The notes under the pieces: model-generated
What the model was told of the DNA's origin: nothing
Seen by the model: only the letters and a program-made list of their open reading frames with translations
Database searches by the model: none
In this document: positions 1 to 64,000 of the stretch, one piece after another
Position numbering within the stretch: position 1 is the stretch's first letter
How the letters are laid out: the number at the start of each line of letters is the position of its first letter
Assembly (NCBI GenBank): GCA_000091205.1
Contig: AP006495.2
DNA from: Cyanidioschyzon merolae
Lineage: Eukaryota
Reading direction: 5' to 3' (one strand)
DNA: 64,000 bases
Program-made: the position numbers and the translations under genes

Positions 1-184
1 GTGCTGGCAGGAACTGGAATGCCCAATATCGTTCCCTTCACGGTAACGCCACAACAAGGCACTGTACCATGGATACTAATCCCAATTGACGGTGTCTATA
101 TCCTCAATGCAATCGAAGAGTAGCGCGCGCTCACCATAACATCGAGTGTCGCTTCCCAGTGTATCTGTCCGCGCCTGCGGAGCA

Positions 185-1087
185 TTACGCGGATCCATGA
201 TCCTCGCTTTTCGAGTTTTGCACGGTTTCTGTGTCATCCATCCGCGGAACCGCTTCTGGCGATGCGATCTTTCCGATCCAGCAGGCACCCTTGCCACCAG
301 TGACGCGTCGATACTCCGCGTGACGGATCACAAACTCCGCAAAACTGCTCACCGAAGCGATGCTATTCGCCTCGGACATGCCAAAGAGAACACAGGCGAG
401 GTTGGCCATGTCCAGGGGCCCCCGCATCTGCATCGGTGACTCTGCACCGGATACCAAAACACAACGCGACCCACGGTTCGTTCTTTGACACACCGTACGG
501 CTGTTCTGAAGCGCATATCGTCGCGCAACCTGGTCGCGCGTCAGCAGCGACGCTAGACTTAACTCGAATAGAATACCGCGCTTGGCACATGCATGCACTT
601 GCGTGCGTTTCAGTTGAAAACTAGCTCGCGTGGCTGATGGGAAACTGATCAGATCAATACAATCCAGTAACATAGCCTGCTGTAGCAACTTCTCTTCCGA
701 TACCTCTACAGCGAGGATATCATAGCTCAGCAGCGACTCGTTCGCTGCGTTGAACACATAGAGATCCGCTGCCTCCTGGACGCGCACGGTCAGGCGGTGA
801 AGCACCCGAAACGCAGGTCGAAACGACGGCGTCAAGACCGTGTTCACTGGTGACGTTGCGTCAAGTGGAGCTTGCGTTCCTGCTAGCTCCGGGTCCACGA
901 CGACCAGCGCCCGAGTGCTGCAGGCGTGCCCGGGTTCCAAACGACCCGAGACTGTCGTGTTCAGGGCAATGCCTCGATAGCCACTTTCCTTCGCAGCGGT
1001 TATGAGGGCTCGAACATCGCCTACTGTTGTGTGCCCGTGCCGTACATTCACAGCCAGGTCCCAGAAGGCGCCACGAACCATCAGCAA
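185..1087 (-). CDS. RPP30: Ribonuclease P/MRP protein subunit p30 (Rpp30/Rpp1 family)
   Basis: The 300-aa ORF aligns along its length with the human Rpp30 pattern: AFWDLAVNVRHG resembles MAVFADLDLRAG, and YDILAVEV, RGILFELSLASLL, RRYALQNSRTVC, SGAESPMQMRGPLDMANLACVLFGMSE match conserved Rpp30 blocks. The true start may be an internal Met a few codons in. Confidence 0.7.
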   Translation of the reverse strand: MLMVRGAFWDLAVNVRHGHTTVGDVRALITAAKESGYRGIALNTTVSGRLEPGHACSTRALVVVDPELAGTQAPLDATSPVNTVLTPSFRPAFRVLHRLTVRVQEAADLYVFNAANESLLSYDILAVEVSEEKLLQQAMLLDCIDLISFPSATRASFQLKRTQVHACAKRGILFELSLASLLTRDQVARRYALQNSRTVCQRTNRGSRCVLVSGAESPMQMRGPLDMANLACVLFGMSEANSIASVSSFAEFVIRHAEYRRVTGGKGACWIGKIASPEAVPRMDDTETVQNSKSEDHGSA

Positions 1088-1420
1088 AGCGCTATCTACA
1101 TGGGCATGGTGCGTATGCTAGCAGGACGCTTGTGAGCGCACTTGCAAAAAGCTGCTTGTGGGAACTATTTTTTTTGATACATATATTGACATAGATGCAG
1201 CGATGCGCTCGCGCGTGTGCAAGGCGTCCCGCTTCATACGCTCGCTTCTGGTACCGGTTGTTGCTGCTGGACTCGACAGAGCACACGTTTCTGTCGGGTC
1301 GGGCGACAGCCTGGTCGCCAACACGAGTCTCCAAGCTTTGTTCGCTAATCCCGATAGGGTTCCGGTGTGCATTAGAGGCTGGTGTAAGAGAGCAAAACTG
1401 CGGAAACAAACCCGGAGCGT

Positions 1421-2833
1421 ATGCGAGTCTTGGAGCGATTATTTTGGCGGTCTGAGCGAGCGGGGCGACCGCAGGGTTCGTCCCTGGACCAAGTGCCCGG
1501 AAACGAGTCTCAAGCGTTAGGGGACCTGTCTGGGGAACTGGAACACCCCAGGTCAGGGTTTCGAGACGAGCTCGCGGTTCGAGATTCCACACATGCCCAC
1601 AGCGACAACAGTGGCGGCACCGGCACCGATCGTGCTATACCAGCGTTGTCGAAAAGACTCAGTGGTGGTGGTGCTTCCGGCGAAAGCACCACCATGGTGC
1701 GTGCTTTTCCTGAGCACCAACGTCTGAAAGCATTCCAGGAGCTCGAGTGCCTTGCCTTTGACGAGAAAGGCAACTTTGAGAGGCGAGCGGTCTCCCGACT
1801 GGAGCTCCTTCGAGCAGCGCGCTCTGTCCAGTCTGCCCTGATCGACTATCCGCCGTTGCTCAGCGATTCGGGCGATGACCTCAGCCAGGAACAAATAGCG
1901 AAACTGATGAAACGTCGCCAAAAGCGGATACATGAATATAGACAGAACTTTCTGCAGATTCGGGATCTGCGTCAGATTGATCCGAGTTTCGCCTCGAAGA
2001 CAGCGCTTTGGGTACGTCAGAACGTACTTATTATCAGCTTGTTGCATATTCGGGCACTAATTTTTGCAGATCGTCTTCTGCTTTTCGACCCGGACGCACC
2101 GGAAGTGCAAGAGACCTCGTTGGTGATTCGAGAACGGCTGCGCTCGGTGCCGGTCGATCGTGATGTCTACGCGCCGTTCGAGTTCCGTGCGCTGGAGGCT
2201 TGCTTCATATGCGTTTGTAACGCCCTGGAGCGAGAGCTCGGTGCGTTTGAGCCTTACTTGATGCAGCTTTTGGAAGATCTCTCTCGAGAGTCTACCATGC
2301 AGAAGATTGAATCACTGCGAATGCTCAAACTACGCTTGAACGGATTTCTAGCGAAAGCACAGGATATTCGTCAGACGCTCAAGTCGGTACTGGATGAAGA
2401 TGAAGATATGGCCCGACTCTATTTGACTGAGCTCCGAAAGCAGCATGGCAAACCGCGTACGACTGAGGATCACGAAGCTGCCGAGCAGCTACTCGAGTCG
2501 TATTTGCAGTTGGTGGACCACGTTCACAACCGAGCTGAGCTCCTCGACGCAGCCACAAGCGATACGGAGGATCTCCTGAGTATCCAGTTGGACGCGATGC
2601 GGAATCGACTGCTTGTTCTCGATATGTCGATTAGTGTGGTCACGGGCGCCTTCAGCTGGGCGGATGTCGTCATCGGGCTTTTTCACATGAATTTGCAGCT
2701 TCCAATCTATGGGGAGAACGGCGGTAGTGTCGGCTGGTTTATCGGTGTAGTTTTTGTGATGCTCGCCTGGGCACTCCTGCTTGTGGCCATCATGTTCACT
2801 TGGATTCGACGCTCGGGTCTTTGGCATGCGTAA
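1421..2833 (+). CDS. MRS2/CorA-family Mg2+ transporter (mitochondrial inner-membrane type)
   Basis: The C-terminal block SDTEDLLSIQLDAMRNRLLVLDMSISVVTGAFSWADVVIGLFHMNLQLP matches the Mrs2 region DDTEDYINIQLDNHRNQLIQLEL...FGMNF, and two C-terminal TM helices follow. The canonical GMN motif reads HMN here. Confidence 0.65.
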   Translation: MRVLERLFWRSERAGRPQGSSLDQVPGNESQALGDLSGELEHPRSGFRDELAVRDSTHAHSDNSGGTGTDRAIPALSKRLSGGGASGESTTMVRAFPEHQRLKAFQELECLAFDEKGNFERRAVSRLELLRAARSVQSALIDYPPLLSDSGDDLSQEQIAKLMKRRQKRIHEYRQNFLQIRDLRQIDPSFASKTALWVRQNVLIISLLHIRALIFADRLLLFDPDAPEVQETSLVIRERLRSVPVDRDVYAPFEFRALEACFICVCNALERELGAFEPYLMQLLEDLSRESTMQKIESLRMLKLRLNGFLAKAQDIRQTLKSVLDEDEDMARLYLTELRKQHGKPRTTEDHEAAEQLLESYLQLVDHVHNRAELLDAATSDTEDLLSIQLDAMRNRLLVLDMSISVVTGAFSWADVVIGLFHMNLQLPIYGENGGSVGWFIGVVFVMLAWALLLVAIMFTWIRRSGLWHA

Positions 2834-3753
2834 CGTTTGGAGTGTTCGAACAAAACTGCGGATCCTGCACAAGCCGGAACGCTGGCTAGTATGTTGCGTG
2901 AACGCCGCGAGAGAGATGGACGGTATCCGTGCGCTTTGGACCATACGCATGGACATGGGTCAGACTGCTTCGCCCGAGGAACCTTGAAACCGATGAGGCC
3001 TGACCAGCTGCGCATTTCAGCAGCAACTCGGCGAGTCTGTCGAGACACAACAGAGACCAGGTTCGGAGACCGCTTTCGATCTTGAATGGATCATCGTCTT
3101 GGCGATACGCTTTCCACCCAGATGGCGTTGACCAAAGCACTGATAAACCTTTGTCTTTCGAGAGCGAATCACGCGGAACTTTGTTCCTTCATAATATCCC
3201 CCGAATGAGCAAACGTGAATAGGCTTGCAGAGGCTGAGGAGCACTCGTTCATGCACAACATGGATCCGTCAACTGATAGACCGATCTGATCCTTTTGAGG
3301 AAAAACATGTTCAGCGCATGGAAGATATCCGGCGAACGTTTACGGCGGCTATTGCCTGCTTCTATATGATGGTAAGCAGTCAATAGCCGTGAATATATTC
3401 TTCTGACAATCATATGTTTTGTATTGTCTTCTTCATACTACACTGGGCATTGAAACTCACGCCGTGCTTTCCCCGGGCGCTGCTGGAGAGCACTTTCGGA
3501 ATCATGAAGCCGGCTTCGGCCAGCGCACCAGTCTGGGACATAGTGGATGAAGTGGCTTGCTCAGAAACACTCCGTCGTCGTCCTCCATTGCTGGTCACAG
3601 ACGTCGCCAATGAGGAGCAGGTTCTGCAGCGCCGAAACAACGCCCAAAGCGCCGCTCTATTCTAAACACCTCTGCCCTGAGCGAGGCGACAATTGCTTTC
3701 CATAGATGCGAATTATAGATAGAAGTACCGAGTAACGGAATGTTCTTATCCAT

Positions 3754-4503
3754 CGAATAGCCAGGAAAAACTGTACATGGTGAATTGGTGTGGTGCTCGG
3801 GTCTTGCAGTATTGCTGAACCGTTCTGTATCAGCGTGTGAGCAGAGGCGGGAATCCGATTCTCCCTCTTGAACAGTGATGTTTCTCCATTGCATATAGAT
3901 TCCGTTTCCAGCACCAGGGCCTCACTGGGTGCCAGAGGATTCCCTCAGAACTTCGCTCGACACCAAGCCGGTGGACGCGATGGCAACAAGCGCCCGTCCC
4001 GGATGTTCAGCGAGGCGATCATTCGTAGGTGCAGAGTGTCCTTGAGCGCATTCTTGCCGGGGGAATCATGCTACAGCATGCCTCCGATCTTCGATAGCTC
4101 CGCAATCTGAAATTTGATCAGCTTGCTGTTCGCCATCTCGTGAATCTGGCTCTGTCTCATGCTCTTCTTCTGTATTCGTTTCACTGTGCACCGGTACTGG
4201 CGATGCACGTACATCGTCCTGAACGCATCTATGGGAATCGTGCAGCATCGATTCGTGCACTTGCTTGGTGCTGTCGCTGAGGGCACAGGATTAGACTCTT
4301 GGGGTGGTACACAGCCCCCGTAGACATAGGCTACCACAACGCGACGAGAGTAATCGGTCATTTCCTTGCTGGGAGCCCCCAGAGGGCTTTGGTGAATGCA
4401 CGCATCTTGCCTCTGTAGAACCGGAGCCCGTCGGGGGCGTCAGTGCAGTCGCATGTGCTGCTCATACAGGTCCTTCGCATGAGCCATGTGGACGCCTTCG
4501 TAC
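3754..4503 (+). repeat. 750-bp dispersed repeat, copy 1 (direct repeat partner at 18034-18780)
   Basis: Direct comparison of the two regions shows about 10 mismatches over about 750 bp. The common ends are AATAGCCAGG...CCTTCGTACT. There is no TG..CA terminus and no obvious TSD or TIR. Confidence 0.8.
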
Positions 4504-6309
4504 TTTCTCTACGTGAAGCATACAAAGCTCCTGCCTCTGATCGAGACGGTGCTCAGAGGGCCATGATGGATCCTGGCACCCCCATTCGTGTCCTTGACAT
4601 GTCCCGTTGCCTGCATTATGCTCGACTGCCGATAATAAGGAGCTCTGAAAAAGTTGAGCAGCTTCATCTACTTTTCGTTCAGGTCCTCGGCTGCGTTCTC
4701 TTGATCTAGAGCCCAGTGACCTCCATGATATTCTTAAACATGGGATGCACGCACAGAAGAAAGGTTTTCTCTTTTTCTTTTCTGAACGCTTGAAACGGAG
4801 TCCCGTTGCCTGACGAAGGCCTGGATTCTACCACGTGCATATAGACTACAACGCCGTTGATCTCTCTCGTGTTCAGGAAGATTTTCCGTTCCATCCCGTT
4901 GAGCGAGCAACCCTGAATGAGCTCTGCCAATGCCGCATGCAAACTTGTCTGAATCTTTCATTTTTGCTCGCATAGACCAGCTCTCTCGTCGCCTTGTCCT
5001 TTACATGGCCGGATTGTATGCATCTGGTGACCAGATCCTCTATTTGTTTGTTTTCCTTGGAACCCAGGCACTTTGGGAGAACAGTGGTTATGAATCTGAC
5101 CTCATCTATGAGTGGATCTACTCATCCTCGAGCACCTTTTTGTCTACACCAACGCGAGCACGCCCGCAGACCGAGACGCACCTTTCCGCCTCCTGGACTG
5201 CGCGAGCTGACGGGCATCAGAGCAGCTCAGGCTTCGTGAATGCCGAACAGGATTCGTCGAAGACCGGTGTCGCGGACTCGAACAACTCTTCTATTGATCC
5301 GGGGATGTTAGAATGGCGTTCCACATCAGAGGAAGCGATGTCCTCTTGATTGAACCAAGGGGAGCGTGCTTGCACGAACTGCAGCTCAATTAGAATCTAA
5401 GCTGTGTACTCTTTGATCGCTTTTGAGCGGTCGAAAGTAACGTTGTGTTAGAGCAGGGCAGAGCGATATAGAGAGGCATAGGTATGAAACGTGCTCTGAG
5501 AAAGGATGAGGTATGGATCGGTTCCATCCGATTGGCGATTTGTAGGCGATACACGACTGCATTGTCGCTGGGGCTGAAGCTGTCGTCATGCTCGCTTGTC
5601 GCTTCTTAACGATAAGCGGGTTTTCCTTCCCGGAGTACCCAGGTACAGGTCTAGCATTCCTCTCGCGAAAGAAGTCTCATCGCGTGAGAGGAGCATTCGT
5701 CGCTCCTGTAATACGCATTGATGATCCAATACGAAATTGATCACGTGCTGCGCAGGGCACGACAAACTCCCACAGAAGCGCACTTTCATCTCCGTCCATC
5801 TGTTCGTCTTCATCACCAGTCGAATCAAATGTGCGGAAAACTTCACATACCATGGCTTCTCTAATTGTATTGCTTAGAGAATGTATGGAATACAATGGGT
5901 TGACGAGTAGACATTCGCGCGGATAGATTTCATCAATTTCTGTTTCGGGTGCATAACGTTCAGACCGAGGACTACGACAAATGCGGTTCATCCACTTGCT
6001 AACCGTCAACTAACTGACTTGTGCAAAGTAGGCCTATTTTTCCGGCTAGCAATGACAGCACAAGTCTTTCGATGACCTTGCCCCAATGCATCGTATGCAT
6101 TTCTTGTGCTGACTACCTCTGAGAAAACCGAACAGAAACAAAAACGGTGTGCTGTTGCAGGTATCCCTGAATGCACTGCGCTGTGGCTCAGGAGAGGCGG
6201 CGCATGAACGCCAACGCGTAGCAGCGATACGATCCCTTCGAAACCGGAGAGCGTCAAAACGCTTTCGTACTCATTTTTTTCGAGGCACTCTCGTCGGCTT
6301 TCTCCCAGC

Positions 6310-9300
6310 ATGACCGCCTGGAAGCAGCTTGCTGCAGTAGATGTTGGTACGGTACGTCAGAAAGTCACCGTGGAAAAGCATCGCTCCACAACAAGCGGCA
6401 TCACCGTGTACCTGGCTCAGGTGCCGGGGCCACTCGTATGCGGAACGCTCGTTTTCGCCACCGAAGCACACAGCGATGCCGGCGAACCGCACTGCTTGGA
6501 GCACCTTGTCTTTATGGGAAGTGAGTCATATCCTTACAAAGGCGTGTTAGATCTCGTTGCAAATCGCTCGCTCGCCCAGGGAACGAACGCCTGGACGGAG
6601 ACCGATCATACGGCGTTCACCGTGGAGACAGTTGGGGCTCGTGCCTTCCTCCACGTCCTACCTGTGTACCTGGATCACCTGTTTTTTCCTCTACTTCGAG
6701 AGTCCGCGTTTCGGACAGAGGTCTACCACGTGGTTGGCGAAACTTGTGCGGACGCCGGTGTGGTCTACTCCGAAATGGAAGCCCGTGAAAACACTGCAGA
6801 GTCGAAAGGCCTCTTGCGCTGCCTCCGCAGCCTCTACGGCGAGCCTGCTCGTTGCGGATACGCTGCTGAAACAGGAGGCATCCTGGACGAAATACGCCAG
6901 CTTACCAATGAGCGCGTCCGAGCCTACCATCAACAGTTCTATCGTCCGGATAATTTCGCTTTATTCGTATCTGGCGTGGTGGACCGCGATCTCCTCTTCG
7001 CTACGCTATCAAGATTCGAGCAAAGGCTCGTCAGCGTATTCACAGCGACGCATAGACGACCGTGGTCGGAAAGGGTGCCGCCAGCGCCCCGCTTTGGCCT
7101 CGTGCGGGAGCGGGTGCTCTTTCCTGCCGAACGAGCTGACTGTCCAGACGAGGCCACCGATGACACCGGTATCGTCTTTATCGGATGGAGAGGTCCGCCC
7201 ATCCATGACCTGGTCATGCGTACCGCGATCGAGGTCATGAACGACTACTTGAGCGAGTCGGGGAACGCACCGCTTCAGGAAGCATTGGTGGAGTGCAGCG
7301 ATGCCTTCTGTAACGATGTTTCCTTCATGCAGATGGATTTTCGGATCACTGCCAACATCCTTCAGGTGGAAAACGTTCCAATGCATCGATTGGATGATGT
7401 CTTTGATCGTGTTATGGGGATTCTGGAGGTCACCCACGAGCAGGGCATCGATGTGAACGGACGTTTGCGTACCATCATCGAGCGCCGGCGCCGGCAGTTC
7501 TTTGCCGCCCTGGAGGACGGAGCGAACGATGCGATCCTATCATTGCTTATCCCGGAGTTTTTATACAACGATCAGGATGATCAGGGGTATTTTCGACAGG
7601 CACTCGACATGCCAGGGGTGCTGGCGCACTTGGCTGCTCTCGATGAGTCATTTTGGCGAGAGCACATCCTGCGGCGTTGGTACCTACCTGGGGATGGGGA
7701 TCACGGGGCCTCGCTGGTCAGCTGCATTGTCTGCCAACCAAGCAAAGATGAGGCAAATCGTTTGCGCACAGAGGCTGCACTACGTATCCAAGAGCGTCTG
7801 GAACGCTTGAGTGCTGCCGAGCGCGTCGCCCTGGGTCAGCGGCTGCAAGAGTCCGTGGCGGAGCACCAGGTGTCTATCCCGGAGAGCTTAGTCCCGGTGT
7901 GCTCTGGGTTGCTTGACCCTGCGAGCATCTCTCGTTTTCGGGTGGAAACGATTCGTATCGATGATGTGGGCAGCGGCGTGCGACTGCAAATTGACGACGT
8001 CGATTCCGAGTTTGTGCGGTTAACAGCGCTGTTGGATACTCGGGGCCTGAGCGGGCGTCAGCGGCTTCTCTTGCCACTGTTTTTGGAGACGCTCTTTAAC
8101 ACTCGCGTCGGAGAGCGCGATCATCGTGCGGTACGGGATGCGCTGTTGGCGGATACCGTGGATTACGGGTGCGCAATAGGACTCTCGAAAGAAGGTGGCG
8201 ACGCTGGTGCTGGCTTCGCCATTGGTGCGTTCTCCCAGCTGATTTCCGTAACCATCAAATCGGAACGAGCGCTCTACGAAACCTGTGTGCACTGGCTCTA
8301 CGATATTCTGTATCGCTCTCAACTGGAAACCAATCGAGTGCGTATCGCTGCACAGAAACTATTGAACGACGTAGCGCAGCACCGTCGTGACGGCTCCGCA
8401 CTCGTGGCATGGCTCTCGAACGAGGTCCTCTACGGGGCGAACGACGAGGCCAATATTCCAGCGATGGCACCCTTTCGCCAGCGCCACTTGTTGCGACAGG
8501 TTTTGAAGCTGCTGGGTGAAAATCGCAACGATCGTGATGAGGATGAACACGACGACGACGATGAACACGACGGCGATATGAAGTACGACGACTGCGGCGA
8601 AGCGCACAGCTTTGACGCTCCCGAACGCGTCATTCCGTCTACGCTGCACCACCGGGCAGATGAAATGCCGTCGAGAGTCTGGACGGCGAACGCGCTCGCC
8701 ACGGATGCTTCTGCTTCTCCGGACTGGTCAAGGACGACGGGCACAAGCCAGCGATATTCGATGACAGCGCTGCTTGATGAGCTGGAGGCGCTGCGAAGAA
8801 GCCTCACAAGTCCCGGCAAGGTGTTCTTGCATGCCGTTTTACATTGCGATGAGCGTTTAGATGCCCTGTTAGAGCCGTGGAAGCAGACGTTTGGTGTTAT
8901 CAGCGGGATGCTCCCGAACGGCAACGGCCCGCTACCAGCTCATCCACAACTCGTTCAGTTTTCGCACGAGGTGCGCCCCAGTGCATCAGTGCCGCGCCGC
9001 TGCATCGTCGCCGGTGTCGACGGTGTCGATTCGTGTTACGCAAAACTCATCTCCGATGGACCGAAGAGCTTTCTGGACCCGGATTATCCGCTCTATTTGG
9101 TTTTGTTTGAACTGCTCGATGCACTCGAGGGACCGCTCTGGCGTGATATCCGGGGCGCTGGCCTCGCCTACGGATACAATCTCGGGTGTACGCCCGAGTC
9201 GGGGACGGTGTCTCTGAGCTTGTACCGCTCGACTGCTTTCGAGGGCGCCTTGTCTGCGGCGTTGGGCGTATTAGAGCGGTTTCATCAGCAACCTCAGGAG

Positions 9301-9657
9301 CTAATCGATGAAAACACCGTTGCATCGGCGTGCTCAGGCGTCTTGTGCACGCTGCTGAACCAGGAGAGCACAGTCGAGGCTGCGGCTTTCCAGCGACTAT
9401 GCAACAGTTGTCGCGGTTTCGAAGGTGACTATACCGGCGAGCTTCTGGCCAAGGTTATTAACGTGACGCCCGCGAAGCTTACCGAGTTTGCAACTCGGGT
9501 CTTGGCGGCTTTTCGCCTCGAGCATTGCCTTGTGACGGTTGTAACGAATCCCGCCAAGGCTCCTGCTGCCATGGAGGTGCTCCAGTCCAGAGGTGCGTTG
9601 CGCACTACCTGCGTCGATTCACTGGATGATTTTTTTGCATTGGAGAAAACAGTGTAA
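6310..9657 (+). CDS. Large M16-family (insulinase-like) zinc metallopeptidase-like protein, ~1115 aa
   Basis: The 1115-aa single ORF has an inverted zinc-binding motif HCLEH (HxxEH) near the N-terminus, followed by LVFMGSESYPYKG; size and layout resemble the long eukaryotic M16 homologues. It contains an acidic insert DEDEHDDDDEHDGD. Confidence 0.6.
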   Translation: MTAWKQLAAVDVGTVRQKVTVEKHRSTTSGITVYLAQVPGPLVCGTLVFATEAHSDAGEPHCLEHLVFMGSESYPYKGVLDLVANRSLAQGTNAWTETDHTAFTVETVGARAFLHVLPVYLDHLFFPLLRESAFRTEVYHVVGETCADAGVVYSEMEARENTAESKGLLRCLRSLYGEPARCGYAAETGGILDEIRQLTNERVRAYHQQFYRPDNFALFVSGVVDRDLLFATLSRFEQRLVSVFTATHRRPWSERVPPAPRFGLVRERVLFPAERADCPDEATDDTGIVFIGWRGPPIHDLVMRTAIEVMNDYLSESGNAPLQEALVECSDAFCNDVSFMQMDFRITANILQVENVPMHRLDDVFDRVMGILEVTHEQGIDVNGRLRTIIERRRRQFFAALEDGANDAILSLLIPEFLYNDQDDQGYFRQALDMPGVLAHLAALDESFWREHILRRWYLPGDGDHGASLVSCIVCQPSKDEANRLRTEAALRIQERLERLSAAERVALGQRLQESVAEHQVSIPESLVPVCSGLLDPASISRFRVETIRIDDVGSGVRLQIDDVDSEFVRLTALLDTRGLSGRQRLLLPLFLETLFNTRVGERDHRAVRDALLADTVDYGCAIGLSKEGGDAGAGFAIGAFSQLISVTIKSERALYETCVHWLYDILYRSQLETNRVRIAAQKLLNDVAQHRRDGSALVAWLSNEVLYGANDEANIPAMAPFRQRHLLRQVLKLLGENRNDRDEDEHDDDDEHDGDMKYDDCGEAHSFDAPERVIPSTLHHRADEMPSRVWTANALATDASASPDWSRTTGTSQRYSMTALLDELEALRRSLTSPGKVFLHAVLHCDERLDALLEPWKQTFGVISGMLPNGNGPLPAHPQLVQFSHEVRPSASVPRRCIVAGVDGVDSCYAKLISDGPKSFLDPDYPLYLVLFELLDALEGPLWRDIRGAGLAYGYNLGCTPESGTVSLSLYRSTAFEGALSAALGVLERFHQQPQELIDENTVASACSGVLCTLLNQESTVEAAAFQRLCNSCRGFEGDYTGELLAKVINVTPAKLTEFATRVLAAFRLEHCLVTVVTNPAKAPAAMEVLQSRGALRTTCVDSLDDFFALEKTV

Positions 9658-9963
9658 ACTTGCGGTCGAAGTGCTGATACGAAAGAAACGCGCTTCTCTT
9701 CAAGGCGCGGTGGTCTACAGCACGCGCCATGCGAATGGCACCTGCAAGACCCAAGTACACCTGCGATGCGACTTTGGTGCAATTAGCCGGAACGTTTGTC
9801 GCGAAAGCACTCCTGCTACTGCTCCTGGCTCTCTGCTTCCGCCAGCAATGTCCGTGTGTCGTGCGTCTTTCTCAAACGTTGCGGAGGCATCTAATGAACA
9901 GCCCTGTCTCGCGTGTATGGCCACCTTCACATCTGTGCGGAGCGCATTCCGTCGACAACGATT

Positions 9964-10821
9964 TCACGGCTGCAAACGCGTCATGCGCCATTGCATATCA
10001 TGGTCACTCGATTTCGAGTCCCTTTCGAAAAGCAGTCGATCGTGCAAACGGTTCGCGCGACCTTTCCAGAACTCCAAACGCAAAGCGTGAAGCCGATACC
10101 CGCCCCAATGTGGCGGTCGCGGTACTTCTCCATTCGCAAAGCGCTCCTCTACTTGGGCTGCTTGTCGCTCCAACGCTTCACGACTCGTAATTGGCCGAGA
10201 CTGCGCCGAGGCCCATGCACCCAGTCGCGAACCCAGAGGTCTCGATGCGAAATACGCATCCGAATCGGCAGTGGAGAGTCTCTCTACACTGCCTTCGACT
10301 CGGACGGAACGCTCTAGCTCCGGCCACCAGAATACGAGCGCTGCGCGAGGATTCCGGTCGAGTTCTTGCGCTTTCCTAGACTCGTAATTCGTATACCATG
10401 TGAACGTGGCTCTCTCGAGGTCGAGACCCTTGAGCAGAACCATTCGTGCAGCTGGAACCCCGTCAGGAGTCGCCGTTGCTAGCGTCATCGCGTTCGGCTC
10501 ATAACTCTTAACCCGAATCGCTTCATCAAACCACTTTTGGAACAGATGCATCGGCGAGCCTGCTGCACGAGCCTCCTCTTCGGTAAGCGGTGTATTCGAG
10601 TACTGTACTCGCAGTTTCGCGACCTCGTCGGTCATGGTAGCTCTCCAGCGCAAACTATGTGCCGTCCAACGAGCCAGGCGGGTACGCGTTTGTACTGTGT
10701 TGACGCACCTGCAAAACATCAAGCCTACGCCGCGCCTGAGTGCCTCCTGCAGCACTGGAGCGCCCTCTCTACAACGTGGCGTTTGACCACAGCGACGCCG
10801 CCCAGAGTCAGCGGAACGCAC
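9964..10821 (-). CDS. PNPO: Pyridoxamine 5'-phosphate oxidase (PNPO/PdxH)
   Basis: Strong family signature: LLKGLD...FTWYTNYESRKAQELDRNPRAALVFWWPELERSVRVEG...YFASRP...EVPRPPHWGGYRL...EFWKGRANRLHDRLLF. The true start is probably the internal Met at MTDEVAKL, since the track ORF begins at an alternative start upstream. Confidence 0.8.
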   Translation of the reverse strand: MRSADSGRRRCGQTPRCREGAPVLQEALRRGVGLMFCRCVNTVQTRTRLARWTAHSLRWRATMTDEVAKLRVQYSNTPLTEEEARAAGSPMHLFQKWFDEAIRVKSYEPNAMTLATATPDGVPAARMVLLKGLDLERATFTWYTNYESRKAQELDRNPRAALVFWWPELERSVRVEGSVERLSTADSDAYFASRPLGSRLGAWASAQSRPITSREALERQAAQVEERFANGEVPRPPHWGGYRLHALRLEFWKGRANRLHDRLLFERDSKSSDHDMQWRMTRLQP

Positions 10822-13800
10822 GTACGCCTCCTTCGTTGCTCGCTACGTGAAGAACCTGTGGCACCTCGAAGGGTACTGGAAACCGTCCTTCGACGAGTAC
10901 CTGGTTAGCAAGTTCTTGGCCTGCACATAAATCCCGTGTTTCCCACGGGTTGCTCTAGCGACTCGCAACGTGAAACTGTGACACTGATGCTGCAAATGCG
11001 TGTGCGGATCACGCACGCTGTCCCAAGTGCACGCATGCGCGTGCTGGACACGTGTGCATGATCGCCGCGTTGCACCTGCTTTTCTTCTCGATCTATCTAC
11101 CCATTTCGGTATAAAGTGCAAGGGCTCCACTTTGATGATGCAGAGGTGCACGTTTCAAGTTTAGGGATGTTCCTGTTGTGACTAACGCAGGCCTTTGTTG
11201 GCTTCTTCTTTGACAGTTTTCTTTTCAGTTTTTGCATCTCGGGCTTTGAATACACCGATCCCTCCTGTCTCCTTGTTACGGTTTCAGAAGTCGAAGGATG
11301 TTGATGGGAGCCTAAAAATGCTGTCCTCACAACTGCCGGCTATTGTTCAAGAATTCCGTGCACATGCAAACAATGCAACAGACGCTTCTCTTGCTTATAT
11401 CATCTTCTTCGTATGCGGCATCGGTGCGCACTTCGTAACGGTAACACTTGACTGTGGTCAGGTTCTCTCATGTATCCACCACATTCCGCCTTCGAGCTCA
11501 GCCCTGTGCCCCTTCAGCGCTTGATTCATCGCTCAGTATACGCCCTTAACTGATGCAGTAGGCTTGACTTGATGCCGTTCTCCGTTTCCGTATACGTCGC
11601 CGTACGCCGCGATCACGGGCTTCCTCTGAGCGATGCGACCGACGAGGACGCTGTGGGCTGAACACGCTAGCGCAAGTCGTCCCAGTCCATACAGGATTCG
11701 AGGAGTGCAATGTTTTCCGTGATGAAATGAGAATGGAAGGGAAAATCGAGGCTATTGCAAAGGTCGAGAAATCTCGATCCACGAACGCTCCGATCGTGGA
11801 AAGCGGTGGCGCACGCTCCGCTAGCGGCGATCGCTCTAATGACTGACGTCTGAACCCGAGACCCTTTTCTGCGCAAGCAGCAGAGACAGGAGCCTCTACC
11901 AGCATATCTTGTGAGAGGCATGGTGCTGCTGGTGTGGAATGCAGGGTCATCGATTGGGACAATGAGAGGAGAGTTTTTTTCTTTCGAGCAGGATCGATCA
12001 CTGGACGTGACAAGTTCAGGGAGCGTTCGGCACTAGCCTATGCGCAAGTCGTCAAGCGACGACGGAGAGTACTTTTCATCGTCTAGCCAGCCGGCGAATT
12101 CCTGCGTCCACTATTTTCCTTTAAACGGAATGTAGAAACCTTGAGGAACGCATGATTTGCGCATGATACTTGTGAGGAAAGGAACGGACTGGAGGCTAGT
12201 GCGAACGAATTGTATCATAATTTTATTTATTATACGAACTCTTGCTTGAGTGCATCGCGAATGATCCTGAATCCGGTGATATAAAGAGTTCTTTCAGCAT
12301 AGCGTTGAGAAAGCCACATCGAATACCTGGCTGCGAATCCTAAAACCATGTATGCATGAACGATGCTCGTTGCTACACTTCGACAGCTGAGGCCAGGCAT
12401 CTAAGAAAGGATCGGAAGAAATTCCAAGGCAGGAACACGGCAAGCAGTACGACGTCCCGTGTTAATCGGACAGGCGTATAGGCTCGATGCATTTCAGCGG
12501 ATATTCACCAGCGATAGGACTACTGCAGATAACCAGCGAAGAAACGCCACTGTTCCACAAGATTCATGTATGGTGTAGGATCAACGCTCCTTATGAAATG
12601 TCCTCCCGCGGTGCAACTGCTGATGATCACCAGAGAAGAACGCTCTCCGTAACTCCACGGAAACTTCCAAGCATCAGCAAGAGCCGTTCAGTGTTTGCGG
12701 CAGGTTCAAGACTTTGCTCGAGCAACTTGTCGGGTGCCGAGCCCAGCCTGCTGTCCGTACAGACATAGGACGGGATTGTGGTCCCTCTGCTATGATCGCC
12801 TTAACAACTGCCTCTCATCGTTCCGAATAAAAGGCACCTAGATCCGCAGATAGAAACTTGTATTTACGCTTGTTTCGCCCAATCTAGACGTTGCAACCGA
12901 CTGCACCAAGCTCTTCGTCTTGAAATCCCTCGAGCCGTCCATTTCATTATCGCATGATTCATTAGTGCGCAACTCGTCGCTTAGAGCATGCCGTGTGTAC
13001 CAGACGATCCATTCGCCGAAAATCGAGCGCCAAACCAAGCATTTACCGCTGACAACGACTCGCTCCATACACGCCGACGAGCCGTGCTGCACAGCTGTTG
13101 GTAGTGACCCGTCCAGCAAGATAACCACTCGGACGAAGGTTATCAGGACGACGATCTATATGGTCATTCGTCCCCGACCTGAAAAACACCGAGACATGTG
13201 CACCACCATGCGCTATCGAAGCACCGAAATAAAACAAGTTTCCTCTCCAGTGAGGACGCCTACCGCGAGCTCATAATCTCGACCACCGCCATCAGAACTT
13301 GCATGACCACGCCCTTCATCCTGAGGCATACCGCCCAGGGAATCCTTATGGTCTCGCTGACGCGAACACGCCAGCGTCGGTGCCACAGGACTGCACGCGA
13401 AACGGAACGAAGCGGACACGTGGTTGCTAGTCCCACGGCGCCAACGTACCCTTCAAATCACTTGGCTATCACTTCCTGCCGGATGTGTCCATGTCCTCCG
13501 TCTCTACCGCAACAGGTGCGCCAGTGTTGTGCTTGTCATGCATATTCATATCCAAGTACGCGCGCATGTCCTCGATCGAGTCGCGACCTGGAGCACCAGC
13601 GGAGCCAACGGTCGAAGAGCGCGGCGTCCGCGTTGGCGTCGGCGCACACTCTTCCCGTTTCGGACACCCCTCCCTGAGCCAGTCAAAAAAGGCTCCAGGT
13701 CCGACTTCATAGTGCCCATCACGCATCTTAAACCGTGTCACGAGACACATACTGAACACAGATACAAGCGCCAACGCCAAACTTGAACGTGTTGGTTGCT

Positions 13801-13883
13801 CGCTGATCGCAGGCGCCGCCACGTCAGTTGTGGCTGCGGCGGCGGCGCCGCCCCGACGGGCTACCCCCTCCAACGGCGATCTC

Positions 13884-14076
13884 ATCGATAGGACGTACGA
13901 AACGACCAGAATATCCGAGATGAAGTATAGGTAATGTAACTTGGGAGTAGGGTGTTTGATGGATACCTCACCGCGCACTGAAAACACACACACAAAAAAA
14001 GTAAGAAAAGAAAAATGCGCATAATCGGAGAACGCTGGCCTATGGAAACGGTTTGTCTATGGAAAAAAGAAAGAAA
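13884..14076 (+). mobile_element. SINE-like short retroposon, copy A (5'-truncated), flanked by 12-bp target-site duplication AACGGCGATCTC
   Basis: The element ends in the A-rich tail GGAAAAAAGAAAGAAA. Perfect 12-bp direct repeats lie at 13872-13883 and 14077-14088. The body is about 85-90 % identical to copies at 20961-21165 and 40781-41005 in reverse orientation. Confidence 0.6.
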
Positions 14077-15695
14077 AACGGCGATCTCAGTGCGCAGCGC
14101 CCGGATGCCGTTGCACGGCGTTGCGGCCCCGAGCGCAGACAAGTAGGTGTTGGTGCGAGAGTCTGGGGCAGACTCGACATTCAGCGTACATGTATGTGGA
14201 TTCTTGGATTGGACAGAGATCGCTGACGGAGATACTGAGATGATCTTGTTCGGTATGTAAATCTCGTGGCATTTGTTGGTGAAGTGTAGGCAATTTTCAG
14301 TTTACCAGGAACTGTGCTTCGGGAGTCATCAGGGTCGATCGCATAACTCGATATCCGTAGACTGTGTTCGAAGTATTGTGGAGGCTGTCTGATTTTGACG
14401 GGAGCAGCATGGACCGCAAGTCTGCGCTCTATGCGTAAAATTCTATTGGCAGGAGCTCGGGAAGGAGCAAGAAACATCGCTTGACGCTCTCGAGTCGCGC
14501 ATACAAATCCGGAATCAGTGGAGCCTCGCCCCGTCACTAATGCTTGGCGGTCTCTTGCTTGGTTACCGACCGTCGTCGCACAAGCAATGAAATCGAGTCA
14601 GCGTCTCCAGTTCTATCGTAGAGAAGATGCAGCATAGCTGCGCTCTTTGCTAAGGGGGCAATCCATCGTAGACCGGGGCGCTCAACATCTGCAGGTGCTT
14701 GATCGATCACTCCCGGTGGAGGAGAATGTCGAGACTTTCGAAATATCGAGCGGGCACGGCACAGGCAATGTCTCGTGCTCTCCTGGGACCCGCTTGAATT
14801 TGTTTCCGTGCTTCAGCTTGATGTAATGAGCGACACGAGAGTCGAGGTTCATCTAGATTTGATTCGTGTCCATCGTGCTGGAAAGGCCCCGAGCATCTGC
14901 GTCAAGCCGAAGAAACCCGCCTTCATTCACCTTTACGGATCTTGTCCTTTGGTATGTCCTATCGTTCTTCCGGGTCAGAGATGATCGAATTCATTAGTGC
15001 TCGGCATGAGACTCGAGCCGATGGTGTTCTCCATGTCGTAACGGTTCCTCGCGGTACAGGCGATCTCGCAAGCGTAGAAAAGATCGTATCAAGGAACGAG
15101 CGCGCGCTTATGGCCTCTTCGCTCATCCATGCTTTCGCCTTTTTGTACCAAAGTCCTTTCGGTGTCTATACGAAATGAAACAAACGATAAAGTGAACTGG
15201 GTCAAGAGTCGCGAGAGAGATTCCTTAGAACGTGGACCTTCCCGAGGGCGCTGGCTTCCCCTCGCGTTCAGTCGCCCTTGAAGACTCCATAAGCGAGACG
15301 ACGGACTTTATCTATTCGCGATGACGAACTTGGCGGAGAGAGGTCAGTTTAAATTTGGTGACGATGAATTGCGCTTGGGCCATTTCTTCGGGCTCGTCGT
15401 CTCCTCTCTCTCTCACCCGAAGCATCGTGCAGCACATTTCCTCTGAATTCCAGAGCATGTGCTACCCTTATACCGATGGAATCATTTTTCTCTCCTGGTG
15501 AAGCGCACCCTCAACCGCTAATTCGCTCAAGAGATCCGAAAATTCGATACACCTTTTCGTTGCTACAGGGCGAATGCACCAGTTTGAAACATGCACGACT
15601 GGGTTCCTGCATGCCCAAGTGCCATCTCGCCACCACGCTCAGGCGCTAAGGTCGCGCTGGCGTGTGTATAGCGCCCCTCGTATCGGTAAGCAAGT

Positions 15696-16139
15696 ATGTA
15701 CGTGGCGCTTATCGCACAGTGGCAGCGACGAATACTCGTGGACACAGCACTTCGGAGAATGTCGTCTTGTACACTGGGGACACCTCGAAGAGACGTATCT
15801 CGTGAAGCCCGTTGTGTGCCGTGCGAGGGCATCGGGTCGGCGCTCAGCGCTGAGCAAGTGGCGGAGTTGGTCGCCACCAAGACACCCCAGTGGACGACAA
15901 CTCCTGACACAAAACGTCTGCATCGCACTTGGGTTCGTCCAAACTTTAAAGATGCTATGGAATTTTTGAACCGTATAGCGGATGTTGCGGAAAAGGAAGG
16001 ACACCACCCGGACCTGCACCTCACGAACTGGAACCGTGTTCGCGTGGAGCTCTGGACGCACGCTCTGGGCGGTCTCACCGAGAACGACTTTATATTGGCT
16101 ATGAAAGTCGATGAGATAGCAGAGCAAGGTCAAAAGTAG
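15696..16139 (+). CDS. PCBD: Pterin-4-alpha-carbinolamine dehydratase (PCD/DCoH) with N-terminal extension
   Basis: The C-terminal ~100 aa carry the PCD signature EGHHPDLHLTNWNRVRVELWTHALGGLTENDFILA. The N-terminal ~50 aa may be a targeting peptide or upstream of the real start. Confidence 0.7.
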   Translation: MYVALIAQWQRRILVDTALRRMSSCTLGTPRRDVSREARCVPCEGIGSALSAEQVAELVATKTPQWTTTPDTKRLHRTWVRPNFKDAMEFLNRIADVAEKEGHHPDLHLTNWNRVRVELWTHALGGLTENDFILAMKVDEIAEQGQK

Positions 16140-16603
16140 GCCATGATTTGGAGCAAGAGCTATTGCGAGGGTGCGGAAGCGACCGGAGTTGTTTACGTTG
16201 CGGCGCTCGATGAGGGCGATGAAACTGGAGTTTCCGCTCGCGTTGACGTAGTAAGGTCGAGGAGCGCGCACCAGTTGGCTTCGGGCGCGCTTTCATGGCG
16301 GGGTTTCCCAGCGCTCGCAGGCGATCGTCCGGTGCCTGGTAACGTACCGCTTTTGCAGACGTCGTTGGCCCGGCGAGCTGCAGGCTTCAATGGACCGCGA
16401 TGGTCATCGCAACCAGGCCGCAAGATACACACTAATGGGAACCACAGTTTACGAATTGACCTCAAGGGGGATTCCTGCGTCACCTGATCAAGCTAGAGAG
16501 ATCTTTCCTACGATCAAATGGGCCCCAGAGGAGCTCCTTTCCTTCATAGCTTGCGCTTGTAGCGTCTTTTTGCAGCCATACTAAACGAACCTTTGAGGGA
16601 AAC

Positions 16604-17734
16604 TTATGCCGGAATTCCACCAGGCGGATCCCATTTTGAACCAAGCTCGCTTAGTTTCTTGTGGGCATTTGCATAGTCCTCGAAGAACTTGGCCTCATCG
16701 GTGGCATAGATCTTCACGTACTTGTTGAATTCCGGATCTTCGACGAGAGCCTTGTCTGTGACGAGCTTCAGAAGCTCCGGATCAGCATTCGGATCCATGA
16801 GCACCTTGAAGTACATGTTGTTGAACTGGAGCCAGTCCGGTGTCCAGGAGCTGCCTCCCTTGGTCACACCGCTCACTGCGCGCGTATACTTGGTGCCCTC
16901 CTCACCGGCGCCGAAGCCACTTCGGAACTTGTACGCGCGTCCAATGGTATGGCCACCGCTCAGTGCAACGATCTCCTGGTCATTGAAACCCATCCGATAG
17001 AAAACCCTACGCAAATGCGCGGCAGCGTCCTCCTTGTCGGGCGCGGGCTCGTTAGGATTCTCACCCTCGGCCTTGTGGAACGGTGGACCGCCCGCCGGGA
17101 GTCGACCCTCTGGTGGCACCTCATTCTCCGACTGGGCATCGACACGGCCGAAACGGAACGGAATCTTGGGCCCGCCTGCAACCTCGATCGACAGAACACT
17201 TGCGTACTGAATAAGATCAGCCCATCCTACGTTTGGGTACTTCTCTTTGATTGGTTTCAACAGGTTCAGAGCGCCCGGGAGACCAACATTGCCGCCATGC
17301 TGGAGTTCCTTATTGAAACGAATAGAGCCGTTCGCACCGCCCGTTCCCAGGCGTGCGTCGTAGTCTCCCGAGTCGTGCCACGCCAAGCGTACCAGGATCG
17401 GCATCGCTTTGGTACGCTTGATCATTTCAACAAGATCGTTCCGAACAGAAGTCATCGTCTGTGTGTCGATTGCCATGGTCACAAGCCTTCGCGTCGGTGC
17501 CTGGGTGTTGAGTCTCAAAACTGCCGCGCCGCGGTACGCTTCACGTTGCACAAAATAAGAACTGAATCGAACTTTGTTCGCAGAACGCACTGAAACACTG
17601 CTGATTCTTCTAACCTGAATAGAGCGCAACGAAGGAAAACTTACAGCGTTTGAAAAAGCAATCTGTCCTGAATTCATCGAGCTACGGATACCACTGTACC
17701 CGTTACGTAAAAGTGAGCACGACAGGATACGCAT
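16604..17734 (-). CDS. Class I haem peroxidase (ascorbate peroxidase / cytochrome c peroxidase type) with long N-terminal presequence
   Basis: Distal motif RLAWHDSGDYD, proximal-His region GGHTIGRAYKFRSGFGAGEEGTKYT, and a W...DP C-terminal domain are present. About 100 aa of N-terminal Ser/Arg-rich extension suggests organellar targeting. Confidence 0.8.
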   Translation of the reverse strand: MRILSCSLLRNGYSGIRSSMNSGQIAFSNAVSFPSLRSIQVRRISSVSVRSANKVRFSSYFVQREAYRGAAVLRLNTQAPTRRLVTMAIDTQTMTSVRNDLVEMIKRTKAMPILVRLAWHDSGDYDARLGTGGANGSIRFNKELQHGGNVGLPGALNLLKPIKEKYPNVGWADLIQYASVLSIEVAGGPKIPFRFGRVDAQSENEVPPEGRLPAGGPPFHKAEGENPNEPAPDKEDAAAHLRRVFYRMGFNDQEIVALSGGHTIGRAYKFRSGFGAGEEGTKYTRAVSGVTKGGSSWTPDWLQFNNMYFKVLMDPNADPELLKLVTDKALVEDPEFNKYVKIYATDEAKFFEDYANAHKKLSELGSKWDPPGGIPA

Positions 17735-18033
17735 GAAGTGTAGCTCGCGATGTCGCGATGCCGCCCTGCCGAAGCGTTCGGAAGGCGGCGGGATCGCTGT
17801 GCTCGCGCATCTGCAGCCATTGGTGCAACGCGTACGCCGCGATGCACGCGCCAGGTACAGGTGTGCGCTGGCGATCGGCGCGCATCCGCTGGCGTGATCA
17901 GATTCGTCTCGAGGCTGATCGCCGCGCTGTGCCGCATCGCCGCTGGGGTATGTTGTGAAGCGCGCGCGCTCTGTACCCCGCTTATGAATGCGCGATCATA
18001 TCGCATGCTGGATCATCTTTCTTGTCGACCAAT

Positions 18034-18780
18034 AGCCAGGAAAAACTGTACATGGTGAATTGATGTGGTGCTCGGGTCTTGCAGTATTGCTGAACCGTTC
18101 TGTATCAGCGAGTGAGCAGAGGCGGGAATCCGATTCTCCCTCTTGAACAGTGATGTTTCTCCATTGCATATAGGTTCCGTTTCCAGCACCAGGGCCTCAC
18201 TGGGTGCCAGAGGATTCCCTCAGAACTTCGCTCGACACCAAGCCGGTGGACGCGATGGCAACAAGCGTCCGTCCCGGATGTTCAGCGAGGCGATCATTCG
18301 TAGGTGCAGAGTGTCCTTGCGCGCATTCTTGCCGGGGGAATCATGCTACAGCATGCCTCCGATCTTCGATAGCTCCGCAATCTGAAATTTGATCAGCTTG
18401 CTGTTCGCCATCTCGTGAATCTGGCTCTGTCTCATGCTCTTCTTCTGTATTCGTTTCACTGTGCACCGGTCCTGGCGATGCACGTACATCGTCCTGAACG
18501 CATCTATGGGAATCGTGCAGCATCGATTCCTGCACTTGCTTGGTGCTGTCGCTGAGGGCACAGGATTAGACTCTTGGGGTGGTACACAGCCGCCGTAGAC
18601 ATAGGCTACCACAACGCGACGAGAGTAATCGGTCATTTCCTTGCTGGGAGCCCCCAGAGGGCTTTGGTGAAAGCACGCATCTTGCCTCTGTAGAACCGGA
18701 GCCCGTCAGGGGCGTCAGTGCAGTCGCATGTGCTGCTCATACAGGTCCTTCGCATGAGCCATGTGGACGCCTTCGTACTA
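18034..18780 (+). repeat. 750-bp dispersed repeat, copy 2 (partner of 3754-4503)
   Basis: See copy 1; same orientation, 14.3 kb apart. Confidence 0.8.
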
Positions 18781-20960
18781 CATGGAGCTTACATCATGTC
18801 CCGCCAGTTCCATTCTTCTGTGTCAGAATTGCTAGGGCACGACGGGTACGATCCAAAGAGGGTGCGTCCCAGGAAGCGCTCGGCATTGACCCGCGGGAGG
18901 TATTTGAGGTTGTTTTCAATTTATCATTGACGCTCGCGGCTTACATTTGGTGATCGCTGACGTTGCTCGGCGTTGTGCCAAACTATACAGGGAAGCCTGT
19001 ATAAAGATTTCGGATCAAAAGATCAGTCCGTCAGACGTCTTCTATCCCGATCATCTGTTGTCCTGCGTTGCGAAGGTGAGATCGAAAGATATCCAGAGAA
19101 ATATGGATAGATGGCAGCGCTGCGTCCGGATTTCATGCGATCAGTTGCTTGACGATGTGGGCCAAAGCGAGAGAAGCAGGCGAGCGTTCCTCAAATGAGA
19201 AGCCACGCGATCTTTCCTAGCGTCCATCAGCTCGCGTAAGAAAGGTGAACCCGCAGATGCGTTTTCGTAGGGAGGCCATGCCAACGGTTTCAGGTTGATC
19301 TCTCAGCCCCGATAGGTTTTCTTTCTGGTTCCTCGTCGTCCTGCGTTCTGTACAAAGTTGCTGCTTTTGCCCCATGAGTCCTGCACCTTCTACTTCTCCG
19401 CGTTCGCCCATACTTGGTGGAGAATCATGAACGTATACCCATACTCCATAACCGTTCGTTTTTCTTGGGATTCTGATGCGCCGTAAGGGCGGAATCATTG
19501 AAGCGCCACTGCTCTATTGATGTATTTACGGTCCCGTAACTACTTTTTCGTGATCCCCGTTCCGACCGTGTCCATAAACCGCAGCGCGCTTGTCCTCTGC
19601 CTCGCGCATACGACGAGCAACACTGCAGATCCGGGCTGGTCAGGGCAGGGAACAACTCGACCAAGAAGGATGCCATGGATGTGTTCGAGTCGTCCGTTGA
19701 TCCGTAAGCGTCGAAACGGTCTCTGACAACAGAGAAGACGCCTGCGACTCGATTCAACCCAGGAGCATACACTGGCACCGAGAGCACTTCAACTCGAACC
19801 GCAACTGCATGCACCGTTCCCGCTTGTGTGAGTGATAGAAAGCGGCGTTATGTAAGAGCAGGCGAGAGGCGTATGGAAGGAAAAGTCCTGAAGTGCTTCG
19901 ACGAAGCGTGAGGTGATGAACGATCTTACCCGATTGGCGATTTGGCGGCAACTATACGATAGCTACGACGCTATGACTGTTTTTTTAGTTACGGTCGCTC
20001 GTTTCACCTCTGCAAACAGCGGTTTGTTCCTTGTTGAGAACACGTGCACAAGTCTGCGATTTCCCTGGGACGAGGTCCCTTCGAGTGAGACGGAGAACCG
20101 TCTCAGATATAGGAAGCATTCGCGTTTCTGTACGAAATCGATGGCGTGCTTTTCAGCACGGGACCGTCCCGTACGGAAGCACGCTCTTTCATCATGTCCA
20201 TGTGTTTCTCTCGATAAGCATTGGTATCAGCGGTGTGGAAACTCCACACGCTTTGGCTTCTTTGGAAGAAGTTCGTTGAGAATGTTTGGAGTGAATTGGG
20301 TTGACGAGGAGACAGGCGCGAAAATAGAGTTTCATAGGTTCTGTGTTTTGGGTACACGACGCGTAGGATAGAGGACTACCAGGAAGGTGGTTCCTCCACC
20401 TGCTCATCGTTCAATGAAAGACTCGCACATGTAAGACCTTTTTTCGCAATCTAGCAGTCGCAGCATCAATTAGCTCCAAGACCTTCCTCCGATCTACACG
20501 ATGCATTGTTTTTGTGAAACATGCTCGGGTGATACAGAAACATACACAAAATGGACGTCATTGTATATGCGTCCCCGAAGGCACTGCTCGATTCGGAGCA
20601 TACCAGAAGCGTGTCGTTCTACCAGAATCGACTCGGCCATATGGAGGTTTCCTCTGAACACTCCATATATTACAGCATTGGCCTTGGATCAATACAGTCG
20701 ATGCTGCGGCTAGCGCGCATACACGCTGCAACCTTCGCTCGCGAACAGCGTTGCGACCGATCCACCGTCGGTATCATCGCATGCACGCAAACCGATTGGC
20801 TTTGAATGGAATACACTACGAGAGACTGAACTGACTCGCCTGGATGTGCAAACGCTTCTGGTTAGCGGCGCTCCGACTTGCCCAGGAATGTGTGGTCTTA
20901 TCGAAACTTTGTCGCCTGAGAGCACTGCAGGACCCGGAGAAAGCGCTTCAATCGATTCAA

Positions 20961-21165
20961 TTTTTTATTCATTGACAGAACGTTTCCTTAGGCCAGCGTT
21001 CTCCGATTATGCGCATTTTTCTTCTCTTACTTTTTTTGTGTTTTTTCAGTGCGAGGTGTGGTATCCATCAGCTCCCTACCTCCATGTTACATTACCTATA
21101 CTTCTTCTCGGATATTCTGGTCGTTTCATACGTCCTATCGAGTGTGTGCCTAGTGCCTGCCGAAA
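20961..21165 (-). mobile_element. SINE-like short retroposon, copy B (full-length relative to copy A; sense on minus strand, poly-A at the 20961 end)
   Basis: Reverse-complement alignment with copy A and direct alignment with copy C at 40781-41005. The T-run at 20961-20966 corresponds to the A-tail on the sense strand. Confidence 0.5.
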
Positions 21166-21364
21166 GCGACCGCACCGGCGCCTAAAGCGCCGGTGCGTCA
21201 ATCGATGCAATACTGGCATTCGCGCCCTGGCCCCGATCGATGACCCGAAGATCCGCCGCCCGCGACATCCGGACGCACCCGCTATCGGTGCGCGCATGCA
21301 TCATCGGCGCATATCGAGACGTGAACCCTATATATATCAATTCTAGTGCCTAACTGAACGAAAC

Positions 21365-21465
21365 GGGGTGCTGGTCTATCGTTACAGGGGATCTGGTGGT
21401 ATGATTTGCCGTTAGGGAATTCTCCAACATCGGCAAGGTCCCGGGTTCAATTCCCGGGCACCCCC
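21365..21465 (+). tRNA. tRNA-like pol III unit, about 101 nt, isotype undetermined
   Basis: Canonical T-arm CCGGG-TTCAATT-CCCGG, a 7-bp acceptor pairing GGGGTGC/GCACCCC, a discriminator, then an immediate T5 run at 21467-21471 (pol III terminator). The 3' half folds as an anticodon stem TGCCG/CGGCA with loop TTAGGG..(A), a 12-nt insert, and variable loop AGGTC. This is consistent with an intron-containing tRNA with anticodon AGG (Pro), but the 5' half has about 15 extra nt and I cannot fold a standard D-arm. Confidence 0.45.
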
Positions 21466-21957
21466 ATTTTTGCCCGTCTTGAACAAGTCGGTCTTAATAT
21501 CGATACGCGACCTCCTTGAGCTTGTCCCGAAGCGTGCGTCTGAGAACCGTGCTTCTGCTGCTGCACGAGTGCTGCGCACAACGGAGCTGTGCATCTGGGC
21601 TGCTGCTGTGCGCGTGCATCGCTCCTGAAAAGCTGCTTGACTGGGCGCCTTGAACAGGCGACTCTAGACTCGCGGGTCAGCGCGAAGCCGGAGGACCAAG
21701 GAATCTGGTGCGGGACGCGCCGCTGCTGGAAAGCGACGCTGCAGTCCTGCGCCGAACGCGTGCGGAACACTGGTCGTTGTTCACGTGGTCGTCCCGTCGC
21801 GAGGAGCGCGCGCTGAAGTTTGATTTGACGCCACCGCACGGCAAACGCCGTTTCGGCTCGACCTAGCTTAGATCGTAGACGGGGCAGCGCCGGCATTGAG
21901 CCCCCGGAACTGACGCAAGGTGCAAAGAACCGAGTCGTCCGAGTTGACGTCAGTCCA

Positions 21958-24090
21958 GTGTCTGCAACTGGCGAGTCTTGTGCGACTTACTCGCAACGCT
22001 CTCCAAAGATGCCCTCGCTGGTTTCTATTCCTGAACCGCAACGCACTGGGAGTGAAGCTTCGGATAAGGCGTGGTCCGCAACGAGCTCCCTGGTGGACTA
22101 CGTTTGTCGTCTGGATGAACGCAGCATCGACATGCTATTCACGGCCTGCGATTTGACGGTGTTCGGAATCCTCCGGGCTTTGCCTCCGCTTGCGAAAATT
22201 ATCTTGTTCCGTTTTCTCGCACTGAGCGACTATGTGCAAGAAATACCTGCACATATTGTGACTGCCTGGATCGCGGACCCTCGCACCGAGGAGCGCAACG
22301 ACCCCGTCTGGGGCCATACATCGAGAACTAGTGCCAAATCAACGTCTGCCTTCCCCGACTCGGAGCGCGAACGAAACCTAATCGTATCCCGTATCCTGCA
22401 CGTCCTTACCAGGCTGCGTTTTCTGCGCCGAACGGTGCAGGAGCAACCATCGAACGGCACATCCCAGGAGCTCGTGACCTATGCCTTACCACCAGCAATC
22501 CGTGAACATCTCCTGAGGTACCTCTGGGCAACCACAAATTCGCAAGAGAATCTCGAGGGGGCATGCACGCCCCGGAGAAGCAGTGCCAGCTCTGTTGATG
22601 CCTCAACACGCGCATCATGGATTCGCCTTCTCGAGCCGTTTCAGCGCATAGCGAACGCCAGCGATGGTCGAATACCAACAAGGCTCACAGCACCGCAACT
22701 CCGAGAGTACACTCGTCATGCATGGGAGCACGTTTTACACTTTGTGATTGGCATCCCCGTGGCGGAGCCTGAAATCAGGCAACCCACGGGTCCTGAACAC
22801 ACTCCAGAACACGTCATGGAGCCGCCGTCTGACGAAGTCATCGAAGCACTGCTGAGTTTGGGAGTCAGCGAGCAAGTCGGCTCCGATGGGATGCGCATCA
22901 CTGAACGAGGTTTCTCGTACCTTCTCCTCGATATTCATGCACAGTTGTGGGCCCTGCTCGAAGCATACATGGAAAACTGGGATGAAGCGCGTGGTGATCG
23001 TCTCGAACTCTTCGATCTGTTGTTCCGTCTGGGTTTCTCTGTGCCCGGACACATCTACGATGGCGGCGATCCGAGCCTGTCCGCAGCACAGTGCCGAATG
23101 CTCGGCTTTCTTGCGGAAATCGGCCTCGTATACCTCATGGAAACAGAGCAAAGCAGACAAGATGGCGACAACGATGAACAGCTCGTGATTCGCAGGCGCC
23201 GCCCGGGCCGGCCCCTGTACCTGCACGCCACGTCAACGAAAGACAGTCGTCGCAGCCCGGATGGACAGGCACGCTTCACATCGTCGCCGCTGCAACCACT
23301 TGGCAGCCTGATGGATGCCAACGACCGGGTGGCAACCAACATCAGTGCGGCTGTGCCCGGGAAAAACGATTTGACCTTCGATCGTCGGGTGGCTGCGCTC
23401 TTGAAGAAGCACTCGTCCAGGGTGCTGTTTTCGCCAACTCCGCTGGGTACACAGCTCATGATGGGGCCCGCCCTCGATCCTGTGGTCGCTCGTGAGCAGC
23501 CTGATGCAGTGCCCCGGCATGCTGAGATCCTCATCGAATCCGAACCTGTACTTGCAACTCCATCTGCAGGCAGGAGACCAAGCTTGGGGCGGTCCATCCT
23601 GAGCGGATCGCCATTCCAAATCATTGTGGAGACGAACTTCCGCCTATATGCCTATGCTGCTTCCTCGTTCCAGGTGGCATTGCTTTCGCTCTTCACGCGG
23701 ATCCTCTATCGCATGCCGGGCGTTGCCATTGGGGTCATCACGCGAGACTCAGTGCGACGCGCTCTCAAGTGCGGCATCACCGCCAAACAGCTGCTGCACT
23801 TTCTAGGTATCCATTCCATGGAGGGCAAAAGCGTCCCTTTTAACGTGCATGACCAAATCCTGCTCTGGGAATTGGAGCGCAAACGGATCCAGGCGTATCC
23901 TGGGGTCCTCCTGGAGGGCTTCGAGCCCACCTCCGACGGTCGCGCCTTTTTCGACCAACTCCAGGAGTACACGGTAGAACTTGGAGCCCAACAGTGGTGT
24001 GATCGAGTGCGCCAGTTGTTGGTTGCAGACGCGTCGTCCTTTGAAAGGCTACGAGAGTGGATTCGGAGGCAGGCGCAGACGCTTTCTTGA
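21958..24090 (+). CDS. GTF2H4: General transcription factor IIH subunit p52 (Tfb2 family)
   Basis: The C-terminal block HDQILLWELERKRIQAYPGVLLEGFEPTSDGRAFFDQLQEYTVELGA matches the p52 signature (VVDQIRLWELERDRL...). The 710-aa protein has N-terminal low-complexity extensions. Confidence 0.65.
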   Translation: MSATGESCATYSQRSPKMPSLVSIPEPQRTGSEASDKAWSATSSLVDYVCRLDERSIDMLFTACDLTVFGILRALPPLAKIILFRFLALSDYVQEIPAHIVTAWIADPRTEERNDPVWGHTSRTSAKSTSAFPDSERERNLIVSRILHVLTRLRFLRRTVQEQPSNGTSQELVTYALPPAIREHLLRYLWATTNSQENLEGACTPRRSSASSVDASTRASWIRLLEPFQRIANASDGRIPTRLTAPQLREYTRHAWEHVLHFVIGIPVAEPEIRQPTGPEHTPEHVMEPPSDEVIEALLSLGVSEQVGSDGMRITERGFSYLLLDIHAQLWALLEAYMENWDEARGDRLELFDLLFRLGFSVPGHIYDGGDPSLSAAQCRMLGFLAEIGLVYLMETEQSRQDGDNDEQLVIRRRRPGRPLYLHATSTKDSRRSPDGQARFTSSPLQPLGSLMDANDRVATNISAAVPGKNDLTFDRRVAALLKKHSSRVLFSPTPLGTQLMMGPALDPVVAREQPDAVPRHAEILIESEPVLATPSAGRRPSLGRSILSGSPFQIIVETNFRLYAYAASSFQVALLSLFTRILYRMPGVAIGVITRDSVRRALKCGITAKQLLHFLGIHSMEGKSVPFNVHDQILLWELERKRIQAYPGVLLEGFEPTSDGRAFFDQLQEYTVELGAQQWCDRVRQLLVADASSFERLREWIRRQAQTLS

Positions 24091-24327
24091 AACAGCGTCT
24101 TTCGGCTGCCGATTATTTGATCCGCGCCTCTGTTCCTGCCTGGTGCAAGCAGGTCGACGTAACCGACTGGATGCACAGATGCGGAACCCAGCGAGCGACG
24201 CGGGTGTCTTGCAGCGCCCGGCCGTTGCTCAGACAAGATGATCGGCAGCGGGGCGTACTCGAGCGCCAGTGTACAGCTATTGCAAGCGCAGGTTCTGCGG
24301 GAAAGTATGGGTCATGGCGGGCGGTAC

Positions 24328-24520
24328 CTGGACGCAGAGCGCTGACTGAAGGTCATTTTCTGTGTTGCCGATATCCTCCCGCGCACTCGGGATGCTCCTG
24401 TCAGTGTCGAGGTTCACTGGTGGAACCTGGATGTCGAACGCTGAATGAAGGGCGTTCTCCCAGTTGCCGATATCCTATCGCGCGCACTCGGGACTCTCTT
24501 GTCAGTGTTAATGTTCTGTC
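24328..24520. repeat. Tandem duplication, about 95 bp x 2 (about 80 % identity)
   Basis: ACCTGGACGCAGAGCGCTGACTGAAGG...GTTGCCGATATCCTCCCGCGCACTCGGGATGCTCCTGTCAGTGTCGAGG is followed by a diverged second unit ACCTGGATGTCGAACGCTGAATGAAGG...GTTGCCGATATCCTATCGCGCGCACTCGGGACTCTCTTGTCAGTGTTAATG. It lies 3' of the TFIIH p52 gene. Confidence 0.6.
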
Positions 24521-25064
24521 GAGAAAAACGTCGCGAGTGCAGTGCTTGAACTCAGCAATCCTTGGTGTGGCCTTGTCTTGGATGCACACGGTTAGCGCAG
24601 CCTGCGTCGCGCCTCCTATCTCCAGTACTTAGCGTACGGGCGCAGTCTGCATGATCGTTGAACAGTTGTGCTCGGCGTAATGTCGTCGCCGCAGAAATAC
24701 ACGCGGTACAGCGGGTCTGATTCGTAGAACATAGGCCGCAGAAGAATCGCCTGCAGGAGGTCAAGCATCCAGCGTTTCGTCTCATGAAATCACCGATCGG
24801 TTGACTCGTGACCCCTTCGGGCTTCCTGTGATCCGGTGCTGGTACTATGACGGAACGTGTGCGGAAGCGGTGACGCTGAGGCCTCGACAACCCCAAGCGT
24901 CTGTGTACCCGGGCGAGTCGGGCAAGTTCCATCAAGCAAGTATCATGATAATAGAGTTGCACGGGCACGCTCCAGTGCCGCCGCTTCCGTTGCGCGAAAC
25001 ATCAGCCTATATCCATGTAAGCATATCATCGAACGGCTCCATCCGGCTAACTCGTATGTACTCT

Positions 25065-26314
25065 CTAAACATAAGGTATCGTTTTACGGTTGTCAACACC
25101 AGGCTGTGCGGGCTTGTTCTTCGACTGCTTCGTTTCCCCGTCCGGTATCTGCGGCTTGAAGCGCGCTGGCCGCCAATATCCCCGGAACTCCGTGGCCAGC
25201 AGTTGACAGAGGTTGATGGCAGCGTCCAAGTCCCGATGATATTGCTTTACGCTGTTTCCAACGTATGTCATGCACACGGGATAGTCACGCGCTACGCTGG
25301 GCTTGACATTTTCACCATTTTGTTTGTGTAAAGCATTGGTGCGCCCGTCGCAGTGGTTGCACTTGACACTGGCCAGGTGTTCTCGCGTGTCGACCACAGC
25401 GCTCCCGGCGAGCGGCGCCTTGTCGTGCTTCAATACAAGCTTCATTGCCTGGAAGATACCCATAAAGGTACAGAGGGCTCCTGCGGATGACTTCTTCCGT
25501 TTCTGTGCCAAGAGTCCTGACGTGTGACCATGAGGTTTTTCTCCGCGTTCCGATCGGCGAGTTCCGTGCCCGCTGCGTATGTAACTGGACGATGTTCCGT
25601 TCTACAAAGGATTCGTGGAGCGCGGTTTCGTCCATGATGAAATTAGCACGCTATGGAGAATCCAGACTGGGATACAAGTCGAGATATCTCGATCCGTCTA
25701 CGCTCGCCCTGGGGCTAGCGGCAACTCATGATCGAGTCCAATGCCCCACTTTCCATGCAAACAGAAGCGAAAATGGAGCCCCAGAACGCATATCCCACGA
25801 GAGGTATCCCGCTTCTGTCGGATATCGTTTCTTTGCTGTTTACAAAGAGAGTAGATTTTGTGTTTCGAACGGAATCGAACAATTTTGCGTGAGCGATTCC
25901 AAGTACTTTTGGTATGAGCTCGTGAACAAGTCGTCAAAGGACGATGACGACGATCTTTTCTTGTCGTGGATCCAGCAGCGCGAAGCGTTGCGTGCACGAG
26001 TTGCGTCGGGACCGGAAGATCGAAACCTTGAAGAATGCGAGATTTGAGCATGCTCCACGGAAGCAATGGAGAAGCGCGGAGGCTGGTTCGTATGAAATGG
26101 ATAACGGTTTCAGATATCTTACGAACCCGTGTCGGATGACTTTGCAAATCATCTTGATTCCGGTGACGAAACGAATTCCATAGCCAAAGCATCGAAGGAG
26201 ATTCTCCGAGACCATGCCCAGAAATCCCAAAACTCCGTATGAATCCAAACGCCCCTCTTTCTGCACCTGGAATCTCGAGGCTATGCGTCTAAACAAGCTC
26301 GCAAACAATCGCAA
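25065..26314 (-). pseudogene. TnpB/Fanzor2-like RuvC nuclease relic (C-terminal half recognisable; upstream part split across at least 3 frames)
   Basis: In-frame minus-strand translation gives ...LKHDKAPLAGSAVVDTREHLASVKCNHCDG...RDYPVCMTYVGNSVKQYHRDLDAAINL. This has the TnpB layout: VV.Vd..yTSq.C..CG, a zinc knuckle, then the RuvC-III H/D-RD-x-NAA-x-NI motif. The frame is closed by a stop about 30 codons upstream of the motif region. Further minus-strand ORF pieces (25312-25635, 25698-26192, 25934-26314) continue about 1.3 kb in total, a TnpB-like size. Confidence 0.5.
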
Positions 26315-26799
26315 GGCAGGGGCAGATCTAACACTTCATAATTCCATTTTTATCTGGCACGGATCATGTGCGCATGAAACCTGGAATCACGCCATGGTCG
26401 ACAGACGGCACGTTCGTCGTCTCCTAGAGAGCGGCTCGTTCACCATAGTGCTTGTCGAAGACCGCTGTTATTTGGATGAGAAGCGCGTCCAGTAACGCTT
26501 TGCGCAGATGCTATGACGCTGGGCACCTGCACAGCATCAAGAAACTATTCTGTGCATATCGTCCCAGTCGCTGTGAATGCTCGATGCGCACTATCCGTCG
26601 TGAGATATGCGTGAAAAAAGGGACCTCGAGGGAAGCGCAACGATCCGTTATCGGGTACGTTGCTGTGTACTTTGGGTCCGCCAAGGCATGCACCAGCATC
26701 CGCAGTGCCCCGTACAACTGCGATGCCTCTCATGGGAGAGTGATGCGTCTGCCGCGGCTCGCCTGCAAACAGGTTGCCGCAAAGTCATTTTGACCCTCC

Positions 26800-28173
26800 T
26801 CAGTCTCGGTAGATGATGGCGTCGCGGCCGGGTCCGACGCCAATGAACCGCACTGGAACGCCAACCAGCTCTTCGATGCGCTTGACATAGGCCTGGGCGT
26901 TTCGTGGCAAGTCGGCAAAGTCGCGTATCTCAGAAAGCGATTGCTCGTGCCAGCCGGGCATCTGCTCGTATTCGACTTCGCATTCAGCGAGCTCTCGCAG
27001 CGAGGCTGGCATGCCCTGCAATTTTTTTCCGCGATACCAGTACTGGACACCGATCTGGATCTCATGAAAACAACTGAGCACATCGAGTTTCGTTAAACAG
27101 AGCGCCGTGAAACCATTCAAGCGGCAAGTATAACGCAGGAGGAAGGTGTCAAGCCAACCGCAGCGGCGCGGTCGCTGCGTCGTCGTCCCGTACTCTTGAC
27201 CAAGCTGTTGAAGCTGAATTCCGCGGGCGTCCAGTAACTCCGTTGGAAATGGCCCAGCACCGACCCGCGTCGTGTACGCTTTCACAACGCCAATGACCTG
27301 CCGAATGTATGCGAGAGGAATCCCGAGGCCGGTCAGGCAGCCGCCGATCGTGCAGTTGCTCGAGGTCACATAGGGATACGTACCAAAATCGATATCCAAC
27401 ATTGCAGCGTTTGCCCCCTCAACGAGTATCGAGTGTTGGCCATTTGCGAGCATGTCGTAGAGCAAAGTAAACGAGTCTCCGATCATCGGCTCAAGACGTC
27501 GCGCGTACTCGTAGTAACGAGCCACTTCAGCGCGAACATCGTAGTGTTTAAGCGCCTGCTCCGCTGCCGAGCCGAAACGCTTTCGCAAGTCTTCCACTGC
27601 CGATTGTATGTGAGCCTCAAATTCGATACCTCGAAATTCCCGAAGGTCTGCGATTCGCAGGTTTCTGCGATATGCTTTGTCCGCATAACAGGGACCTATT
27701 CCGCGTCGGGTCGTGCCTATACTGCCACCGGCAGTTCCCGCTCGCTCCGTCTCTAGCAGACCATCTGCAATCTGATGGTAATCAAAGAGGATGTGCGCTC
27801 GATCGCTAACGCAAACTCTAGCGGAGACGTTCGGTACGCCCTGCTTCTCTAATTGGTCGATTTCCGCGAACAGGGTCGGCAAGTGCACCACCACTCCGTT
27901 TCCAATGACCACGAGGACTTTGGGGTTTAATATCCCGCTTGGCAACAAATGCAAAGCGTACTTGGTACCATTCACGACGATGGTATGTCCGGCGTTGCTG
28001 CCTCCCTGACAACGGGCGACAACGTCAGCGCGCTGGGCCAGAAGGTCCACCAGTTTGCCCTTGCCCTCGTCGCCCCACTGTGCCCCGAGCACGACGGTGG
28101 CGCCACCTGGTAAATCCGAAGCCATTCGACCACGCGCTTGGGCATGCACAGAGCCAGGAGACCTGGACCACAC
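26800..28173 (-). CDS. ADSS: Adenylosuccinate synthetase (AdSS/PurA)
   Basis: Motifs [11 protein letters not shown] (P-loop), [25 protein letters not shown] and [10 protein letters not shown] are present. It is full length; the likely true start is Met at MASDLPGG. Confidence 0.85.
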
Positions 28174-30094
28174 GGGTGCTCCCTGGCGTAAAGTCGAAAC
28201 ACAGATATTGTGTCACTGGTACGAGGCCGTAGCTTATATGTCGCTGGGTATGCTTCGGAAGCCGGCGGCTGCGTGTCGCGTTGGACGTCGTTGTTCATCA
28301 TGGACAATATTGGTCAATACGGCCGTTGAAGGAGCGGCTTTCCCATACGCGAAATACGCCTCTATACCCATTGTATGCAGCATTCAAATCATGAATAAAA
28401 CTAGCCAATACGCTCACTGGATGAGCGGCCTGTCAATGGACGATACGCGCCAATACGCCTACGGAATGCACATGGTCAATTAGGAACAGAACTAGATCAT
28501 ACGCCCATGCAAAGAGCGATGCAGAACTGGCGCCACGACGATGCGACGGATCCGCCGCCCAAGCGTCCAACCTAGGGCAGGTGCGACTGTGCCCTCGAGC
28601 ATCGAGCCGGCCTACTTCGCCCGTGGCAACTCTCAAACGGGATTTCAAACCGATTATACCGCTGATTCCTGTTGCTATCGCACATTCGGGAACCACTGTC
28701 AGGATCATGAATCATGCATGAAAATATTGCGCTGGATCCGAACCGGCAGGGAAGCCCTGCATGAGCTTTTCCGCAGTCTCTGCATCTACATGCCCGAAAG
28801 GCACCTTGGACGAAGGAATCGGGAGAGCTCCTTGCCAGTATGCGCCTTTCGGGAACGTTCGTTCGCAGGTACCACGGCCTGCGTGTGCGCCTCATGATCC
28901 TGTCTGTGGTGAATGCCTGCGCTTGGACCCGCATCCGCAGTTGCCGAGACCATTGCGTTCGTCCATGCACGCATCGAACTGGCATCGCTTTCACTGGACG
29001 ATGGACAGGCAGTACGTTCCAGTGAACGACATGCTCAATGATGATTGCGATCGGGTGCACGCGGCGCGCCAACGGCACATCTCCATACACACCCCATCGA
29101 GTGCCGAGCCCGGCGAGCGCACTCGCGATCATACCAGTAACGTCAGGCGCTGCGGCAGCGAAACGACGCCCCAGGTCGTGACTTGGCGCACGCCCTGGTG
29201 CGTGCGTCACCCGTAGCGGCGCTATTCGTGTGTCATCGTAGGCGCTTACGGTAGGCTTGGCATTCCCAGTATCATAGAAACGAACCACTAAAACCGAAAA
29301 ACGGAATACGTAGTGCTTCATGGATCTTGAACGAGCTGAAATGCAGAACCATGGTTGCTTCCTCGAATGCGTATCGTGATCGTGGCAACAGGGATCCTCG
29401 GTTCATGCGAGAACGTTCCTGCAGCGACCGAAAAACTCCGGGACACTGCTCGGTGCACCGTGCAGTGTTCCGACTGCAGCGCCTGCGCTCCTGCCGGAAG
29501 CAAGCCTGGGTGCTGGTGTTTGCCGGAATCCCGAGCTCGAATACGGCACGACGGATGCTTCCCCTGATGCCAATAGCCATCGGGTACCTGAGGATCCCTG
29601 GTTCGATACAACGATAACATTTCATTCGAGAAAACTTGAGCGCCTGGCGCACACTGGCACTCTGCCTGGCGGGATCCGCACGACAAGCGGAGCAACTGTA
29701 TCGGTGCTGGAAGCGCCCATCGACCCGGCATGATCCCAAGCCGGTGACTTTGCAAGCGGACGAGCTGCTTCGCTCAGGCCTGCAAGATTGGAAACCATGC
29801 AGCCGCGGACATAGAACGTTGATAGGCATTCAGTCGCCCCGGTCCGAGGTTGATCTACTAAAAACTCGTTTCCTCATCAAAGAAATCACCCAAATATATT
29901 CCTTGACGCGTGGACGTTTCGGTTTCCGACGGATACGCTACACTGGAGACAAGCGTTCGACCGATGGGTCCCGCAGGCGCGCCACCGGTATCGCCGCCTC
30001 CAGCGCTCAGCAGCAGCGCTGCACTAGAAGCAGAGCTGCAGAGCGACAGCATCGCTCTGTTTGCGCTTTTCCTGTAGCGTGCTCGTCGTCCGGT

Positions 30095-30487
30095 ATGAAC
30101 CGAAACGATCAAGCAGTCGCACAAGTGGCAGCACTCAAAAACCTAATCGAACAAGTACGAAGTAAAGAGGATCAATGGACAAAGCAAGTTGCACGAAAAC
30201 GGTCGTTGTTGGCACAGCTACAAGAGAACGAGTTCGTGCGAGAGGAGCTGACGCTCGTCGAGCGCGACCCCGGTGCGCGACTCTACAAACTCCACGGCCC
30301 GTGTCTTTTACCAAAGCGGCGAGCCGACGTTGCTGACAACGTGAAGCAACGCCAGGACCTGTTGCTCGGCGAGATAAGACGGGTAGATGGCGTGATCTCG
30401 AACCTTGAGCGCGAACTGCAGGAACTGCAGCAACGCTTGCGGGAAGCCCAGCGTCAGCTGACCACGCCAGCGACAACAACAGCCTAA
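30095..30487 (+). CDS. Prefoldin beta-type subunit (PFDN6/PFDN1-like), ~130 aa
   Basis: ATG at 30095; the sequence MNRNDQAVAQVAALKNLIEQ...EFVREELTLVERDPGARLYKLHGPCLLPKRRADVADNVKQRQDLLLGEIRRVDGVISNLERELQELQQRL has the beta-hairpin plus coiled-coil layout and a YK-LiGPvLv core like prefoldin 6. The in-frame upstream stretch 29636-30094 is low-complexity and probably not coding. Confidence 0.5.
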   Translation: MNRNDQAVAQVAALKNLIEQVRSKEDQWTKQVARKRSLLAQLQENEFVREELTLVERDPGARLYKLHGPCLLPKRRADVADNVKQRQDLLLGEIRRVDGVISNLERELQELQQRLREAQRQLTTPATTTA

Positions 30488-31518
30488 GTTTTGCCCAGTC
30501 GATCCCGGGGGAAGTGAGGTACACGCTTGTTTTACGTCGCCTGGGTACTACCTGGGGTACTGTCACCAGCGGCGGTGACGGTTAGTGCGCTCGCTGCGAA
30601 GCGCTCTTCGTTGTGCAAGGCCCATGTGCCGTAGTCGGTACTTGAGCTATGCGGAGCTCACATGCTCCAATGCCCCCGTATCGATTCCATGTCGTCTACA
30701 GAGCCGAATGCCTATCGCGTATTCCCAGGGAGAGCAAGTCCACCGAGGCATGCCCCCTCGTTTTCTGCGATGTATCGACCTGGGGATCCGTTGCCTTCCT
30801 TCAGACTCCGCGTGCTCATGTTCAAAAACAGCACGTACGGAGCATGGTGACACCAGCAGCTGTGCCTCTGCGACGTATTCAGGGCTCGAGGACGACTGAG
30901 CACCGCGGTTGCGTGCATCAACAGGATGCACACGATATTCGCGGGGAGGACGCATCCAGTCCCATGCACCCCATGAACAGCTGCCACGACAGCTGCAATC
31001 CAAGTCATCAGTGTCGTCCAGATAGGTTTCCATTCAGCGCTGTGAGTGGAGGATGCATGGAAGCGCGCCCTGTTTCTCGCTGGCGTGCAAGCGGCCTATG
31101 CACGACAACTGCAGCACGTGTCGATAAGGTTACAGGGGTACAAGCGCTTTCGCTCGCAAAGCGCCGGTCTCCAGTGGGCGTCTGTTTTCTTTTTTGGTCG
31201 ACGTAACATTCATACTGACCGAGGATGCCCGTCTACTGGATGATTACCGGTATGCAGGAAAGCATACCGCGTTACTGTCACGTTCTTTTTTATCGACGGA
31301 AAGCGTACACTGACCAGGGATCCTCGTCTTCCCGATATTTATCGGTACCTGATTCCCGTTGGAATTTCGTGCCACGGTTGCCGCACTCTCTGCTGCAGAG
31401 CGAAAGGAAAGCACGGCGTTTCGCTTCCACAAGACTGTACACGACGCGAATCGATGTACTCGCAAAACTTGCACGATAAACAGACGCCAGCTTATTTCAA
31501 GTTGTACAACGGTGCTCT

Positions 31519-34500
31519 CTAGTACGTCTCCAGTACTGGATACAGATTTGCATTCTCGTGTACGTCCGGGAGCACAGGAGAGATCAAGTCGCTCTGCTGC
31601 AAAATGCGACAGAGCTCTACGAGCGTTCGCGGCCGCTGCGACCCCAGTAGTTGCCGCAGCAATCCGAGTTTTCCTTCAGCTGCGCCTGCAATCACAACGA
31701 GATCTAGTTTTTCACAAACGGAATCGTCCCAACGTCTCTGTGAGGCACGATCTAGATAGATATTCGACGCCGTCGTGTTCCATACAGTCTCGGGCGATGC
31801 ACCATCGCTCGGTTTTGCATAGAGACCCAACATGACCAGCGGCGGCAGGTTTGTATGTGCAGCAGCTGAAGAACGGATGCGCTGGATCAGGCCTTCGAGG
31901 CGCGTAAACCAGCCATCCGGAAACGCTAGCGCATACTCGGCAAAGAGAGGTCGCTGGTGCTGTAGGAATATGAGAATCTTCTCCGATGCAATCGGAGTCG
32001 ATGGACTCCTCACAACGGCTTCGACACACGCCGCAGCATCCGGGTGCATGCTCATGACCTGATGATGGGCAATCGGCCCTGAATCGTCACCCACAAAGTA
32101 GATATGCTCCAGGCGGTCTAGTGTGGTCGCACCGTCAGCCCATGCCGCCGCCAGAAGCGACGACAGTGAAGCGTAGCGAGCTATCGGCCGCGATACGATT
32201 TCCTCCGTCTCCGTCGCGGGATCATCCATTACGACCAACTCAAACCTGACGGGTTGCTTGGGCGCTCGCTCTACTCGGTTCAAGTCCGAGGCGGTGACCA
32301 GAGGCGGGCTCCGTTTGGTCCCGCTCCATACGTGGGAACGGACAGCTTGTACAGTGGTTCCGGTGGCGAGCCGCTCCAGCGAGTATACCAGCTCGCACGG
32401 CGTCCAGGTTCGCGAGCGATGTAAACCGGCCCCGAGACCCGTCGACGCACAGCCGCTGTGCTCAAAAGCAGAGCGTGCCAGTCCGAAAAATGGAAAGTCC
32501 AAGTCATGCAGATGAAGATCGTACTTGGGGATCAGGAACGGATCCTGCGTCTGCGTGATACCGCGCAGATAGTGTTCGACCATCCGACGACGTGTCCCCG
32601 CTGGATAGACCAAAGCTTGGGTTCCATAGATCCGCGAGTGTTCTAAGAACGCGTACGGCCATCCCAGCCGCGGGTCATGCCATTTCTCCGGTACATAGAG
32701 CTGCGCAGCGTAGCTCGTATTCGGCGGGAAGGAGTATCTCCGGTTCGGCGCCTGTGCCAAACTGTCCAGATCGTGCTCAATGGAGCGCAGCGTGTGAAGC
32801 ATATTCACCCAGGCGTCGTCGGCAGCTTTGACATCATCCTCTAGTAGGACCAGGTCGCGCTCTGGTGATGCAAAAAGATCAAGTCCTCGTAGAGCAGCAT
32901 AGTAGTTCACGGTACCGATTGCGTGCCGGCTTTGCTGAATACGCTCGAGCGGCATTGCCCCCGACGTTTCAAGATGATCCCGAAACGCCTCATCCCATCG
33001 ATGAATGTTGATTCTCGTGGGATTGTGGCGGAACACGCGCAGATACTCGTCATCGGGCGGGTAGTTGCTTGCAAACAAGTGCAGTTTGTCGATGAACTCG
33101 TGTTCCGGAGAGAGGCTCGGCATCCCCGCTGCATCAACAGATAAAGCAGCAGCAGAAGCAGCAGCAGCAGTCGGCATGTACACCGGATCGCGCCAAAAGC
33201 TCAGGATCACGGAAGCCACGGTGGCGTACACGCCTCCACAGGTGACGTTCCGCAGTGGGCACGGAAGCAGTTTCCGTTGCGTCTCGGTATCGAGACAGAG
33301 TTCATGGCTCAGCGCTGTGTAGATGCGTTGCCCGTCCCGGTTCCAGACTTGGTGCTGACCATCCGGATCATCATGCTTCGACTCGCACGGCAGCAGGTCT
33401 ACCGTGCGGTCCGCGAGGCTCGTCACCGAGAGACAGAGCGTTCGGTTCTTTCGTTCAACCTTGGTTTCTACATAGTGTCCGGCAAGCGTCTGATGCTGGG
33501 ATGAAACATTTGATGCCGGTGCTGGGTACCGAATCGTTCGGTCTTTCGGATCCACTGGGGGCATGCGCTCCGGCGGAAAGCGAGTTCGCTGGAGATCCTC
33601 AGGCGTGTACCGTGACAGCGGTACATAGCGCCGCACGGTTACCATGCCAATGGTGGATCGATGACGCTCCCGAAACGCCGGTGAGATAGCGGCCAATACA
33701 TCCAGTCGGGGGGCGTCCAGTGCCAGCAACAGCGCTTTCGTGGAGCGCCCAGTTCTCGACTCGAGCCGCACCGTCTGCGCTCCAAGTGGCCAAGGCAACA
33801 CTTCAGGAACCTCCTTGAACGCACTGGGTAAATTTGCGGATGCGACATTGTTCGACCGCTTGTTGCGCAGGCTCTTGGCTCGCAGGCGATCCAGTCGAAG
33901 GAGCGGTGCTTGCAGTTCCAGACGGATCTGACCGGCAGAGAGGGTTCCTTTTTCCCGTTCATCCCAAACGATGCAGTTCTCCAGGCCTAGCACAAGTTGC
34001 CACGTTTTGGTATCGACGCCAAGGCACTCACCGGATCCGACACGCCGCCAGATGCTTTCCTGTGGGCTCGAGCGCAACGAGTGACGCCACAGCTCCAACG
34101 ACTCGTACTCAGAACTCGTTTCAGCAAGTTCCTCGCTTGTGGTCACTTTTTCCTCGTCAGCAGGACAGACTCGCACGTAAACTGGTTGCGGAGCTGCGTT
34201 CGCTGTAGAAGTGTCCGTTTTCCGTACAGCGAAACAGCCTTGAAAGAGCTCCTGCACCTGCCCACGCTTGTCGTGAAAACGAGCAATCACGACTCCCAAG
34301 GAGCCGGTTGTTGGAAGCACCTCTATAAGGTGACCCGTATGACCCGGCCGCACAAGGTTATTCAGTTTTCCCACGACCCGTAGCTTTTCGGGTTCAGTGG
34401 AACCGGGAGAAGCCCGCAGCGGACCTCGCCCAAGCCACCTGCTCAGTAGCAGAACCAGCACCAGTAAAAACCCGCCAGCAAGTAACCGCTTGCGAATTAT

Positions 34501-34557
34501 GCCGCGCTTTTTGCGGCACTGACTAAAGCAGCGACGGGAATGAGAACGCAGGTGCAT
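31519..34557 (-). CDS. Hypothetical large (1012 aa) type II membrane protein, function not recognised
   Basis: Uninterrupted 3 kb ORF with an N-terminal hydrophobic anchor (GGFLLVLVLLLSRWLG) and a large lumenal/extracellular domain; contains an internal (GCA)n Ala-rich tract. I could not assign a family, though a glycosyltransferase-like type II topology is plausible. Confidence 0.5.
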   Translation of the reverse strand: MHLRSHSRRCFSQCRKKRGIIRKRLLAGGFLLVLVLLLSRWLGRGPLRASPGSTEPEKLRVVGKLNNLVRPGHTGHLIEVLPTTGSLGVVIARFHDKRGQVQELFQGCFAVRKTDTSTANAAPQPVYVRVCPADEEKVTTSEELAETSSEYESLELWRHSLRSSPQESIWRRVGSGECLGVDTKTWQLVLGLENCIVWDEREKGTLSAGQIRLELQAPLLRLDRLRAKSLRNKRSNNVASANLPSAFKEVPEVLPWPLGAQTVRLESRTGRSTKALLLALDAPRLDVLAAISPAFRERHRSTIGMVTVRRYVPLSRYTPEDLQRTRFPPERMPPVDPKDRTIRYPAPASNVSSQHQTLAGHYVETKVERKNRTLCLSVTSLADRTVDLLPCESKHDDPDGQHQVWNRDGQRIYTALSHELCLDTETQRKLLPCPLRNVTCGGVYATVASVILSFWRDPVYMPTAAAASAAALSVDAAGMPSLSPEHEFIDKLHLFASNYPPDDEYLRVFRHNPTRINIHRWDEAFRDHLETSGAMPLERIQQSRHAIGTVNYYAALRGLDLFASPERDLVLLEDDVKAADDAWVNMLHTLRSIEHDLDSLAQAPNRRYSFPPNTSYAAQLYVPEKWHDPRLGWPYAFLEHSRIYGTQALVYPAGTRRRMVEHYLRGITQTQDPFLIPKYDLHLHDLDFPFFGLARSAFEHSGCASTGLGAGLHRSRTWTPCELVYSLERLATGTTVQAVRSHVWSGTKRSPPLVTASDLNRVERAPKQPVRFELVVMDDPATETEEIVSRPIARYASLSSLLAAAWADGATTLDRLEHIYFVGDDSGPIAHHQVMSMHPDAAACVEAVVRSPSTPIASEKILIFLQHQRPLFAEYALAFPDGWFTRLEGLIQRIRSSAAAHTNLPPLVMLGLYAKPSDGASPETVWNTTASNIYLDRASQRRWDDSVCEKLDLVVIAGAAEGKLGLLRQLLGSQRPRTLVELCRILQQSDLISPVLPDVHENANLYPVLETY

Positions 34558-36036
34558 GTTCTGGTGCTAGAGCAAACCCCAACAGGCATTCTAGGCAAGG
34601 CACAAACAATACATCCAGTTCTGGGAGAGTCCTGCGCTGGCGTGGCGCTACGATCGCCGCCATCAGGACGCGTGTCCAAGCTTTTAAATTTCTCTTCTAC
34701 AGCATGTTCCATCATGACATCCAGTAGCCTCCAGGAGTGGCTTCAGGAACCCTCTAAACGCCTTCAGATCGAAGCAGACACAAACTGCTGCAAGAGCAAA
34801 CCCGAAGTTGCGCTCTTAAACGATGCTGTTGTGAGTACGTCTGCTCTATTGGAGGCTGTAGGCCGGGGCGGCACCACAGGAAGCGAAACGGTCGGAGCTA
34901 CCAGGGCCAAACTGGAGAAGCGTGTTTACTTCCAGATCGCGCAGTGTGCGAGTCTTGGTCCAGACTCGCCCGTAGCGGTCGTTGCGAAAGCACTGCGTTT
35001 TTACGAGGTCGAGGAGTTGGATGCGCTCTTTCAGCGGTGCCTGCAAGAGCTTGCTCGGTTACCGCTCCGCGAAGGGCGCACTCCCGCATACGTGGCGTGC
35101 GTGCGTGACTGGTTAGAGGCGTTACAGTCGTACGCACAACGTTATCGTGAGGGTGCTTGCTCACGACTAGTACCCGAAGACGTATCGACGCCAAACACGC
35201 AACCGGAAACGGCAACTGAGCAGTCGGGGGAGACGCTGTCGTTTGCGGCACCGACGCCGCCACCGACACCAGCGGCTGATGAAGGACAAAGTTCCAGACT
35301 CTCGCTTGAGAAAATGGCGCCTGGTACAGTTTCGACGACAGCTGCGAACAGGGAAGCGCTTCTTTCCCAGATAGAAGCAGCGGGGGACGCGATCACCACC
35401 GTGTTGCGACCGACGCGTGCAGTACCGGCAAAAGCCCCCGCCGCCACGGAACCTGTTCGCTGTGAGCCAGCTCCGCCCGTCACGACGGTACCCACTCAAC
35501 AGAAGTCACATGAGTCAGGCGAGACACCGCTTCTACTCTTCGAGCGCACCGCAAACCGCTGGCGAATTGAACACTTTCGGGCGCTCTCTGCGGAGCCGCT
35601 GCAGGTGTCGATCTGTCACCCCCGCGAAACCGTCTACGTTTACCGATGCGAAAAACAGAGTATCAAAATTAGAAACAAATGCAATACGCTTATGCTGGAC
35701 GCTTGTCGCGACGTGGTGGTGCTTTTCGAGAGTGTTGTTTCAGCTGTCGAGGTTGTCCGATGCAGCAAGTGCAGACTGCACTTTACCGGCTGCGTACCGT
35801 CCATCTCGATCGACAACTGCGATAGCATCGTATTGTACGGAATGCCGGGCCAAGTCATCACATGCTGCGCAACGGCAGTGACGATCGTCGAGCCAGACGG
35901 TGACACCGAGCGGGAGACGCCGATCCCCCAGCAGTTCATCACCCGTCGGCAGAGTGAGGAGGCGGCTGCGGCTGCTCGTACGGAAACGGCGCACCGGTGG
36001 GTCACGGAGCCGCTCAAACATTCGGGCGCTGAATGA
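34540..36036 (+). CDS. TBCC/C-CAP-domain protein (tubulin folding cofactor C / RP2-like)
   Basis: The C-terminal beta-helix-like block with periodic Cys/Asn, VYVYRCEKQSIKIRNKCNTLMLDACRDVVVLFESVVSAVEVVRCSKCRLHFTGCVPSISIDNCDSIVLYG, resembles the TBCC domain (ENCEDCTI.L.G.VSS.VFIDNCKNC...). The N-terminal half is Ala/Pro-rich and low-complexity. Confidence 0.4.
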   Translation: MRTQVHVLVLEQTPTGILGKAQTIHPVLGESCAGVALRSPPSGRVSKLLNFSSTACSIMTSSSLQEWLQEPSKRLQIEADTNCCKSKPEVALLNDAVVSTSALLEAVGRGGTTGSETVGATRAKLEKRVYFQIAQCASLGPDSPVAVVAKALRFYEVEELDALFQRCLQELARLPLREGRTPAYVACVRDWLEALQSYAQRYREGACSRLVPEDVSTPNTQPETATEQSGETLSFAAPTPPPTPAADEGQSSRLSLEKMAPGTVSTTAANREALLSQIEAAGDAITTVLRPTRAVPAKAPAATEPVRCEPAPPVTTVPTQQKSHESGETPLLLFERTANRWRIEHFRALSAEPLQVSICHPRETVYVYRCEKQSIKIRNKCNTLMLDACRDVVVLFESVVSAVEVVRCSKCRLHFTGCVPSISIDNCDSIVLYGMPGQVITCCATAVTIVEPDGDTERETPIPQQFITRRQSEEAAAAARTETAHRWVTEPLKHSGAE

Positions 36037-37801
36037 AACCACGATCAAAGGGGCCCCACAATCGCCCCAGCCACGTACCTTCTGTCTCCTGTACTCGGAG
36101 GCAGGATACTGGTAAAGTGAGGGCTTTTTTCAGCTTCGAGACGTAAGCTCGACGATGAAAGTTATCAAAGTCGTTCTCTTCGATCGCATCCAGAATTTGA
36201 CGGTACATGTCGAGAGATGCCCGAATCGGCAGTCGCGCGCTTGGGTGCAGCTTCGCGATCCCGCACTCCGCAGTTCGATAATAGGCTCGCACGCGAGCGA
36301 TCTGGAACTTTATCAGTTCCTGATATCGATCGTTGACAACGCTGGCGAAGAGTTCATCTTCCGTATAGCCAAAGTAGCGCATTTCTTCTTGAGGTAAGTA
36401 GACGCGTCCGCGGAGTGCATCCTCTCCGACGTCACGGAGGATATTGGTGAGTTGTAAGGCGATACCAAGCGCGAGGGCTGATTCCACGGCCTCGGCTTCG
36501 CTCTTGCAGTGCTCTGGATCGACACCGAGGATGGGCAGCGCCATGAGTCCTACGGTGCCTGCGACTCGGTAGCAATAGAGGTAAAGCTCGTCAAACGTCT
36601 CGTAGCGGGCGCGATCAACGTCCATAAGCATGCCCTGAATCATGTCTCGGAACGGGTCTATGCGGAGGCCGGGATAGTTCCGCACCGTGTCTGCTAGAGC
36701 GAGATCCAGAGCATCCTGCGGATAGCCGGCCCAAACCTGCTCCAACCGGCTCTCCCATTCGCTGAGCTTCTGTCGCAGACTGGCATCACGCTGTCGCACT
36801 CGAGGTCCATCGACGAGGTCATCTGTTCGCCGACACCATACATACACGGCCCAGATGGCATCTCGTTTGCGTTTCGGGAGAAATAGCGTGCCCAGATAAA
36901 ATGTCTTGGCGAAGATGGATGTGATTCGGCCGCATTCTTTGTACGCCTGCTGTAAAAGTCTTTGTCTTCTTCGGTAGAAAGCCACCTGTCGCTCAAAATG
37001 CGATAGACCGATTACTCCAGTGGTCGTGTCCCAGGGAAACACGCGCTTCGGTGTCGTTTGCGGCAGCGTCAGGAAACTGCCGCCCATCGAGGCGTCATTG
37101 GCCAGGAGCGCGTCGGCCGCGTCTAGCCCCTCGTTAGTCGGTGACGACAAGGGAGGCGTTTCCCACGCGCCTGGCTGCTTCGCGAAAACTTCGTCAACGG
37201 TGTCCTGCGCTCGAGATCCTGCAGGTTCGCTAGTACGAAACGAGCGCACCGCTCGTTCAAGAATCCCGTACGGATGAAGAGCTTCACCAGACCAGGTCTT
37301 GGGCGCGCCCCGCGACGCACCGTTCGCAACTGAGTTGCAGTCGTCCGACTGACTCTGGCCCGCGTTTTCCGCTTTAGATGCGTCTCGACCAGCACTGGAA
37401 CGCCATTCCCCTTTGAGCTGCCTAGGATCACTGGTCTGTCCGGAGGACGGCTTCCAGTCACTGTCTCGCGCCGAACGTGCCTCGAGGTGGGCAGTCCACA
37501 CCCGTCGACAGTACATAGTGTGACGCGCCCTCTGAAGCGCCCTCCGACGTCTGGTCGCCTTTTCCACTCGTTGCGTACAGCACCCTTCTTCGACGGGTGA
37601 CGATGACCTTGAAATATGTGGATCCAGGCATAATTGCCACATCTGCAACGCTTTCCGACACCAGAACGGCTCACAGCAGCGGCGGCAGCAGCAGCGGCGG
37701 CAGCAGCAGCAGCAGCAGTAGCGTACGCTTTGGCGAAGCGCACCGGCGCAATCGGCCGTGCGGCACTGGTGGCGGCGTCTGCTTCGCGCATGTCCCTGCA
37801 C
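36014..37801 (-). CDS. PSY: Phytoene synthase (PSY/CrtB, squalene/phytoene synthase family) with long N-terminal extension
   Basis: Signatures AVYVWCRRTDDLVDGP (first DxxxD), YCYRVAGTVGLM and NILRDVGEDALRGRVYLPQEEM (PSY-specific second Asp-rich box). The catalytic domain occupies about the last 330 aa. The first ~60 codons of the track ORF run through a (CAG/CGG)n repeat (poly-Cys/Arg) and are probably upstream of the real start. The 3' end overlaps the convergent TBCC gene by about 23 bp. Confidence 0.75.
   Translation of the reverse strand: MQGHARSRRRHQCRTADCAGALRQSVRYCCCCCCRRCCCRRCCEPFWCRKALQMWQLCLDPHISRSSSPVEEGCCTQRVEKATRRRRALQRARHTMYCRRVWTAHLEARSARDSDWKPSSGQTSDPRQLKGEWRSSAGRDASKAENAGQSQSDDCNSVANGASRGAPKTWSGEALHPYGILERAVRSFRTSEPAGSRAQDTVDEVFAKQPGAWETPPLSSPTNEGLDAADALLANDASMGGSFLTLPQTTPKRVFPWDTTTGVIGLSHFERQVAFYRRRQRLLQQAYKECGRITSIFAKTFYLGTLFLPKRKRDAIWAVYVWCRRTDDLVDGPRVRQRDASLRQKLSEWESRLEQVWAGYPQDALDLALADTVRNYPGLRIDPFRDMIQGMLMDVDRARYETFDELYLYCYRVAGTVGLMALPILGVDPEHCKSEAEAVESALALGIALQLTNILRDVGEDALRGRVYLPQEEMRYFGYTEDELFASVVNDRYQELIKFQIARVRAYYRTAECGIAKLHPSARLPIRASLDMYRQILDAIEENDFDNFHRRAYVSKLKKALTLPVSCLRVQETEGTWLGRLWGPFDRGFIQRPNV
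37674..37722. repeat. GC-rich trinucleotide repeat (CAG/CGG)n, about 50 bp
   Basis: cagcagcggcggcagcagcagcggcggcagcagcagcagcagcagtag; in the 5' region of the PSY ORF. Confidence 0.8.
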
Positions 37802-38368
37802 TGTTGACGATGAAAGTGATACACGGAAGTGCTGGCTCTCTTCCTGGGTATCGACGTTTTCCGAAAGTCATTTTAGGTGCAGGTCTCGGATATACAAAGC
37901 GCAGCAATAAGTGGTTGCGGATTCATGCGTGCTTTGGGAGTCTCGGTTGGGGTTTCGGAGCGGTGTTGTTCGCTCATTGCCGATCGAGCTTGGTACATCA
38001 CCGGAATCAAAGTGATTCGCTTAGCAACCAAACGAGGGCTGGTAAAATAATTGGTATCATCATTTTATTTGTACATATGATCATCCACTCTTCTGGTTTC
38101 CGTACGTGTAGCGTGTTCCAATCACGCATTCTTCAGGTTTTCGGTCGTGCTGTTTCAGGGCAACTCGTGGGCGCTGCGATTCGCGCCTGTGGATTGACAA
38201 GGAATGATACGCGATCTTGTTTTCTGAGGAACCGTGCAGAGGCTTCTGCTGAAAGATCACTGAGCTCTTCATGTCATATAGGTATAGAGATTCCACTAAA
38301 GGAAGGATATTCCTCTCCTTGTTTCTATATCGACGACGATACTGGATTCGACACCAGCATAATCCCAT

Positions 38369-39085
38369 TTACGGAATATGCTCCCCGAGACGAGAGTGTC
38401 TTGTGTTTGCGTGCAACTGGTGTTGTATTCTGACTTGAGCCACTGCAGCAATCGCTTTAGTAAAGCATGCGTCACGGATGTGCGCGAAGGGAGCGTAGAC
38501 AGATCGAAATATCTCGACTTGTTCTCCAGCCTGGATTTCGCGTCTGTTATTTGATTCGTCATAGAGAACATCGTATTCCGCAAATCCTCTATCGAATGGG
38601 ACAGCGTGTGCTTGCACGTGCAACGGACGGCGCACTCGCGAAGGGTATCGCCCAGAACAAGCCCCGTGATCGTAGAGTACGGTACCGGGCAAGGAACGAG
38701 AGATGGGCATCGAGGGAAGCCTTCTGTACGCGTCACGGGCACGTAACGAAAGATGAAGCAAGCGTTGACGCGCCTCGGTGCGACGCTCGTTGGAGGTAGC
38801 GGTGTGGCGGCCGTTTAGGAAAGCCAGGCCATATTCAAAACTCACTGCTGCACAGGACGCACCGAAGCTTTGTACAAATAGGATAGTGAAAATGGCAAGT
38901 GCAGTGCAGATCGCTACTACCGCATCTGCATGAATTACGTTGACAACTGCCGAAAGCAACATAAGCGGGACGAAACTGCTGCCATCAACACCCTTCGACT
39001 GTTGGAAACGGAGCTGGACGGGCACGCGAGACCGACGCGTTTGAAGCCAGGGAGAACGGAGTGGAAAAGGAAGCAGTCTCAGCAA
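38369..39085 (-). CDS. Hypothetical protein (238 aa), unassigned
   Basis: ORF only; the Arg-rich N-terminus could be a presequence. There is no recognisable motif and it could be spurious. Confidence 0.2.
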   Translation of the reverse strand: MLRLLPFPLRSPWLQTRRSRVPVQLRFQQSKGVDGSSFVPLMLLSAVVNVIHADAVVAICTALAIFTILFVQSFGASCAAVSFEYGLAFLNGRHTATSNERRTEARQRLLHLSLRARDAYRRLPSMPISRSLPGTVLYDHGACSGRYPSRVRRPLHVQAHAVPFDRGFAEYDVLYDESNNRREIQAGEQVEIFRSVYAPFAHIRDACFTKAIAAVAQVRIQHQLHANTRHSRLGEHIP

Positions 39086-39635
39086 ATGCGGTCAAAGGCT
39101 GGCGTCGATGGCAATCTGAACAGGGCCAAACTTTGGAGTCCACGCCCGTATCCCATGACATGTTCCATTTTGTTCTGTTATTTGGAGTAGCGTGGGACAG
39201 CGTGACGCGAAGCGTCGTTTGGGAGCTTCCAGGTATTTCGCAACTGCAAATGCGAAGGTAAAGACGTTTAGGTCCCGATCGATGGCGTCCGAGTTCTTGT
39301 CACTGCTGACGAATACGTCTACGAGACCCTGAGGGCAAGCGCGTCCTTCGCGGCTGGGGGCCTTTTTCAGAGGACAGCGCAGTGTTTGCCCCATTGGCTA
39401 CTGGTATGCGGTTTCTTGGTAGTCTCTCTTGCAGGCTTCCAACTAGTAGAGCTACCCCATTGGACCTCCTTTACAGCTTCAGAACTGACAAGCAGGCTGG
39501 AAAAAACATCTAGCCGGTGCGTCGATGATTCAACCGTCGAAACGCAATGCAAAGCTTTGTATGGTACATTGAATCCTGAATAGATTGGAATCACTTTCCT
39601 TTTTCGGTCCAGATATGTAGTGCGACATCCTCCGT

Positions 39636-40742
<1,107 letters not shown>

Positions 40743-40780
40743 CTACGCACTCGCCCCGCGGCGAATGCCGTCCAATCGAT

Positions 40781-41005
40781 GTACGATTTTTTTTCCTGAC
40801 AAAACGTTTACGTGGGCCAGCGTTCTCCAATTGTGCGCATATTTCTTTTCTTTCTTTTTTTGTGCTCTTTTTTCAGTGCGCAGTGAAGTATCCATCAAAC
40901 GCCCTACCTCCATGTTACATTACCTATACTTTTTCTCGGATATTCTGGTCGTTTCATACGTCCAATCGTGTGCGCCTAGTACCTGCCCAAATCATCCGTC
41001 TTTGC
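40781..41005 (-). mobile_element. SINE-like short retroposon, copy C (sense on minus strand; T-run at 40781-40789 is the A-tail)
   Basis: Collinear with copy B over about 225 bp, including the shared 5' segment GGCAGG(C/T)ACTAGGC(G/A)CACAC that copy A lacks. Confidence 0.5.
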
Positions 41006-41318
41006 GCTTGAACCGCTGGGGCAGATAGTTCATAGAACTAGAACGGTTTTTCTACAGCACAGAGGGCGTCGGCTCGAGGCGTGCTTCACCCGACGTAGAA
41101 TCGGGTCTCGTCGTCAGTTTGTGCTCAGACAGTCTGCGGATGCAGGCTTGCCTTCGCTGCACGACACGCTGGAGAAACTTGGCTGTTCGGATATATCCTG
41201 GGAGCCGCCTCTCTCCTTCGTGACCATGTGTGGGATGCGTTGTTGTCGGTTGGCAACCCGGGTGTAAATCGGCGTACGATGCTGCGGTTGGAAGTACAGT
41301 AGCGGCGGTGAACGCGCC

Positions 41319-43512
41319 TTAGACAAAACGTCTCCAACCGACGTGCAGACGCCTCCACGTCTTTCTCGGCCGGCCACCGAATACTGCTTCCAACTTTTTC
41401 TCACATAATACCACCTTGAGAGGTTGTTCAACAAAATTCCCTCTTGTGAAGTCTGGAGGCCTTGTCTCCAGCACCGCACATCTCCTTGTATTGATAGCGG
41501 CGTTAGAGTCTCTGTTCACAAACTCCATACATTTCTTTCCATCACTGGTTGTACTTACTAACGCAAGCAATCCACGAACTTTCGCTCCCCTTTCCACTTG
41601 CTGTTCCGTCAGCGCACCGTACTTTTTTCTATCCTCAGGGCTCCGCTGACGCTTTTCCATATCGACCCTCTGGAGTGTATAGGACGTTCGGGACTCATCT
41701 ACAGGTATCGTAACGAAACGCCGTGCACACTTCTTGTACGTTCTTGTCGTTGGAGCTGGTGTACACCCTTTTCGGGTCTTCCAGCGTCCTGCTCCATATG
41801 CTACTGCGGGCCTCTAACTCTCATTCTCCTTGAGGGTGCTCAATTGATTGAAAAAGTTGGCGAATGCACGCTGCTTACTACAGTATAGATTCATTCGCAG
41901 ACGAGCCCAGCGGGGCTTTGTATACTCCTCCCACAGCGCCTCCCAATGAGCAACACGAACTTTCACGAATTTCCGAAAAGCTTGAAAGTCTGCTCCGCGG
42001 CTCGTCACCTCGCCCAAAGCTTCTGGGTGATCCTTCATTCCTGCGTTCCACGTGTCAATTTTCTTCCTTGCATTCATGATTCCCGATTCTCAATAGTACC
42101 TTGCTCTCGGGAATCTCAACAGAAGCATATCTTTCTGAAGCAAGTTACCGTCAGTACCATCTTCCGCACGTTTGGGTTTTGCGATAGTTATGATATTTGT
42201 GTTTCAGGGTCCGCGCCAACGATAAAGTCGTTATCCTGCACTTTCTGCAACGCAGGTTCCGCCTCCTCCTTCTCTTCATCCTTCGTCACGTCAACGACAA
42301 GGTCGTTATCCTGCACTTTCTGCGTCGCAGGATCCTCCTCCTTCTCATCTTCATCCTTCGTCACGGGCGATGCCAAAGGCGAACCAGTACGATCTTTCTT
42401 CAACCGCCGATAGTGTACATACACGGCTACTCCATCGGTTTCGATCAACCCAGTGAATACCTTTTTTCTGCTCACTCTCAGACGTTTGGAATCGAAGATA
42501 TTCTTCCAGTGGGTCTCCCGGTTTTCGCCAGTGAAGTCCTCCCTGCTGACATTGACCTCCGGACTGATCTCCCTCATGATGCCGAAAAGGACTCTGGAGT
42601 CGATACTCACAAAAAATGTGAATTGATGGTGCACATTGGAACCACGTTGAAGCGCTTCCCCATTAGGAAAGCCTTCCGTCTCTCCCATTCTTCATTTTTT
42701 TCCTCACTCAGCTTCATCTCCGGTTTGACTTCGAGCTTTCGGTCCAGAAACACGAAACAGCGCAGGACGAGGCGATTGTATCTTTCCTTATCTTTTTTCA
42801 ACTCTGTGATCTTGTCTGTTGGATTCGCCAACCCCAGTACCGCACGGTGCTCTCGTATAGCCGCACGGATCGCAGCAGCTTTATTCGTGCTCCTGCGTAA
42901 CGCCTTCTTGTCGACAAATTCGACCTCATCTTCATGCTTGCGATCGTTCGTGATGCCATTGATAATCGCCCATATTCCTTTGCGAGAGATGCCCGGGTAC
43001 AGCGCAAACACGGCGCGTCTCATGAAACGTTCGAGGTTCATTGTCAAATGGTTCTTCAGGTTCGTGATGTACATCATCGCTCCGTGTATGTAAATATTCG
43101 AGTCACCCTTGCATCGAGTACCCTCGAAGCGGAATTCCGTGAGGTTTTCGTGGAGGGTATGCACTAGCACATTTTCGCTCCGCGCTTCCCCTGTACCAAA
43201 GATGAGGTGACAAACAAAGGTCTTCTCGAGGATCTCGTCTGGAATCTCGACTGTTTTGATGTCCGTCACGTCGCGATACATCTCCGTCGCCATATGCATT
43301 AGTCCTGACGACGTCTTTAGAATAGTCTTGGAGTACGAATCGACACGGTTTCTGATGGCGTCTCCCAACTTTTCCTTGTTCGGATCCTTGATATGTTTAA
43401 AAAGAGCGGCTTCCACCACCATCTCGCCGTACTGGCGTCTTTCTTGCGGTCGTTGACGTCGGGCACCCTGCATTTGCTTCTTGGTCGTCTCCTGGTCCTC
43501 TTTGCTCGGCAC
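41319..43512 (-). pseudogene. Fanzor1-like (eukaryotic TnpB/OMEGA RuvC nuclease) gene relic on an AT-rich island, split into at least 4 frame-shifted ORF segments
   Basis: Consecutive minus-strand ORFs 43512-42607, 42688-42188, 42077-41814 and about 41815-41319 tile about 2.2 kb (about 730 aa), a Fanzor1-like size. The last segment reads ...TIPVDESRTSYT...GKKCMEFVNRDSNAAINTRRC. VDE.RTS corresponds to the TS..C.. block and NRD-x-NAA-x-N is RuvC-III. A middle segment has a RuvC-I-like [12 protein letters not shown]. Local GC is clearly lower (about 45 %) than surrounding host DNA. Confidence 0.5.
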
Positions 43513-44688
43513 TGTTTTTTATCCGCCAGCCGGCGACACTGTGCGTCCGTGGTCCTCCACTTGCATTTCTATGCTTTTATATTTTTGAAAACGGACCCGC
43601 TTCGAACACTTCTGGTATATACACCGAAAAATCACTTGAATATACTTGCTTCAGGCTTGAAATACTATTGGACAGAGATTTATACTTTGCTACGACTTCG
43701 ACGCAAATACATCTTGCCCGATACAGCAACAGTTCAACTAGTGGTCAGGATCGTGTTTCCCTTCAACGTCGAGATGCATGCCGTACCCCATGCATGCTAG
43801 ATATGGAGGTACACGTATCGACAACGCTATAGGAGAAAAAGAAAAGAACGAACCGCTAGCTAGCAACCAGATGACAATTTCTTCCCCCCTATGCTAAACC
43901 TAAAAGGCGGCAAAAAGTTTTCCGTATTTTCGAAAGCTTACCTTCTAGGCAGAAGGTCACGCGTGCCAGCCGGATCTGCTTCGCTAGCGCGTCATGCTCT
44001 TCCCAGTGGTGGGTGCTGAGGCGCGACTTGGGCAACTCGCCCGCAACGCGGTTTACTCTGCCACTCGGAGCGAGTATGCTGTGTCTGGCCGTCGCACTGG
44101 GAGCAATAGTGCCCTAATATATCGCTTCGCGCTTTAATGGGAAGTATGTCTGTCTGCGCGGTTTGCAGGCTCCCGGAATGATAATTTATCCTGATTCCGC
44201 CTCGGATGAACGGTGCCTCGAGGTGGCGCCCCCAGTGGTATAGCAAAGCCTTTCTGTCTCTATGATGCATCTGCACCAGCGGTATACGCGTTACGGCTGG
44301 TGCTCTCTACAGGTTCGACGCACAATGGATTGTAGAAAACGATCAGTACGCCCGAGAAGGAGTCCAGGTTATGGAACCTGGAAGTAAGGGGATCGATGGA
44401 TGCTCCACCGCGCGCTTATACCAGGCGCACAGTCGGGGAACACAGCCCAGAGTCACGGAGCTGTCAATTAGAACAAGGCATCGAACGCGGCCGGCGGCGG
44501 TTGGGCGCGCTCGAAATGCATTTGCATCAACTAGCATGAATGGGGAACGTACGTTTGCCCGTGAAAATCTCGTTACTGGGATAGGATGCTGGTGATCTCG
44601 TAGAGTGCCTTGGAATCCACAAGTGAAATGCTGCGTTATTCACAAAAAAACTATTGTCGTTCTGTTTAGTTTGAGTCTGTGAGCTGGA

Positions 44689-46047
44689 ATGGACGCCCAA
44701 AAGGTGACCGCGTCGGCGCCGTACGCCTCTCGGCTTGATCCGCGCACAGCAGGCGTCTCTTTTCCGGAACAAGGCGATGTACAGAGCCCTGCAGAGAACG
44801 AGGGCTCCGCGGTATGCCCACCGCGCCAGACCTCGCTCGGTACGAAGAGCCTGGGAGCGAATATCTTGTTTGGCGGCTTGGCCGGTGTAACTGGTACCAC
44901 GATAATTTTTCCGCTGTACACACTGAAGACCCACTTGATGACTGATACGGGCTCGCGCGAGTGCAGAGGATCATCGGAGTCTGCGGCTGTTTATAACACA
45001 GCGAGCAAAGCAGAGCCCGTTAGGGGTAACGCGGTCTCAACCGGGACCGCGAATCCAACCAGCAGTACAGGACCCGCCCTGGCTACCGAAGCGGCCAAGC
45101 ATACATCAACGTTAGCCGTTAAGGATACGGCTTGTACAGATAGCCATGCTAAGTTACCAACAGTGGAAGCTGCTGCCCCGGCCAGATCATCCAAAGTCGC
45201 ATCGAACGGGTCCAGAGGCCCAGCTGCCGCTTCGCAAAGCACGCTCGCGTCGACTCCGCGGACGAATGCCTTGAAAGCTGCCTCGCTTTTGAAGCGACGA
45301 CCGCGGCTGGTCGAAACGCTCCAGCAGATTCTTCGCTCTCAGGGAGTACGCGGCCTCTACCGTGGCCTGACGCCGGTACTCATTGGGGTCGCGCCTGAGA
45401 AGGCGATCAAACTTGCCGCGAATGATTTTTTCGTGAGCGAGTTTAAGGAGCGGTCACCGAATCCGCATGGACCCCTATCTGTGAAGCAAGGCATGCTGGC
45501 CGGTGCAGGTGCCGGTCTGTGTCAAGTGATAGCGACCAATCCCATGGAAGTGTTGATGATTACGATGCAGACTCGTGCGGCGCATGGCCATCCGCAACAC
45601 AGCGTCACGGATACGATTCGTATGCTGGGTTTGCGCGGTCTCTACCGTGGGGTCAGCGCCACACTCACAAGAGATATCCCTTTTAGTATGGTCTTTTTCG
45701 GAATGAATACTAGTTTGAAGGAGCGACTTTCACTGCATTACCAAGGGGGTCTGCCGATGCGGATTGTTTTCGGCGTAGGGATCCTGTCAGGTGTGACGGC
45801 AGCTGCGCTCAGCACGCCATTTGATGTTGTGAAAACTCGGATACAGAGCGGCGTTCGGGACAGACATGGTAGATCGTATCATTCGGTAGTGAACACGCTC
45901 GTACGGGTGGTTCGAGAGGAGGGTTTTCGGGCTCTCTGGAGTGGCGCTGTTCCGCGCGTCATGATTGTTGGCCCTTTGTTTGGGATTACGCTACTTTTTT
46001 ATGAACTTCAGCAGAGATTGGCACAGTCGGCACATCAGCGAACTTGA
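44689..46047 (+). CDS. Mitochondrial carrier family (SLC25) protein with Ala/Ser/Thr-rich insertion
   Basis: Three carrier repeats: LFGGLAGVTGTTIIFPLYTLKTHLM, GLYRGLTPVLIGVAPEKAIKLAANDFF, PFDVVKTRIQSG, GAVPRVMIVGPLFGITLLFYE. An insert of about 110 aa of low complexity lies between repeats 1 and 2. Substrate class not assignable. Confidence 0.75.
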   Translation: MDAQKVTASAPYASRLDPRTAGVSFPEQGDVQSPAENEGSAVCPPRQTSLGTKSLGANILFGGLAGVTGTTIIFPLYTLKTHLMTDTGSRECRGSSESAAVYNTASKAEPVRGNAVSTGTANPTSSTGPALATEAAKHTSTLAVKDTACTDSHAKLPTVEAAAPARSSKVASNGSRGPAAASQSTLASTPRTNALKAASLLKRRPRLVETLQQILRSQGVRGLYRGLTPVLIGVAPEKAIKLAANDFFVSEFKERSPNPHGPLSVKQGMLAGAGAGLCQVIATNPMEVLMITMQTRAAHGHPQHSVTDTIRMLGLRGLYRGVSATLTRDIPFSMVFFGMNTSLKERLSLHYQGGLPMRIVFGVGILSGVTAAALSTPFDVVKTRIQSGVRDRHGRSYHSVVNTLVRVVREEGFRALWSGAVPRVMIVGPLFGITLLFYELQQRLAQSAHQRT

Positions 46048-46326
46048 ATACTCGTGCTCGGCACTCGTGAATGACACGCAGCTGTCCACCGTTGCCGGCA
46101 TGCAGACGATGCATTGATGACGAGGCTGCTGGTACAGCGAGCCATTGCTGTGCGGACTGGATGCAATTCGCATTGCTGTCACAACGGTGGCGCATGCGTG
46201 ACGCCTACGTGTCCATAGCAATGCGTGCTGGTGCATGGACCCGTGCCACGCACGCACTCGATCTGTGCGTGCACATGCGACGTACTGCAGCGCAAGACTT
46301 GCTGAGCGATCATTCGCGCTGCCCGA

Positions 46327-46354
46327 TGCACTGCACTGCACTGCACTGCACTGC
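46327..46354. repeat. (TGCAC)5 pentanucleotide microsatellite
   Basis: gcactgcactgcactgcactgca. Confidence 0.8.
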
Positions 46355-46981
46355 ATGATGCATTCGCGTTTGGCGCGGGACCAGCATCGACTGGTGCTTC
46401 ACATGACGCACGTGTCCATTCAACAGCGTAGACGCGTTGCTGCTGTTACGACTGCTTCTGCAGAGCCGTCGGGGTTATGGATCGCTCGCTGGCGGCGTCG
46501 CCGGAAGCAGCGCGCTGCGATCGCCGGGCGATACACGGCGCCAGCCGCGTGCACGTTGATAATCAGCCTATTGCTGTCGCTATGCGATGGAAAAGGGTGT
46601 GGTGCTGTACCCCGCGAACCCACATGAAACGCATGTAAAGAGAGCGTGCTGCATCCAGAAGCACACTGCCGCTGCTCCATCCAAGACGCAAGCACCGAAC
46701 ATGTACGGGATACAGGCATCTGTTTCTTTCATCATAGTTTACATCAGTCTGTACAGAATTCTGAATGGATTCGCGATCGACGCTTGCATACCGTGGCCTG
46801 CGCAAATGCAGACGTTCGTCAGTAGCGCAGATTCTGCAGAGGTAAACGTTTCAGCAAATCGCCGCGGGTGTTGGCAGCTGCGGCTTCTTGAATGCCGCTG
46901 TCGGCACAGGCGCGCCACCAGCCGCGATGACGCGCCTCGCTTTCGATACATAGACAATGGTGTGTCCACGGTGGCGGCCGG

Positions 46982-48109
46982 CTATTCGCTTTGCTGCAGC
47001 GAGGTTGGCTCGGTCTGGCCCTCCGTTGATGGCGTTGTTGCGGCCTGCGTGCCGGACGACACGACCCTGCACGACGGCAACGCAGGCTGTTGACCACGAG
47101 TCGCTTGGTGCTGTCGTCTCGCTGCCCATCCAAGGCGCACTGCATGACCCAGTAGGAGTAGGCACACTGTGCCGCTCAGCGCCGTGTATGCAGATACACC
47201 ATGCGCACTCGAGACCGCCATGCTCGCCTCTAGACCCGCGAGTGCGCTGAGCCAGCCATAGAAAAATACCCAGTAGGGAGAGAGGGCTTGCTCCTCCTCG
47301 AGACGCCATGCACTGCCCTGCTGCAATGCCTGCCGACTCGGAAGCGCTGCGCCAGCGCTCTCATCAAACCATACAAGTGACGTGCGTTCGGCGTGTTTGG
47401 GAGCCGCACCTGACCGGGGCACTGGTGTATGCGGTGATCCGCGCAGCAAAGACTCGATCTCGTCCTGTGTCTGACGGAGGACGCGAGCGCGCTCTTGCGC
47501 GGCTTCCAGGCGCTCCTCGACCTGTGCCCACGAGGGTGCTAGCTCGTTAGCGCGCCGATCCATCTCTTCCGTCCGCAAGGTCAGCCGCTCTCGATAGCTG
47601 TCGAAAAGCAGCTGCAGCTTCTCGCGGAGTTTCACGAGCTCGACAGCCACCAGTAAGTCGATCCGATCGATCGCCCGTTGCCGAGCAAGCTCCACCCTCA
47701 GCTGACCCTCGAGCGACTCCTGCAGTCTTCGGTGTATCTCTGAGAGCAGACGCTCCGCTAAGGCTTCGGTCGACGCAGACACCTGCACGTCCACGTCGTC
47801 GTCGCTGCGAGGTACCCGTTCTGCGTCCTCGGAGCCAGGACTGGGTTCTGAAACCGCCTGAACCACTGCTGGTGCGACGGACGCACTACGGGAGGTGTAC
47901 GGACGCCATCGCCGCCACCGCTTCCGCGGCAGCAGCGCAGCAGACTCGCACCCAGACTTTTGGACAGCGCAACGACGTCCGCTGCGTCCGTACGCGGGGC
48001 TGGGACGCACCACCCGCGTCACGAAACTGGGCACTGTTCGGGTCGGGCCACCAACGTGGTTGTTTCCATTCAGTACTGACCAACATAGTGAGTTCGGTTC
48101 CGGGTCCAT
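46982..48109 (-). CDS. Hypothetical coiled-coil protein with C-terminal transmembrane segments (375 aa)
   Basis: Long Glu/Arg/Leu-rich heptad-like region (ELARQRAIDRIDLLVAVELVKLREKLQLLFDSYRERLTL...) followed by two hydrophobic helices (WVFFYGWLSALAGL, VCLLLLGHAV). No family assigned. Confidence 0.35.
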   Translation of the reverse strand: MDPEPNSLCWSVLNGNNHVGGPTRTVPSFVTRVVRPSPAYGRSGRRCAVQKSGCESAALLPRKRWRRWRPYTSRSASVAPAVVQAVSEPSPGSEDAERVPRSDDDVDVQVSASTEALAERLLSEIHRRLQESLEGQLRVELARQRAIDRIDLLVAVELVKLREKLQLLFDSYRERLTLRTEEMDRRANELAPSWAQVEERLEAAQERARVLRQTQDEIESLLRGSPHTPVPRSGAAPKHAERTSLVWFDESAGAALPSRQALQQGSAWRLEEEQALSPYWVFFYGWLSALAGLEASMAVSSAHGVSAYTALSGTVCLLLLGHAVRLGWAARRQHQATRGQQPALPSCRVVSSGTQAATTPSTEGQTEPTSLQQSE

Positions 48110-48875
48110 AAAGTCGTATCAGCGTTCGCCGGATAACGCACGAACGCGTTCAAAGCACCGCTTTCGAAGCGGAATGTAGTCAGGCGCGTTTAAAGAGCCG
48201 CAGCACGCAGCGAGATTGCCGCGTTGTCCAACGTGTGTCGCTGCGACAGCGCGCCAGAAATTCCTGTACAATTGCGATGCACGTGCTGCTGCTGCTGCTG
48301 GAGGGCAGCGCTTGACGCTCCAGCAGGCTGGCGATATGCAGCACGCTCGGACGACGTCGTGGTGAATACTATCCCGAAGGTATCCGTGGTGCAGGCTGCA
48401 ACATGCGGTTTGTGGTGTTGCATGGCAGTGGATTGCCGACCTTGCTCCCGTCGGGGTATCGGTGCATACTCCGGTGTCCATCACGCGATGCCGACAGCAC
48501 GTGATGCATCACGCCAGAGCCGGGAAACGGAAACCTGTGTTTCTGCGCTTGTGCGACTCGGGTATTGCTGGGCATAACATCTGCTGGGATGCCTGCTGAG
48601 CACCGATGCGGCCTGTTCGCCCTAGCGTCGCAAAGCCTAGTATCCGCAACAAATGGCAGCGTCTCTTGCCAAGTAGACCTGTTCGGGAAAACAGAAAAGG
48701 CGTCAGACGTATTCGCTGTGGATGCGTGTGGGCTTACGTACCCGTTTAGGGAACGCAACACCTCACAGGAGAATGTTATGAGCAAGCTTTCACGGATTTG
48801 AAAGCGATCGCTTGCAGTCAACATCTTCGATCAGCGGGCATCGGTGGAAGCCACACTGGAGGCATCATTCTATGA

Positions 48876-49168
48876 GCGAAAAGCATCACAGGCGCTTCCA
48901 GCAACCGCAGGCTATCCATAGGCTAGATCAGCGTCCATGCGAGCATGCCGTGTCACGAAATACCGTCACGAGTAATCAGCTGCACAAGGTATCGATGCTT
49001 CATCCGTAGACAATACAGAATGCGAAAAGCATCACAGGCGCTTCCAGCAACCACAGGCTATCCATAGGCTAGATCAGCGTCCATGCGAGCATGCCGTGTC
49101 ACGAAATACCGTCACGAGTAATCAGCTGCACAAGGTATCGATGCTTCATCCGTAGACGATAAAAAATG
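48876..49168. repeat. Tandem duplication, about 146 bp x 2 (over 95 % identity)
   Basis: Unit GCGAAAAGCATCACAGGCGCTTCCAGCAACCGCAGGCTATCCATAGGCTAGATCAGCGTCCATGCGAGCATGCCGTGTCACGAAATACCGTCACGAGTAATCAGCTGCACAAGGTATCGATGCTTCATCCGTAGAC repeated head-to-tail. Confidence 0.8.
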
Positions 49169-49437
49169 TATCACCAATGGCGGCCGATGCACTTTGCAGC
49201 AGAGGCCGCTGGACGGGAATGGCGACGCGCCCGGCCCCGCGAATCGTCGTAATTCGAACACGTGTTAGAGGCCTGGCAGCACCGATGCAACGCAACACAC
49301 TACGAGCTTTGCATGAACCGCAACTGGAACGTTGGGTGAGCTAGGTGCCCGCGACTCGACGCGACGCTGCCAGACGGTAGCTGGGTCGCACCGGCTGATG
49401 CAGGAGGCAGCGCAGCGTTGTACCTTTAAGCACCGCT

Positions 49438-50715
49438 ATGGGCAGTGGTGAAGGCACTACAGGGCGGGCGAATGTTATCTACAACTTTGCGATAGGCTCC
49501 AATGTGAACACGGAACGCCTTCGTACGCGAGCGCGCTGGCTTGGTGATCAAGCCGAAATCAAGTTCCTCAGTGCTGAGCCGGCGGTACTTCGCGGCTACC
49601 GCATCGTGTTCAACACGCCGGGGTTTCCCCCCGCAGAAGCAGCGTTCTGCTCCGTGCGAGCTTGTGAGTGTGGCGGCGGTAGGCGCTGCCCGAGCGAGGT
49701 GCACGGCGTGCTCTATGCATTCGACCGTGCTTCGTACGAGTTGCTTTGGGTGACTGAAGGAGGCCTTGGCGGGCGCGAGTACGGCTCCAGTTACGTGGAG
49801 CGGCGCGTGCACGTGGAGACCTACAGGCGTCCGGGGGTGCTCCACGAGGCGATCATCTTCGAGACACGGCCCAGTCGAACAGTGGAGACCTGGTATCGAC
49901 GCTGGCTACGACGTGACGTTTATCGACGACGCTGGCTCGCGAGCGAGTTCCGCTGCATTGCGACGAGTGCTATGGGTGCACTCGAACAAGAACTCGCTGC
50001 GCAACGCGTGGCGAATGCCGCGGATCAAGTTGCGTCCACTTCATGGTTGCCGAAAAACGGCAGTGCTGCGCTCCCGCTGTGGTATACGCAGCATGCGCAT
50101 GTGCTGGAGGTGACCCAGGCGTTGCCACAGGATCATTCCGATCGAATAGCACTGGAGATGGAACGAGTGCTCATTCGACCGTCCATGCGATACCTGGGTC
50201 TTATTCGGGACGGCGCTTTGCAGTCCGGACTCGATGCAGACTACAGGCGGTTGCTTGAAACCTATATGGTGCACTGGCGGGTGTCGTGTCCATGTGCAGC
50301 GCGACCGCAGCCACTCCAGGGGTGGCTTACGGTGTCTGTGAACATGTCGACGCCGGGGTTCTTCCGGTGGCTGTGGTGGGCGCACCTCACCGGTCGCAAG
50401 CGCGTTCTACGCTTTCTGTACCAGCTCTGGAATCGCTGGTTTCTACGGGTTCTCAGTTTCTTTGCGATGGAGCGCGAGTTACATGCGATGCGGCTGGCGC
50501 AGCGAACGCACGCCTGTATAGGGAAACCGCAAGTGCTTCTCCACTGGGTAGCGGTGTACTTTTGCAGTGTGATAATTTTGATATGGACGCTGCCGATTGC
50601 GCTCGCTGGGCTGCTTTATGGAAAGGGCAACTTCTTTCATGTGCGACCATCGACGCCGGCGCTTGTTCCAGGGAATGCTGCACCCGCAGCGCGGTCTGCG
50701 AATGTACACGCATAG
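49438..50715 (+). CDS. Gamma-glutamylcyclotransferase/AIG2-like domain protein fused to a C-terminal membrane region
   Basis: N-terminal VIYNFAIGSNVNTERLRTR...GYRIVFN resembles the YGSN..ERL core of the GGCT/AIG2-like fold. The C-terminal ~150 aa contain hydrophobic helices (VAVYFCSVIILIWTLPIALAGLLYG). Confidence 0.4.
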   Translation: MGSGEGTTGRANVIYNFAIGSNVNTERLRTRARWLGDQAEIKFLSAEPAVLRGYRIVFNTPGFPPAEAAFCSVRACECGGGRRCPSEVHGVLYAFDRASYELLWVTEGGLGGREYGSSYVERRVHVETYRRPGVLHEAIIFETRPSRTVETWYRRWLRRDVYRRRWLASEFRCIATSAMGALEQELAAQRVANAADQVASTSWLPKNGSAALPLWYTQHAHVLEVTQALPQDHSDRIALEMERVLIRPSMRYLGLIRDGALQSGLDADYRRLLETYMVHWRVSCPCAARPQPLQGWLTVSVNMSTPGFFRWLWWAHLTGRKRVLRFLYQLWNRWFLRVLSFFAMERELHAMRLAQRTHACIGKPQVLLHWVAVYFCSVIILIWTLPIALAGLLYGKGNFFHVRPSTPALVPGNAAPAARSANVHA

Positions 50716-52595
50716 GCCCGTGACTGGTAGGCGATGCTCGTTATTCCTTGCGGGGGCTTGTTTGCGTTTGCGCTCCAGGCCTGAGTTGCTGGTGCTGGTG
50801 CAGCTGAACGCCTGGTATGCACGCATGTTACCGCACCGGGTGCTACACGACGGAGACGCTTTTGTTTGCTGATACAAGTCGTAGGCCGAGCAAGATCGAC
50901 GAGCGATTTGGAAACGAAGAGTCGCATTTTATTGAAACTGTGAGAACGATCACGGAGGATTTTGAGGCTCTAGCTCGCGATAACTATTTTGTGTCGTATT
51001 GTGAGTGCTGAAAAGGACCCGGTCTCTGGCCCGTTGATGAATTGTAGGTAGAAGGCGGCAACCGATGAAGAACATGAGCTTTTCGTGGTTCCCATTTTGG
51101 TTACCTTTTATGGATATGCTGCGTAGTATCATCAGCGACATGGTGTTGTATATGATTTCATGAGCATTGCGTATCCCAGAATTCCGTCTGCGCTCATTCT
51201 GATTGAGATGCTCCGGTGAAACAGGCATTAGATGTCGTTCACGTGAACCGTAACGCCGAGTCTCCGTATGATGTCATTGGGAGGCTTTTTCTCTAGCTTC
51301 ATGCCGTAATTCCGCACAAGATGCAAAAGCCGTTGTACACAGCCCGATGAATATTCTGGCACGACTTTTTTCTCGATGAGCCTGAAGCTTTGTCAGAGCG
51401 ATGCAGCTTCTCCACATTCGCTGCCAGGCGAGTTGACGGTATGGACCTGTCACGTCGAGAGCAGCAAACATTCATTCAAAAGTGTGTGTATGTGTGCCGC
51501 TCACGCTTGCATAACCAGTACTGGAGTGATTTTATAGAGAAACTTATCCCAGGTTCACGCTCCTTATTGCATATTCTCGGGAATCGGTATGCTTTCTGGG
51601 CACGATGCCCGATCGCCTTGGCGGCTCTAAATGCCTCTGTGAGGTACCTCGACGAATGCGTATCGCAGTGCACGGCAGACTATACAATGGATCATAGGCG
51701 CGTTCACGAATCTTGCGTGGACATTGGACGATTGCGCTCACGAGCTACGCAACCTAGAATCGGGGCGGACGCCACGAATGCTTGGATTCAGAAGTGCGAA
51801 ACGATACCCATTGACATCCAGCTCTTGACCGCAGGTTGAATCGAATTGTCTCTGAAACACGCGCTTTTTGGATCGAATCACTATCTCATGATGCAAAAGT
51901 CGGAAACCGGCCACGAGGCGTGGAGTCCACCGTTGATCTTTTATGCACGGCACATGCGCCGCTGGCTGATCACTTTAACGTGATCTATCTACAAAGTTCG
52001 GCAGACTCGTGCGCATATGTACGTCTGGGACAGTGACTCGGCCTTGCTGGATTGCCGCACATACCCAGACACCACCACGTAGGTACTCGCCGCGATCGCA
52101 TTTGCACCGAGTGCATCCAGCGCACAACTTTTTGGACGGCGCTCTAGTTGGAGACGACAGTTCATGGCTGTCTGTCTGCTCTCTCGTTCCCGAGCGCCGA
52201 GAACATGGCAACGCAACCCTCTTTTCGACGTTGCGTTTGCAGCGGTGGATCCACTGGCGATGCCGCTGAGGCGACTCTAAAATCGCGCTCAAAATTGGTA
52301 TCGCCTCACTAAGGCCACCGTACAGCGAATCGTCCCACTGACGCACTACATGCATCACGCGCATAAACGATAACTGGGAATCGATGCAAGAATATCGGCG
52401 ATCGCAGTCACTTTCACTTGTGTGCTCATGGACCGCTAACGTTGTCGCCAACAAGCCGTACGCGCTCCGCACATTGCTGCTGCTCATAGCATCACGCTGC
52501 GTTCCAAAACGGAGCCGCTTCGACTGTTTCCAGCGGCATCCATGAAAGTGCCCGCCAGGCCGCAGTGATTCATGCCCTGGCAAGCGCACAACCGC

Positions 52596-52911
52596 TCACT
52601 GCGATTCGATGTGATCACTGAGGCCCTGGGCGGAGCGCTCACCAGACGCTTGTCGCTCGATACGCTGGCGTTCATCGTCGTATGCACTGGCGCGGCCCGC
52701 TCGCCCCGGAAGCGCTCGATGCGATATCGCAGTCGCTGCGGCGGGCTCGAGACCTCTCCAGCCTCGCCGCTGCAGACGCCCGCCCGCAAAGTCCGAACCG
52801 TGCGCCTCGTTGACAGACAGTACAGCTGAATCGCGTAAAGTGCCCACAGCAGCGCAGTCGCTTATCTGTTCATTGGAATGCGGATCGTGCTGGTGCGCTC
52901 CCGCTGCACTC

Positions 52912-52943
<32 letters not shown>

Positions 52944-53747
52944 CGGGAGGCTCCATCCGGCAATGACCTCCAAGTTGAATGTGTATCGCGCCGGGTCGGT
53001 ACACGCTGACGCCAGGGCCGCCTCATCGGCGATGCTGCACATGATACACGTCTCATAGGGGGTAATGATCGGCTTCCAGTATGCATCGAGACAGGATGCA
53101 ATCGCCCTAAAGTACCCAAGATCACAGAACAGAACGAAAACATCGATTTCAGCGAAATTCGCGAGTTTCTCTGGGGTCAAACTCGTCATATGGAGACAGT
53201 ACACGTTCCGTTCATTGCGTTGCAAAAGCTCCTGTACGCGAGTCACTGCTTCTAGGCAGAATGGTAGGCTGAGATTCACTGTGAGCAGCCCGAATATTCG
53301 AGCGGTTTCTCGAGTGCTTCGCACCACTGCGAACCTCTTCCGCAGAAAGCGGTCTGGCAGTTGTGTAGCGCTTGCCTCCCGTTCGCGAATGCGAGATTCA
53401 CAAACCAGCCTGAGGGAACGATCGACGTAGATCACAGGTAGATCGGAGAGAACACGGCGGCCTTCGTCAGTAGCCTGGAAGTAGATGAGCGCGTCAGCGC
53501 TTGCCCGTAAACCCGATACCTCTTCGCGTTCGAGGGGACCGCTCTGCTCCAGCGACAAAAAGAGCTCGATTTCCGATTCATCTGGTTGTGCCTGTCGCCA
53601 AAGCTCATCCTGAAGCAGCCACAGCAGCTTTGGTGCGCTAACCAGCAGCTCCGTGTCAAAGCGACAGACGAGGCGGCGTACCCTTCGAGCTCGCAACGCC
53701 CTCGCTAACTCCGTGATTGCCGCCCGATCTCCCACGGTCTCAACCAT
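52596..53747 (-). CDS. Diphthamide biosynthesis Dph1/Dph2-family protein (Dph2-like)
   Basis: RRLVCRFDTELL resembles the N-terminal kRVALQFPDeLL block, and FAEIDVFVLFCDLGYF...YWKPIITPYE matches the conserved iDvfV..C...KPllTPyE C-terminal block. Contains an internal poly-Ser tract encoded by (GAT)n. Confidence 0.55.
52912..52944. repeat. (GAT)11 trinucleotide microsatellite inside the Dph2-like CDS (poly-Ser on the coding strand)
   Basis: gatgatgatgatgatgatgatgatgatgatgatgac. Confidence 0.85.
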
Positions 53748-54002
53748 AGGGCCGAGACAATCCCACGAGATTCCTGAGTTAGGGCGTGCTCTCTGGTCCA
53801 GAGACCAATGTTGAACTTGCAGAGACGTTCCCGGAACTGCAACAATACCTGCGTTCTACGAAGCGAAAACGCTTCACGGCCACGGGATCAATGAATACCC
53901 TACGTGCAGATGCCTCCCAGTCGCTTCCGACCGGCCACCTGTTATCGGTTTCAGCTGGTCGTCATGCAACTCGACCCTGAGAGGCTGCTCCACAAAGTTG
54001 GA

Positions 54003-54212
54003 TCACGTCAACTCCTCTGGCCTCGTCCTCAACACAATACATAGTCTGACATTGATGTCGGCGTTGACGTCTCGGTTCACGAACTGCATGCGTTTATTGC
54101 CGCTGGCGGAACGCATCAATGCAGGGATTCCTCGAACTCGCGCCCTCTGTGCCACTAAAGTCTCTTCATCGTCCCGTCGGGCTAACATTGCTTCTCGCCT
54201 GTCTCCGCTCTA
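54003..54212 (-). pseudogene. Short Fanzor1-like RuvC-III fragment
   Basis: ...VRGIPALMRSASGNKRMQFVNRDVNADINVRLCIVLRTRPEELT* is collinear with the 41.3 kb relic (VRGLLALVSTTSDGKKCMEFVNRDSNAAINTRRCAVLETRPPDFT) at about 60 % aa identity and about 65 % nt identity. The frame closes about 8 codons upstream. Confidence 0.4.
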
Positions 54213-54652
54213 GTTTTTCTTCTTCTTCGCCGTCAAATGCTCTTCGTCGCTCGATGGTCGGCAGAAAGAGAATTTTCTAGTTCTTTTTTCTCGGTAATCG
54301 GCGACACCTGGCTTCCAGGAACCTCGACTTTTATCCCTAGACCTTTTCCATCATCATTTCATTTCTGCATATGAACGAACTTGGGATCCATCTGCGATCA
54401 ACCGCGAAAAAGCATGTAACAAGACGATCCTGGGAGTGAAATACAAATGAGTTGAGAGTCTACAAGCCCGCAACGCCTGCACATCACAGAATCCCGAGAC
54501 TCTCCATCGAGAGGGTAGCGTTCGGAAAGGCATCGAGCGTGCGTGCGCGCATGGAGACGGCGGTCACGGAATTCCCCGACTCTTCTGTCGCAAAGCGACG
54601 CTTGTTTCCCGCGCTTTTTTATGAGCACTGAATCCGCCAGATAAAATCTTCC

Positions 54653-55795
54653 ATGGTGCAAGTTGAGCTACCGGTTGTGGACATCAGTTCGTATCGTTGT
54701 TACCATAACGAAACTGGTTCTGCCAACAGTAGCAATGCTTCGCTTCCTGTGGATATTGAGCGCGAGTGCTTTTGCATCGCCCAAGCGCTGGCTCGCTACG
54801 GGGCAGTTGTTATCAGAGACACCACGGTTTCTGCGGAAGAGAACAATGCCTTCATCGAGCTTATGGCCTCATATTTCGCGCACCCTGACAAGGCAGAAGA
54901 CGCACGGCCTCAGCTGAACTATCAAGTGGGCTGGACACCAGCCTTTACAGAGCGACCCCGACCCATTCCTGCGGACTTTCACGGCGATGCGCCGGTCACG
55001 CCCCGACCTCAATCGGTACCGCCCATTACCTCACAGGATCCGAAAGAGCGGTTTCTATGGCGCATCGGTCCGCGCCCTGCGACTTCACGTTTTCCAGAAC
55101 AAAACGCACCGCCAGTAGTTCCTCGACGCTTTGCCGAACGTTGGTCGCAGATCATGGACCGCTGGGGACATCGCCTCCTAGATGCGATTCAGCTCGTTGC
55201 AGAGATGGTCGCATTGGGACTCGGACTGGGGCGCGACGCCTTTACATCCCGCATGAAAGACGGACCGCACCTGCTGGCACCAACCGGCTCGAATTTGAGC
55301 GGTCTCCTGGACAGACCGAATACCGTCTTGGCTGGCTTTCACTATGATTTGTGCTTCCTCACCATTCATGGGAAATCGAATGCCCCTGGCCTGTATCTGT
55401 GGACAAGAGAGGGTTCTCGTTTCCCAGCGAAAGTGCCGCCGGGATGTCTCCTAGTACAGGCGGGGCTGGAGTTGGAGTGGTTAACAGGCGGTCTCATTCA
55501 GCGCGGCTACCATGAAGTAGTTGCGGATGAGGCGGCCTTGGCGCTTGCAAAGGCTCATATGGAGCAGCAGCATGATGCAACTGGGAAGCAACGTCGTCCA
55601 TTCTGGCGCATTAGTTCGACGCTTTTCGCGCACATTGCTTCAGATCAGGTTCTTGAACCGCTTGCGGGTTTGGCGGGCGTGACGGACTCGAGCCGTGTCA
55701 AGTATCCCCCTATTTTGGCAGGCGACCTTGTTCGGCGGGAGCTCATGGCGATTTCGTTGTGTCCATCTGCGACTGCAACGGACACAGCGTCGTGA
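54653..55795 (+). CDS. 2-oxoglutarate/Fe(II)-dependent dioxygenase (IPNS-like / DIOX_N family)
   Basis: N-terminal LPVVDISS...AQALARYGAVVIRDT (DIOX_N-like); facial triad HYDLCFLTIH (HxD) with distal GYHEVV; RISSTLF provides the Arg-x-Ser 2OG-binding motif. Confidence 0.55.
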   Translation: MVQVELPVVDISSYRCYHNETGSANSSNASLPVDIERECFCIAQALARYGAVVIRDTTVSAEENNAFIELMASYFAHPDKAEDARPQLNYQVGWTPAFTERPRPIPADFHGDAPVTPRPQSVPPITSQDPKERFLWRIGPRPATSRFPEQNAPPVVPRRFAERWSQIMDRWGHRLLDAIQLVAEMVALGLGLGRDAFTSRMKDGPHLLAPTGSNLSGLLDRPNTVLAGFHYDLCFLTIHGKSNAPGLYLWTREGSRFPAKVPPGCLLVQAGLELEWLTGGLIQRGYHEVVADEAALALAKAHMEQQHDATGKQRRPFWRISSTLFAHIASDQVLEPLAGLAGVTDSSRVKYPPILAGDLVRRELMAISLCPSATATDTAS

Positions 55796-58021
55796 GCTGA
55801 ATACCGATGGCTTGCCACGAGCCGTTCGTCTCATGTGTGCTCGCCTCTGCTGCCTTGGACGTCCGTCGCAGACGGAACAACGAGTGAGCGGAACGCAGCA
55901 GGTGCGTTGAAAGTTTGCCTGCTCGCGACTGCTCAAACAATAAGGCCCTAATAACGTTTTGATGAATCTTTCTACCGAGATGTGTTTTCGGAAAGTGCAC
56001 GGCGCACGTTCGGTGCTCGAGTCATTGAGCAGTTACCCGCTTTGCGAGCTATTCTCGCAAACGCGAAGGTGATGTATTCCAGCAATGTATGCTGCATCTC
56101 CTGCGAAAAGGAGCTTCGAACGTCCCGTAGGCCTCTGGAATACAACGTCTCCTCCAGTGCTGCTACATGGACACAGGGAATCGCATGTAAGCGCCATGCT
56201 GGGGCACACGTTCGGTGCCGTGTTGGAAAATGCCCCTCTGTCACGCCACGAGGAAAGAGGGTCAAACTTTTGGACGGCATGCGGGCAACGATAGCCGCAC
56301 TGGATCACTTTACAATACCATGTGTGATTGTAAATAAGTGTTCACGGGCGACTACCATGCCAACCGCCATGACATCACTTATCTAAGCAGCTCTGATAGT
56401 TCGCCTTAAGCGAGACGACACCGAAGCGCATGGTGTTGAATTACTCAAAGATACCTATGAAAAAGTTTCCACGAGCTGTGCTCACAACATCCGCAATGAG
56501 ATAACAATTCTGAGTAGGACTTGCATTTACCCCAAACCCACGTTATGATTATGGAATGGAGCGGGTCCGTTCATCTACATCGTGCACACATTCTAAAGTT
56601 TTGTATGCTTCCCAGTTTCATCAACACAAGCATTTGCGGGCCTTCTCAGCGACTGTTTCCTTTCCCTCTCTCTACGATCTAGCTTCCAATACGCTGTTCT
56701 CTCTTGCTGCTCCAGCACGGTTGTCAGCAGTTGAAGCGTGCCGATGCCAGTGCCCGATTCACAATTTTACTCCTTCCATTTTGCTGTCTATGCAGGCCAT
56801 GCACGGATGCCAGTGCCCGATTCACACTGCCCGTGACATTTTCATCATCTCTGTAGACAGCGTCGATGCACTCGCAGCAGCGATGACACCTGACTTTAAC
56901 GGGACGCTCTCCTGTGTCTACCGAACCTCCTCGTCATCTGAGCGCCGACCTGCGACCAGAGACGTTCGCTTCGTCGCTCGCTACAAGCGCCTGACGGGTC
57001 CAGAAGACTCATCGCAATGCTCTCCTCGGCTTCCGCGTGCGATGCGGTACCCTGCGCTGACGGACTGCCCCCAGACTATCCCCTTGGCGAGTGCTCTGTC
57101 CGATGCATGCGCAAGCGCGTTATGTTCTTTTTGATGGATGATTTCTCGTGCGCGAGGTTGTCCATGATAAAACAAGTACCGGAACGAACATGCAGGCTGG
57201 AGATCAAGTCGAGCGCTTTGGATCCGCGTACGCTCCCTCGTTGCAAAACGATAACGTACGCTGCACTCGGAGCGATCGCTTTGATCACTAAAATCCGAGT
57301 CCAAAGCCCCGCTTTCCACCCAAACAGACGATACGAGAGCCTTCTGATAGCGTTTCCAGCTACAGGTATGATGTTGGCCCCGAATAACGTCTCGTCAATG
57401 GCCGGAAAAATAGTATGATTCCGGTTTCGAACGGAGTCGGTTATTTTTCGTGACAAGGTCAGTGAAAGTTCGACACGAGCTCGTGAACGACTCGTCCCTG
57501 GTCAACGTCGCGTATTCCTCAATGCCAACGAAGGGGCGTGAATGATTGCACACATACGTTGGTTCAAACTAGATAGATCGAGAGTTTGAGGAATGTGTGA
57601 TAGGAGCATACTGCACGTAAGAAAACTACAAGACTTGGCGCTTGTACGAAGGAATTGCTTCATGATGCAGATTATGTAACGAACCCGTGTTCAAGGACGT
57701 TGCGAATGACCCTGAATCCGGTGAAATCACGAATTCTTGCAGCAAGGCGTCGAGTGAGCCTCGCCCAACCGATATCCGAGAAACCTAAAACGAACCATAC
57801 ATCCGTAAGCCCTAATTACTGCACTTCGAATATTTGGGTTATGCTTCTCGAAACAAGTTCGAAAGAAATTCCAAGGCAGGAGCAGAGCCAGCAATACAGC
57901 ATTCCGTGGTAATCGGACGCACGTGTGTCGACCGGACAGCCCCAGCATCCAGATTCGTCGCATCGCTAGGCACCTCGCTGTTTCGAAATCCCCCAACGTG
58001 CAGCTCCAGTTTTCATTTCAT

Positions 58022-58591
58022 TTACAGAGAACAAGGAGATCGGATTTTTGGTCTGGAGCAGTCCAGCTCATTCCACGGAAAGTGAACGAACAATCCGAGA
58101 CCCTGAAAAGCACACCTGCTCGATCGTCTATGTTCATGTGAGGGTTTTCGATGCGTCATAGAAAGATACGCATACAAGCGATGAAAAGCGGTCATACATC
58201 TTGCGGCGCTGCTACCGTCAAGCGACACATCTCGGTCCATGATAGGATTCGGACCCCAAGTCGATGCACTCGCTGCAAATGCTAGCGCCACGATGTGAAG
58301 AGCAATGCAATGAAGCAGCTGGGTGACGAACGCTTGCGTTTGCGCGGGTGCTGGGTCGTCACCATCACCGTCACCATCACCGTCACCATCACCGTCACCA
58401 TCACCGTCACCATCACTACTACTCTTACGACTACCATGCGGTGTGCCGGAGCAGCTGTCCAGCCATGGATCAGCGCATGCGAGCAATACCGCGGTCAAAG
58501 CGATGGAATGCAGCTGTGCTAGCCCCAGTGCGCAGTAAAGAAGCAGAACAGAAGCAGAATTTGAAGTATACTCTGGTCCACTCTTGGCCAA
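58022..58591 (-). CDS. Hypothetical small membrane protein carrying a (Gly-Asp)n repeat
   Basis: Two hydrophobic helices flank (GD)10 encoded by the hexanucleotide-based repeat at 58357-58416. Could be a real lineage-specific gene or an ORF created by the repeat. Confidence 0.2.
   Translation of the reverse strand: MAKSGPEYTSNSASVLLLYCALGLAQLHSIALTAVLLACADPWLDSCSGTPHGSRKSSSDGDGDGDGDGDGDGDGDGDDPAPAQTQAFVTQLLHCIALHIVALAFAASASTWGPNPIMDRDVSLDGSSAARCMTAFHRLYAYLSMTHRKPSHEHRRSSRCAFQGLGLFVHFPWNELDCSRPKIRSPCSL
58357..58416. repeat. (GTCACCATCACC)5 12-mer tandem repeat
   Basis: gtcaccatcaccgtcaccatcacc... x5; gives (GD)n on the minus strand and (HHHR)n on the plus strand. Confidence 0.85.
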
Positions 58592-58636
58592 TGGAGCGAA
58601 CCATCTACCCAGGCAAACGCGCGTATGCGAGTGCTG

Positions 58637-60451
58637 TTACAAGTACCGCTGTCGGGCTGCATCCTTGTCAGCACCACGGTTCAACGCTTCGGTTGAAGCA
58701 GTCTCGTGACCCCAGAGCAGGCGCACGGAACCCGTGTACCAGAGGATCCGGGAGATATCCCAGCCCGCTTCGCGGAGCTGTCCGAGGAGCGGATGTGGGT
58801 CCGGTGGCGGCCAGTCACGTCCACCTGACTGCCACACGTGCAGCAGCGCCTGCAGAATGTCCACCACCTGTGCATCACAATGGAGAGCGATAAGGAAGTC
58901 ATCAGCGCGACCCTGGGTTCGGTGATAAGGACGACGTGCCCGTCGTGCCAACAAGTACCGAAGCTTTGGATCGCCCAGAAAACGTTCCCAACCGGCTGGC
59001 TTTTCAGTGGAATGCGCTGTTGCGCCATCTCCGGACTTGCTCGAAATCGTGGCACGGGCAAGATGCTCAGGGCGTCCCTGCCCTGTTCCTTCGTACGGAT
59101 CCGAAAGTAACTCATTTAGCGAGTTCACGAAGCGAATCCGATATACATGAGACCAGGGTCTCAGAAAAGACTTTTGCTCTGCTGCATTTGCCTCGGCGAT
59201 GGACGGCACTCGCTTACCGCTACTCGCGGTGTAAACGTTCAAAACGTATTCGAGGCGCGTTCGGTTCAACGTGCGCAGCTCGAGTCGAATGACGCTCTGG
59301 TACGTCGCATACAAATGTCCTGCACTGAGTAATCCATACGCCATCACCAGAGCAGAGGCATCGTGACTTGTTACTGCGGAGACCGCGATGCCGGCTCCGA
59401 TCCCGGACAGACGCCCGACCACTACTTGAGATTCACTTTTCGACGACACGTCGCCGCTATTATTTCGAATGCTGAAATGATAGAGAAACACGCGATATGC
59501 TGGGCCCGTTGCAACATCCGCAGCCTTGCGAAGCAGGTTCCCGGTCGAAGCTAGAGCCAAAAACCAGGGTGGAAACGCCAGCGTCAGCATTTCGAAGAGC
59601 GTGCCCAGCGCCATCACAAAGTCACCGTAGAAACGGAAACGTTTCGGATCGTTATCCACGCGCGGTGCGAGCTGCGTAGCCAAAGCTACTTTTGCAAAAT
59701 AACCAAGGCCGTCTTTCAGTATCCACTTCCAGGCAGCAGCGAGAGGCAGCGCGCTTGCTCCCCCGACACCCAGAGCCAGAAGCATGGACTGGGTTCCAAG
59801 AACCTCTGCCGCCTCTAGCAGTGTATGTCGCAGGATATTCCAGCGCCAAAACCGATCATAATCGCTCGACACAGCTGAAGGATAGTCGGCGGGTAGCAGT
59901 AGTGTTTGCACGAGGCGCTGAGGCCAGTTCTCAGGCCGGGTCACGGCAGTGCCGGCTGGTGGCTCAGGGACGACTCGCCAGTGCCGCTGTTCTTCGTCGT
60001 GCAAGAAGACCCTGCTGCGCCCACTTGCTTGATTTCTCTCTTCGATAAAGTATTTCGCGAAAAGGGCGCTTCTGCTCCAGCTGCTCTGTGAAGCGCGTGC
60101 TCGTCTGCGAGGCCACAGCTGTGTAGCCTCGTTCAAGCCGCTGCACCCGCCGTGAACGTAAGCGCTGAGCTGCTGCAAACGCTTTCGGTCCATGCACCCA
60201 GACAGAGAAGGGTGAACGTTCGACACGGGTAGCACCGAAGCGCTTGCAAGATCATATAATCCTTGAAGCACTGCGGTCTTGCACGAGCGCCTGCCGCAAG
60301 CCACGAAGAGCTGTTCCCGTAAAGTTTGAACGCAATGTTTCGGGACAACGGCTGCATGTGATCGCGTGCTATCTGGTACTGCACAGCAGGAGCTCGAAAA
60401 GACGATGCAATGTACCGTATAGAACATAGACGAATAGCCTGTTGGATACAT
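58637..60451 (-). CDS. RUS (root UV-B sensitive) / DUF647 family protein
   Basis: Collinear matches to the RUS1/RUSF1 core: WILKDGLGYFAKV (VLKDGAGRVGKM), FYGDFVMALGTLFEML (FAGDLLMELGAGVEL), NNSGDVSSKSESQ (ENIGDVTAKGE), LNRTRL (LNRARF). Confidence 0.65.
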   Translation of the reverse strand: MYPTGYSSMFYTVHCIVFSSSCCAVPDSTRSHAAVVPKHCVQTLREQLFVACGRRSCKTAVLQGLYDLASASVLPVSNVHPSLSGCMDRKRLQQLSAYVHGGCSGLNEATQLWPRRRARASQSSWSRSALFAKYFIEERNQASGRSRVFLHDEEQRHWRVVPEPPAGTAVTRPENWPQRLVQTLLLPADYPSAVSSDYDRFWRWNILRHTLLEAAEVLGTQSMLLALGVGGASALPLAAAWKWILKDGLGYFAKVALATQLAPRVDNDPKRFRFYGDFVMALGTLFEMLTLAFPPWFLALASTGNLLRKAADVATGPAYRVFLYHFSIRNNSGDVSSKSESQVVVGRLSGIGAGIAVSAVTSHDASALVMAYGLLSAGHLYATYQSVIRLELRTLNRTRLEYVLNVYTASSGKRVPSIAEANAAEQKSFLRPWSHVYRIRFVNSLNELLSDPYEGTGQGRPEHLARATISSKSGDGATAHSTEKPAGWERFLGDPKLRYLLARRARRPYHRTQGRADDFLIALHCDAQVVDILQALLHVWQSGGRDWPPPDPHPLLGQLREAGWDISRILWYTGSVRLLWGHETASTEALNRGADKDAARQRYL

Positions 60452-60551
60452 ATTCTTTATGGAAGTGTGCGCACGGAAGACTGTATCCCTCCTTCAGGTC
60501 AGTCATCATATTGTACGGTGATGCTTGAGGAGCCCTGAAAGACATCGATAG

Positions 60552-61840
60552 ATGCGCGCTGCAGGAAAAGCTGGCATTGTCGATGACTGGGCAATGGTAG
60601 ACAGCGGCCCGTTGATCACCTTACGGAAAGCAAAAGCGACGATAGAAAGCACAACGGCTGTCCCTGTTTCTCAACAGCTTGTTTATGTGGTCGTGAATAC
60701 ACCGGGATACAGTGACAAAAAAGTCCCAGGTTTTGCATGGCCATCTTGCCCCGAAACAGCAACCAAAGAGTTCCCGGAATCTCACTATCCATGTAATGGA
60801 GAGGGAACTCGGTTTGTTTTCCCAGTCAATGAGGCTTGCTTCGGACGAAATGATCGAAGCGTTCATGGGTATTCGAGGTGAAGCGAGCCTGTTGTATGTA
60901 CGATCGAACTCGTAGAGAATGAGAACATCACCATCTGTTCTTGCTGTCGTAGACTGATTCGGCGGCCTCAGTTTCGCTTGTATACATGGCTCGAAGAACA
61001 GAACCCACTTCATCGAATCATTGAAGACCTGTCCCTGACGTCTGGCGACGTCCCTCTACCGGACGACATGGTACTCTACCATTCTCCTGACGTTCGACCT
61101 TCCTCCGATTCTGCCGGGACGTAGCTGCTTTTGATTCCTACGTACTCTCCGTGCTTCAACTCCATCGCAGGAGTAGTTTCTATTGTGAAACGTGTGATGA
61201 TCGCTCCACTGGGCAAATCGATGAAGCATTCAGCACACTGTGACATATCGGCGGCATATCTCGCCTTCTTCCGAAAGTCCTTCACGCTCCGGGGCGGTCG
61301 CCGCGTAGCGGCATAAACAAGTGCGTTCATTTGAAGAAATGAAAAATCCAGGGAAAAGGTATGAACATGGGCGTCGAAGATCCCGGCGAGCCGTCATCAC
61401 CGGATTCGACAACATGAAAACGAAAACATCCTCTTCTGGCGGCCCATCGAGCGAAGGAATGCAGGTGACGAAGATGAAGATGAAAAAAGGGAGATACGCG
61501 TGTAAAGTCGCTTGCCCAACGGGACGACGACGAGACTCTTGCGGCACAGAAGGCACAAGTTCTGGCAATCCTTGCATTGGTTAGTTCACCCAGATGAAAT
61601 AAACGCGTGGATTTCGTGTGCAGAGACTTCAATGCCGCCATTCATATTAGACGATGTGTGGTGCTGAAGACACGACTCGCAGAGCGGACGCGATCCAATA
61701 TTGTGGAGCAGCTTGTCAGGCTCGAAACGCACGAGGAGAAGTTGCAGCCGATAGCAATCGACAGGTCGGCAAAGGCTGCACGGCGTCTTTCCGCCTGTAT
61801 TGATTTACCGTGTGGTTGCGAAACGTCTTTGCTCCGTTGA
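60552..61840 (+). pseudogene. TnpB/Fanzor-like relic, plus strand (RuvC-II, Zn-knuckle and RuvC-III pieces in different frames)
   Basis: ORF 61321-61584 has AVITGFDNMKTK (degenerate vv.EdLn.k.m) and a RYACKVACPTG knuckle. A frameshift is followed by ORF 61607-61840, VCRDFNAAIHIRRCVVLKTR...NIVEQLVRLETHEEKLQ, collinear with ...NRDSNAAINTRRCAVLETR...NFVEQPLKVVLCEKKLE of the 41.3 kb relic. The GTG start shown by the track is an artefact of alternative-start calling. Confidence 0.35.
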
Positions 61841-63443
61841 GCATGTATTGACGCGTGTGATAAGAGGAGAGATAATGGAAGCGTCGAATCTCCAGTATGT
61901 GGATGACGCTCCCTCAAACAACACAGATTGCCAGCCTGGGCACTCGGTGCGCCGCGTTTCCGAGCCTCTTCGGCACCGTTATCAGGAAAAATGGAACAGG
62001 TCTACAGATCTACTGCAGAGGTATACACTAGAATGAGGGTCTCTTCCCGCTGTCATCGATATCTGTCGTTGTGGACATTACCCGTGACTGCTTCTCATGC
62101 CTGGCTCCGAGCTCCGTATTGAAATACACCGATCTCTCATGTGGATCCAGCCGAATGTTTCGCTGTCAAAGGATGTTCATAGCAGCTTTCATGCCTCGAT
62201 TTCATGGCATCGGGCTGTAGTGAATGCATTACATGCATAGGTAGAAGCTCCGGTCTACACATCGCTTGCCATTGTCACCATCATCATCGTTGTATCCAGG
62301 CTGTGTGCGACGTATACAACGGACACACAGGGCTATGGTCTGGTGTTACCGTATACGCAGCACACCATGCGCTGCGACAGCAAACGTACGGCGGAAACAA
62401 GCGTGAGTCTACCGACTTGTTCAAGGAGCTGCAAAAAGGAAACGACTGAAAATTCCCTTCGTATCGTGGTAGCCTAAGTTGCTGGACGCATTGGAGCGCG
62501 CATGGTTGCTTTCCTGATCCTCGAACAAAAACACGTACTACGAGAGTACGAATATCGATACCGCACGATTGCCATGGATGAATTCAGGACGGCACCCGGG
62601 TAACAAGAGCACAAGTTCGCACCGAGGCCGCCAGATGGAAACAGAGTGAACCGGGGCTCCATGCACGACCACTTGCAACGCAAACTGGCTGAACATGATT
62701 TGGGAACCGATCGTCGGTGAAAATCTTGCGTTTGTCGGATTCCAGCACCAAAAGTGTACCCAAAAGCACTTTCTGCTCTCTGGCTCGGACGCCTCGATCA
62801 ATATCCGATAATGTCTGATGCTTCATGATCGTCCAAGGGCTTCGTGTCCAGCGAACTTTGGACTGGATGTTTTTATTACCAGTCTGAGCATTGTGCGGAA
62901 ACGCTGCATATTTCCGATGGAAAACATCAGTATCTCGAAGAGCGTTCATTGGATTCCCGCGCGGTGCACGGCACCTATATGGTACGGTCACTCATCCGGA
63001 ATCGCTAAAGTGGCATACCGAGACTCCCGCCACCATATTCCTGGTGCATTTTTCGAACGACCATCATAATGCATCTTCCGATATTCTTGAGTATACCAGG
63101 CGACGTAAGCTGCTTTACGACGTATCCCGCCGCACTACGGAAATGCTCACCAGCGTCGATGACAACAACTTGTTGCGGATGCGTGAGCAGCGCTCATCCG
63201 TACTCCTGCTGTGCCACACTTCCAGCGCTCTCAAAACAGCGCTTCCGCACAACACCAGGACGCATCTTCACAACACAAGCACGCGCTGTTCATGATGCGA
63301 GCATCCGCATGTTGCCCTTGCCTTGAACGGCACTCGCGGGTATCGCCCTGAACACTGCGTCTCTAGAGCATGTATTCGCGGAACACATCCCCGCGGAAAC
63401 CGCGCTTGCCATCCTACCACAGCACACCCCGTTTATTCGGATT

Positions 63444-63989
63444 TCACGAAGATTTTCTGGTCATTTCGTGGAGCCAGTCCAAATACGCGGGTAAGCCGCC
63501 CTGAATCGGAAGAAACAAAACCTCAGGCACCTGATAGGGATGAACTTTCCGAATGGTATCGATTACGGCGTCCTGCAATTCAGACCTCGTCTTCATGATG
63601 AGGAGACTTTCCTTGTCGTTGTGAATCTTGCCCTCCCACCAGTACATAGACTGTACGCCAGGCACAATGTTGACGCAGGCAACAAGGTGCGCTGAGAGCA
63701 GCGCCTGTGCGATGCTCTCCGCTGTGGCGGCCTCGGGCGCTGTGCAGAGCGCCAATACCGCTGAAGCCCCGGTTTCCGTCCTTTCCCTGAAGAATGCGGT
63801 TAGTTTTGGTTCTCTAAACCAAGTCATCATACTGAAGCTGAGAACGAATAAGCTGGCGTAAAGAACATACGTTTTGGCTGCTTGCCACGAACTCATAGTC
63901 AAGGCGTGTCGGTGTCCAGCGGAATGCGGTATCCCGCGACGGAGCCGTACCAACACCACTGTACGAGCAGCGCTTTCGCAAGTACACAA
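63444..63989 (-). CDS. CUTA: CutA divalent-cation tolerance protein homologue with N-terminal membrane/targeting extension
   Basis: AQALLSAHLVACVNIVPGVQSMYWWEGKIHNDKESLLIMKTRSELQDAVIDTIRKVHPYQVPEVLFLPIQGGLPAYLDWL matches the CutA1 core (LVACVN..PGI.S.Y.WKG.I..D.E.L...KT......L...V...HPYEVPE....P). The N-terminal ~60 aa are hydrophobic, and the gene may extend past the window edge. Confidence 0.7.
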   Translation of the reverse strand: MCTCESAARTVVLVRLRRGIPHSAGHRHALTMSSWQAAKTYVLYASLFVLSFSMMTWFREPKLTAFFRERTETGASAVLALCTAPEAATAESIAQALLSAHLVACVNIVPGVQSMYWWEGKIHNDKESLLIMKTRSELQDAVIDTIRKVHPYQVPEVLFLPIQGGLPAYLDWLHEMTRKSS

Positions 63990-64000
63990 AGCACCTTGTC

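Follow-up and report, generated by a model that had tools for sequence, protein, structure and literature searches.

Two non-coding repeats of 746 bp that lie in direct orientation on chromosome 13 of Cyanidioschyzon merolae 10D are nearly identical, and comparison of these copies with each other, with their flanks and with their counterparts in wild strains points, in our judgement, to recurrent non-allelic (interlocus) gene conversion between two old paralogous sequences as the probable cause. The process is ordinary, and the example is clean.

Self-BLASTN of the window, i.e., the whole 64,000-nucleotide stretch analyzed here, matched positions 3743-4504 with positions 18019-18779 at 98.2% identity over 762 columns. 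Trimming this match to its sharp high-identity part gave the 746-bp core, which we denote Y1. Copy A (3757..4502) is located in the 3.5-kb spacer between an MRS2-like gene (1421-2833, plus strand), the left neighbor of that spacer, and an M16 peptidase gene, and copy B (18032..18777) is located in the 4.2-kb spacer between the ascorbate peroxidase (APX) gene and the Tfb2 gene. The two cores differ by 10 substitutions (4 transitions and 6 transversions) and no indels, i.e., they are 98.66% identical, and thus the pair of direct repeats of about 750 bp, with about 98.6% identity, about 10 differences and no indels, described in an earlier note made from the same DNA, was accurately measured. The start-to-start spacing is 14,275 bp, and 13,529 bp separates the copies. 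A match of 746 bp at 98.7% identity cannot arise by chance. The borders of the core are sharp, and its immediate flanks are unique within the window. Weaker similarity between the two loci runs shortly past both borders. On the left (3743..3756, partner 18019-18031), the BLASTN extension contains approximately 10 matches in 14 positions and one gap, which is only marginally above chance. On the right (4503..4524, partner 18778-18793), a 6-bp indel is followed by 13 matches in 16 positions, and this alignment suggests that the identity of A and B decays at the border of the tract.

The enclosed 13.5-kb block (4503..18031) consists of a second homologous segment described below (Y2-A), the Peptidase_M16 gene (6310-9657, plus strand), the PNPO gene with its PNPOx domain (9964-10821, minus strand), a 4.9-kb spacer that carries other old dispersed repeats, a Pterin_4a/PCD gene (15759-16139, plus strand), and the peroxidase gene, which encodes the stromal ascorbate peroxidase (16604-17734, minus strand). 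The presence of these four genes between the copies, read from the sequence in the earlier note, was confirmed by Pfam: the M16 peptidase, PNPO and peroxidase genes by a direct scan and PCD by precomputed matches to the gene called in related contigs. Exact-protein look-ups returned no record for the ORF calls of the M16 peptidase, the MRS2-like gene, or the longer PNPO start; the shorter PNPO form (9964-10635, ATG at 10635) was found. Other dispersed repeat families occupy the spacers near Y1.

The pair is not a product of faulty assembly. The earlier note had considered the possibility of a collapsed or misassembled duplication represented by a single pair, and nothing in favor of an artefact in the reference sequence was found, although short-read assemblies are broken or confused by the repeat. 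In wild strains, both copies and the intervening block are traversed collinearly by at least six independent metagenome contigs (L008-L013, from separate assemblies), with 99.1-99.3% identity to the window, so that two copies are reproduced independently; moreover, the reference genome has been described as finished and 100% complete (PMC1955436). We consider this explanation refuted, with a negligible residual probability. Both copies of Y1 are present in all sampled strains, no empty site at A or B was seen in any strain, and the public contigs found to contain Y1 place it in no context other than A, B or a hybrid of the two. These contigs suggest that there are only two near-identical copies, and they exclude further ones elsewhere in 10D only indirectly.

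Beyond the near-identical core, the two loci share a much older homology. Downstream of both copies of Y1, in the same order and orientation relative to it, lies a segment of about 1.2 kb, Y2, at 4962..6182 next to copy A and at 19365..20590 next to copy B; the two are clearly homologous (nhmmer, E = 1.9e-88), with 59.5% identity over 1209 columns and no codon periodicity in their alignment. Because a profile built from these two sequences found no third copy in the window, Y2 is common to A and B only, and weak matches (E ~0.007-0.01) that had suggested a Y2 block at copy C were rejected. Copy C, a third, diverged copy of Y1 (62327..63040, minus strand), spans nearly the whole unit (positions ~7-734) at 57% identity (nhmmer, E = 7.6e-34). 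A weak, partial fourth copy, D (41683..41951, plus strand), covers unit positions ~457-728, with E = 5.7e-06, or 6.2e-08 when a profile of A, B and C was used; thus, the 64-kb window contains three to four copies of Y1. Envelopes of the nhmmer matches had also suggested homology between B and C to the left of the unit and between A and D to its right; the flanks alone gave no match at E <= 10, and these extensions were discarded, as was the interpretation of the Y1 borders as limits of homology. Since Y2 is at 59.5% and copy C at 57% identity, the paralogy of A and B is old, and only their identity is recent. The suggestion of a recent dispersed duplication, made in the earlier note, is therefore valid for the identity but not for the paralogy; furthermore, both copies occur in all sampled strains.

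If the two copies have exchanged sequence, variation is expected to be shared between the loci, and this is what we observed. Within a strain, A and B differ at 10 sites (10D), at 1, at 0, or at 13-14 sites, compared to 8-18 sites for A versus A and B versus B among 10D, L008, L009 and the L010-L012 group, and 0-6 sites for orthologous copies within the latter group. In the sampled strains, the paralogues are thus no more distant from each other than the orthologues. When two strains with possibly assembler-collapsed copies were left out, there were 10 shared polymorphisms versus one fixed difference. All wild-strain sequences are metagenome assemblies, in which two copies as similar as these can be collapsed or mixed by a short-read assembler; accordingly, assembly artefacts may account in part for the 0-1 differences between A and B in L008 and L009, as well as for the identity of the first 498 bp in L010-L012. 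The allele C at unit position 291 appeared to be specific to 10D in both copies, and was dropped as such a marker, given that the wild contig L015 also carries C.

The haplotypes at the ends of the unit, being anchored in unique flanks, are the sole variation data safe from assembly mixing. The left-end haplotypes GTT, ACA and GTA (positions 32/46/80), which lie no more than 80 bp from the unique left flank, were each seen at both loci in different strains. The same holds for the right-end haplotypes ATTA and GCCA (positions 708/718/719/726), no more than 39 bp from the unique right flank. An assembler cannot have swapped these haplotypes because a single read links the haplotype to the flank. 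In addition, the variation is mosaic: all 14 differences between A and B in the L010-L012 group fall in positions 499-726, within the last 248 bp of the unit (P = 2e-7 under a uniform spread), which corresponds to a divergence of about 6% in this right-hand tract versus 0 in the first 498 bp. Judging by this divergence, the haplotype at the right end of locus A is far older than the split of the strains. Finally, Y1 is more divergent between strains (1.1-2.1%) than other non-coding DNA (roughly 0.2-1.3%, mostly 0.7-1.3%) and coding DNA (0-0.6%), as expected if paralogous variants have been imported into each copy.

These observations bear on a simpler explanation, namely, a single recent copying event, either a small dispersed duplication or a templated-repair patch, that brought the segment to the second locus shortly before the divergence of the sampled strains and was followed by no exchange, so that the shared variants would result from assembly mixing. 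The 10 differences in the finished 10D genome are indeed spread evenly along Y1, the divergence of A and B (1.34%) is close to the neutral divergence between strains (roughly 0.7-1.3%), and the near-identity of the copies in L008 and L009 could reflect a collapsed repeat edge. However, the read-linked haplotypes found at both loci 39-80 bp from unique sequence, the right end of locus A that differs from B by about 6% in some strains and predates their split, and the ratio of 10 shared polymorphisms to one fixed difference all speak against it, and we consider a single copying event unlikely.

Under the gene conversion explanation, A and B would be old copies of a dispersed repeat that reside in neighboring intergenic spacers of chromosome 13. 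A break in one copy of Y1 would be repaired by homologous recombination, with the other copy, 14.3 kb away, serving as the template, such that sequence would be copied between them without rearrangement of the chromosome. Recurrent conversion would hold the 746-bp segment at 98-100% identity, whereas Y2, having escaped the exchange, would have drifted to 59.5%, with identity falling abruptly at the borders of the tract. We infer that gene conversion by homologous recombination underlies the exchange, and that it has gone on without a break from the ancient duplication onwards rather than begun from one recent patch. This requires conversion over a long time, the non-functional 746-bp segment having been homogenised throughout the period in which its 1.2-kb neighbor diverged by 40%; the 10D sequence alone is explained equally well by one recent templated-repair patch and a short period of exchange after it. 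Published work makes the mechanism plausible: C. merolae is reported to have no classical non-homologous end joining (NHEJ) (PMC6635534), gene targeting in this alga proceeds via homologous recombination, and gene conversion has been proposed to explain how an introduced wild-type gene repaired a mutant allele on the chromosome (PMC3764038).

Another explanation is that Y1 is a young non-autonomous mobile element that was inserted twice, as the earlier note had proposed among its alternatives. The sharp borders and the immediate flanks that are unique in the window are compatible with insertion, copy C covers almost the same unit (positions 7-734), suggesting a discrete module, and the neighboring spacers are filled with other dispersed repeat families. 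However, no terminal inverted repeats (TIRs), target site duplications (TSDs), LTR ends, tandem structure or poly-A tail were found at Y1, the termini of which (AATAGCC or ATAGCC at the start, CTTCGTA at the end) are not of the TG...CA type, in line with what the earlier note had reported for LTR-like ends, TIRs and TSDs. Protein searches, which covered the two longest called ORFs, one each from Y1 and Y2, did not reveal a transposase or any other homologue either, and that of the Y2 ORF returned orthologues only. A 26-mer from the unit had no match in a scan of viral contigs. Furthermore, the contigs with the unit show no contexts other than A, B and their hybrids, both insertions would have to be fixed in all strains, both copies are located at a similar distance upstream of the old homologous Y2, and the weaker similarity continues shortly past both borders. 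A mobile element thus appears quite improbable.

Still less probable, in our estimate, is that Y1 is a functional element, e.g., a gene for a small protein, a non-coding RNA or a regulatory module, the copies of which remain alike by purifying selection. In support of a function, the start of copy B lies 297 bp upstream of the start codon of the ascorbate peroxidase gene, and a different interspersed repeat of C. merolae is reported to be transcribed (Nozaki et al. 2007, PMC1955436). The coding features of the unit, however, give no indication of constraint. Copy A contains the overlapping ORFs listed in the earlier note, of 80 codons (3868-4110, plus strand), 64 codons (4066-4260, minus strand) and 96 codons (4071-4361, minus strand). 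In the 96-aa ORF, A and B differ by three substitutions, of which two are nonsynonymous and one is synonymous, and the 122-aa frame that contains this ORF has no homologue but its own orthologue among 5.8 billion proteins. The comparison of Y1 with copy C shows no codon periodicity (mismatches by phase, 106/104/93; p = 0.61). These results agree with the earlier judgement that the repeat contains no credible ORF and that its substitutions are not biased toward synonymous ones. At the RNA level, a search of both spacers against Rfam, at gathering and E-value thresholds, gave no match to the repeat, a tRNA scan found none, and folding of Y1 compared to shuffled sequences revealed no unusual stability (z = -0.16 and +0.42). 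The lone Rfam match lies outside the repeat and is far below the threshold (21.3 bits versus a gathering score of 65.7, E = 0.57). Y1 is also more polymorphic between strains than the neighboring non-coding DNA, and copy C is just 57% identical to it, both of which are contrary to the expectation under purifying selection.

The earlier note had also regarded the pair as a substrate for ectopic recombination. With respect to sequence exchange that leaves the chromosome unrearranged, this is supported by the haplotype sharing; with respect to deletion or circle excision, it is only suggested by three contigs. L014, a MEGAHIT contig of 14,276 bp that closes into a loop of about 14.3 kb, has ends that overlap by 141 bp in unique DNA and contains the block and one repeat. 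L005 and L025, from two other samples, contain the reciprocal, deletion-type junction, A-left/repeat/B-right. These structures could reflect reciprocal recombination between the repeats in natural populations of C. merolae, excising a 14.3-kb circle that would carry four housekeeping genes, those for the M16 peptidase, PNPO, PCD and stromal ascorbate peroxidase, with one repeat, and the remaining chromosome would carry the A-left/repeat/B-right junction. We regard this reading as doubtful: the three contigs are indistinguishable from assembly-graph artefacts because a normal chromosome gives the same k-mer graph. A circle would also have to persist, as an episome or by tandem amplification, or to re-integrate, because its genes are probably needed. 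If the reading is correct, a free-living alga would carry essential genes on a circle excised by way of repeats. A second candidate circle, L015 (terminal overlap of 121 bp), was rejected; it ends inside the repeat and is therefore an ordinary repeat-bounded contig.

C. merolae serves as a model of a minimal eukaryotic genome, nearly repeat-free and with efficient gene targeting. Under the gene conversion explanation, exchange between short non-coding repeats 14 kb apart would be frequent enough for their concerted evolution even in this species, and the locus would provide a natural, well-bounded site for measuring the rates of ectopic conversion and deletion. In practical terms, it is a warning for engineering and assembly near the APX, PNPO and M16 peptidase genes of chromosome 13, where short-read assemblies break or mis-join. 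The long spacers of the window are composed of very old dispersed repeat families, and these may lie outside the published repeat figure of about 6%.

Among the repeats known in this genome, a close comparison is the interspersed repetitive element or "WSV repeat", with 253 copies of 3.2 kb on average that account for about 5% of the genome (PMC1955436; PMC5405695). It is dispersed on all chromosomes and is defined by a truncated ORF that weakly resembles wsv486 of WSSV (BLASTX E = 1e-5 to 4e-2; PMC1955436). The pair resembles it as an intergenic, dispersed C. merolae repeat with several diverged copies in one window, and in size, the A and B elements (Y1, spacer and Y2) being about 2.4-2.6 kb. 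Searches with the two ORFs revealed no similarity to wsv486, and a similarity that weak would be invisible among 5.8 billion sequences; the supplements of Mikulski et al. 2017 (PMC5405695) contain no repeat annotation for the locus. Two direct repeats of LTR-like length separated by several kb also recall an LTR pair; unlike an LTR retrotransposon, the copies have neither TG...CA ends nor TSDs, and the interior consists of four conserved host genes rather than gag/pol. No LTR elements were detected in the genome of C. merolae (Nozaki et al., PMC1955436). Y1 is similar to a MITE in being short, non-coding and dispersed with diverged relatives, but it differs in the absence of TIRs and TSDs and, among public contigs, in having only two near-identical copies and no insertion polymorphism.

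Extrachromosomal circular DNA is known to form from direct repeats in yeast and other eukaryotes, and the L014 loop and the L005 and L025 junctions, as assembly contigs only, match the structures expected from such a process. The closest parallel is with low-copy repeats (LCRs) and segmental duplications that evolve in concert by non-allelic gene conversion, such as human LCRs and dispersed yeast repeats. Compared to typical LCRs, Y1, at 746 bp, is short; it is also non-coding, apparently has no function and is embedded in older homology of 57-60%, and it resides in a haploid-phase alga for which the absence of classical NHEJ is reported (PMC6635534); in further distinction from the LCR examples, the exchange is deduced from population assemblies. 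Like converting LCRs, the copies are in direct orientation on the same chromosome, the paralogues are as close as or closer than the orthologues, polymorphisms are shared between the paralogues, the pattern is mosaic and tract-like, with a sharp drop of identity at the tract borders, and the copies are potential substrates for deletion, duplication and circle formation. Taken together, these similarities suggest that the pair is probably one more case of a known process, concerted evolution by gene conversion.

Self-comparison of the window, which exact protein matches (including the stromal ascorbate peroxidase BAM81015, CMM164C, CMM170C and CMM171C) assign to chromosome 13 (866,983 bp) of C. 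merolae 10D, yielded one outstanding self-match, 3743-4504 versus 18019-18779. Base-by-base alignment gives a sharply bounded core of 746 bp per copy (A, 3757-4502; B, 18032-18777), with a start-to-start offset of 14,275 bp and 13,529 bp of intervening DNA. The copies differ by 10 substitutions and no indels (98.66% identity), in agreement with the earlier note, which had described a direct repeat pair of about 750 bp, about 98.6% alike, with about 10 differences and no indels; the M16 peptidase, PNPO, PCD and peroxidase genes that it had placed in the enclosed ~13.5 kb are all present there. Copy A falls within a spacer of 3.5 kb, with the MRS2-like Mg transporter gene (1421-2833, + strand) on one side and the M16 peptidase gene (6310-9657, +) on the other. 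Copy B occupies part of a 4.2-kb spacer flanked by the genes for the peroxidase (16604-17734, -) and Tfb2 (21958-24090, +); it lies upstream of the peroxidase gene, the ATG of which is 297 bp from the start of the repeat. These 297 bp (17735-18031) contain 63.6% G+C, compared to 49-55% in the surrounding spacer, and are probably the APX promoter or 5' UTR.

A collapsed or misassembled duplication had been named as a reading that would undermine the pair. Wild-strain contigs that match the window at 99.1-99.5% identity were found by PNPO protein look-up in many hot-spring metagenomes; the population data consist entirely of metagenome assemblies. Contigs from at least six separate assemblies (L008-L013) run collinearly through B, the whole enclosed block and A, which rules out an assembly artefact as the source of the pair. 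Other contigs of ~14 kb (L015-L017) end inside the repeats, as expected where a repeat longer than the k-mer breaks short-read assembly.

Downstream of A and of B alike, in the same order and orientation, lies a 1.2-kb segment, Y2 (4962-6182 and 19365-20590), that is clearly homologous between the loci (E = 1.9e-88) at an identity of only 59.5%; the gaps separating the unit from Y2 (459 bp at A, 587 bp at B) are mutually non-homologous. Sensitive searches detected a third, diverged unit copy, C, at 62327-63040 (-), spanning positions 7-734 of the 746-bp unit with 57% identity (E = 7.6e-34), and a weak, partial fourth copy at 41683-41951; the remaining long spacers in the window are likewise mosaics of old dispersed repeats. 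The divergence of Y2 and of copy C, together with these mosaics, indicates at the sequence level that A and B are ancient paralogues and that the recent look is confined to the 746-bp segment, so that the recent dispersed duplication suggested earlier holds for the appearance of this segment and not for the paralogy. The published 'WSV repeat' of C. merolae, an interspersed element with 253 copies of 3.2 kb and a truncated ORF weakly like WSSV wsv486 (Nozaki et al. 2007, PMC1955436), is a candidate family for the A/B element.

Several other repeats share the window. Family 'X', a separate old dispersed repeat of ~1.4 kb with ~58% identity between copies (nhmmer E ~1e-95 to 1e-102), has four full copies in the 64 kb, every one in a long intergenic spacer (10973-12478, +; 24865-26373, +; 37784-39170, -; 56512-57925, +), and a partial copy at 61895-62402; its ORF remnants (186-238 aa) have no Pfam match, its copies show no codon periodicity, and it may itself be the 'WSV repeat'. 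Diverged family 'W' (41336-41618, +; 53839-54384, +; 61317-61854, -) reaches 68% identity over 540 bp in its best pair (E = 4e-63). Repeat 'Z', with a ~200-bp core and 83-93% identity among three copies (13885-14075, -; 20956-21141, +; 40780-40990, +; a weaker one at 44142-44482, -), is far better conserved than the other families; its first two copies lie 6.9 kb from each other in opposite orientation, on either side of PCD, APX and repeat B. 'Z' has no Rfam match; a young MITE-like element is one possible identity, and a small RNA or promoter module not yet described is another. At 46982-50715, the proteins CMM170C and CMM171C match CMM056C and CMM057C of the same chromosome at 99% identity (373/375 and 422/425), which makes this a second duplication on chromosome 13, young or homogenised, of at least 3.7 kb. 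Three small tandem duplications occur in the divergent CMM170C/CMM171C spacer (48876-49168, 147 bp x 2, 97%), at 42214-42365 (~76 bp x 2, 87%) and just past the Tfb2 gene (24320-24516, 99 bp x 2, 77%). The segment 42000-44000 shows strong strand asymmetry (GC skew -0.20, AT skew -0.21) and overlapping opposite-strand ORFs of ~300 aa each (42197-43093, +; 42607-43512, -), neither with a Pfam match; it is possibly a low-complexity gene, or else sequence derived from repeats.

The 746-bp unit did not pass as an LTR element, a MITE, an RNA gene or a protein gene. No tandem structure was found at the unit, nor, as had been noted from the sequence, any terminal inverted repeats, target-site duplications or TG...CA ends; this speaks against an LTR element and a MITE, and the non-autonomous transposon proposed earlier is not supported. 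The ORFs of 80, 64 and 96 aa do exist, and 2 of 3 substitutions inside the 96-aa ORF alter the amino acid, in line with the lack of synonymous bias noted earlier. Among 5.8 billion proteins, the longest reading frame has no homologue except its own orthologue, and codon periodicity is absent from the alignments of the unit with copy C and of the two Y2 segments, which speaks against a protein gene. An RNA gene fails likewise: neither spacer has an Rfam match, except a far-sub-threshold one outside the repeat (21408-21461, 21.3 bits versus a gathering score of 65.7), a tRNA scan was negative, and folding compared to shuffled sequence revealed no extra stability on either strand (z = -0.16 and +0.42). 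A scan of public metagenome contigs with a 26-mer from the unit and exact look-up of a 60-aa ORF inside it recovered only A flanks, B flanks and A/B hybrids, and no third context among these public contigs, from which alone the genome-wide copy number was derived.

Both unit copies were extracted from wild-strain contigs and compared within and between strains. The number of A versus B differences was 10 in 10D, 1 in L008, 0 in L009 and 13-14 in L010-L012; orthologous copies (A versus A, B versus B) differ at 8-18 sites among 10D, L008, L009 and the L010-L012 group. The A and B sets have 10 polymorphisms in common and one fixed difference, with L008 and L009 left out of this count as possibly collapsed by the assembler. 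In L010-L012, 14 of 14 A/B differences fall at unit positions 499-726 (P = 2e-7), where divergence is ~6%; the initial 498 bp show no difference. Since near-identical copies can be mixed during assembly, the key haplotype test was limited to variants that one read or k-mer links to a unique flank, which excludes assembly mixing as the source of shared haplotypes. At the left border (positions 32/46/80, at most 80 bp from the border), each of the haplotypes GTT, ACA and GTA is present at both loci, as are ATTA and GCCA at the right border (positions 708/718/719/726, at most 39 bp away). These flank-linked haplotypes indicate that sequence was transferred between the loci more than once. Between strains, the unit diverges by 1.1-2.1%, compared to ~0.2-1.3% (mostly 0.7-1.3%) in neighbouring non-coding DNA and 0-0.6% in coding DNA; this elevation argues against purifying selection and is what the import of paralogous variants would give.

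The best-supported explanation, resting on sequence comparison, is recurrent non-allelic gene conversion between A and B. A break in one copy would be repaired by homologous recombination with the other copy as template, without crossover; the 746-bp segment would have undergone homogenisation without interruption ever since an old duplication, and the adjoining 1.2 kb would have escaped. The converted tract would have decaying edges, seen as the weaker similarity just beyond both borders and likewise as the divergence at the right end of A that some strains carry. The suggestion that the pair is a substrate for ectopic recombination is thereby upheld as to exchange between the loci. As to deletion or circle excision, three contigs have the shape that crossover between the copies predicts: L014 (ENA ERZ27249350, k141_233982, MEGAHIT k141; 14,417 bp; B-left / repeat / A-right), which closes, through a 141-bp terminal overlap in unique DNA near 15.3 kb, to a cycle of 14,276 bp, i.e., the block plus one repeat, and L005 (JGI 3300001340, JGI20133J14441_1019557; 1,949 bp) and L025 (JGI 3300050376, Ga0506611_003863; 3,199 bp), both A-left / repeat / B-right. 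Because A and B are nearly identical across most of the unit in these strain backgrounds, and wherever the copies are identical beyond k the k-mer graph of a normal chromosome equals that of a deletion-plus-circle state, the three contigs are probable assembly-graph artefacts; that they are real recombination products is improbable.

Conversion between A and B is plausible in light of the literature: C. merolae integrates DNA via homologous recombination, a case in which an introduced wild-type gene repaired a mutant chromosomal allele was attributed to gene conversion (PMC3764038), and the alga is reported to be without classical NHEJ (PMC6635534). A literature search found no published account of the A/B pair, which is a newly described case of a known phenomenon, the mechanism not being new. 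The pair is a clean example with clear limits, from a model alga in which that end-joining pathway is reportedly missing, and it is a practical caution for those who assemble or engineer the locus. In its behaviour, the A/B pair resembles the well-known low-copy repeat pairs in concerted evolution.

What the first reader, a model, noticed from the sequence alone, without database searches (positions are those of the whole stretch)
13872..14088. SINE-like retroposon family (3 copies) with a textbook 12-bp target-site duplication
Copy A (13884-14076) is bounded by perfect direct repeats AACGGCGATCTC and ends in an A-rich tail. Relative to copies B (20961-21165) and C (40781-41005) it lacks about 22 nt at its 5' end, consistent with 5' truncation. 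These are the hallmarks of LINE-mediated retroposition. Copies B and C are inverted relative to A and keep the shared 5' head GGCAGG(C/T)ACTAGGC(G/A)CACAC. I could not recognise A/B boxes, so the promoter type (tRNA, 5S or other) is open. Copy C sits immediately 3' of GAPDH, and copy B lies 200 bp from the tRNA-like gene. The ORF-track hits inside these copies (for example 13882-14142, 20846-21346, 40718-41011) are artefacts.
Basis: seen in the sequence. Interest (0 to 1): 0.55.

Follow-up and report, generated by a model that had tools for sequence, protein, structure and literature searches.

The report
Truncated LINE tails, not SINEs

Summary
The window is nuclear DNA of Cyanidioschyzon merolae 10D. 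The three copies, the perfect 12-bp duplication around copy A and the A-rich tails are real. The SINE reading does not hold.

A public metagenome scan gave about 55-60 independent insertions of the same sequence. In many of them homology runs upstream for up to 2.9 kb. That upstream sequence encodes a non-LTR reverse transcriptase, 85-89% identical over the 64% of the query aligned to the annotated C. merolae "retroelement". The roughly 205-nt "SINE" is the end of that LINE's ~400-nt 3' UTR.

Re-annotated copies:
- A: 193 nt.
- B: 236 nt, with its own 14-bp duplication.
- C: 479 nt, still carrying the last 24 codons of the LINE ORF.
- A fourth, diverged copy at 44190-44470.

The head GGCAGG... 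is not a terminus, and copy C lies upstream of GAPDH, not 3' of it. No tRNA, 5S or 7SL similarity was found.

Family-wide, target-site duplications are common (18 of 47 have exact repeats of 9 nt or more, against 0.8% in the null). Insertion prefers A|TCG-like sites.

One point stays open. At least 12 insertions with unrelated flanks, mostly of one 3'-UTR variant, start at the same nucleotide 297 nt from the tail. This may be a 3'-UTR-only non-autonomous lineage. Interest is low to moderate.

The parts
13872..13883 (+). Copy A, 5' target-site duplication AACGGCGATCTC
   Evidence: Read directly and checked by script. It is an exact 12-nt match to 14077-14088. No exact repeat of 12 nt or more occurred in 2,162 null flank pairs.
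13884..14076 (+). Copy A: 193-nt 5'-truncated LINE 3'-UTR end, with tail ...TGGAAAAAAGAAAGAAA
   Evidence: 88.5% identical to the last 181 nt of the LINE in L081. The same insertion is present in metagenome haplotypes L010, L096, L124, L134 and L135.
14077..14088 (+). Copy A, 3' target-site duplication AACGGCGATCTC
20948..20961 (-). Copy B, 3' target-site duplication ATTGAATCGATTGA
   Evidence: It matches 13 of 14 positions of 21198-21211, with an exact 9-nt core ATCGATTGA.
20962..21197 (-). Copy B: 236-nt 5'-truncated copy carrying the 'type 2' 3'-UTR variant. It begins inside the hairpin CGCACCGGCGC-TTTAG-GCGCCGGTGCG.
   Evidence: BLAST aligns 20961-21197 (239 alignment columns, 85.8% identity) to the type-2 LINE 3' end in L007. 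Alignment with about 50 family members is.
21198..21211 (-). Copy B, 5' target-site duplication ATTGCATCGATTGA
40774..40787 (-). Copy C, 3' target-site duplication ATCGTACATCGATT
   Evidence: It matches 12 of 14 positions of 41267-41280.
40788..41266 (-). Copy C: 479-nt 5'-truncated LINE copy (type-1 3' UTR). It lies 129 nt upstream of the GAPDH ATG, in the same orientation.
   Evidence: 88% identical over 475 nt to L081 positions 2411-2880. Present in all haplotypes L001-L006.
41189..41260 (-). Remnant of the LINE ORF C-terminus inside copy C (RVANRQQRIPHMVTKERGGSQDIS)
   Evidence: tblastn against the L081 ORF C-terminus gives 75% identity over 24 aa, E = 1.8e-8. The translation was checked.
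41267..41280 (-). Copy C, 5' target-site duplication ATCGTACGCCGATT
44190..44470 (+). Fourth, diverged homologue of the same 3' UTR, from another LINE lineage and without the internal A-rich stretch. It lies about 220 nt upstream of the mitochondrial-carrier gene.
   Evidence: BLAST gives 68% identity to L081 and L007. The sequence read aligns with the 'family 2' copies. The end near 44470 was judged by eye.

Best explanation
Copies A, B and C, and the diverged copy at 44190-44470, are 'dead-on-arrival' 5'-truncated insertions of the Cyanidioschyzon merolae non-LTR retrotransposon (LINE).

Anatomy, as shown. The full element is about 4.1 kb. It encodes a reverse transcriptase followed by a degenerate CCHC-like motif. 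It ends in a ~400-nt 3' UTR that finishes ...AAACGTTTTGTCAATG(A)6-9.

Mechanism, inferred from the standard target-primed reverse transcription model:
1. An element-encoded nuclease nicks the target, preferentially at A|TCG-like sites.
2. The exposed 3' OH primes cDNA synthesis on the A-rich 3' end of the LINE RNA.
3. Synthesis or 5'-end joining stops prematurely at different points. By BLAST extent these are 181 nt (A), 241 nt (B) and 470 nt (C) from the tail, which correspond to annotated lengths of 193, 236 and 479 nt.
4. A staggered second-strand cut gives the 12-14-bp target-site duplications.

The copies are non-coding relics. The ORFs called across them are artefacts.

Shown: collinearity with the LINE, variable 5' ends, common 3' end, A tails, duplications and target bias. 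Inferred: the enzymology, including the nuclease. No nuclease domain could be recognised in the degenerate LINE copies available.
For: (1) Organism and known family. Window proteins are identical to C. merolae 10D entries BAM81010-BAM81023. That genome is reported to hold 26 non-LTR elements (PMC1955436).

These resolve into 66 flank clusters, about 55-60 of them distinct insertion sites.

(3) Homology continues upstream of the 205-nt unit in a stair-step, reaching at least 2.9 kb.

(4) The upstream part encodes the motifs FIDFQKAFD...GLRQGDP...FADD. Pfam RVT_1 scores E = 2.4e-23. It is 85-89% identical, over the 64% of the query aligned, to proteins named 'retroelement, alive [C. merolae 10D]'. 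The nearest solved structures are R2 (1e-12) and LINE-1 ORF2p (1e-6).

(5) Copy C includes the last 24 ORF codons.

(6) Target-site duplications: 18 of 47 insertions have exact flanking repeats of 9 nt or more, against 0.8% of mismatched pairs.

(7) Tails are A6-9. The first target base after the tail is T in 35 of 48 cases (p = 4e-10), C follows in 26, and G is at the third position in 21.

(8) The full LINE of about 4.1 kb is bounded in L138 and L139.
Against: - No orthologous empty site could be recovered. All close haplotypes carry A, B and C, and the more distant lineage is not alignable in the intergenic DNA.
- No APE or RLE endonuclease domain was found in the LINE copies examined.
- The complete LINE could not be fetched from the 10D reference itself.
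- The 5' ends are not randomly distributed. At least 12 insertions with unrelated flanks (17 by BLAST extent alone) start within 293-298 nt of the tail. Simple stochastic truncation does not predict this.
Confidence: 0.88

Rival explanations
1. Part of the family, including copy B and possibly copy A, descends from a discrete ~297-nt non-autonomous retroposon rather than directly from full-length LINE RNA. This unit would consist only of LINE 3'-UTR sequence (the 'type 2' variant, starting CCTCGAGCCGACGCC). It would have its own defined RNA 5' end, from an internal promoter or a processing site, and would be copied in trans by the LINE reverse transcriptase. That makes it a SINE-like element without a pol III-gene-derived head. 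B would then be a 5'-truncated copy of that unit.
For: - By BLAST extent, 17 hits start at 293-298 nt from the tail. Twelve or thirteen of them are main-family insertions with unrelated flanks. At least 7 of those begin exactly with CCTCGAGCC, and 8 have exact duplications of 8 nt or more.
- The type-2 variant is almost confined to copies of 298 nt or less: 23 short against 3 long. Type 1 shows the reverse, 1 short against 20 long (Fisher p = 3.6e-9). Among copies of at least 293 nt the test gives p = 4e-6.
- A second, diverged 3'-UTR lineage ('family 2') also has several copies that start at the same position.
Against: - The 297-nt unit is entirely collinear with LINE sequence.
- Type-2 UTRs also occur attached to LINE ORF sequence (L007, at least 1,471 nt) or in a longer copy (L065, 421 nt). 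Both type-2 sub-variants have such longer representatives.
- Chimeric UTRs exist (L100, L101, L111).
- No promoter-like or tRNA, 5S or 7SL similarity was found.
- The unit start shows no similarity to the LINE 5' end.
- A small hairpin (ACCCGA..TCGGGT) lies just 5' of the start, so a reverse-transcription stop or RNA-structure boundary could give the same pile-up. A smaller pile at 178-182 nt coincides with the base of a predicted 3' domain.
Confidence: 0.3
2. A classical SINE. This would be a short pol III-transcribed element with a tRNA, 5S or 7SL-derived head beginning at GGCAGG(C/T)ACTAGGC and only a LINE-derived tail.
For: Short size, A-rich tail and target-site duplications. B and C share the sequence GGCAGG....
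Against: - GGCAGG... is internal. About 50 copies continue upstream of it.
- The whole unit, not just the tail, is LINE 3' UTR.
- Copy C contains ORF codons.
- ARAGORN finds nothing.
- Rfam finds nothing at gathering thresholds in the window. At E up to 10 on a full 297-nt unit and on copy C there are only chance-level hits or none.
Confidence: 0.03
3. The copies are retained because the 3'-UTR module has been co-opted as a cis-regulatory element or structured RNA near genes. Copy C sits 129 nt upstream of GAPDH and the diverged copy about 220 nt upstream of the mitochondrial carrier, both in the sense orientation.
For: - Position and orientation relative to the two divergently transcribed genes.
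- Copy C is fixed in all six haplotypes sampled.
- One hairpin keeps its pairing through correlated changes between UTR variants: 88% paired against 75% when permuted, reached by 0 of 300 permutations.
Against: - In a gene-dense genome, intergenic spacers are simply where insertions survive.
- The covariation is equally explained by the needs of retrotransposition, namely recognition of the 3' UTR by the reverse transcriptase.
- Folding energies are not better than shuffled controls (z = +1.4 and 0.04).
- The divergent syntenic lineage L131-L133 has no copy in the 21 kb around the APX and Tfb2 genes, where copies A and B lie.
- No expression data were available.
Confidence: 0.04
4. Dispersed segmental duplication or recombination, not transposition.
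For: Other repeats lie next to copy C. A 300-nt pair that is 98% identical occurs elsewhere in the window.
Against: Each copy has unique flanks, its own short target-site duplication, a common 3' end with an A tail, and a different 5' end. About 55-60 independent sites show the same pattern.
Confidence: 0.01

Closest known systems
Non-LTR 'retroelements' of Cyanidioschyzon merolae 10D (26 RT-related class I elements; Nozaki et al. 2007, PMC1955436; GenBank proteins named 'retroelement, alive')
   Same: Same organism. The reverse transcriptase upstream of the unit is 85-89% identical, over the 64% of the query aligned, to those proteins. The element length of about 4.1 kb matches the ~4 kb assumed in that paper.
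   Different: The paper counts only RT-bearing elements and gives transposons as 0.7% of the genome. It does not mention the many short 3'-end fragments described here, their target-site duplications, target preference or the 297-nt class. I could not fetch the reference-genome elements to check their 3' ends directly.
5'-truncated LINE-1 insertions of mammals (textbook target-primed reverse transcription products)
   Same: Common 3' end, A-rich tail, variable 5' truncation, variable-length target-site duplications, and microhomology at some 5' junctions. The RT is detectably similar to LINE-1 ORF2p.
   Different: - The tail here is a short, uniform A6-9 run.
- The target preference is A|TCG-like rather than TT|AAAA.
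- The RT scores better against R2 than against L1.
- No APE domain was recognised.
- The 5' ends pile up at one nucleotide.

The L1 properties quoted are from my own knowledge.
LINE-derived short non-autonomous retroposons without a pol III-gene head, such as RIME (from ingi) and SIDER in trypanosomatids, and HAL1 (from L1)
   Same: If the 297-nt class is an independent lineage, it would be a short retroposon made only of LINE sequence and mobilised by the LINE. HAL1 as a LINE-derived non-autonomous family is mentioned in PMC3627910. An internally deleted derivative also exists here: the first ~1.76 kb of L139, which spans an unrelated neighbouring repeat plus the LINE 5' part, joined to the last 566 nt of the LINE. 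It is seen at two sites, L015 and L047.
   Different: RIME and SIDER combine 5' and 3' parts of the parent, and HAL1 keeps ORF1. The 297-nt unit is 3' UTR only. Independence from the LINE transcript is not shown. The RIME and SIDER details are from my own knowledge.
tRNA-derived SINEs with LINE-derived tails (for example UnaSINE1/UnaL2, SmaI/RSg-1, MIR/L2)
   Same: They depend on recognition of a LINE 3'-end sequence or structure. The 3' UTR is conserved across diverged LINE lineages here (68% identity).
   Different: No tRNA-like head, no A/B boxes, and no boundary between a 'head' and a LINE-derived tail. The named SINE/LINE pairs are recalled from the literature and were not tested here.

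Membership tests
SINE (classical short interspersed element) | Internal pol III promoter inherited from a tRNA, 7SL or 5S gene (A/B boxes) in the 5' head | tested here: not met
   ARAGORN finds no tRNA in the window. Rfam gathering thresholds give nothing. Rfam at E up to 10 on a full 297-nt unit (L058) gives only chance hits at E of 3.6 or more, and on copy C gives none.
SINE (classical short interspersed element) | A defined 5' end shared by full-length copies, distinct from any LINE sequence | tested here: not met
   The proposed head GGCAGG... is internal. Homology continues upstream into LINE 3'-UTR and ORF sequence. A, B and C have three different 5' ends.
SINE (classical short interspersed element) | Non-coding and much shorter than the autonomous partner, with only the 3' tail shared with a partner LINE | tested here: not met
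   The entire unit is LINE sequence. Copy C carries 24 LINE ORF codons.
5'-truncated copies of a non-LTR retrotransposon (LINE) | Collinear with the 3' end of an element that encodes a reverse transcriptase | tested here: met
   Alignment of 8 long copies. RT motifs and Pfam RVT_1 at E = 2.4e-23. Window copies align to L081 and L007. PDB hits to R2 and LINE-1 ORF2p.
5'-truncated copies of a non-LTR retrotransposon (LINE) | Common 3' end with an A-rich tail; 5' ends at many different positions | tested here: met
   5' starts range from 140 nt to at least 2,880 nt from the tail over about 60 sites. Tails are A6-9. Caveat: there is a non-random pile at 293-298 nt.
5'-truncated copies of a non-LTR retrotransposon (LINE) | Target-site duplications of variable length flanking each insertion | tested here: met
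   A has 12/12, B 13/14 and C 12/14 matching positions. Family-wide, 18 of 47 have exact repeats of 9 nt or more, against 0.8% in the null.
5'-truncated copies of a non-LTR retrotransposon (LINE) | The autonomous element encodes an endonuclease (APE-type or restriction-like) | tested here: inconclusive
   Pfam finds no endonuclease domain in the frames upstream of the RT in L138 and L139. Only a short 'SWNICG' motif reminiscent of APE N-termini is visible. The copies are frameshifted and degenerate, and no intact master copy was obtained.
5'-truncated copies of a non-LTR retrotransposon (LINE) | Presence/absence polymorphism with a single-copy target at the empty site | tested here: inconclusive
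   All close haplotypes are filled. No empty alleles occur among the fetched loci. The divergent syntenic lineage L131-L133 has no copy in 21 kb, but its intergenic DNA cannot be aligned.
C. merolae annotated retroelement family | RT closely related to the proteins annotated as 'retroelement' in strain 10D | tested here: met
   P0086 and P0091 ('retroelement, alive [Cyanidioschyzon merolae strain 10D]') are 85-89% identical to the query over the 64% of it that aligns.
Stringent-type LINE 3'-end recognition (conserved 3'-UTR structure) | Conserved, covarying RNA structure in the 3' UTR | tested here: inconclusive
   RNAalifold on 39 sequences predicts two domains. Hairpin H2 keeps pairing through correlated changes: 88% paired against 75% when permuted, reached by 0 of 300 permutations. 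The long-range helix closing the 3' domain is nearly invariant, which is uninformative. Single-sequence folds are no more stable than shuffles. The sequences are related, so the permutation counts are not probabilities.

The most novel reading that the evidence does not exclude
The 'type 2' copies represent a previously undescribed 297-nt retroposon in Cyanidioschyzon merolae. It would be made solely of LINE 3'-UTR sequence and would have a nucleotide-precise 5' end (CCTCGAGCCGACGCC) set by an internal promoter or an RNA-processing site. It would carry no tRNA, 5S or 7SL head and would be mobilised in trans by the LINE. In that case one of the most transposon-poor free-living eukaryotic genomes hosts an unconventional SINE-like parasite, with on the order of 100 copies.
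Probability: 0.3. Interest if true: 0.5.

Novelty: new member of a known kind. Interest (0 to 1): 0.3.

Why it matters
Mostly this is a correction. It removes a false SINE call and three spurious ORFs, and it supplies exact boundaries for four LINE fragments in a model genome that is often described as nearly free of transposons.

The published figure of 0.7% counts only RT- or transposase-bearing elements. The many short 3'-end fragments seen here mean the retroelement footprint is under-counted, and so is the number of past retrotransposition events.

Three by-products could interest transposon specialists:
- an A|TCG-like insertion preference;
- a 3' UTR conserved across diverged LINE lineages;
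- a nucleotide-precise 297-nt class.

The organism is genetically tractable, so these could be tested directly. None of this changes a major question in the field.

Tried and rejected
- The viral-contig scan with the 18-mer found nothing.
- The two annotated 10D retroelement proteins are not on record for locus retrieval, so the reference LINEs could not be read. Metagenome contigs usually break inside the LINE. Two contigs finally gave the 5' part.
- Empty-site searches failed. Close haplotypes are all filled. The divergent lineage aligns only over a 211-nt conserved block 134 nt from the copy A site. No joined-flank alleles occur among the fetched loci.
- Rfam at permissive thresholds and ARAGORN gave no pol III-type head.
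- My own eye-matches to A/B boxes (TGTGGTATAG, GGTTCAAGCGC) were rejected. The T-arm-like segment does not pair as a tRNA, and Rfam sees nothing.
- Pfam found no endonuclease domain (one search failed on a bad frame).
- The unit start has no similarity to the LINE 5' end, which argues against a duplicated internal promoter.
- Thermodynamic stability tests were negative.
- The pile-ups of 5' ends at 566-568 and at 1,088 nt (L039, L073) were rejected as truncation hot spots. In L015/L047 and in L039/L073 the 'upstream flanks' are identical within each pair, so these are rearranged or internally deleted LINE variants rather than independent 5' ends. L090 (1,072 nt) has a different flank.
- Literature searches found no description of SINEs or of these fragments in C. 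merolae within the searchable library. Repbase could not be consulted.
Full report
OBSERVATION

The three copies exist. They are 85-93% identical to each other, with BLAST E-values of 1e-57 to 1e-74. Copy A (13884-14076, + strand) is bracketed by a perfect AACGGCGATCTC at 13872-13883 and 14077-14088, and it ends in an A-rich tail. I built a null by pairing the 5' flank of one family member with the 3' flank of another. None of 2,162 such pairs had an exact repeat of 12 nt or more, and only 0.8% had 9 nt or more. The duplication is therefore not chance. The boundaries and context given for B and C are not correct, as shown below.

ORGANISM AND CONTEXT

Seven window ORFs were looked up. Six are identical to proteins of Cyanidioschyzon merolae strain 10D (among BAM81010-BAM81023) on an 866,983-bp chromosome. 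GAPDH is on the minus strand (39636-40658). Copy C therefore lies upstream of its ATG, 129 nt away and in the same orientation, not 3' of it. ARAGORN and Rfam at gathering thresholds find nothing in the window.

THE FAMILY ELSEWHERE

An 18-mer from the most conserved block (ACGACCAGAATATCCGAG) found nothing in viral contigs. 111 of the 126 loci held at that point carry the element. Clustering by unique 3' flanks gives 66 clusters, about 55-60 of them distinct insertion sites.

It continues upstream in a stair-step of different lengths. In eight or more loci it runs for at least 1.4 kb, and in one for 2.9 kb.

The upstream sequence is coding:
- It has the reverse-transcriptase motifs FIDFQKAFD, GLRQGDP..LFN and FADD. 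Pfam RVT_1 scores E = 2.4e-23.
- It has a degenerate CCHC-like motif, HCPCYRDEIPETLTYLGLQCPRWKQER.
- It is 85-89% identical, over the 64% of the query aligned, to two GenBank proteins named 'retroelement, alive [Cyanidioschyzon merolae strain 10D]'.
- Among solved structures its best matches are R2 proteins (1e-12) and LINE-1 ORF2p (1e-6).

The ORF stops about 400 nt before the tail. Two contigs bound the whole element at about 4.1 kb. This agrees with the ~4-kb RT elements, 26 in number and all non-LTR-like, reported for this genome (PMC1955436). The roughly 205-nt 'SINE' is thus the terminal half of a LINE 3' UTR.

RE-ANNOTATION OF THE WINDOW COPIES

- Copy A: 13884-14076 (+), 193 nt, 12-bp duplication. 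By BLAST extent it starts 181 nt from the LINE 3' end.
- Copy B: 20962-21197 (-), 236 nt. Its 14-bp duplication, ATTG[C/A]ATCGATTGA, lies at 21198-21211 and 20948-20961 (13/14).
- Copy C: 40788-41266 (-), 479 nt. Its 14-bp duplication, ATCGTAC[GC/AT]CGATT, lies at 41267-41280 and 40774-40787 (12/14). It contains the last 24 codons of the LINE ORF, RVANRQQRIPHMVTKERGGSQDIS (tblastn E = 1.8e-8).
- A fourth homologue at about 44190-44470 (+) is 68% identical. It belongs to a second 3'-UTR lineage without the internal A-rich stretch.

Three copies with three different 5' ends, one common 3' end and three separate duplications is the signature of 5'-truncated LINE insertions.

FAMILY-WIDE HALLMARKS

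- Of 47 insertions with both junctions available, 18 have exact flanking repeats of 9 nt or more (up to 20 nt), against 0.8% in the null. Several more have imperfect duplications.
- Tails are short A6-9 runs after ...TTTTGTCAATG.
- The first target base after the A run is T in 35 of 48 cases, against about 29% expected (p = 4e-10). C follows in 26 and G is at the third position in 21. This points to an A|TCG-like insertion preference.
- B and C follow this pattern (ATCG... within their duplications). A begins AACGG.

THE 5'-END DISTRIBUTION AND THE OPEN QUESTION

5' ends are scattered from 140 nt to at least 2,880 nt from the tail. By BLAST extent, 17 hits fall at 293-298 nt. Twelve or thirteen of these are main-family insertions with unrelated flanks. 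At least 7 of those begin exactly with CCTCGAGCC, and 8 have duplications of 8 nt or more.

The 3' UTR exists in two variants that differ mainly in a hairpin region. Type 2, which copy B carries, is almost confined to copies of 298 nt or less: 23 short against 3 long. Type 1, which copy C carries, is the reverse: 1 short against 20 long (Fisher p = 3.6e-9). Among copies of at least 293 nt the test gives p = 4e-6.

This is hard to explain by random truncation. It suggests a 297-nt, 3'-UTR-only unit with a defined RNA 5' end.

Against an independent lineage:
- The unit is wholly collinear with the LINE.
- Type-2 UTRs also occur joined to LINE ORF sequence (L007) or in a longer copy (L065).
- Chimeric UTRs exist (L100, L101, L111).
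- No promoter-like similarity was found.
- A small hairpin sits just 5' of the start, so a structural stop to reverse transcription is a live alternative. A minor pile at 178-182 nt, which includes copy A, coincides with the base of a predicted 3' domain.

The apparent piles at 566-568 nt and at 1,088 nt (L039, L073) are not independent truncations. In L015/L047 and in L039/L073 the upstream sequences are identical within each pair. L015 and L047 are an internally deleted derivative: the first ~1.76 kb of L139, which spans an unrelated neighbouring repeat plus the LINE 5' part, joined to the last 566 nt of the LINE. L090 (1,072 nt) has a different flank.

RNA STRUCTURE

RNAalifold on 39 diverse UTRs predicts two domains. 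The 5' domain has two hairpins. The 3' domain is closed by pairing of the conserved core (GATAGGACGTATGAAACGACCAG..TCCGAG) with the 3' end (TCGGAGAACGCTGG...AAACGTTTTGTC).

Only hairpin H2 and a 4-bp helix show correlated changes beyond column-shuffled controls: 88% against 75% paired, reached by 0 of 300 shuffles. The long-range helix is nearly invariant and therefore uninformative. Single-sequence folds are no more stable than shuffles (z = +1.4 and 0.04). I treat the structure as tentative. If real, it most simply reflects recognition of the 3' UTR by the LINE reverse transcriptase.

SINE MEMBERSHIP

The defining features fail:
- No tRNA, 5S or 7SL similarity appears, even at E up to 10 on a complete 297-nt unit and on copy C.
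- The family has no 5' end that is distinct from LINE sequence.
- One window copy contains ORF codons.

The tRNA-like gene 190 nt from copy B is real: 21387-21464, with T-arm CCCGGGTTCAATTCCCGGG, acceptor pairing, an insertion in the anticodon region and a downstream T-run. It has no sequence relation to the repeat.

WHAT COULD NOT BE SHOWN

- No empty site was recovered. All close haplotypes carry A, B and C. No joined-flank alleles occur in the fetched loci. A more divergent syntenic lineage (L131-L133) has no copy anywhere in 21 kb, but its intergenic DNA is not alignable.
- No endonuclease domain was recognised in the degenerate LINE copies.
- The reference-genome LINEs could not be retrieved.
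- Genome copy number can only be guessed at roughly 100.

LITERATURE

Nozaki et al. 2007 report 26 non-LTR elements, 8 class II elements, and 253 copies of a 3.2-kb repeat. A ~3-kb C. merolae repeat, CMe-1A, was later described as carrying Fanzor1 (PMC3627910). From the ~3-kb size, and because Bao and Jurka also list a Fanzor in shrimp white spot syndrome virus, I infer it is the same repeat as Nozaki's 3.2-kb one, but I did not test this. No paper in the searchable library mentions SINEs or these 3'-end fragments in this alga.

VERDICT

The best explanation, at confidence 0.88, is ordinary 5'-truncated LINE insertions made by target-primed reverse transcription. The ORFs called across them are artefacts of non-coding 3'-UTR sequence. 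The only unusual element is the nucleotide-precise 297-nt class, with about 0.3 probability of being an independent 3'-UTR-only retroposon. Overall interest is 0.3.

Noticed in passing
window 21387-21464 (+): A tRNA-like gene. It has the acceptor stem GGGG../..CCCC, the T-arm CCCGGGTTCAATTCCCGGG, an insertion of about 36 nt in the anticodon region, and a TTTTT run just downstream. ARAGORN and Rfam gathering thresholds both miss it. Rfam's mascRNA (tRNA-like) model aligns to it at E = 1.5. This fits the intron-containing tRNA genes known in C. merolae, which I recall from memory.
   Followed up: partly
window 41281 to about 43764: Directly 5' of copy C lies another interspersed repeat. Window 41281-41680 matches 15 or more unrelated loci at 77-82%. 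Window ~42727-43764 matches L139 1-1055 at 77%. Pfam finds nothing convincing in its 298-aa and 301-aa ORFs. It may be the 3.2-kb Fanzor1-type repeat (CMe-1A/TE-N2_CMe) reported for this genome, but this was not verified.
   Followed up: partly
L015 672-2993; L047 1-769: An internally deleted derivative occurs at two different genomic sites. It joins the first ~1.76 kb of L139, which spans an unrelated neighbouring repeat plus the LINE 5' part, directly to the last 566 nt of the LINE. This suggests a non-autonomous deletion variant that has itself been copied.
   Followed up: partly
L138 2968-6764; L139 1262-5358: The LINE copies that reach the 5' end show only a short 'IGFASWNICG' motif where an APE endonuclease would start, followed by lysine-rich low-complexity sequence. 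Pfam finds no endonuclease domain. Either the domain has degenerated in these copies or the element is unusual.
   Followed up: partly
L081 5130-5400, L108 1324-1439, L040 10074-10147, L097 2569-2655, L060 1531-1800, L022 3245-3328 and others: A second short family ('family 2') is homologous to the LINE 3' UTR but lacks the internal A-rich stretch and has a different 3' third. Several of its copies start at the same CGAGCCGACGCC position as the 297-nt class.
   Followed up: partly
window 3756-4055 and 18031-18330: A 300-nt direct repeat pair, 98% identical and 14.3 kb apart. It is unrelated to the LINE.
   Followed up: no
window 12412-12471, 26299-26358, 57859-57918: Three copies of a 60-nt motif (TCGGAAGAAATTCCAAGGCAGGA...), 60-82% identical. 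The nature of the motif is unknown.
   Followed up: no
window 48876-49167; 42214-42363; 53908-54206 with 61490-61788: Two tandem duplications: 146 nt x2 at 97% identity, and 75 nt x2 at 87%. There is also a 299-nt inverted repeat pair at 70% complementarity, 7.3 kb apart.
   Followed up: no
L131-L133 compared with window 10800-24100: A divergent syntenic lineage has the APX and Tfb2 genes only 1.8 kb apart, against 4.2 kb in the window. It carries no LINE fragment in the 21 kb examined. Much of the extra intergenic DNA in C. merolae 10D here may therefore be repeat insertions.
   Followed up: partly

Follow-up and report, generated by a model that had tools for sequence, protein, structure and literature searches.

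A decayed Fanzor1-like gene between the GAPDH and mitochondrial-carrier genes of Cyanidioschyzon merolae and its assignment to the CMe-1A repeat family

What is the broken minus-strand gene that lies between a GAPDH gene at 39636-40658 (−) and a mitochondrial-carrier ORF at 44689-46047 (+) in the 64,000-nucleotide stretch of DNA analyzed here (the window)? The window is nuclear DNA of Cyanidioschyzon merolae 10D, with exact protein matches to the GAPDH, APX, and M16 protease of this strain. An earlier note, made from the sequence alone, had named both neighbors correctly and had read the gene as frame-shifted, decayed, and Fanzor1-like. With a probability of about 95%, we assign 44416-41294 (−) to an old, fixed, and non-functional copy of CMe-1A, a Fanzor1-encoding repeat family of C. 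merolae.

Four minus-strand ORFs, at 43512-42607 (301 aa), 42688-42188 (166 aa), 42077-41814 (87 aa), and 41660-41319 (113 aa), cover 2.19 kb in three frames, matching the four pieces and roughly 2.2 kb first described. Their fused length of ~730 aa agrees with the 734 aa of the published CMe-1 protein, and the two strings that had drawn attention to the locus, IPVDESRTSYT and FVNRDSNAAINTRRC, are both present. The NAA-x-N element is also found in bacterial TnpB; we treat the NRD-x-NAA-x-N form of RuvC-III as a lead only and take the profile and fold searches as the decisive evidence. The RuvC triad D…E…D is retained in the order I, II, III. The RuvC-I aspartate codon (GAC of GADPG, 42209-42211, −) falls in an invariant column (D484) of a 71-sequence alignment, the RuvC-II glutamate codon (VDESRTS, 41694-41696, −) corresponds to the invariant E656 and aligns with the DEFRTS and DEYKTS of solved Fanzor1 proteins, and the RuvC-III aspartate codon (FVNRDSNAAIN, 41508-41510, −) corresponds to the nearly invariant D725 and aligns with the NRD of PpFz and SpuFz.

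The single repaired window protein of 717 aa gave no relevant Pfam or PDB match in sequence searches, and it was recognized only with a profile made from distant relatives. A profile built from 71 relatives, to the first of which (P0001) the window protein is 66% identical, matches PpFz (9cf0, 4e-20), SpuFz (8gkh, 2.5e-10), and GtFz (9cer, 1.3e-5) in the PDB, with no other family at E<0.1 and no TnpB or Fanzor2 chain at E≤1. The AlphaFold (AF2) model is that of the intact relative P0001, not of the broken window protein, and has a pLDDT of 82 and a pTM of 0.80; a run with a shallow alignment of close relatives only was uninformative (pLDDT 32). In Foldseek, the top 7 PDB matches of the P0001 model are all Fanzor1, with E values of 6e-17 to 5e-14 and TM scores up to 0.73 against SpuFz, PpFz, and GtFz. 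The first non-Fanzor1 matches are Cas12 proteins at E about 5e-3, and the top 50 include no TnpB or Fanzor2 chains. Judged by sequence profile and predicted fold, the gene is Fanzor1-like, as first proposed. RNA-guided DNA cleavage is a hallmark of Fanzor1 and a putative activity of CMe-1, a protein that is in any case beyond the coding capacity of the window copy.

The predicted fold of the intact relative resembles those of the solved Fanzor1 proteins from Spizellomyces punctatus (SpuFz1; 8GKH, 9CEU-9CEZ), Parasitella parasitica (PpFz; 9CF0-3), and Guillardia theta (GtFz; 9CER-T), and the motif order DPG (RuvC-I), DEFRTS (RuvC-II), and NRD (RuvC-III) is common to these proteins and CMe-1, although their sequence identity to the CMe-1 clade is only 12-15%. 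SpuFz and PpFz carry the CxxC…CxxC cysteines of a zinc ribbon, whereas the CMe-1 clade is without CxxC pairs: no zinc-ribbon or TNB domain is found between RuvC-II and RuvC-III, and PF07282 is touched by only 12 of the 71 relatives. The region is still folded in the P0001 model. The zinc knuckle that had been described at this point must be withdrawn, the window copy having lost even HHELGC through a 21-nt deletion. In the CMe-1 clade, unlike the solved proteins, RuvC-I is preceded by a variable linker of 25-aa tandem repeats. TRF places this repeat in the window copy at 42217-42365 (−) as two 75-bp units (25 aa each) in a disordered linker just before RuvC-I; there is one unit in the consensus and there are 4-6 in the relatives P0001 and P0007. 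Copy number differs among copies and strains (L091 is shorter by one unit), and the linker has a pLDDT below 50 in the model of P0001. With bacterial TnpB (IS200/IS605), Cas12f, and other Cas12 proteins, CMe-1 has the RuvC core in common, fold matches of the P0001 model to this group being only weak (TM about 0.2, E about 5e-3 and worse). In contrast to the group, the host of CMe-1 is a eukaryotic nucleus, no TnpA was noticed, and the N-terminal part is long and helical in a protein of greater size.

The Fanzor1 element here belongs to an already known family, CMe-1A, described in 2013 with a published consensus. The paper that named the Fanzor family lists C. merolae as a Fanzor1 host and reports CMe-1A as the single Fanzor1 family in this alga, with ~150 copies of about 3.2 kb that are ~80% identical to the consensus, a few intact ORFs, no terminal inverted repeats (TIRs), and undetermined target-site duplications (TSDs); the first 635 bp of the consensus are a separate element, TE-N2_CMe (Bao & Jurka 2013, Mob DNA 4:12, PMC3627910). 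Using the consensus from Additional file 2 of that paper, blastn aligns its positions 66-2193 with window 44404-42289 at 82.1% identity and its positions 2117-3135 with 42290-41294 at 85.9%. Global alignment to the 3169-bp consensus gives 84% identity, a divergence within the reported range of about 80%. At the protein level the window copy is colinear with published CMe-1 and has the same amino acid at 562 of 735 positions in a codon-wise alignment. The copy occupies 41294-44416 (−), equivalent to consensus ~66-3135 of 3169, and homology to 80 related loci ends at both of these positions. Truncation or degeneration has cost the window copy both tips of the consensus, ~65 nt at its start and 34 nt at its end, which leaves the family assignment unaffected.

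The published family and the window copy thus agree in species, colinear 734-codon ORF, TE-N2_CMe-type 5' module, and lack of TIRs; the window copy differs in its truncation at both tips, one extra 75-bp tandem unit, and disabling lesions. Its 5' non-coding module lies at 43839-44416 (−) by consensus alignment, the corresponding part of CMe-1A being that equated with TE-N2_CMe by Bao & Jurka (PMC3627910). This module is absent from many loci, in which homology begins at window 43767-43822. Related stretches are numerous: 377 were confirmed in metagenomes, the 80 loci being retrieved from among these, and four further relics lie within the same 64-kb window, so that the suspicion of a mobile repeat proved sound. 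The expectation of intact paralogues elsewhere also agrees with the 2013 report (PMC3627910) and with intact ORFs of 722-752 aa in related environmental genomes. We found no evidence that contradicts the CMe-1A assignment.

The reading-frame remnant at 41319-43572 (−) corresponds to the 734 codons of the consensus and ends at a TAA at 41321-41319, but the frame is not open from start to stop. The start codon is lost (codon 1, ATG→Ile, 43572-43570, −), and frame translation with alignment reveals an in-frame stop near the N terminus (SPAGG*KT, 43519-43521, −) adjoining a 6-nt deletion. The first frameshift is a +2-nt insertion at 42615-42616 (−), located by global alignment and found in identical context in all 10 orthologous assemblies described below; the second is a 1-nt deletion at 42210/42209 (−), directly after the RuvC-I aspartate codon. 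Codon-wise alignment to the consensus places two more nonsense codons, R471 CGA→TGA at 42090-42092 (−) and Q563 CAG→TAG at 41814-41816 (−), and the three in-frame stops together occupy conserved K, R, and Q codons. The 21-nt deletion, at 41679-41680 (−), removed YTHHELGC; no other cluster of His and Cys residues lies between RuvC-II and RuvC-III. The window copy cannot make a Fanzor1 protein, and the frame-shifted, decayed state claimed for it at the outset is amply borne out.

The orthologous site was recovered from 10 independent environmental assemblies that are 98.6-99.0% identical. Both frameshifts, the 21-nt deletion, and the 3' junction are common to all of them, and in each the 87-aa ORF is bounded by the two downstream stops of the frame. 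GAPDH is 100% identical at the protein level among the same strains. No empty site from which exact ends or TSDs could be read was found, the insertion being present in every assembly.

Such persistence could mean that a fragment has been co-opted by the host, for example the intact N-terminal ORF of 301 aa at 43512-42607 or a 3'-end RNA; the lengths of the 301-, 87-, and 113-aa ORFs are indeed constant in all 10 environmental strains, and the whole 4-kb block is 98.6-99% conserved. However, this conservation is uniform over the entire intergenic block, obviously dead parts included, and about 1% divergence is what would be expected of close strains anyway. The terminal hairpin of the family is moreover absent from the window copy, and we regard co-option as very improbable. 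The reading in which a Fanzor1 nuclease is still made, the frame changes being spliceosomal introns, programmed frameshifts, or sequencing errors, fares slightly worse. None of the catalytic D, E, and D codons has been lost, and relative to the consensus there are 159 non-synonymous and 81 synonymous differences, a proportion of replacements somewhat below that expected of purely neutral decay; we attribute the excess of synonymous change to subfamily divergence before insertion. Against it, the protein homology passes through the frame changes unbroken, its segments overlapping in coordinates and leaving no spacer, which argues that they are not introns; the introns of C. merolae number only about 27. 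The recurrence of the frameshifts and the 21-nt deletion in ten environmental assemblies, along with the 87-aa ORF, argues that they are not sequencing errors, and the three stops, the lost start codon, and the location of the deletion between RuvC-II and RuvC-III also speak against function. A functional gene is close to refuted.

An old, fixed copy of CMe-1A also accounts for the base composition. The earlier note gave a GC content of about 45% over exactly 41100-43800; we obtain 49.9% for this interval, the lowest of any 2.7-kb stretch in the window, compared with 55.8% for GAPDH, 56.5% for the carrier ORF, and 54.7% for the whole window, and only the 400 bp at 43600-43999 reach 45.5%. The dip spans the whole intergenic block 40659-44300 and is simply the composition of a repeat family with 52% GC plus intergenic DNA. 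A recent horizontally acquired island, as had been hinted, or a bacterial TnpB or Fanzor2 in place of a resident eukaryotic Fanzor1 repeat might be suggested by the local GC dip and by a RuvC fold common to TnpB, Fanzor, and Cas12 among the lower Foldseek matches, but the dip is only about 5 points and in line with the family consensus, the copy is 16% diverged from that consensus and fixed in all strains sampled, and only Fanzor1 structures matched significantly, with no TnpB or Fanzor2 chain at profile E≤1 or in the top 50 of Foldseek, so this reading is refuted.

The borders differ as well from the 41100-43800 initially given: the element reaches about 44416, 600 bp further, and ends at 41294-41264. 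A separate repeat of ~480 bp occupies 40788-41263 (+), of which the TE-N2/CMe-1A-5'-like segment 40903-41105 corresponds to consensus 84-282. TIRs and TSDs had been named as features to look for at the island boundaries. A repeat search found no inverted repeats at the element borders. Sensitive local alignment did detect a 72% inverted pair (40880-41105 and 44190-44411), which we rejected as TIRs because one arm lies in the separate TE-N2-like repeat, sited elsewhere in other loci.

At the 3' end, a candidate remnant of an omega-RNA scaffold lies at 41294-41470 (−), overlapping the last ~50 codons and the 25 nt after the stop. The guide RNA had been placed at about 41.1-41.4 kb; 41100-41263 is the TE-N2-like repeat, and a scaffold would instead overlap the ORF end at about 41470-41294. 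In the family, this 3' stretch is conserved as strongly as coding sequence with codon periodicity lost, and the full-length ORF of P0001 ends ~130 nt earlier. When the minimum-free-energy structure of the consensus 3' region is mapped onto an alignment, its helices are compatible, with 83% of cells paired, and covariation is not above shuffles (25 of 500 for the score), with other covariation measures unremarkable, and we accordingly claim no internal scaffold structure for the omega-RNA. RNAalifold returned essentially no structure for 49 right ends in a raw MAFFT alignment, in which the two hairpin variants are misaligned, and ViennaRNA alifold likewise essentially none on the realigned tail. 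An Rfam search of the candidate omega-RNA gave no match.

Beyond the candidate scaffold, the window copy has a degenerate tail at 41264-41293 (−; CTTCCAACCGCAGCATCGT...), from which tail comparison finds the family's terminal hairpin absent. Its fold has a dG of −5.9 and a z of +0.4; many family copies instead carry hairpins of 16-19 bp, and the terminal hairpin of the family is sense-strand-specific. Position 41294, where ~50 loci cease matching, was considered as the true right end of the family and rejected: compared with one another, the loci continue ~45 nt further, and the window copy is the odd one among them. A comparison of 45 right ends suggests that the published consensus stops ~12 nt short of the end of the family hairpin. 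On the left, full copies adjoin a T-run (TTTTTY), and internally deleted derivatives occur among the related copies. These observations on the ends of the family appear to be new relative to the 2013 description. We propose only tentatively that an end architecture was missed then, comprising a G-U-rich right-end hairpin of 16-19 bp, stable only on sense-strand RNA and with co-varying arms (including a matched 6-nt indel), and left ends that abut T-runs.

An intact CMe-1A consists of a ~0.9-kb non-coding 5' region, its first 635 bp being TE-N2_CMe, followed by a single intron-less 734-codon Fanzor1 gene; the protein begins with a REC/WED part, which a disordered repeat linker joins to a split RuvC nuclease with the D-E-D triad. 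Downstream, the coding sequence passes into conserved non-coding DNA that a long hairpin closes. Solved Fanzor1 and TnpB systems suggest by analogy that this 3' end is the omega-RNA scaffold, and the guide would be read from DNA just outside the right end. In TnpB systems the guide RNA is encoded where gene and element end, at the 3' end of the one and the right end of the other, and CMe-1A is likened to them by analogy. IS200/IS605 elements have no TIRs and a right-end hairpin, and CMe-1A, with the right-end hairpin computed here and no TIRs, is likened to them. Apart from recording that an element once inserted between the GAPDH and mitochondrial-carrier genes, the copy in the window would have no effect.

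In itself, the finding is of little importance, being one dead copy of about 150 in a known host, though a degraded Fanzor1 gene was recognizable to a reader from its sequence without tools. The residual value lies in the side observations from 80 related copies and ten orthologous sites. The strand-specific hairpin, the left-end T-run, and the internally deleted derivatives are handles on the omega-RNA and target of CMe-1A in a genetically tractable alga. Should the hairpin prove to be a transposition signal or the stem that closes the omega-RNA, and the T-run the target or TAM, CMe-1A would be a tractable system in which to ask how a Fanzor1-only element without a transposase reached ~150 copies.

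Four ORFs (301, 166, 87 and 113 aa), spread over three frames, occupy 41319–43512 on the minus strand of the window; three-frame translation reveals them to be continuations of each other. The motifs quoted in the earlier note, IPVDESRTSYT and FVNRDSNAAINTRRC, are both found in this translation. The region is flanked by GAPDH (39636–40658, minus strand) and by a mitochondrial-carrier ORF (44689–46047, plus strand), and an ascorbate peroxidase and an M16 protease are also encoded in the window; these two proteins and GAPDH are identical to C. merolae 10D entries. The GC content of 41100–43800 is 49.9% (not the reported 45% or so), lower than in any other 2.7-kb stretch of the window; it is 55.8% for GAPDH, 56.5% for the carrier ORF and 54.7% overall.

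Pfam and PDB searches with a single 717-aa protein, repaired by hand from the window ORFs, gave no match. A search with this protein found 43 close relatives, all in JGI/ENA environmental assemblies; many close relatives carry the precomputed annotation PF26935 (DUF8286), a recent Pfam entry. The relative P0001 is an uninterrupted 752-aa ORF (66% identity, 93% coverage), the gene call of which lacks an initiator Met; a full HMMER scan found 1232 relatives of it. In an alignment of 71 diverse full-length relatives (28–40% identity to P0001), the D of DPG and the E of VDEFRT are invariant, and the D of NRD-x-NAA-x-N is nearly so. Searched against the PDB, the profile of this alignment matched only solved Fanzor1 proteins, from Parasitella (4e-20), Spizellomyces (2.5e-10) and Guillardia (1.3e-5), with alignments spanning all three RuvC motifs. 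An AlphaFold model of P0001 built on the same alignment (pLDDT 82.2, pTM 0.80) recovered Fanzor1 structures as its top seven Foldseek hits in the PDB (E 6e-17 to 5e-14, TM up to 0.73), with Cas12 proteins following only at E about 5e-3. Because profile matches and top Foldseek hits are both Fanzor1, we assign the family of the window ORFs to Fanzor1 on sequence profile and predicted fold, as first proposed. The proposed zinc knuckle is absent: whereas the Spizellomyces and Parasitella proteins (SpuFz and PpFz) have CxxC...CxxC zinc-ribbon cysteines, all 71 P0001 relatives lack them, and a single conserved Cys, in RGLLWC, lies between RuvC-II and RuvC-III.

A single Fanzor1 family, CMe-1A, has been described in C. 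merolae: it numbers about 150 copies, which individually share about 80% identity with a 3169-bp consensus, and a few of them are still intact (Bao & Jurka 2013; PMC3627910). It was reported to lack TIRs, its TSDs were undetermined, and the first 635 bp of the consensus are identical to a separate repeat, TE-N2_CMe; both the consensus sequence and the CMe-1 protein (734 aa) are given in the supplement (PMC3627910). Consensus positions 66–2193 align to window 44404–42289 at 82.1% identity and positions 2117–3135 to 42290–41294 at 85.9%, for a global identity of 84%, and codon-wise alignment to the consensus ORF gives the same residue at 562 of 735 positions. By these alignments the relic is a copy of CMe-1A, in keeping with the suspected mobile-element origin. 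The element itself was thus already on record in 2013.

Relative to the consensus ORF, the window copy (all positions on the minus strand) has lost its ATG, now Ile (43572–43570), and carries a stop codon beside a 6-nt deletion (43521–43519), a 2-nt insertion that shifts the frame (42616–42615), one extra in-frame 75-bp tandem unit (repeat at 42217–42365), a second frameshift through loss of 1 nt directly 3′ of the RuvC-I aspartate codon (42210/42209), the nonsense changes CGA to TGA (42092–42090) and CAG to TAG (41816–41814), and a 21-nt deletion that removes YTHHELGC (41680/41679). Introns at the frame changes are ruled out because homology is contiguous across them. Ten independent environmental assemblies contain the orthologous intergenic block (4,030 bp; 98.6–99.0% identity), and all ten share both frameshifts, the 21-nt deletion, the same 3′ junction and the 87-aa ORF delimited by the two downstream stops; none of the ten has an empty site. 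The lesions are genuine, and the insertion is an old, fixed one. With its lost ATG, two frameshifts, three stops and deletion, the copy is the frame-shifted fossil it was taken for and cannot make a Fanzor1 protein. Most copies elsewhere are also dead: of 81 loci, an ORF of at least 700 aa survives in only about three distinct ones.

Immediately ahead of the RuvC-I DPG motif, the 75-bp (25-aa) unit forms a variable-number tandem repeat, with one copy in the consensus, two in the window, four in P0001 and six in P0007, another environmental relative; one orthologous locus is shorter than the window by exactly one unit. In the P0001 model, the repeat falls in the sole long low-confidence, predicted disordered part.

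The borders proposed earlier for the element, 41100 and 43800, need correction. Compared with 80 related loci, homology stops sharply at 41294 on the right; on the left it stops at 43767–43822 in copies without the 5′ module and at about 44380–44416 in copies with it. The initial ~65 nt of the consensus have no counterpart in the window copy. In nearly all full-length copies a T-run (TTTTTY) lies directly outside consensus position 1 (e.g. L057:2997, L070:3019, L059:8663), upstream of which the flanks are unrelated; it may reflect a target or TAM-like preference, or else belong to the element as a stretch so far overlooked. On the right, the family continues about 45 nt past the equivalent of 41294 into a 16–19-bp terminal hairpin that ends many copies (e.g. 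L015:6610–6655, L061, L059:10225–10271) and reaches ~12 nt past the published consensus end. Its arms vary between subfamilies with complementarity kept: there are two stem variants, CGTTCGA/TCGAACG and CGTTTTTC/GAAAGRCG, and L001/L003 have a matched 6-nt indel. G-U pairs account for 22% of the base pairs in the hairpin. In 37 of 45 unique tails, stability is higher for the sense hairpin RNA than for the antisense (Wilcoxon p = 4.6e-6, with independence overstated because the copies are related). In the window (41264–41293), L057, L064 and L059:6510, a minority tail, CTkCCrACCGCAGCr, replaces the hairpin, and the four loci diverge immediately beyond it; the tail may mark either a subfamily with another end or a recurrent truncation point.

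Solved Fanzor1 and TnpB systems suggest by analogy that an omega-RNA would derive from the gene 3′ end and the element right end, with its guide taken from flanking DNA. Variation among 49 right ends shows strong codon periodicity at RuvC-III (entropy 0.35/0.13/0.83) and loses it over the last ~170 nt with conservation unchanged, and P0001 stops ~130 nt ahead of other relatives. We infer that these features, together with the terminal hairpin, its arms that stay complementary and its sense bias, favour an omega-RNA. Helices predicted from the consensus for the interior remain 83% paired when applied to the copies, with covariation not above shuffles, RNAalifold returned no structure for the right ends, and Rfam gave no match. 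The point does not arise for the window copy, which lacks the hairpin and cannot make the protein. The earlier note had placed the RNA at about 41.1–41.4 kb, where the sequence from 41263 down is instead a separate repeat.

This ~480-bp repeat (40788–41263) separates the relic from GAPDH, whose ATG lies 130 bp downstream of the repeat's end, and holds a TE-N2-like segment (40903–41105, matching consensus 84–282) on the strand opposite to the relic. Other members lie at 20935–21184 (plus strand) and 13886–14068 (minus strand), and at other loci the repeat either stands alone or immediately precedes Fanzor cores (by ~60 bp), taking the place of the 5′ module. Paired with the 5′ module of the relic, it makes an inverted repeat of about 220 nt at 72% identity, a TIR mimic that we rejected as TIRs, one arm being the separate repeat. 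Four further Fanzor relics lie within the same 64 kb. Two, at 3819–4959 and 18094–18777 (both minus strand), are much older, have no long ORFs, share only ~30% aa identity with CMe-1 over its RuvC (C-terminal) half, and may represent additional, more diverged C. merolae Fanzor1 lineages beyond the single 2013 family. The others are short CMe-1A derivatives: 53886–54414 (minus strand) joins consensus 837–961 to 2840–3088, with the interior deleted and the 3′ region retained, and 61529–61846 (plus strand) is a 3′ fragment (2840–2987). Loss of internal sequence with both end regions retained is also common in the metagenome loci (e.g. L049, L061). The hairpin past the consensus end, the left-end T-run, the 75-bp tandem repeat in the linker and the four additional relics may merit specialist follow-up on intact copies.

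Follow-up and report, generated by a model that had tools for sequence, protein, structure and literature searches.

Two probable ghost copies of an internally deleted Fanzor1 transposon on chromosome 13 of Cyanidioschyzon merolae

The window analysed here, a stretch of 64,000 nucleotides, is part of chromosome 13 of Cyanidioschyzon merolae 10D. Two of its features, near 54 kb and 61 kb, are best read as inert ghosts, copies of a CMe-1-type Fanzor1 transposon derivative that is non-autonomous and carries an internal deletion; this reading is given a probability of about 0.85. A single in-frame deletion came first, and the deleted form then multiplied. The 61-kb copy belongs to a long form in which a DDE_3 transposase gene, now dead, lies immediately upstream on the same strand.

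Family assignment and the reference relic

The family matches the published CMe-1 Fanzor1 protein and the consensus of CMe-1A, a Fanzor1 element with about 150 copies (Bao & Jurka 2013, Mob DNA 4:12; PMC3627910). That description treats CMe-1 as one family that has no TIRs and whose TSDs and classification are unknown, with no mention of a deleted subfamily or of a transposase, and reports intact copies among its members (PMC3627910). The reference copy in the window is the following.

41294..44404, minus strand: frameshifted, near-full-length CMe-1A copy (consensus 66-3135), recognized by blastn against the published consensus and by its reading frames

In blastn, 44404-41294 is 82-86% identical to the published 3169-bp CMe-1A consensus; the relic is 62% identical to the family member P0001. 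The CMe-1A consensus and P0001 carry the motifs GADPG, VDEFRTS and VNRDFNAA, and their finger region has two Cys and two His only.

The 54-kb and 61-kb pieces are 66-72% identical to positions 2833-3088 of the CMe-1A consensus, and this homology to an established Fanzor1 supports their derivation from the Fanzor1 (TnpB-like) transposon family. The two Fanzor1-like fragments that the first-pass annotation had reported are real: with the 113-residue ORF at 41319-41660(-) as query, tblastn matches 54164-53895(-) with E=2.4e-25 (53% over 91 aa) and 61553-61789(+) with E=2.5e-15 (46% over 80 aa), and finds no comparable chance match elsewhere. The motif strings that it cited are present in the alignment, and its DNA identity of about 65% is close to the values obtained against the 41-kb copy (66.5% over 203 bp at 54 kb and 72% over 119 bp at 61 kb). 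Its protein collinearity with the 41-kb relic past RuvC-III also stands, with an extent of about 45 residues beyond NRD.NA rather than about 25.

Structure of the two copies

The 54-kb copy is a short element.

53840..54462, minus strand: whole 54-kb copy, a short ghost element of subfamily B of about 620 bp (nhmmer, blastn)
54284..54462, minus strand: leader and Fanzor ORF start, consensus 788-962 (blastn, 66.7% over 180 bp, E=2e-17)
53902..54154, minus strand: C-terminal Fanzor remnant, consensus 2833-3088, with RuvC-III FVNRDVNADINV (blastn, 71.5% over 256 bp, E=6e-44)
53860..53875, minus strand: intact tail hairpin HP2, GAAGCG-UUUU-CGCUUC (centroid fold)

A nine-copy subfamily-B profile finds this element at 54396-53840 (nhmmer, E=8e-152), and blastn maps it onto the CMe-1A consensus in two blocks. 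The C-terminal remnant, which corresponds to family HMM positions 629-682, encloses the ORF at 54003-54188. The copy is 77% identical to the subfamily-B consensus, its N-terminal and C-terminal parts sit in different frames, and it occupies about 620 of the 905 bp that separate two divergent genes.

The 61-kb copy is longer at its 5' end.

About 60360..61860, plus strand: whole 61-kb copy, the long form of subfamily B, a transposase relic plus ghost Fanzor of about 1.5 kb (nhmmer, alignment with L076)
60426..61193, plus strand: dead DDE_3 (IS630/Tc1-mariner type) transposase gene (tblastn with a five-copy consensus protein, E=2e-85, 60% over 258 aa)
61312..61403, plus strand: leader and Fanzor ORF start, consensus 869-948 (blastn, 68% over 85 bp)
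61549..61788, plus strand: C-terminal Fanzor remnant, consensus 2840-3082, FVCRDFNAAIHI (blastn, 66% over 243 bp, E=1e-27)
61820..61835, plus strand: degraded equivalent of tail hairpin HP2, with 3 of 5 core pairs left (alignment pair counts, covariance-model alignment)

The nhmmer core of this copy is 61312-61859 (E=1.6e-153), while its 5' end is approximate, placed where conservation among five to six copies climbs, at about 60360-60420. The two window copies are 76-77% identical to the subfamily-B consensus. The C-terminal remnant at 61 kb covers family HMM positions 653-694 and overlaps the ORF at 61607-61840. The 61-kb copy can be aligned with L076 over 1368 bp at 67%; orthology was rejected for this match of about 1.37 kb, the two loci having no neighbouring gene in common.

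Relative to CMe-1A, subfamily B has lost consensus positions of about 1054-2826 (about 1.77 kb, or about 590 codons) by an in-frame deletion that took out RuvC-I, RuvC-II and the zinc-finger region. What is left is the leader, about 50 N-terminal codons, about 94 C-terminal codons including RuvC-III, and a tail of about 65 nt. In the 54-kb and 61-kb copies the RD (RuvC-III) block is the sole survivor of the D...[TS][TS]-x-x-[zinc finger]...RD motif set. Because two of the three catalytic motifs are missing, the fragments would be incapable of RNA-guided DNA cleavage, and neither window copy is predicted to have any nuclease capacity. Both also have stop codons in the residual Fanzor frame and are about 23% diverged from the subfamily consensus. 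Both are located in promoter-proximal intergenic DNA, directly upstream of genes.

The retained 3' module

The tail of subfamily B is characterized by the hairpin HP2. Over 11 subfamily-B-type tails the HP2 helix is 81.8% paired, compared with 39-51% for slid controls, and compensatory changes occur at 5 of its 7 pairs; in this sample of 11 related sequences, its covariation score is beaten by 9 of 500 shuffles. Subfamily A (CMe-1A-type) has a G.U-rich terminal hairpin of about 19 bp, which pairs at 74% (slid controls, about 40%) but shows little covariation, no more than column shuffles; its two sequence variants pair in different registers and are missed by column counts. The retained 3' module of subfamily B with its covarying terminal hairpin is a candidate cis-acting right end and a putative omega-RNA scaffold. 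When RNAalifold is applied to the whole retained 3' module, many helices are obtained, with almost no compensatory changes beyond the terminal hairpin. The tail is less conserved than the coding remnant (sequence differences of 33% against about 18%). Shuffled sequences fold as well as the window tails (z = 0.58, 0.06 and -0.21), the thermodynamic stability of the three tails is insignificant on either strand, and Rfam and tRNA scans of the window are empty. The first-pass annotation had suggested looking for a structure common to the three 3' flanks; none is found, as the covariance model built on the subfamily-B tail hits only the coding part of the 41-kb copy and misses its flank. A second tail hairpin, GGGTA...TACCC, is seen by eye in most subfamily-B copies, where its register is shifted by MAFFT so that its pairs are uncountable.

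If the 3' module is an omega-RNA scaffold, the ghosts could use Fanzor protein from full-length relatives. The fuller proposal, that the C. merolae Fanzor1 resides in an IS630/Tc1-mariner-type transposon with a transposase that could be reconstructed from the subfamily-B long form, and that the ghosts persisted as omega-RNA genes whose RNA is loaded by Fanzor from the few intact CMe-1 copies, is speculative and probably incorrect as a whole. If it were true, a eukaryotic RNA-guided nuclease would act in trans for a population of guide-RNA carriers that have no ORF, and this in a eukaryotic genome that is among the most compact.

Alternatively, the host might have recruited the mini-ORF or the 3' RNA module, which would then still be functional, to serve as a nuclease-dead regulator, a source of guide RNA or a promoter element of the neighbouring genes. 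Intact in-frame mini-ORFs of 143-160 aa survive in some metagenome copies (for example P0243, 143 aa, and P0210, 160 aa), and there is a slight excess of changes at the third codon position (21.4% against 16-18%, p=0.012). The covariation of the terminal hairpin points the same way, although the hairpin is degraded at 61 kb, and so does the position of both window copies directly upstream of genes, although such a position is expected anyway in so compact a genome. A mini-protein of this kind would lack RuvC-I, RuvC-II and the whole RNA/DNA-binding N-terminal half, the window copies are interrupted by stop codons and, at 54 kb, by a change of frame between the N- and C-terminal parts, and the copies are dozens of dispersed, diverged sequences rather than one conserved locus. 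Co-option is improbable.

A deletion junction common to ten copies

The deletion junction is the same in ten copies: the two in the window (w54 and w61) and L052, L056, L076, L088, L090, L092, L094 and L097. In blastn all ten map as consensus positions of about 786/898-969 plus about 2833-3090, and they align across the junction without indels. They are found on different contigs with different neighbouring genes. Since ten unlinked copies have one junction, it was the deleted form itself that spread, and it did so later than the deletion. Within the window, the 54-kb and 61-kb copies match each other better than anything else (68% over 544 bp), while only 119-203 bp of either can be aligned with the DNA of the 41-kb copy. 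They belong to a separate, older subfamily (B) and are closer to each other than to the 41-kb relic.

This junction bears directly on the possibility that each fragment is the leftover of an independent full-length Fanzor1 gene, decayed and truncated in place. Such an origin would agree with the age of the copies, whose mutual identity is about 68%, and with a protein search that recognizes the C-terminal part alone. However, both copies retain the leader and first codons joined to the C-terminal block at one point, and the same junction is present in eight further unlinked copies. Since independent decay would not reproduce one junction, decay in place is contradicted and is very unlikely. 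The earlier view of the copies as old, dead and independently inserted, with no local duplication, is retained, but not its in-place decay of full-length genes. A local segmental (inverted) duplication inside the 8-kb interval, which the mutual best matches on opposite strands only 7 kb apart might suggest, is scarcely credible, given an identity of just 68%, unrelated flanks and equally similar copies on unrelated contigs (L052, L056, L076 and others) with other neighbouring genes.

The ends of the element are less distinct. Neither terminal inverted repeats nor TA duplications are found in five copies, in which decay of about 25% could have erased short TIRs, and the end-to-end similarity of subfamily-B copies, direct or inverted, is no higher than that of shuffles. 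A CAGTG...CACTG terminus picked out by eye was dropped as inconsistent across copies.

The transposase of the long form

The five-copy transposase consensus matches Pfam DDE_3 with E=1.3e-14 and 54.8 bits (cut-off 28.6), and also has a weak match to HTH_Tnp_Tc3_2. The window copy alone, at E=0.022 and 15 bits, is under the threshold. In the catalytic core, the consensus is 30% identical over 138 aa to the Mariner transposase of PUl-1 (pairwise E=2e-11). The gene is collinear with the ghost Fanzor and upstream of it at seven loci (tblastn).

In the 61-kb copy the transposase is in a single frame with five stops. The catalytic motifs of the consensus are SVDETCF, LLLDNMAFHHS and PPYSPCFNPIEG, and the corresponding segments of the window copy are PVNEACF, PLPDDMVLYHS and PTYSPCFNSIAG, so that the D/D/E residues are mutated (VNEA, LPDD and NSIAG) and the catalytic residues are lost. 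A RuvC-II/zinc-knuckle piece had been proposed for the 61-kb copy; the family HMM finds none at 60.5-61.5 kb. The string FVFPVNEACFGRN in the ORF at 60552-60881, probably the supposed RuvC-II motif, is the first catalytic motif of the decayed DDE_3 transposase.

Movement may have been by DDE cut-and-paste, even though no TIRs or TA duplications are found; transposase would possibly have been supplied in cis in the long form and needed in trans by the short 54-kb form. The full-length CMe-1A element lacks a transposase, and its 5' region differs. A subfamily-B parent with transposase and intact Fanzor was not recovered intact.

Fold and relatives of the family

The AlphaFold model of P0001 has a pLDDT of 81 and a pTM of 0.78. 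In a fold search with this model the top seven PDB matches belong without exception to Fanzor1 (SpuFz, PpFz and GtFz; E=4e-15 to 1e-12), with target-normalised TM values of 0.49-0.69, while Cas12 and Fanzor2 appear only at E>0.01. The family is thus predicted to have the Fanzor1 fold, as modelled on P0001 and not on the fragments. PDB sequence searches with the family profile, P0041 and the transposase consensus return no Fanzor, and the fold search alone succeeded. Pfam gives nothing useful for the individual window ORFs, P0001 or P0041; the precomputed family label, PF26935, is merely DUF8286.

That lack of a Pfam match for the fragments or P0001, with no label beyond DUF8286, is what might favour an ordinary host family, such as a zinc-ribbon nucleic-acid-binding protein intact elsewhere, as the source of the C-terminal motif. 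This origin, the refuting case named by the first-pass annotation, is excluded for practical purposes, as the relatives form a repeat family, matched 430 times among related hot-spring metagenome contigs, the family is identical to the published Fanzor1 CMe-1 and has a Fanzor1 fold, and distant relatives bear PF07282 OrfB_Zn_ribbon.

Comparison with known systems

CMe-1A shares host and protein lineage with the fragments, which retain its leader and ORF start (about 786-1053) and its last 270 or so coding nt. They differ from it in their 66-72% identity, in the in-frame deletion of about 1.77 kb and in having another 3' tail, and in the subfamily-B long form the 5' 800 bp of CMe-1A are replaced by the transposase gene.

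The ghost Spu-1 elements of Spizellomyces punctatus are ORF-less, are about 550 nt long and keep the omega-RNA region (Saito et al. 2023, Nature 620:660; PMC10432273). They occur alongside full copies or in greater numbers than these, they carry clear 30-nt inverted repeats, and their omega-RNA has been detected by experiment (PMC10432273). Subfamily-B copies are likewise short Fanzor1 derivatives that retain the candidate right-end region. In contrast to Spu-1, they have no detected inverted repeats, their omega-RNA is only inferred, and they retain about 145 ORF codons in frame.

PUl-1 of Pythium ultimum and PGv-1 are mariner-type elements carrying Fanzor1; PUl-1 has 24-bp TIRs, TA duplications and an intact Fanzor (Bao & Jurka 2013). 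As in the subfamily-B long form, a DDE transposase gene is located upstream of Fanzor1 on the same strand. Unlike PUl-1, subfamily B has no visible TIRs or TSDs, its Fanzor is deleted and its transposase is dead.

PATEs are prokaryotic, non-autonomous IS200/IS605 derivatives in which the ends of the element and its omega-RNA region are preserved. They depend on a Y1 (HUH) transposase, and their ends are single-strand hairpins. Subfamily B resembles them as a set of deletion derivatives with putative structured cis-acting ends and proteins probably supplied in trans, whereas the transposase associated with it is a DDE enzyme.

Since the C. merolae Fanzor1 family and the idea of an ORF-less ghost Fanzor are already published, the main result is the correct filing of two fragments. 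Two points go beyond the 2013 description: one in-frame deletion sets apart a distinct, older subfamily, and a DDE_3 (mariner-type) transposase has a physical link to that subfamily. The link offers a candidate classification for elements of unknown superfamily, for which no TIRs or TSDs were reported. The segment kept in ten derivatives (the last 270 or so coding nt plus the tail of about 65 nt with its covarying hairpin) is a testable boundary for the cis-acting/omega-RNA region, and C. merolae, with its tractable genetics and its scarcity of other repeats, makes the test practical.

Other Fanzor-derived loci in the window

The four relics previously counted are an undercount, as the window has at least six Fanzor-derived loci of three lineages. 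Those of the third lineage, C, are as follows.

3743..4703, minus strand: C-terminal half of a relic from a third, divergent Fanzor1 lineage, C (HMM matches; tblastn with P0001, E=3.5e-27)
18019..18779, minus strand: second lineage-C relic (blastn, 98.2% to 3743-4504 over 762 bp; tblastn, E=1.8e-13)
62436..62591, plus strand: small lineage-C fragment with a true RuvC-II motif, IAMDEFRT (blastn to 4367-4215, 75-84%; translation)

The last of these falls outside the interval covered by the first-pass annotation.

Family assignment

The long ORFs of the window are densely packed and its G+C content is 51-58% because C. merolae has a compact, almost intron-free red-algal genome; the encoded proteins include GAPDH, an M16 metalloprotease, CMM164C and a 2OG dioxygenase. 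Within the window, the 113-aa ORF at 41319-41660 (minus), part of the 41-kb relic, matches 54164-53895 (minus) with 53% identity over 91 aa (E=2.4e-25) and 61553-61789 (plus) with 46% over 80 aa (E=2.5e-15), while all remaining matches have E>0.9. At the DNA level the 54-kb copy is 66.5% identical to the 41-kb relic over 203 bp, and the 61-kb copy 72% over 119 bp. Judged from these alignments, which contain the motif strings quoted in the first-pass annotation, the similarity is real, collinear and well above chance.

The 41-43.5-kb region can be read as a single frameshifted gene with the motifs GADP(E)T, VDE(S)RTS and FVNRDSNAAIN. Among known systems the fragments are closest to CMe-1A, the Fanzor1 family of C. 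merolae described by Bao & Jurka in 2013 (PMC3627910); the earlier assignment to Fanzor1 was correct. CMe-1A is represented by about 150 copies, some still intact, which each match a 3169-bp consensus at about 80% identity; it has no terminal inverted repeats (TIRs), and its target-site duplications and classification are given as unknown (PMC3627910). Since window positions 44404-41294 (minus) align to positions 66-3135 of this consensus (supplementary file 2 of that paper) at 82-86% identity, the 41.3-kb relic is a near-full-length CMe-1A copy.

The protein search returned 41 relatives, nearly all from hot-spring metagenomes. The top relative, P0001 (752 aa, 62% identical), has all three RuvC motifs. 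Searches of PDB and Pfam by sequence alone gave no match. An alignment of 42 sequences underlies the AlphaFold model of P0001 (pLDDT 81, pTM 0.78), whose seven top PDB fold matches are SpuFz, PpFz and GtFz, the three solved Fanzor1 proteins (E=4e-15 to 1e-12); the next are Cas12 and Fanzor2, with E>0.01 only. Some of the remoter relatives (about 600 aa; one is from Chlamydomonas euryale) carry PF07282 OrfB_Zn_ribbon. Both homology and the predicted fold thus support placing the family in Fanzor1.

A deletion shared by ten copies

The 54-kb and 61-kb copies are 68% identical to each other over 544 bp (54383-53843 against 61318-61850), a stretch that far exceeds what either has in common with the 41-kb copy. 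Each aligns to CMe-1A in two blocks.

Features of the 54-kb and 61-kb copies
54462-54284, minus strand: 54-kb copy, block 1 (CMe-1A consensus 788-962)
54154-53902, minus strand: 54-kb copy, block 2 (consensus 2833-3088)
61319-61403, plus strand: 61-kb copy, block 1 (consensus 869-948)
61549-61788, plus strand: 61-kb copy, block 2 (consensus 2840-3082)
60426-61193, plus strand: transposase relic in the 61-kb copy (one frame, E=2e-85)

The same two-block structure is found on related metagenome contigs, at L052, L056 and L076 and, among loci fetched via short ORFs of this type, at L088, L090, L092, L094 and L097. In the joint alignment of the ten copies there are no indels across the junction, where about consensus position 1053 is joined to 2826 inside a short GACGAG/GACGGAG microhomology. 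The deletion is in frame and fuses residues 1-52 to about 641-734, giving a mini-ORF of about 145 aa that has stayed open in part of the metagenome copies, such as P0243 (143 aa) and P0210 (160 aa). The ten copies are unlinked and their neighbouring genes differ at every one; a single deleted master element must therefore have multiplied. The independent decay of full-length Fanzor genes proposed in the first-pass annotation is ruled out by the common junction. Both window copies thus descend by deletion from a Fanzor1 transposon lineage; the derivative, which itself was amplified, is here termed subfamily B. The family has been in print since 2013 and the copies are dead; what departs from the earlier account is their anatomy, with one shared in-frame deletion and a transposase relic.

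Against their own consensus, subfamily-B copies show 71-77% identity (77.1% and 76.4% for the 54-kb and 61-kb copies, the only two in the window by profile search) and are therefore older than the window's CMe-1A copy. Several metagenome relic ORFs, such as P0212 and P0254, join a full-length-type upstream part to a B-type C-terminus, so the parent of subfamily B is a sister lineage of CMe-1A and not CMe-1A itself. In the retained coding part, codon positions 1, 2 and 3 show 17.7, 16.1 and 21.4% differences (p=0.012), a pattern that suggests slight past coding constraint in the master lineage and, for the most part, neutral decay. The coding capacity of both window copies is wholly destroyed.

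The transposase relic

Between the 61-kb copy and L076 the alignment spans 1368 bp (60452-61788, 67%), and the two have no flanking gene in common. The region upstream of the ghost, as the deleted Fanzor part may be called, is common to five to six copies, with conservation starting at about 60360-60420. Its majority consensus contains a 273-codon reading frame with SVDETCFGRN, LLLDNMAFHHS and PPYSPCFNPIEG, which matches the IS630/Tc1-mariner-type transposase domain DDE_3 (PF13358; E=1.3e-14, 54.8 bits, cut-off 28.6), has weak Tc3-type helix-turn-helix matches, and is 30% identical over 138 aa of the catalytic core to the Mariner transposase of PUl-1 (pairwise E=2e-11). The window relic has five stops and mutated catalytic residues (VNEA, LPDD, NSIAG), and on its own matches DDE_3 with E=0.022. 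Within it, 'FVFPVNEACFGRN' in ORF 60552-60881 is almost certainly the string that had been read as a RuvC-II/zinc-knuckle remnant; between 60.5 and 61.5 kb the family HMM detects neither a RuvC-II nor a zinc-finger segment.

The layout of transposase followed by ghost Fanzor is found at seven loci. One form of subfamily B is linked to a DDE_3 transposase gene; CMe-1A itself has no transposase trace. The closest architecture is that of Mariner elements with Fanzor1, for example PUl-1 and PGv-1 (PMC3627910), and in kind the copies come nearest to the 'ghost Spu-1' of Spizellomyces, with 134 ORF-less loci that retain the omega-RNA region (PMC10432273). Searches of the openly accessible literature turned up neither a mariner-type transposase nor a deleted Fanzor subfamily for C. 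merolae. TIRs and TA duplications were not found in the subfamily-B copies, so that it is the architecture, together with the known Mariner-Fanzor1 elements, that suggests transposition by the DDE_3 enzyme. Both forms would have moved by DDE cut-and-paste: the long, transposase-bearing form could have supplied the enzyme in cis, and the short form would have needed it in trans.

L098:416-1684 carries the same transposase with another junction (consensus 868-894 joined to 2738-3084) and is an independent deletion derivative within the subfamily-B lineage.

Structure of the 3' ends

From 430 metagenome-contig matches, 80 loci were fetched and 50 non-redundant CMe-1A-type 3' ends were aligned. 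Conservation extends about 95 nt past the last codons and closes, right after 'CTACTGTA', with a hairpin of about 19 bp, within which the published consensus terminates. This hairpin ends most CMe-1A-type copies (L008-L087; e.g. L081:2941-2985, L051, L061, L028, L086) and has two sequence variants with differing pairing registers, CGUCGUUCGA-CUU-UCGAACGGCG and CAACGUUUUUC-UUUU-GAAAGACGUUUG; it is better on the sense strand because of conserved G.U pairs. By column counts it is 74% paired against about 40% for slid controls, and it is no better than column shuffles in this column-based counting, in which the two variants pair in different registers. The window's 41-kb copy is without it and has the tail 'TTCCAACCGCAGC', also present in L069. 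The hairpin may be the genuine right end, belong to an omega-RNA or form a palindromic unit of its own.

Subfamily-B tails part from CMe-1A tails immediately after GGAGGCGUCUGCACGU. RNAalifold predicts one helix in eleven B-type tails, with 81.8% pairing against 39-51% for slid controls, compensatory changes in five of seven pairs, and a covariation score of 0.488 against 0.370 for shuffles (reached by 9 of 500). The helix is intact at 53860-53875 in the 54-kb copy and degraded at 61820-61835 in the 61-kb copy. Comparative evidence thus points to a structured right end within each subfamily. No RNA element is common to the three window flanks: shuffled sequence folds as well as the three tails (z = 0.58, 0.06 and -0.21), Rfam gives no match, and the covariance model of the B tail matches the 41-kb copy in its coding part only.

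The last ~270 coding nt and the tail, kept in all ten deletion derivatives, are consistent with a block needed in cis; the omega-RNA of GtFz1 overlaps the last 17 codons (PMC10432273). If this 3' module combines the right end with an omega-RNA scaffold, the ghosts could have used the Fanzor protein of full-length relatives.

L076:2795-3150 holds a CMe-1A-type copy that faces a subfamily-B ghost tail to tail; about 20 bp separate the two 3' ends, an arrangement that could reflect chance or preferred insertion beside an existing right end.

Other Fanzor-derived loci and neighbouring genes

Four relics had been counted in the window. This is too few: tblastn with intact relatives also matches 3819-4703 (minus) and 18094-18771 (minus), and a further fragment lies at 62436-62591 (plus), so that there are six Fanzor-derived loci from three lineages. 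The segments 3743-4504 (minus) and 18019-18779 (minus), 762 bp long and 14 kb apart, are 98.2% identical and far younger than all other window relics. Both encode the C-terminal half of Fanzor1 from a third, divergent lineage, C (about 28-30% aa identity to CMe-1; RuvC-II 'IPIDAFRT'). Their youth suggests that a truncated unit was recently duplicated, converted or mobilised. A weak DDE_3 transposase relic at 19948-19722 (minus; tblastn E=5e-4), directly upstream of the 18-kb relic on the same strand, hints that lineage C may have had the transposase-then-Fanzor layout as well. The fragment at 62436-62591 follows the 61-kb copy after about 580 bp, barely beyond the interval first annotated; it is also of lineage C and has a true RuvC-II, 'IAMDEFRT'. 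Short fragments at 13886-13951 (minus), 21064-21184 (plus) and 40903-41105 (plus) match the CMe-1A 5' region alone (consensus ~70-282, 76-89%) and are probably copies of the 635-bp TE-N2_CMe, which has the CMe-1A 5' end in common (Bao & Jurka, PMC3627910).

The 54-kb ghost occupies about 620 of the 905 bp (53748-54652) between divergent genes starting at 53747 and 54653. In the 61-kb element, the 5' end (60360-60451) runs into the longest ORF 58637-60451 (minus) and covers its first ~30 codons; the exact 604-aa product of this ORF is absent from the protein collection, so the annotated start probably lies further in. Transposon-derived DNA must contain or adjoin the promoters of the genes flanking both copies. 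The (GAC/GTC)n-type trinucleotide run at 58300-58440, which borders the 58637-60451 gene on its 3' side and gives poly-Asp-Gly and poly-His-Arg ORFs on the two strands, is ordinary low-complexity sequence.
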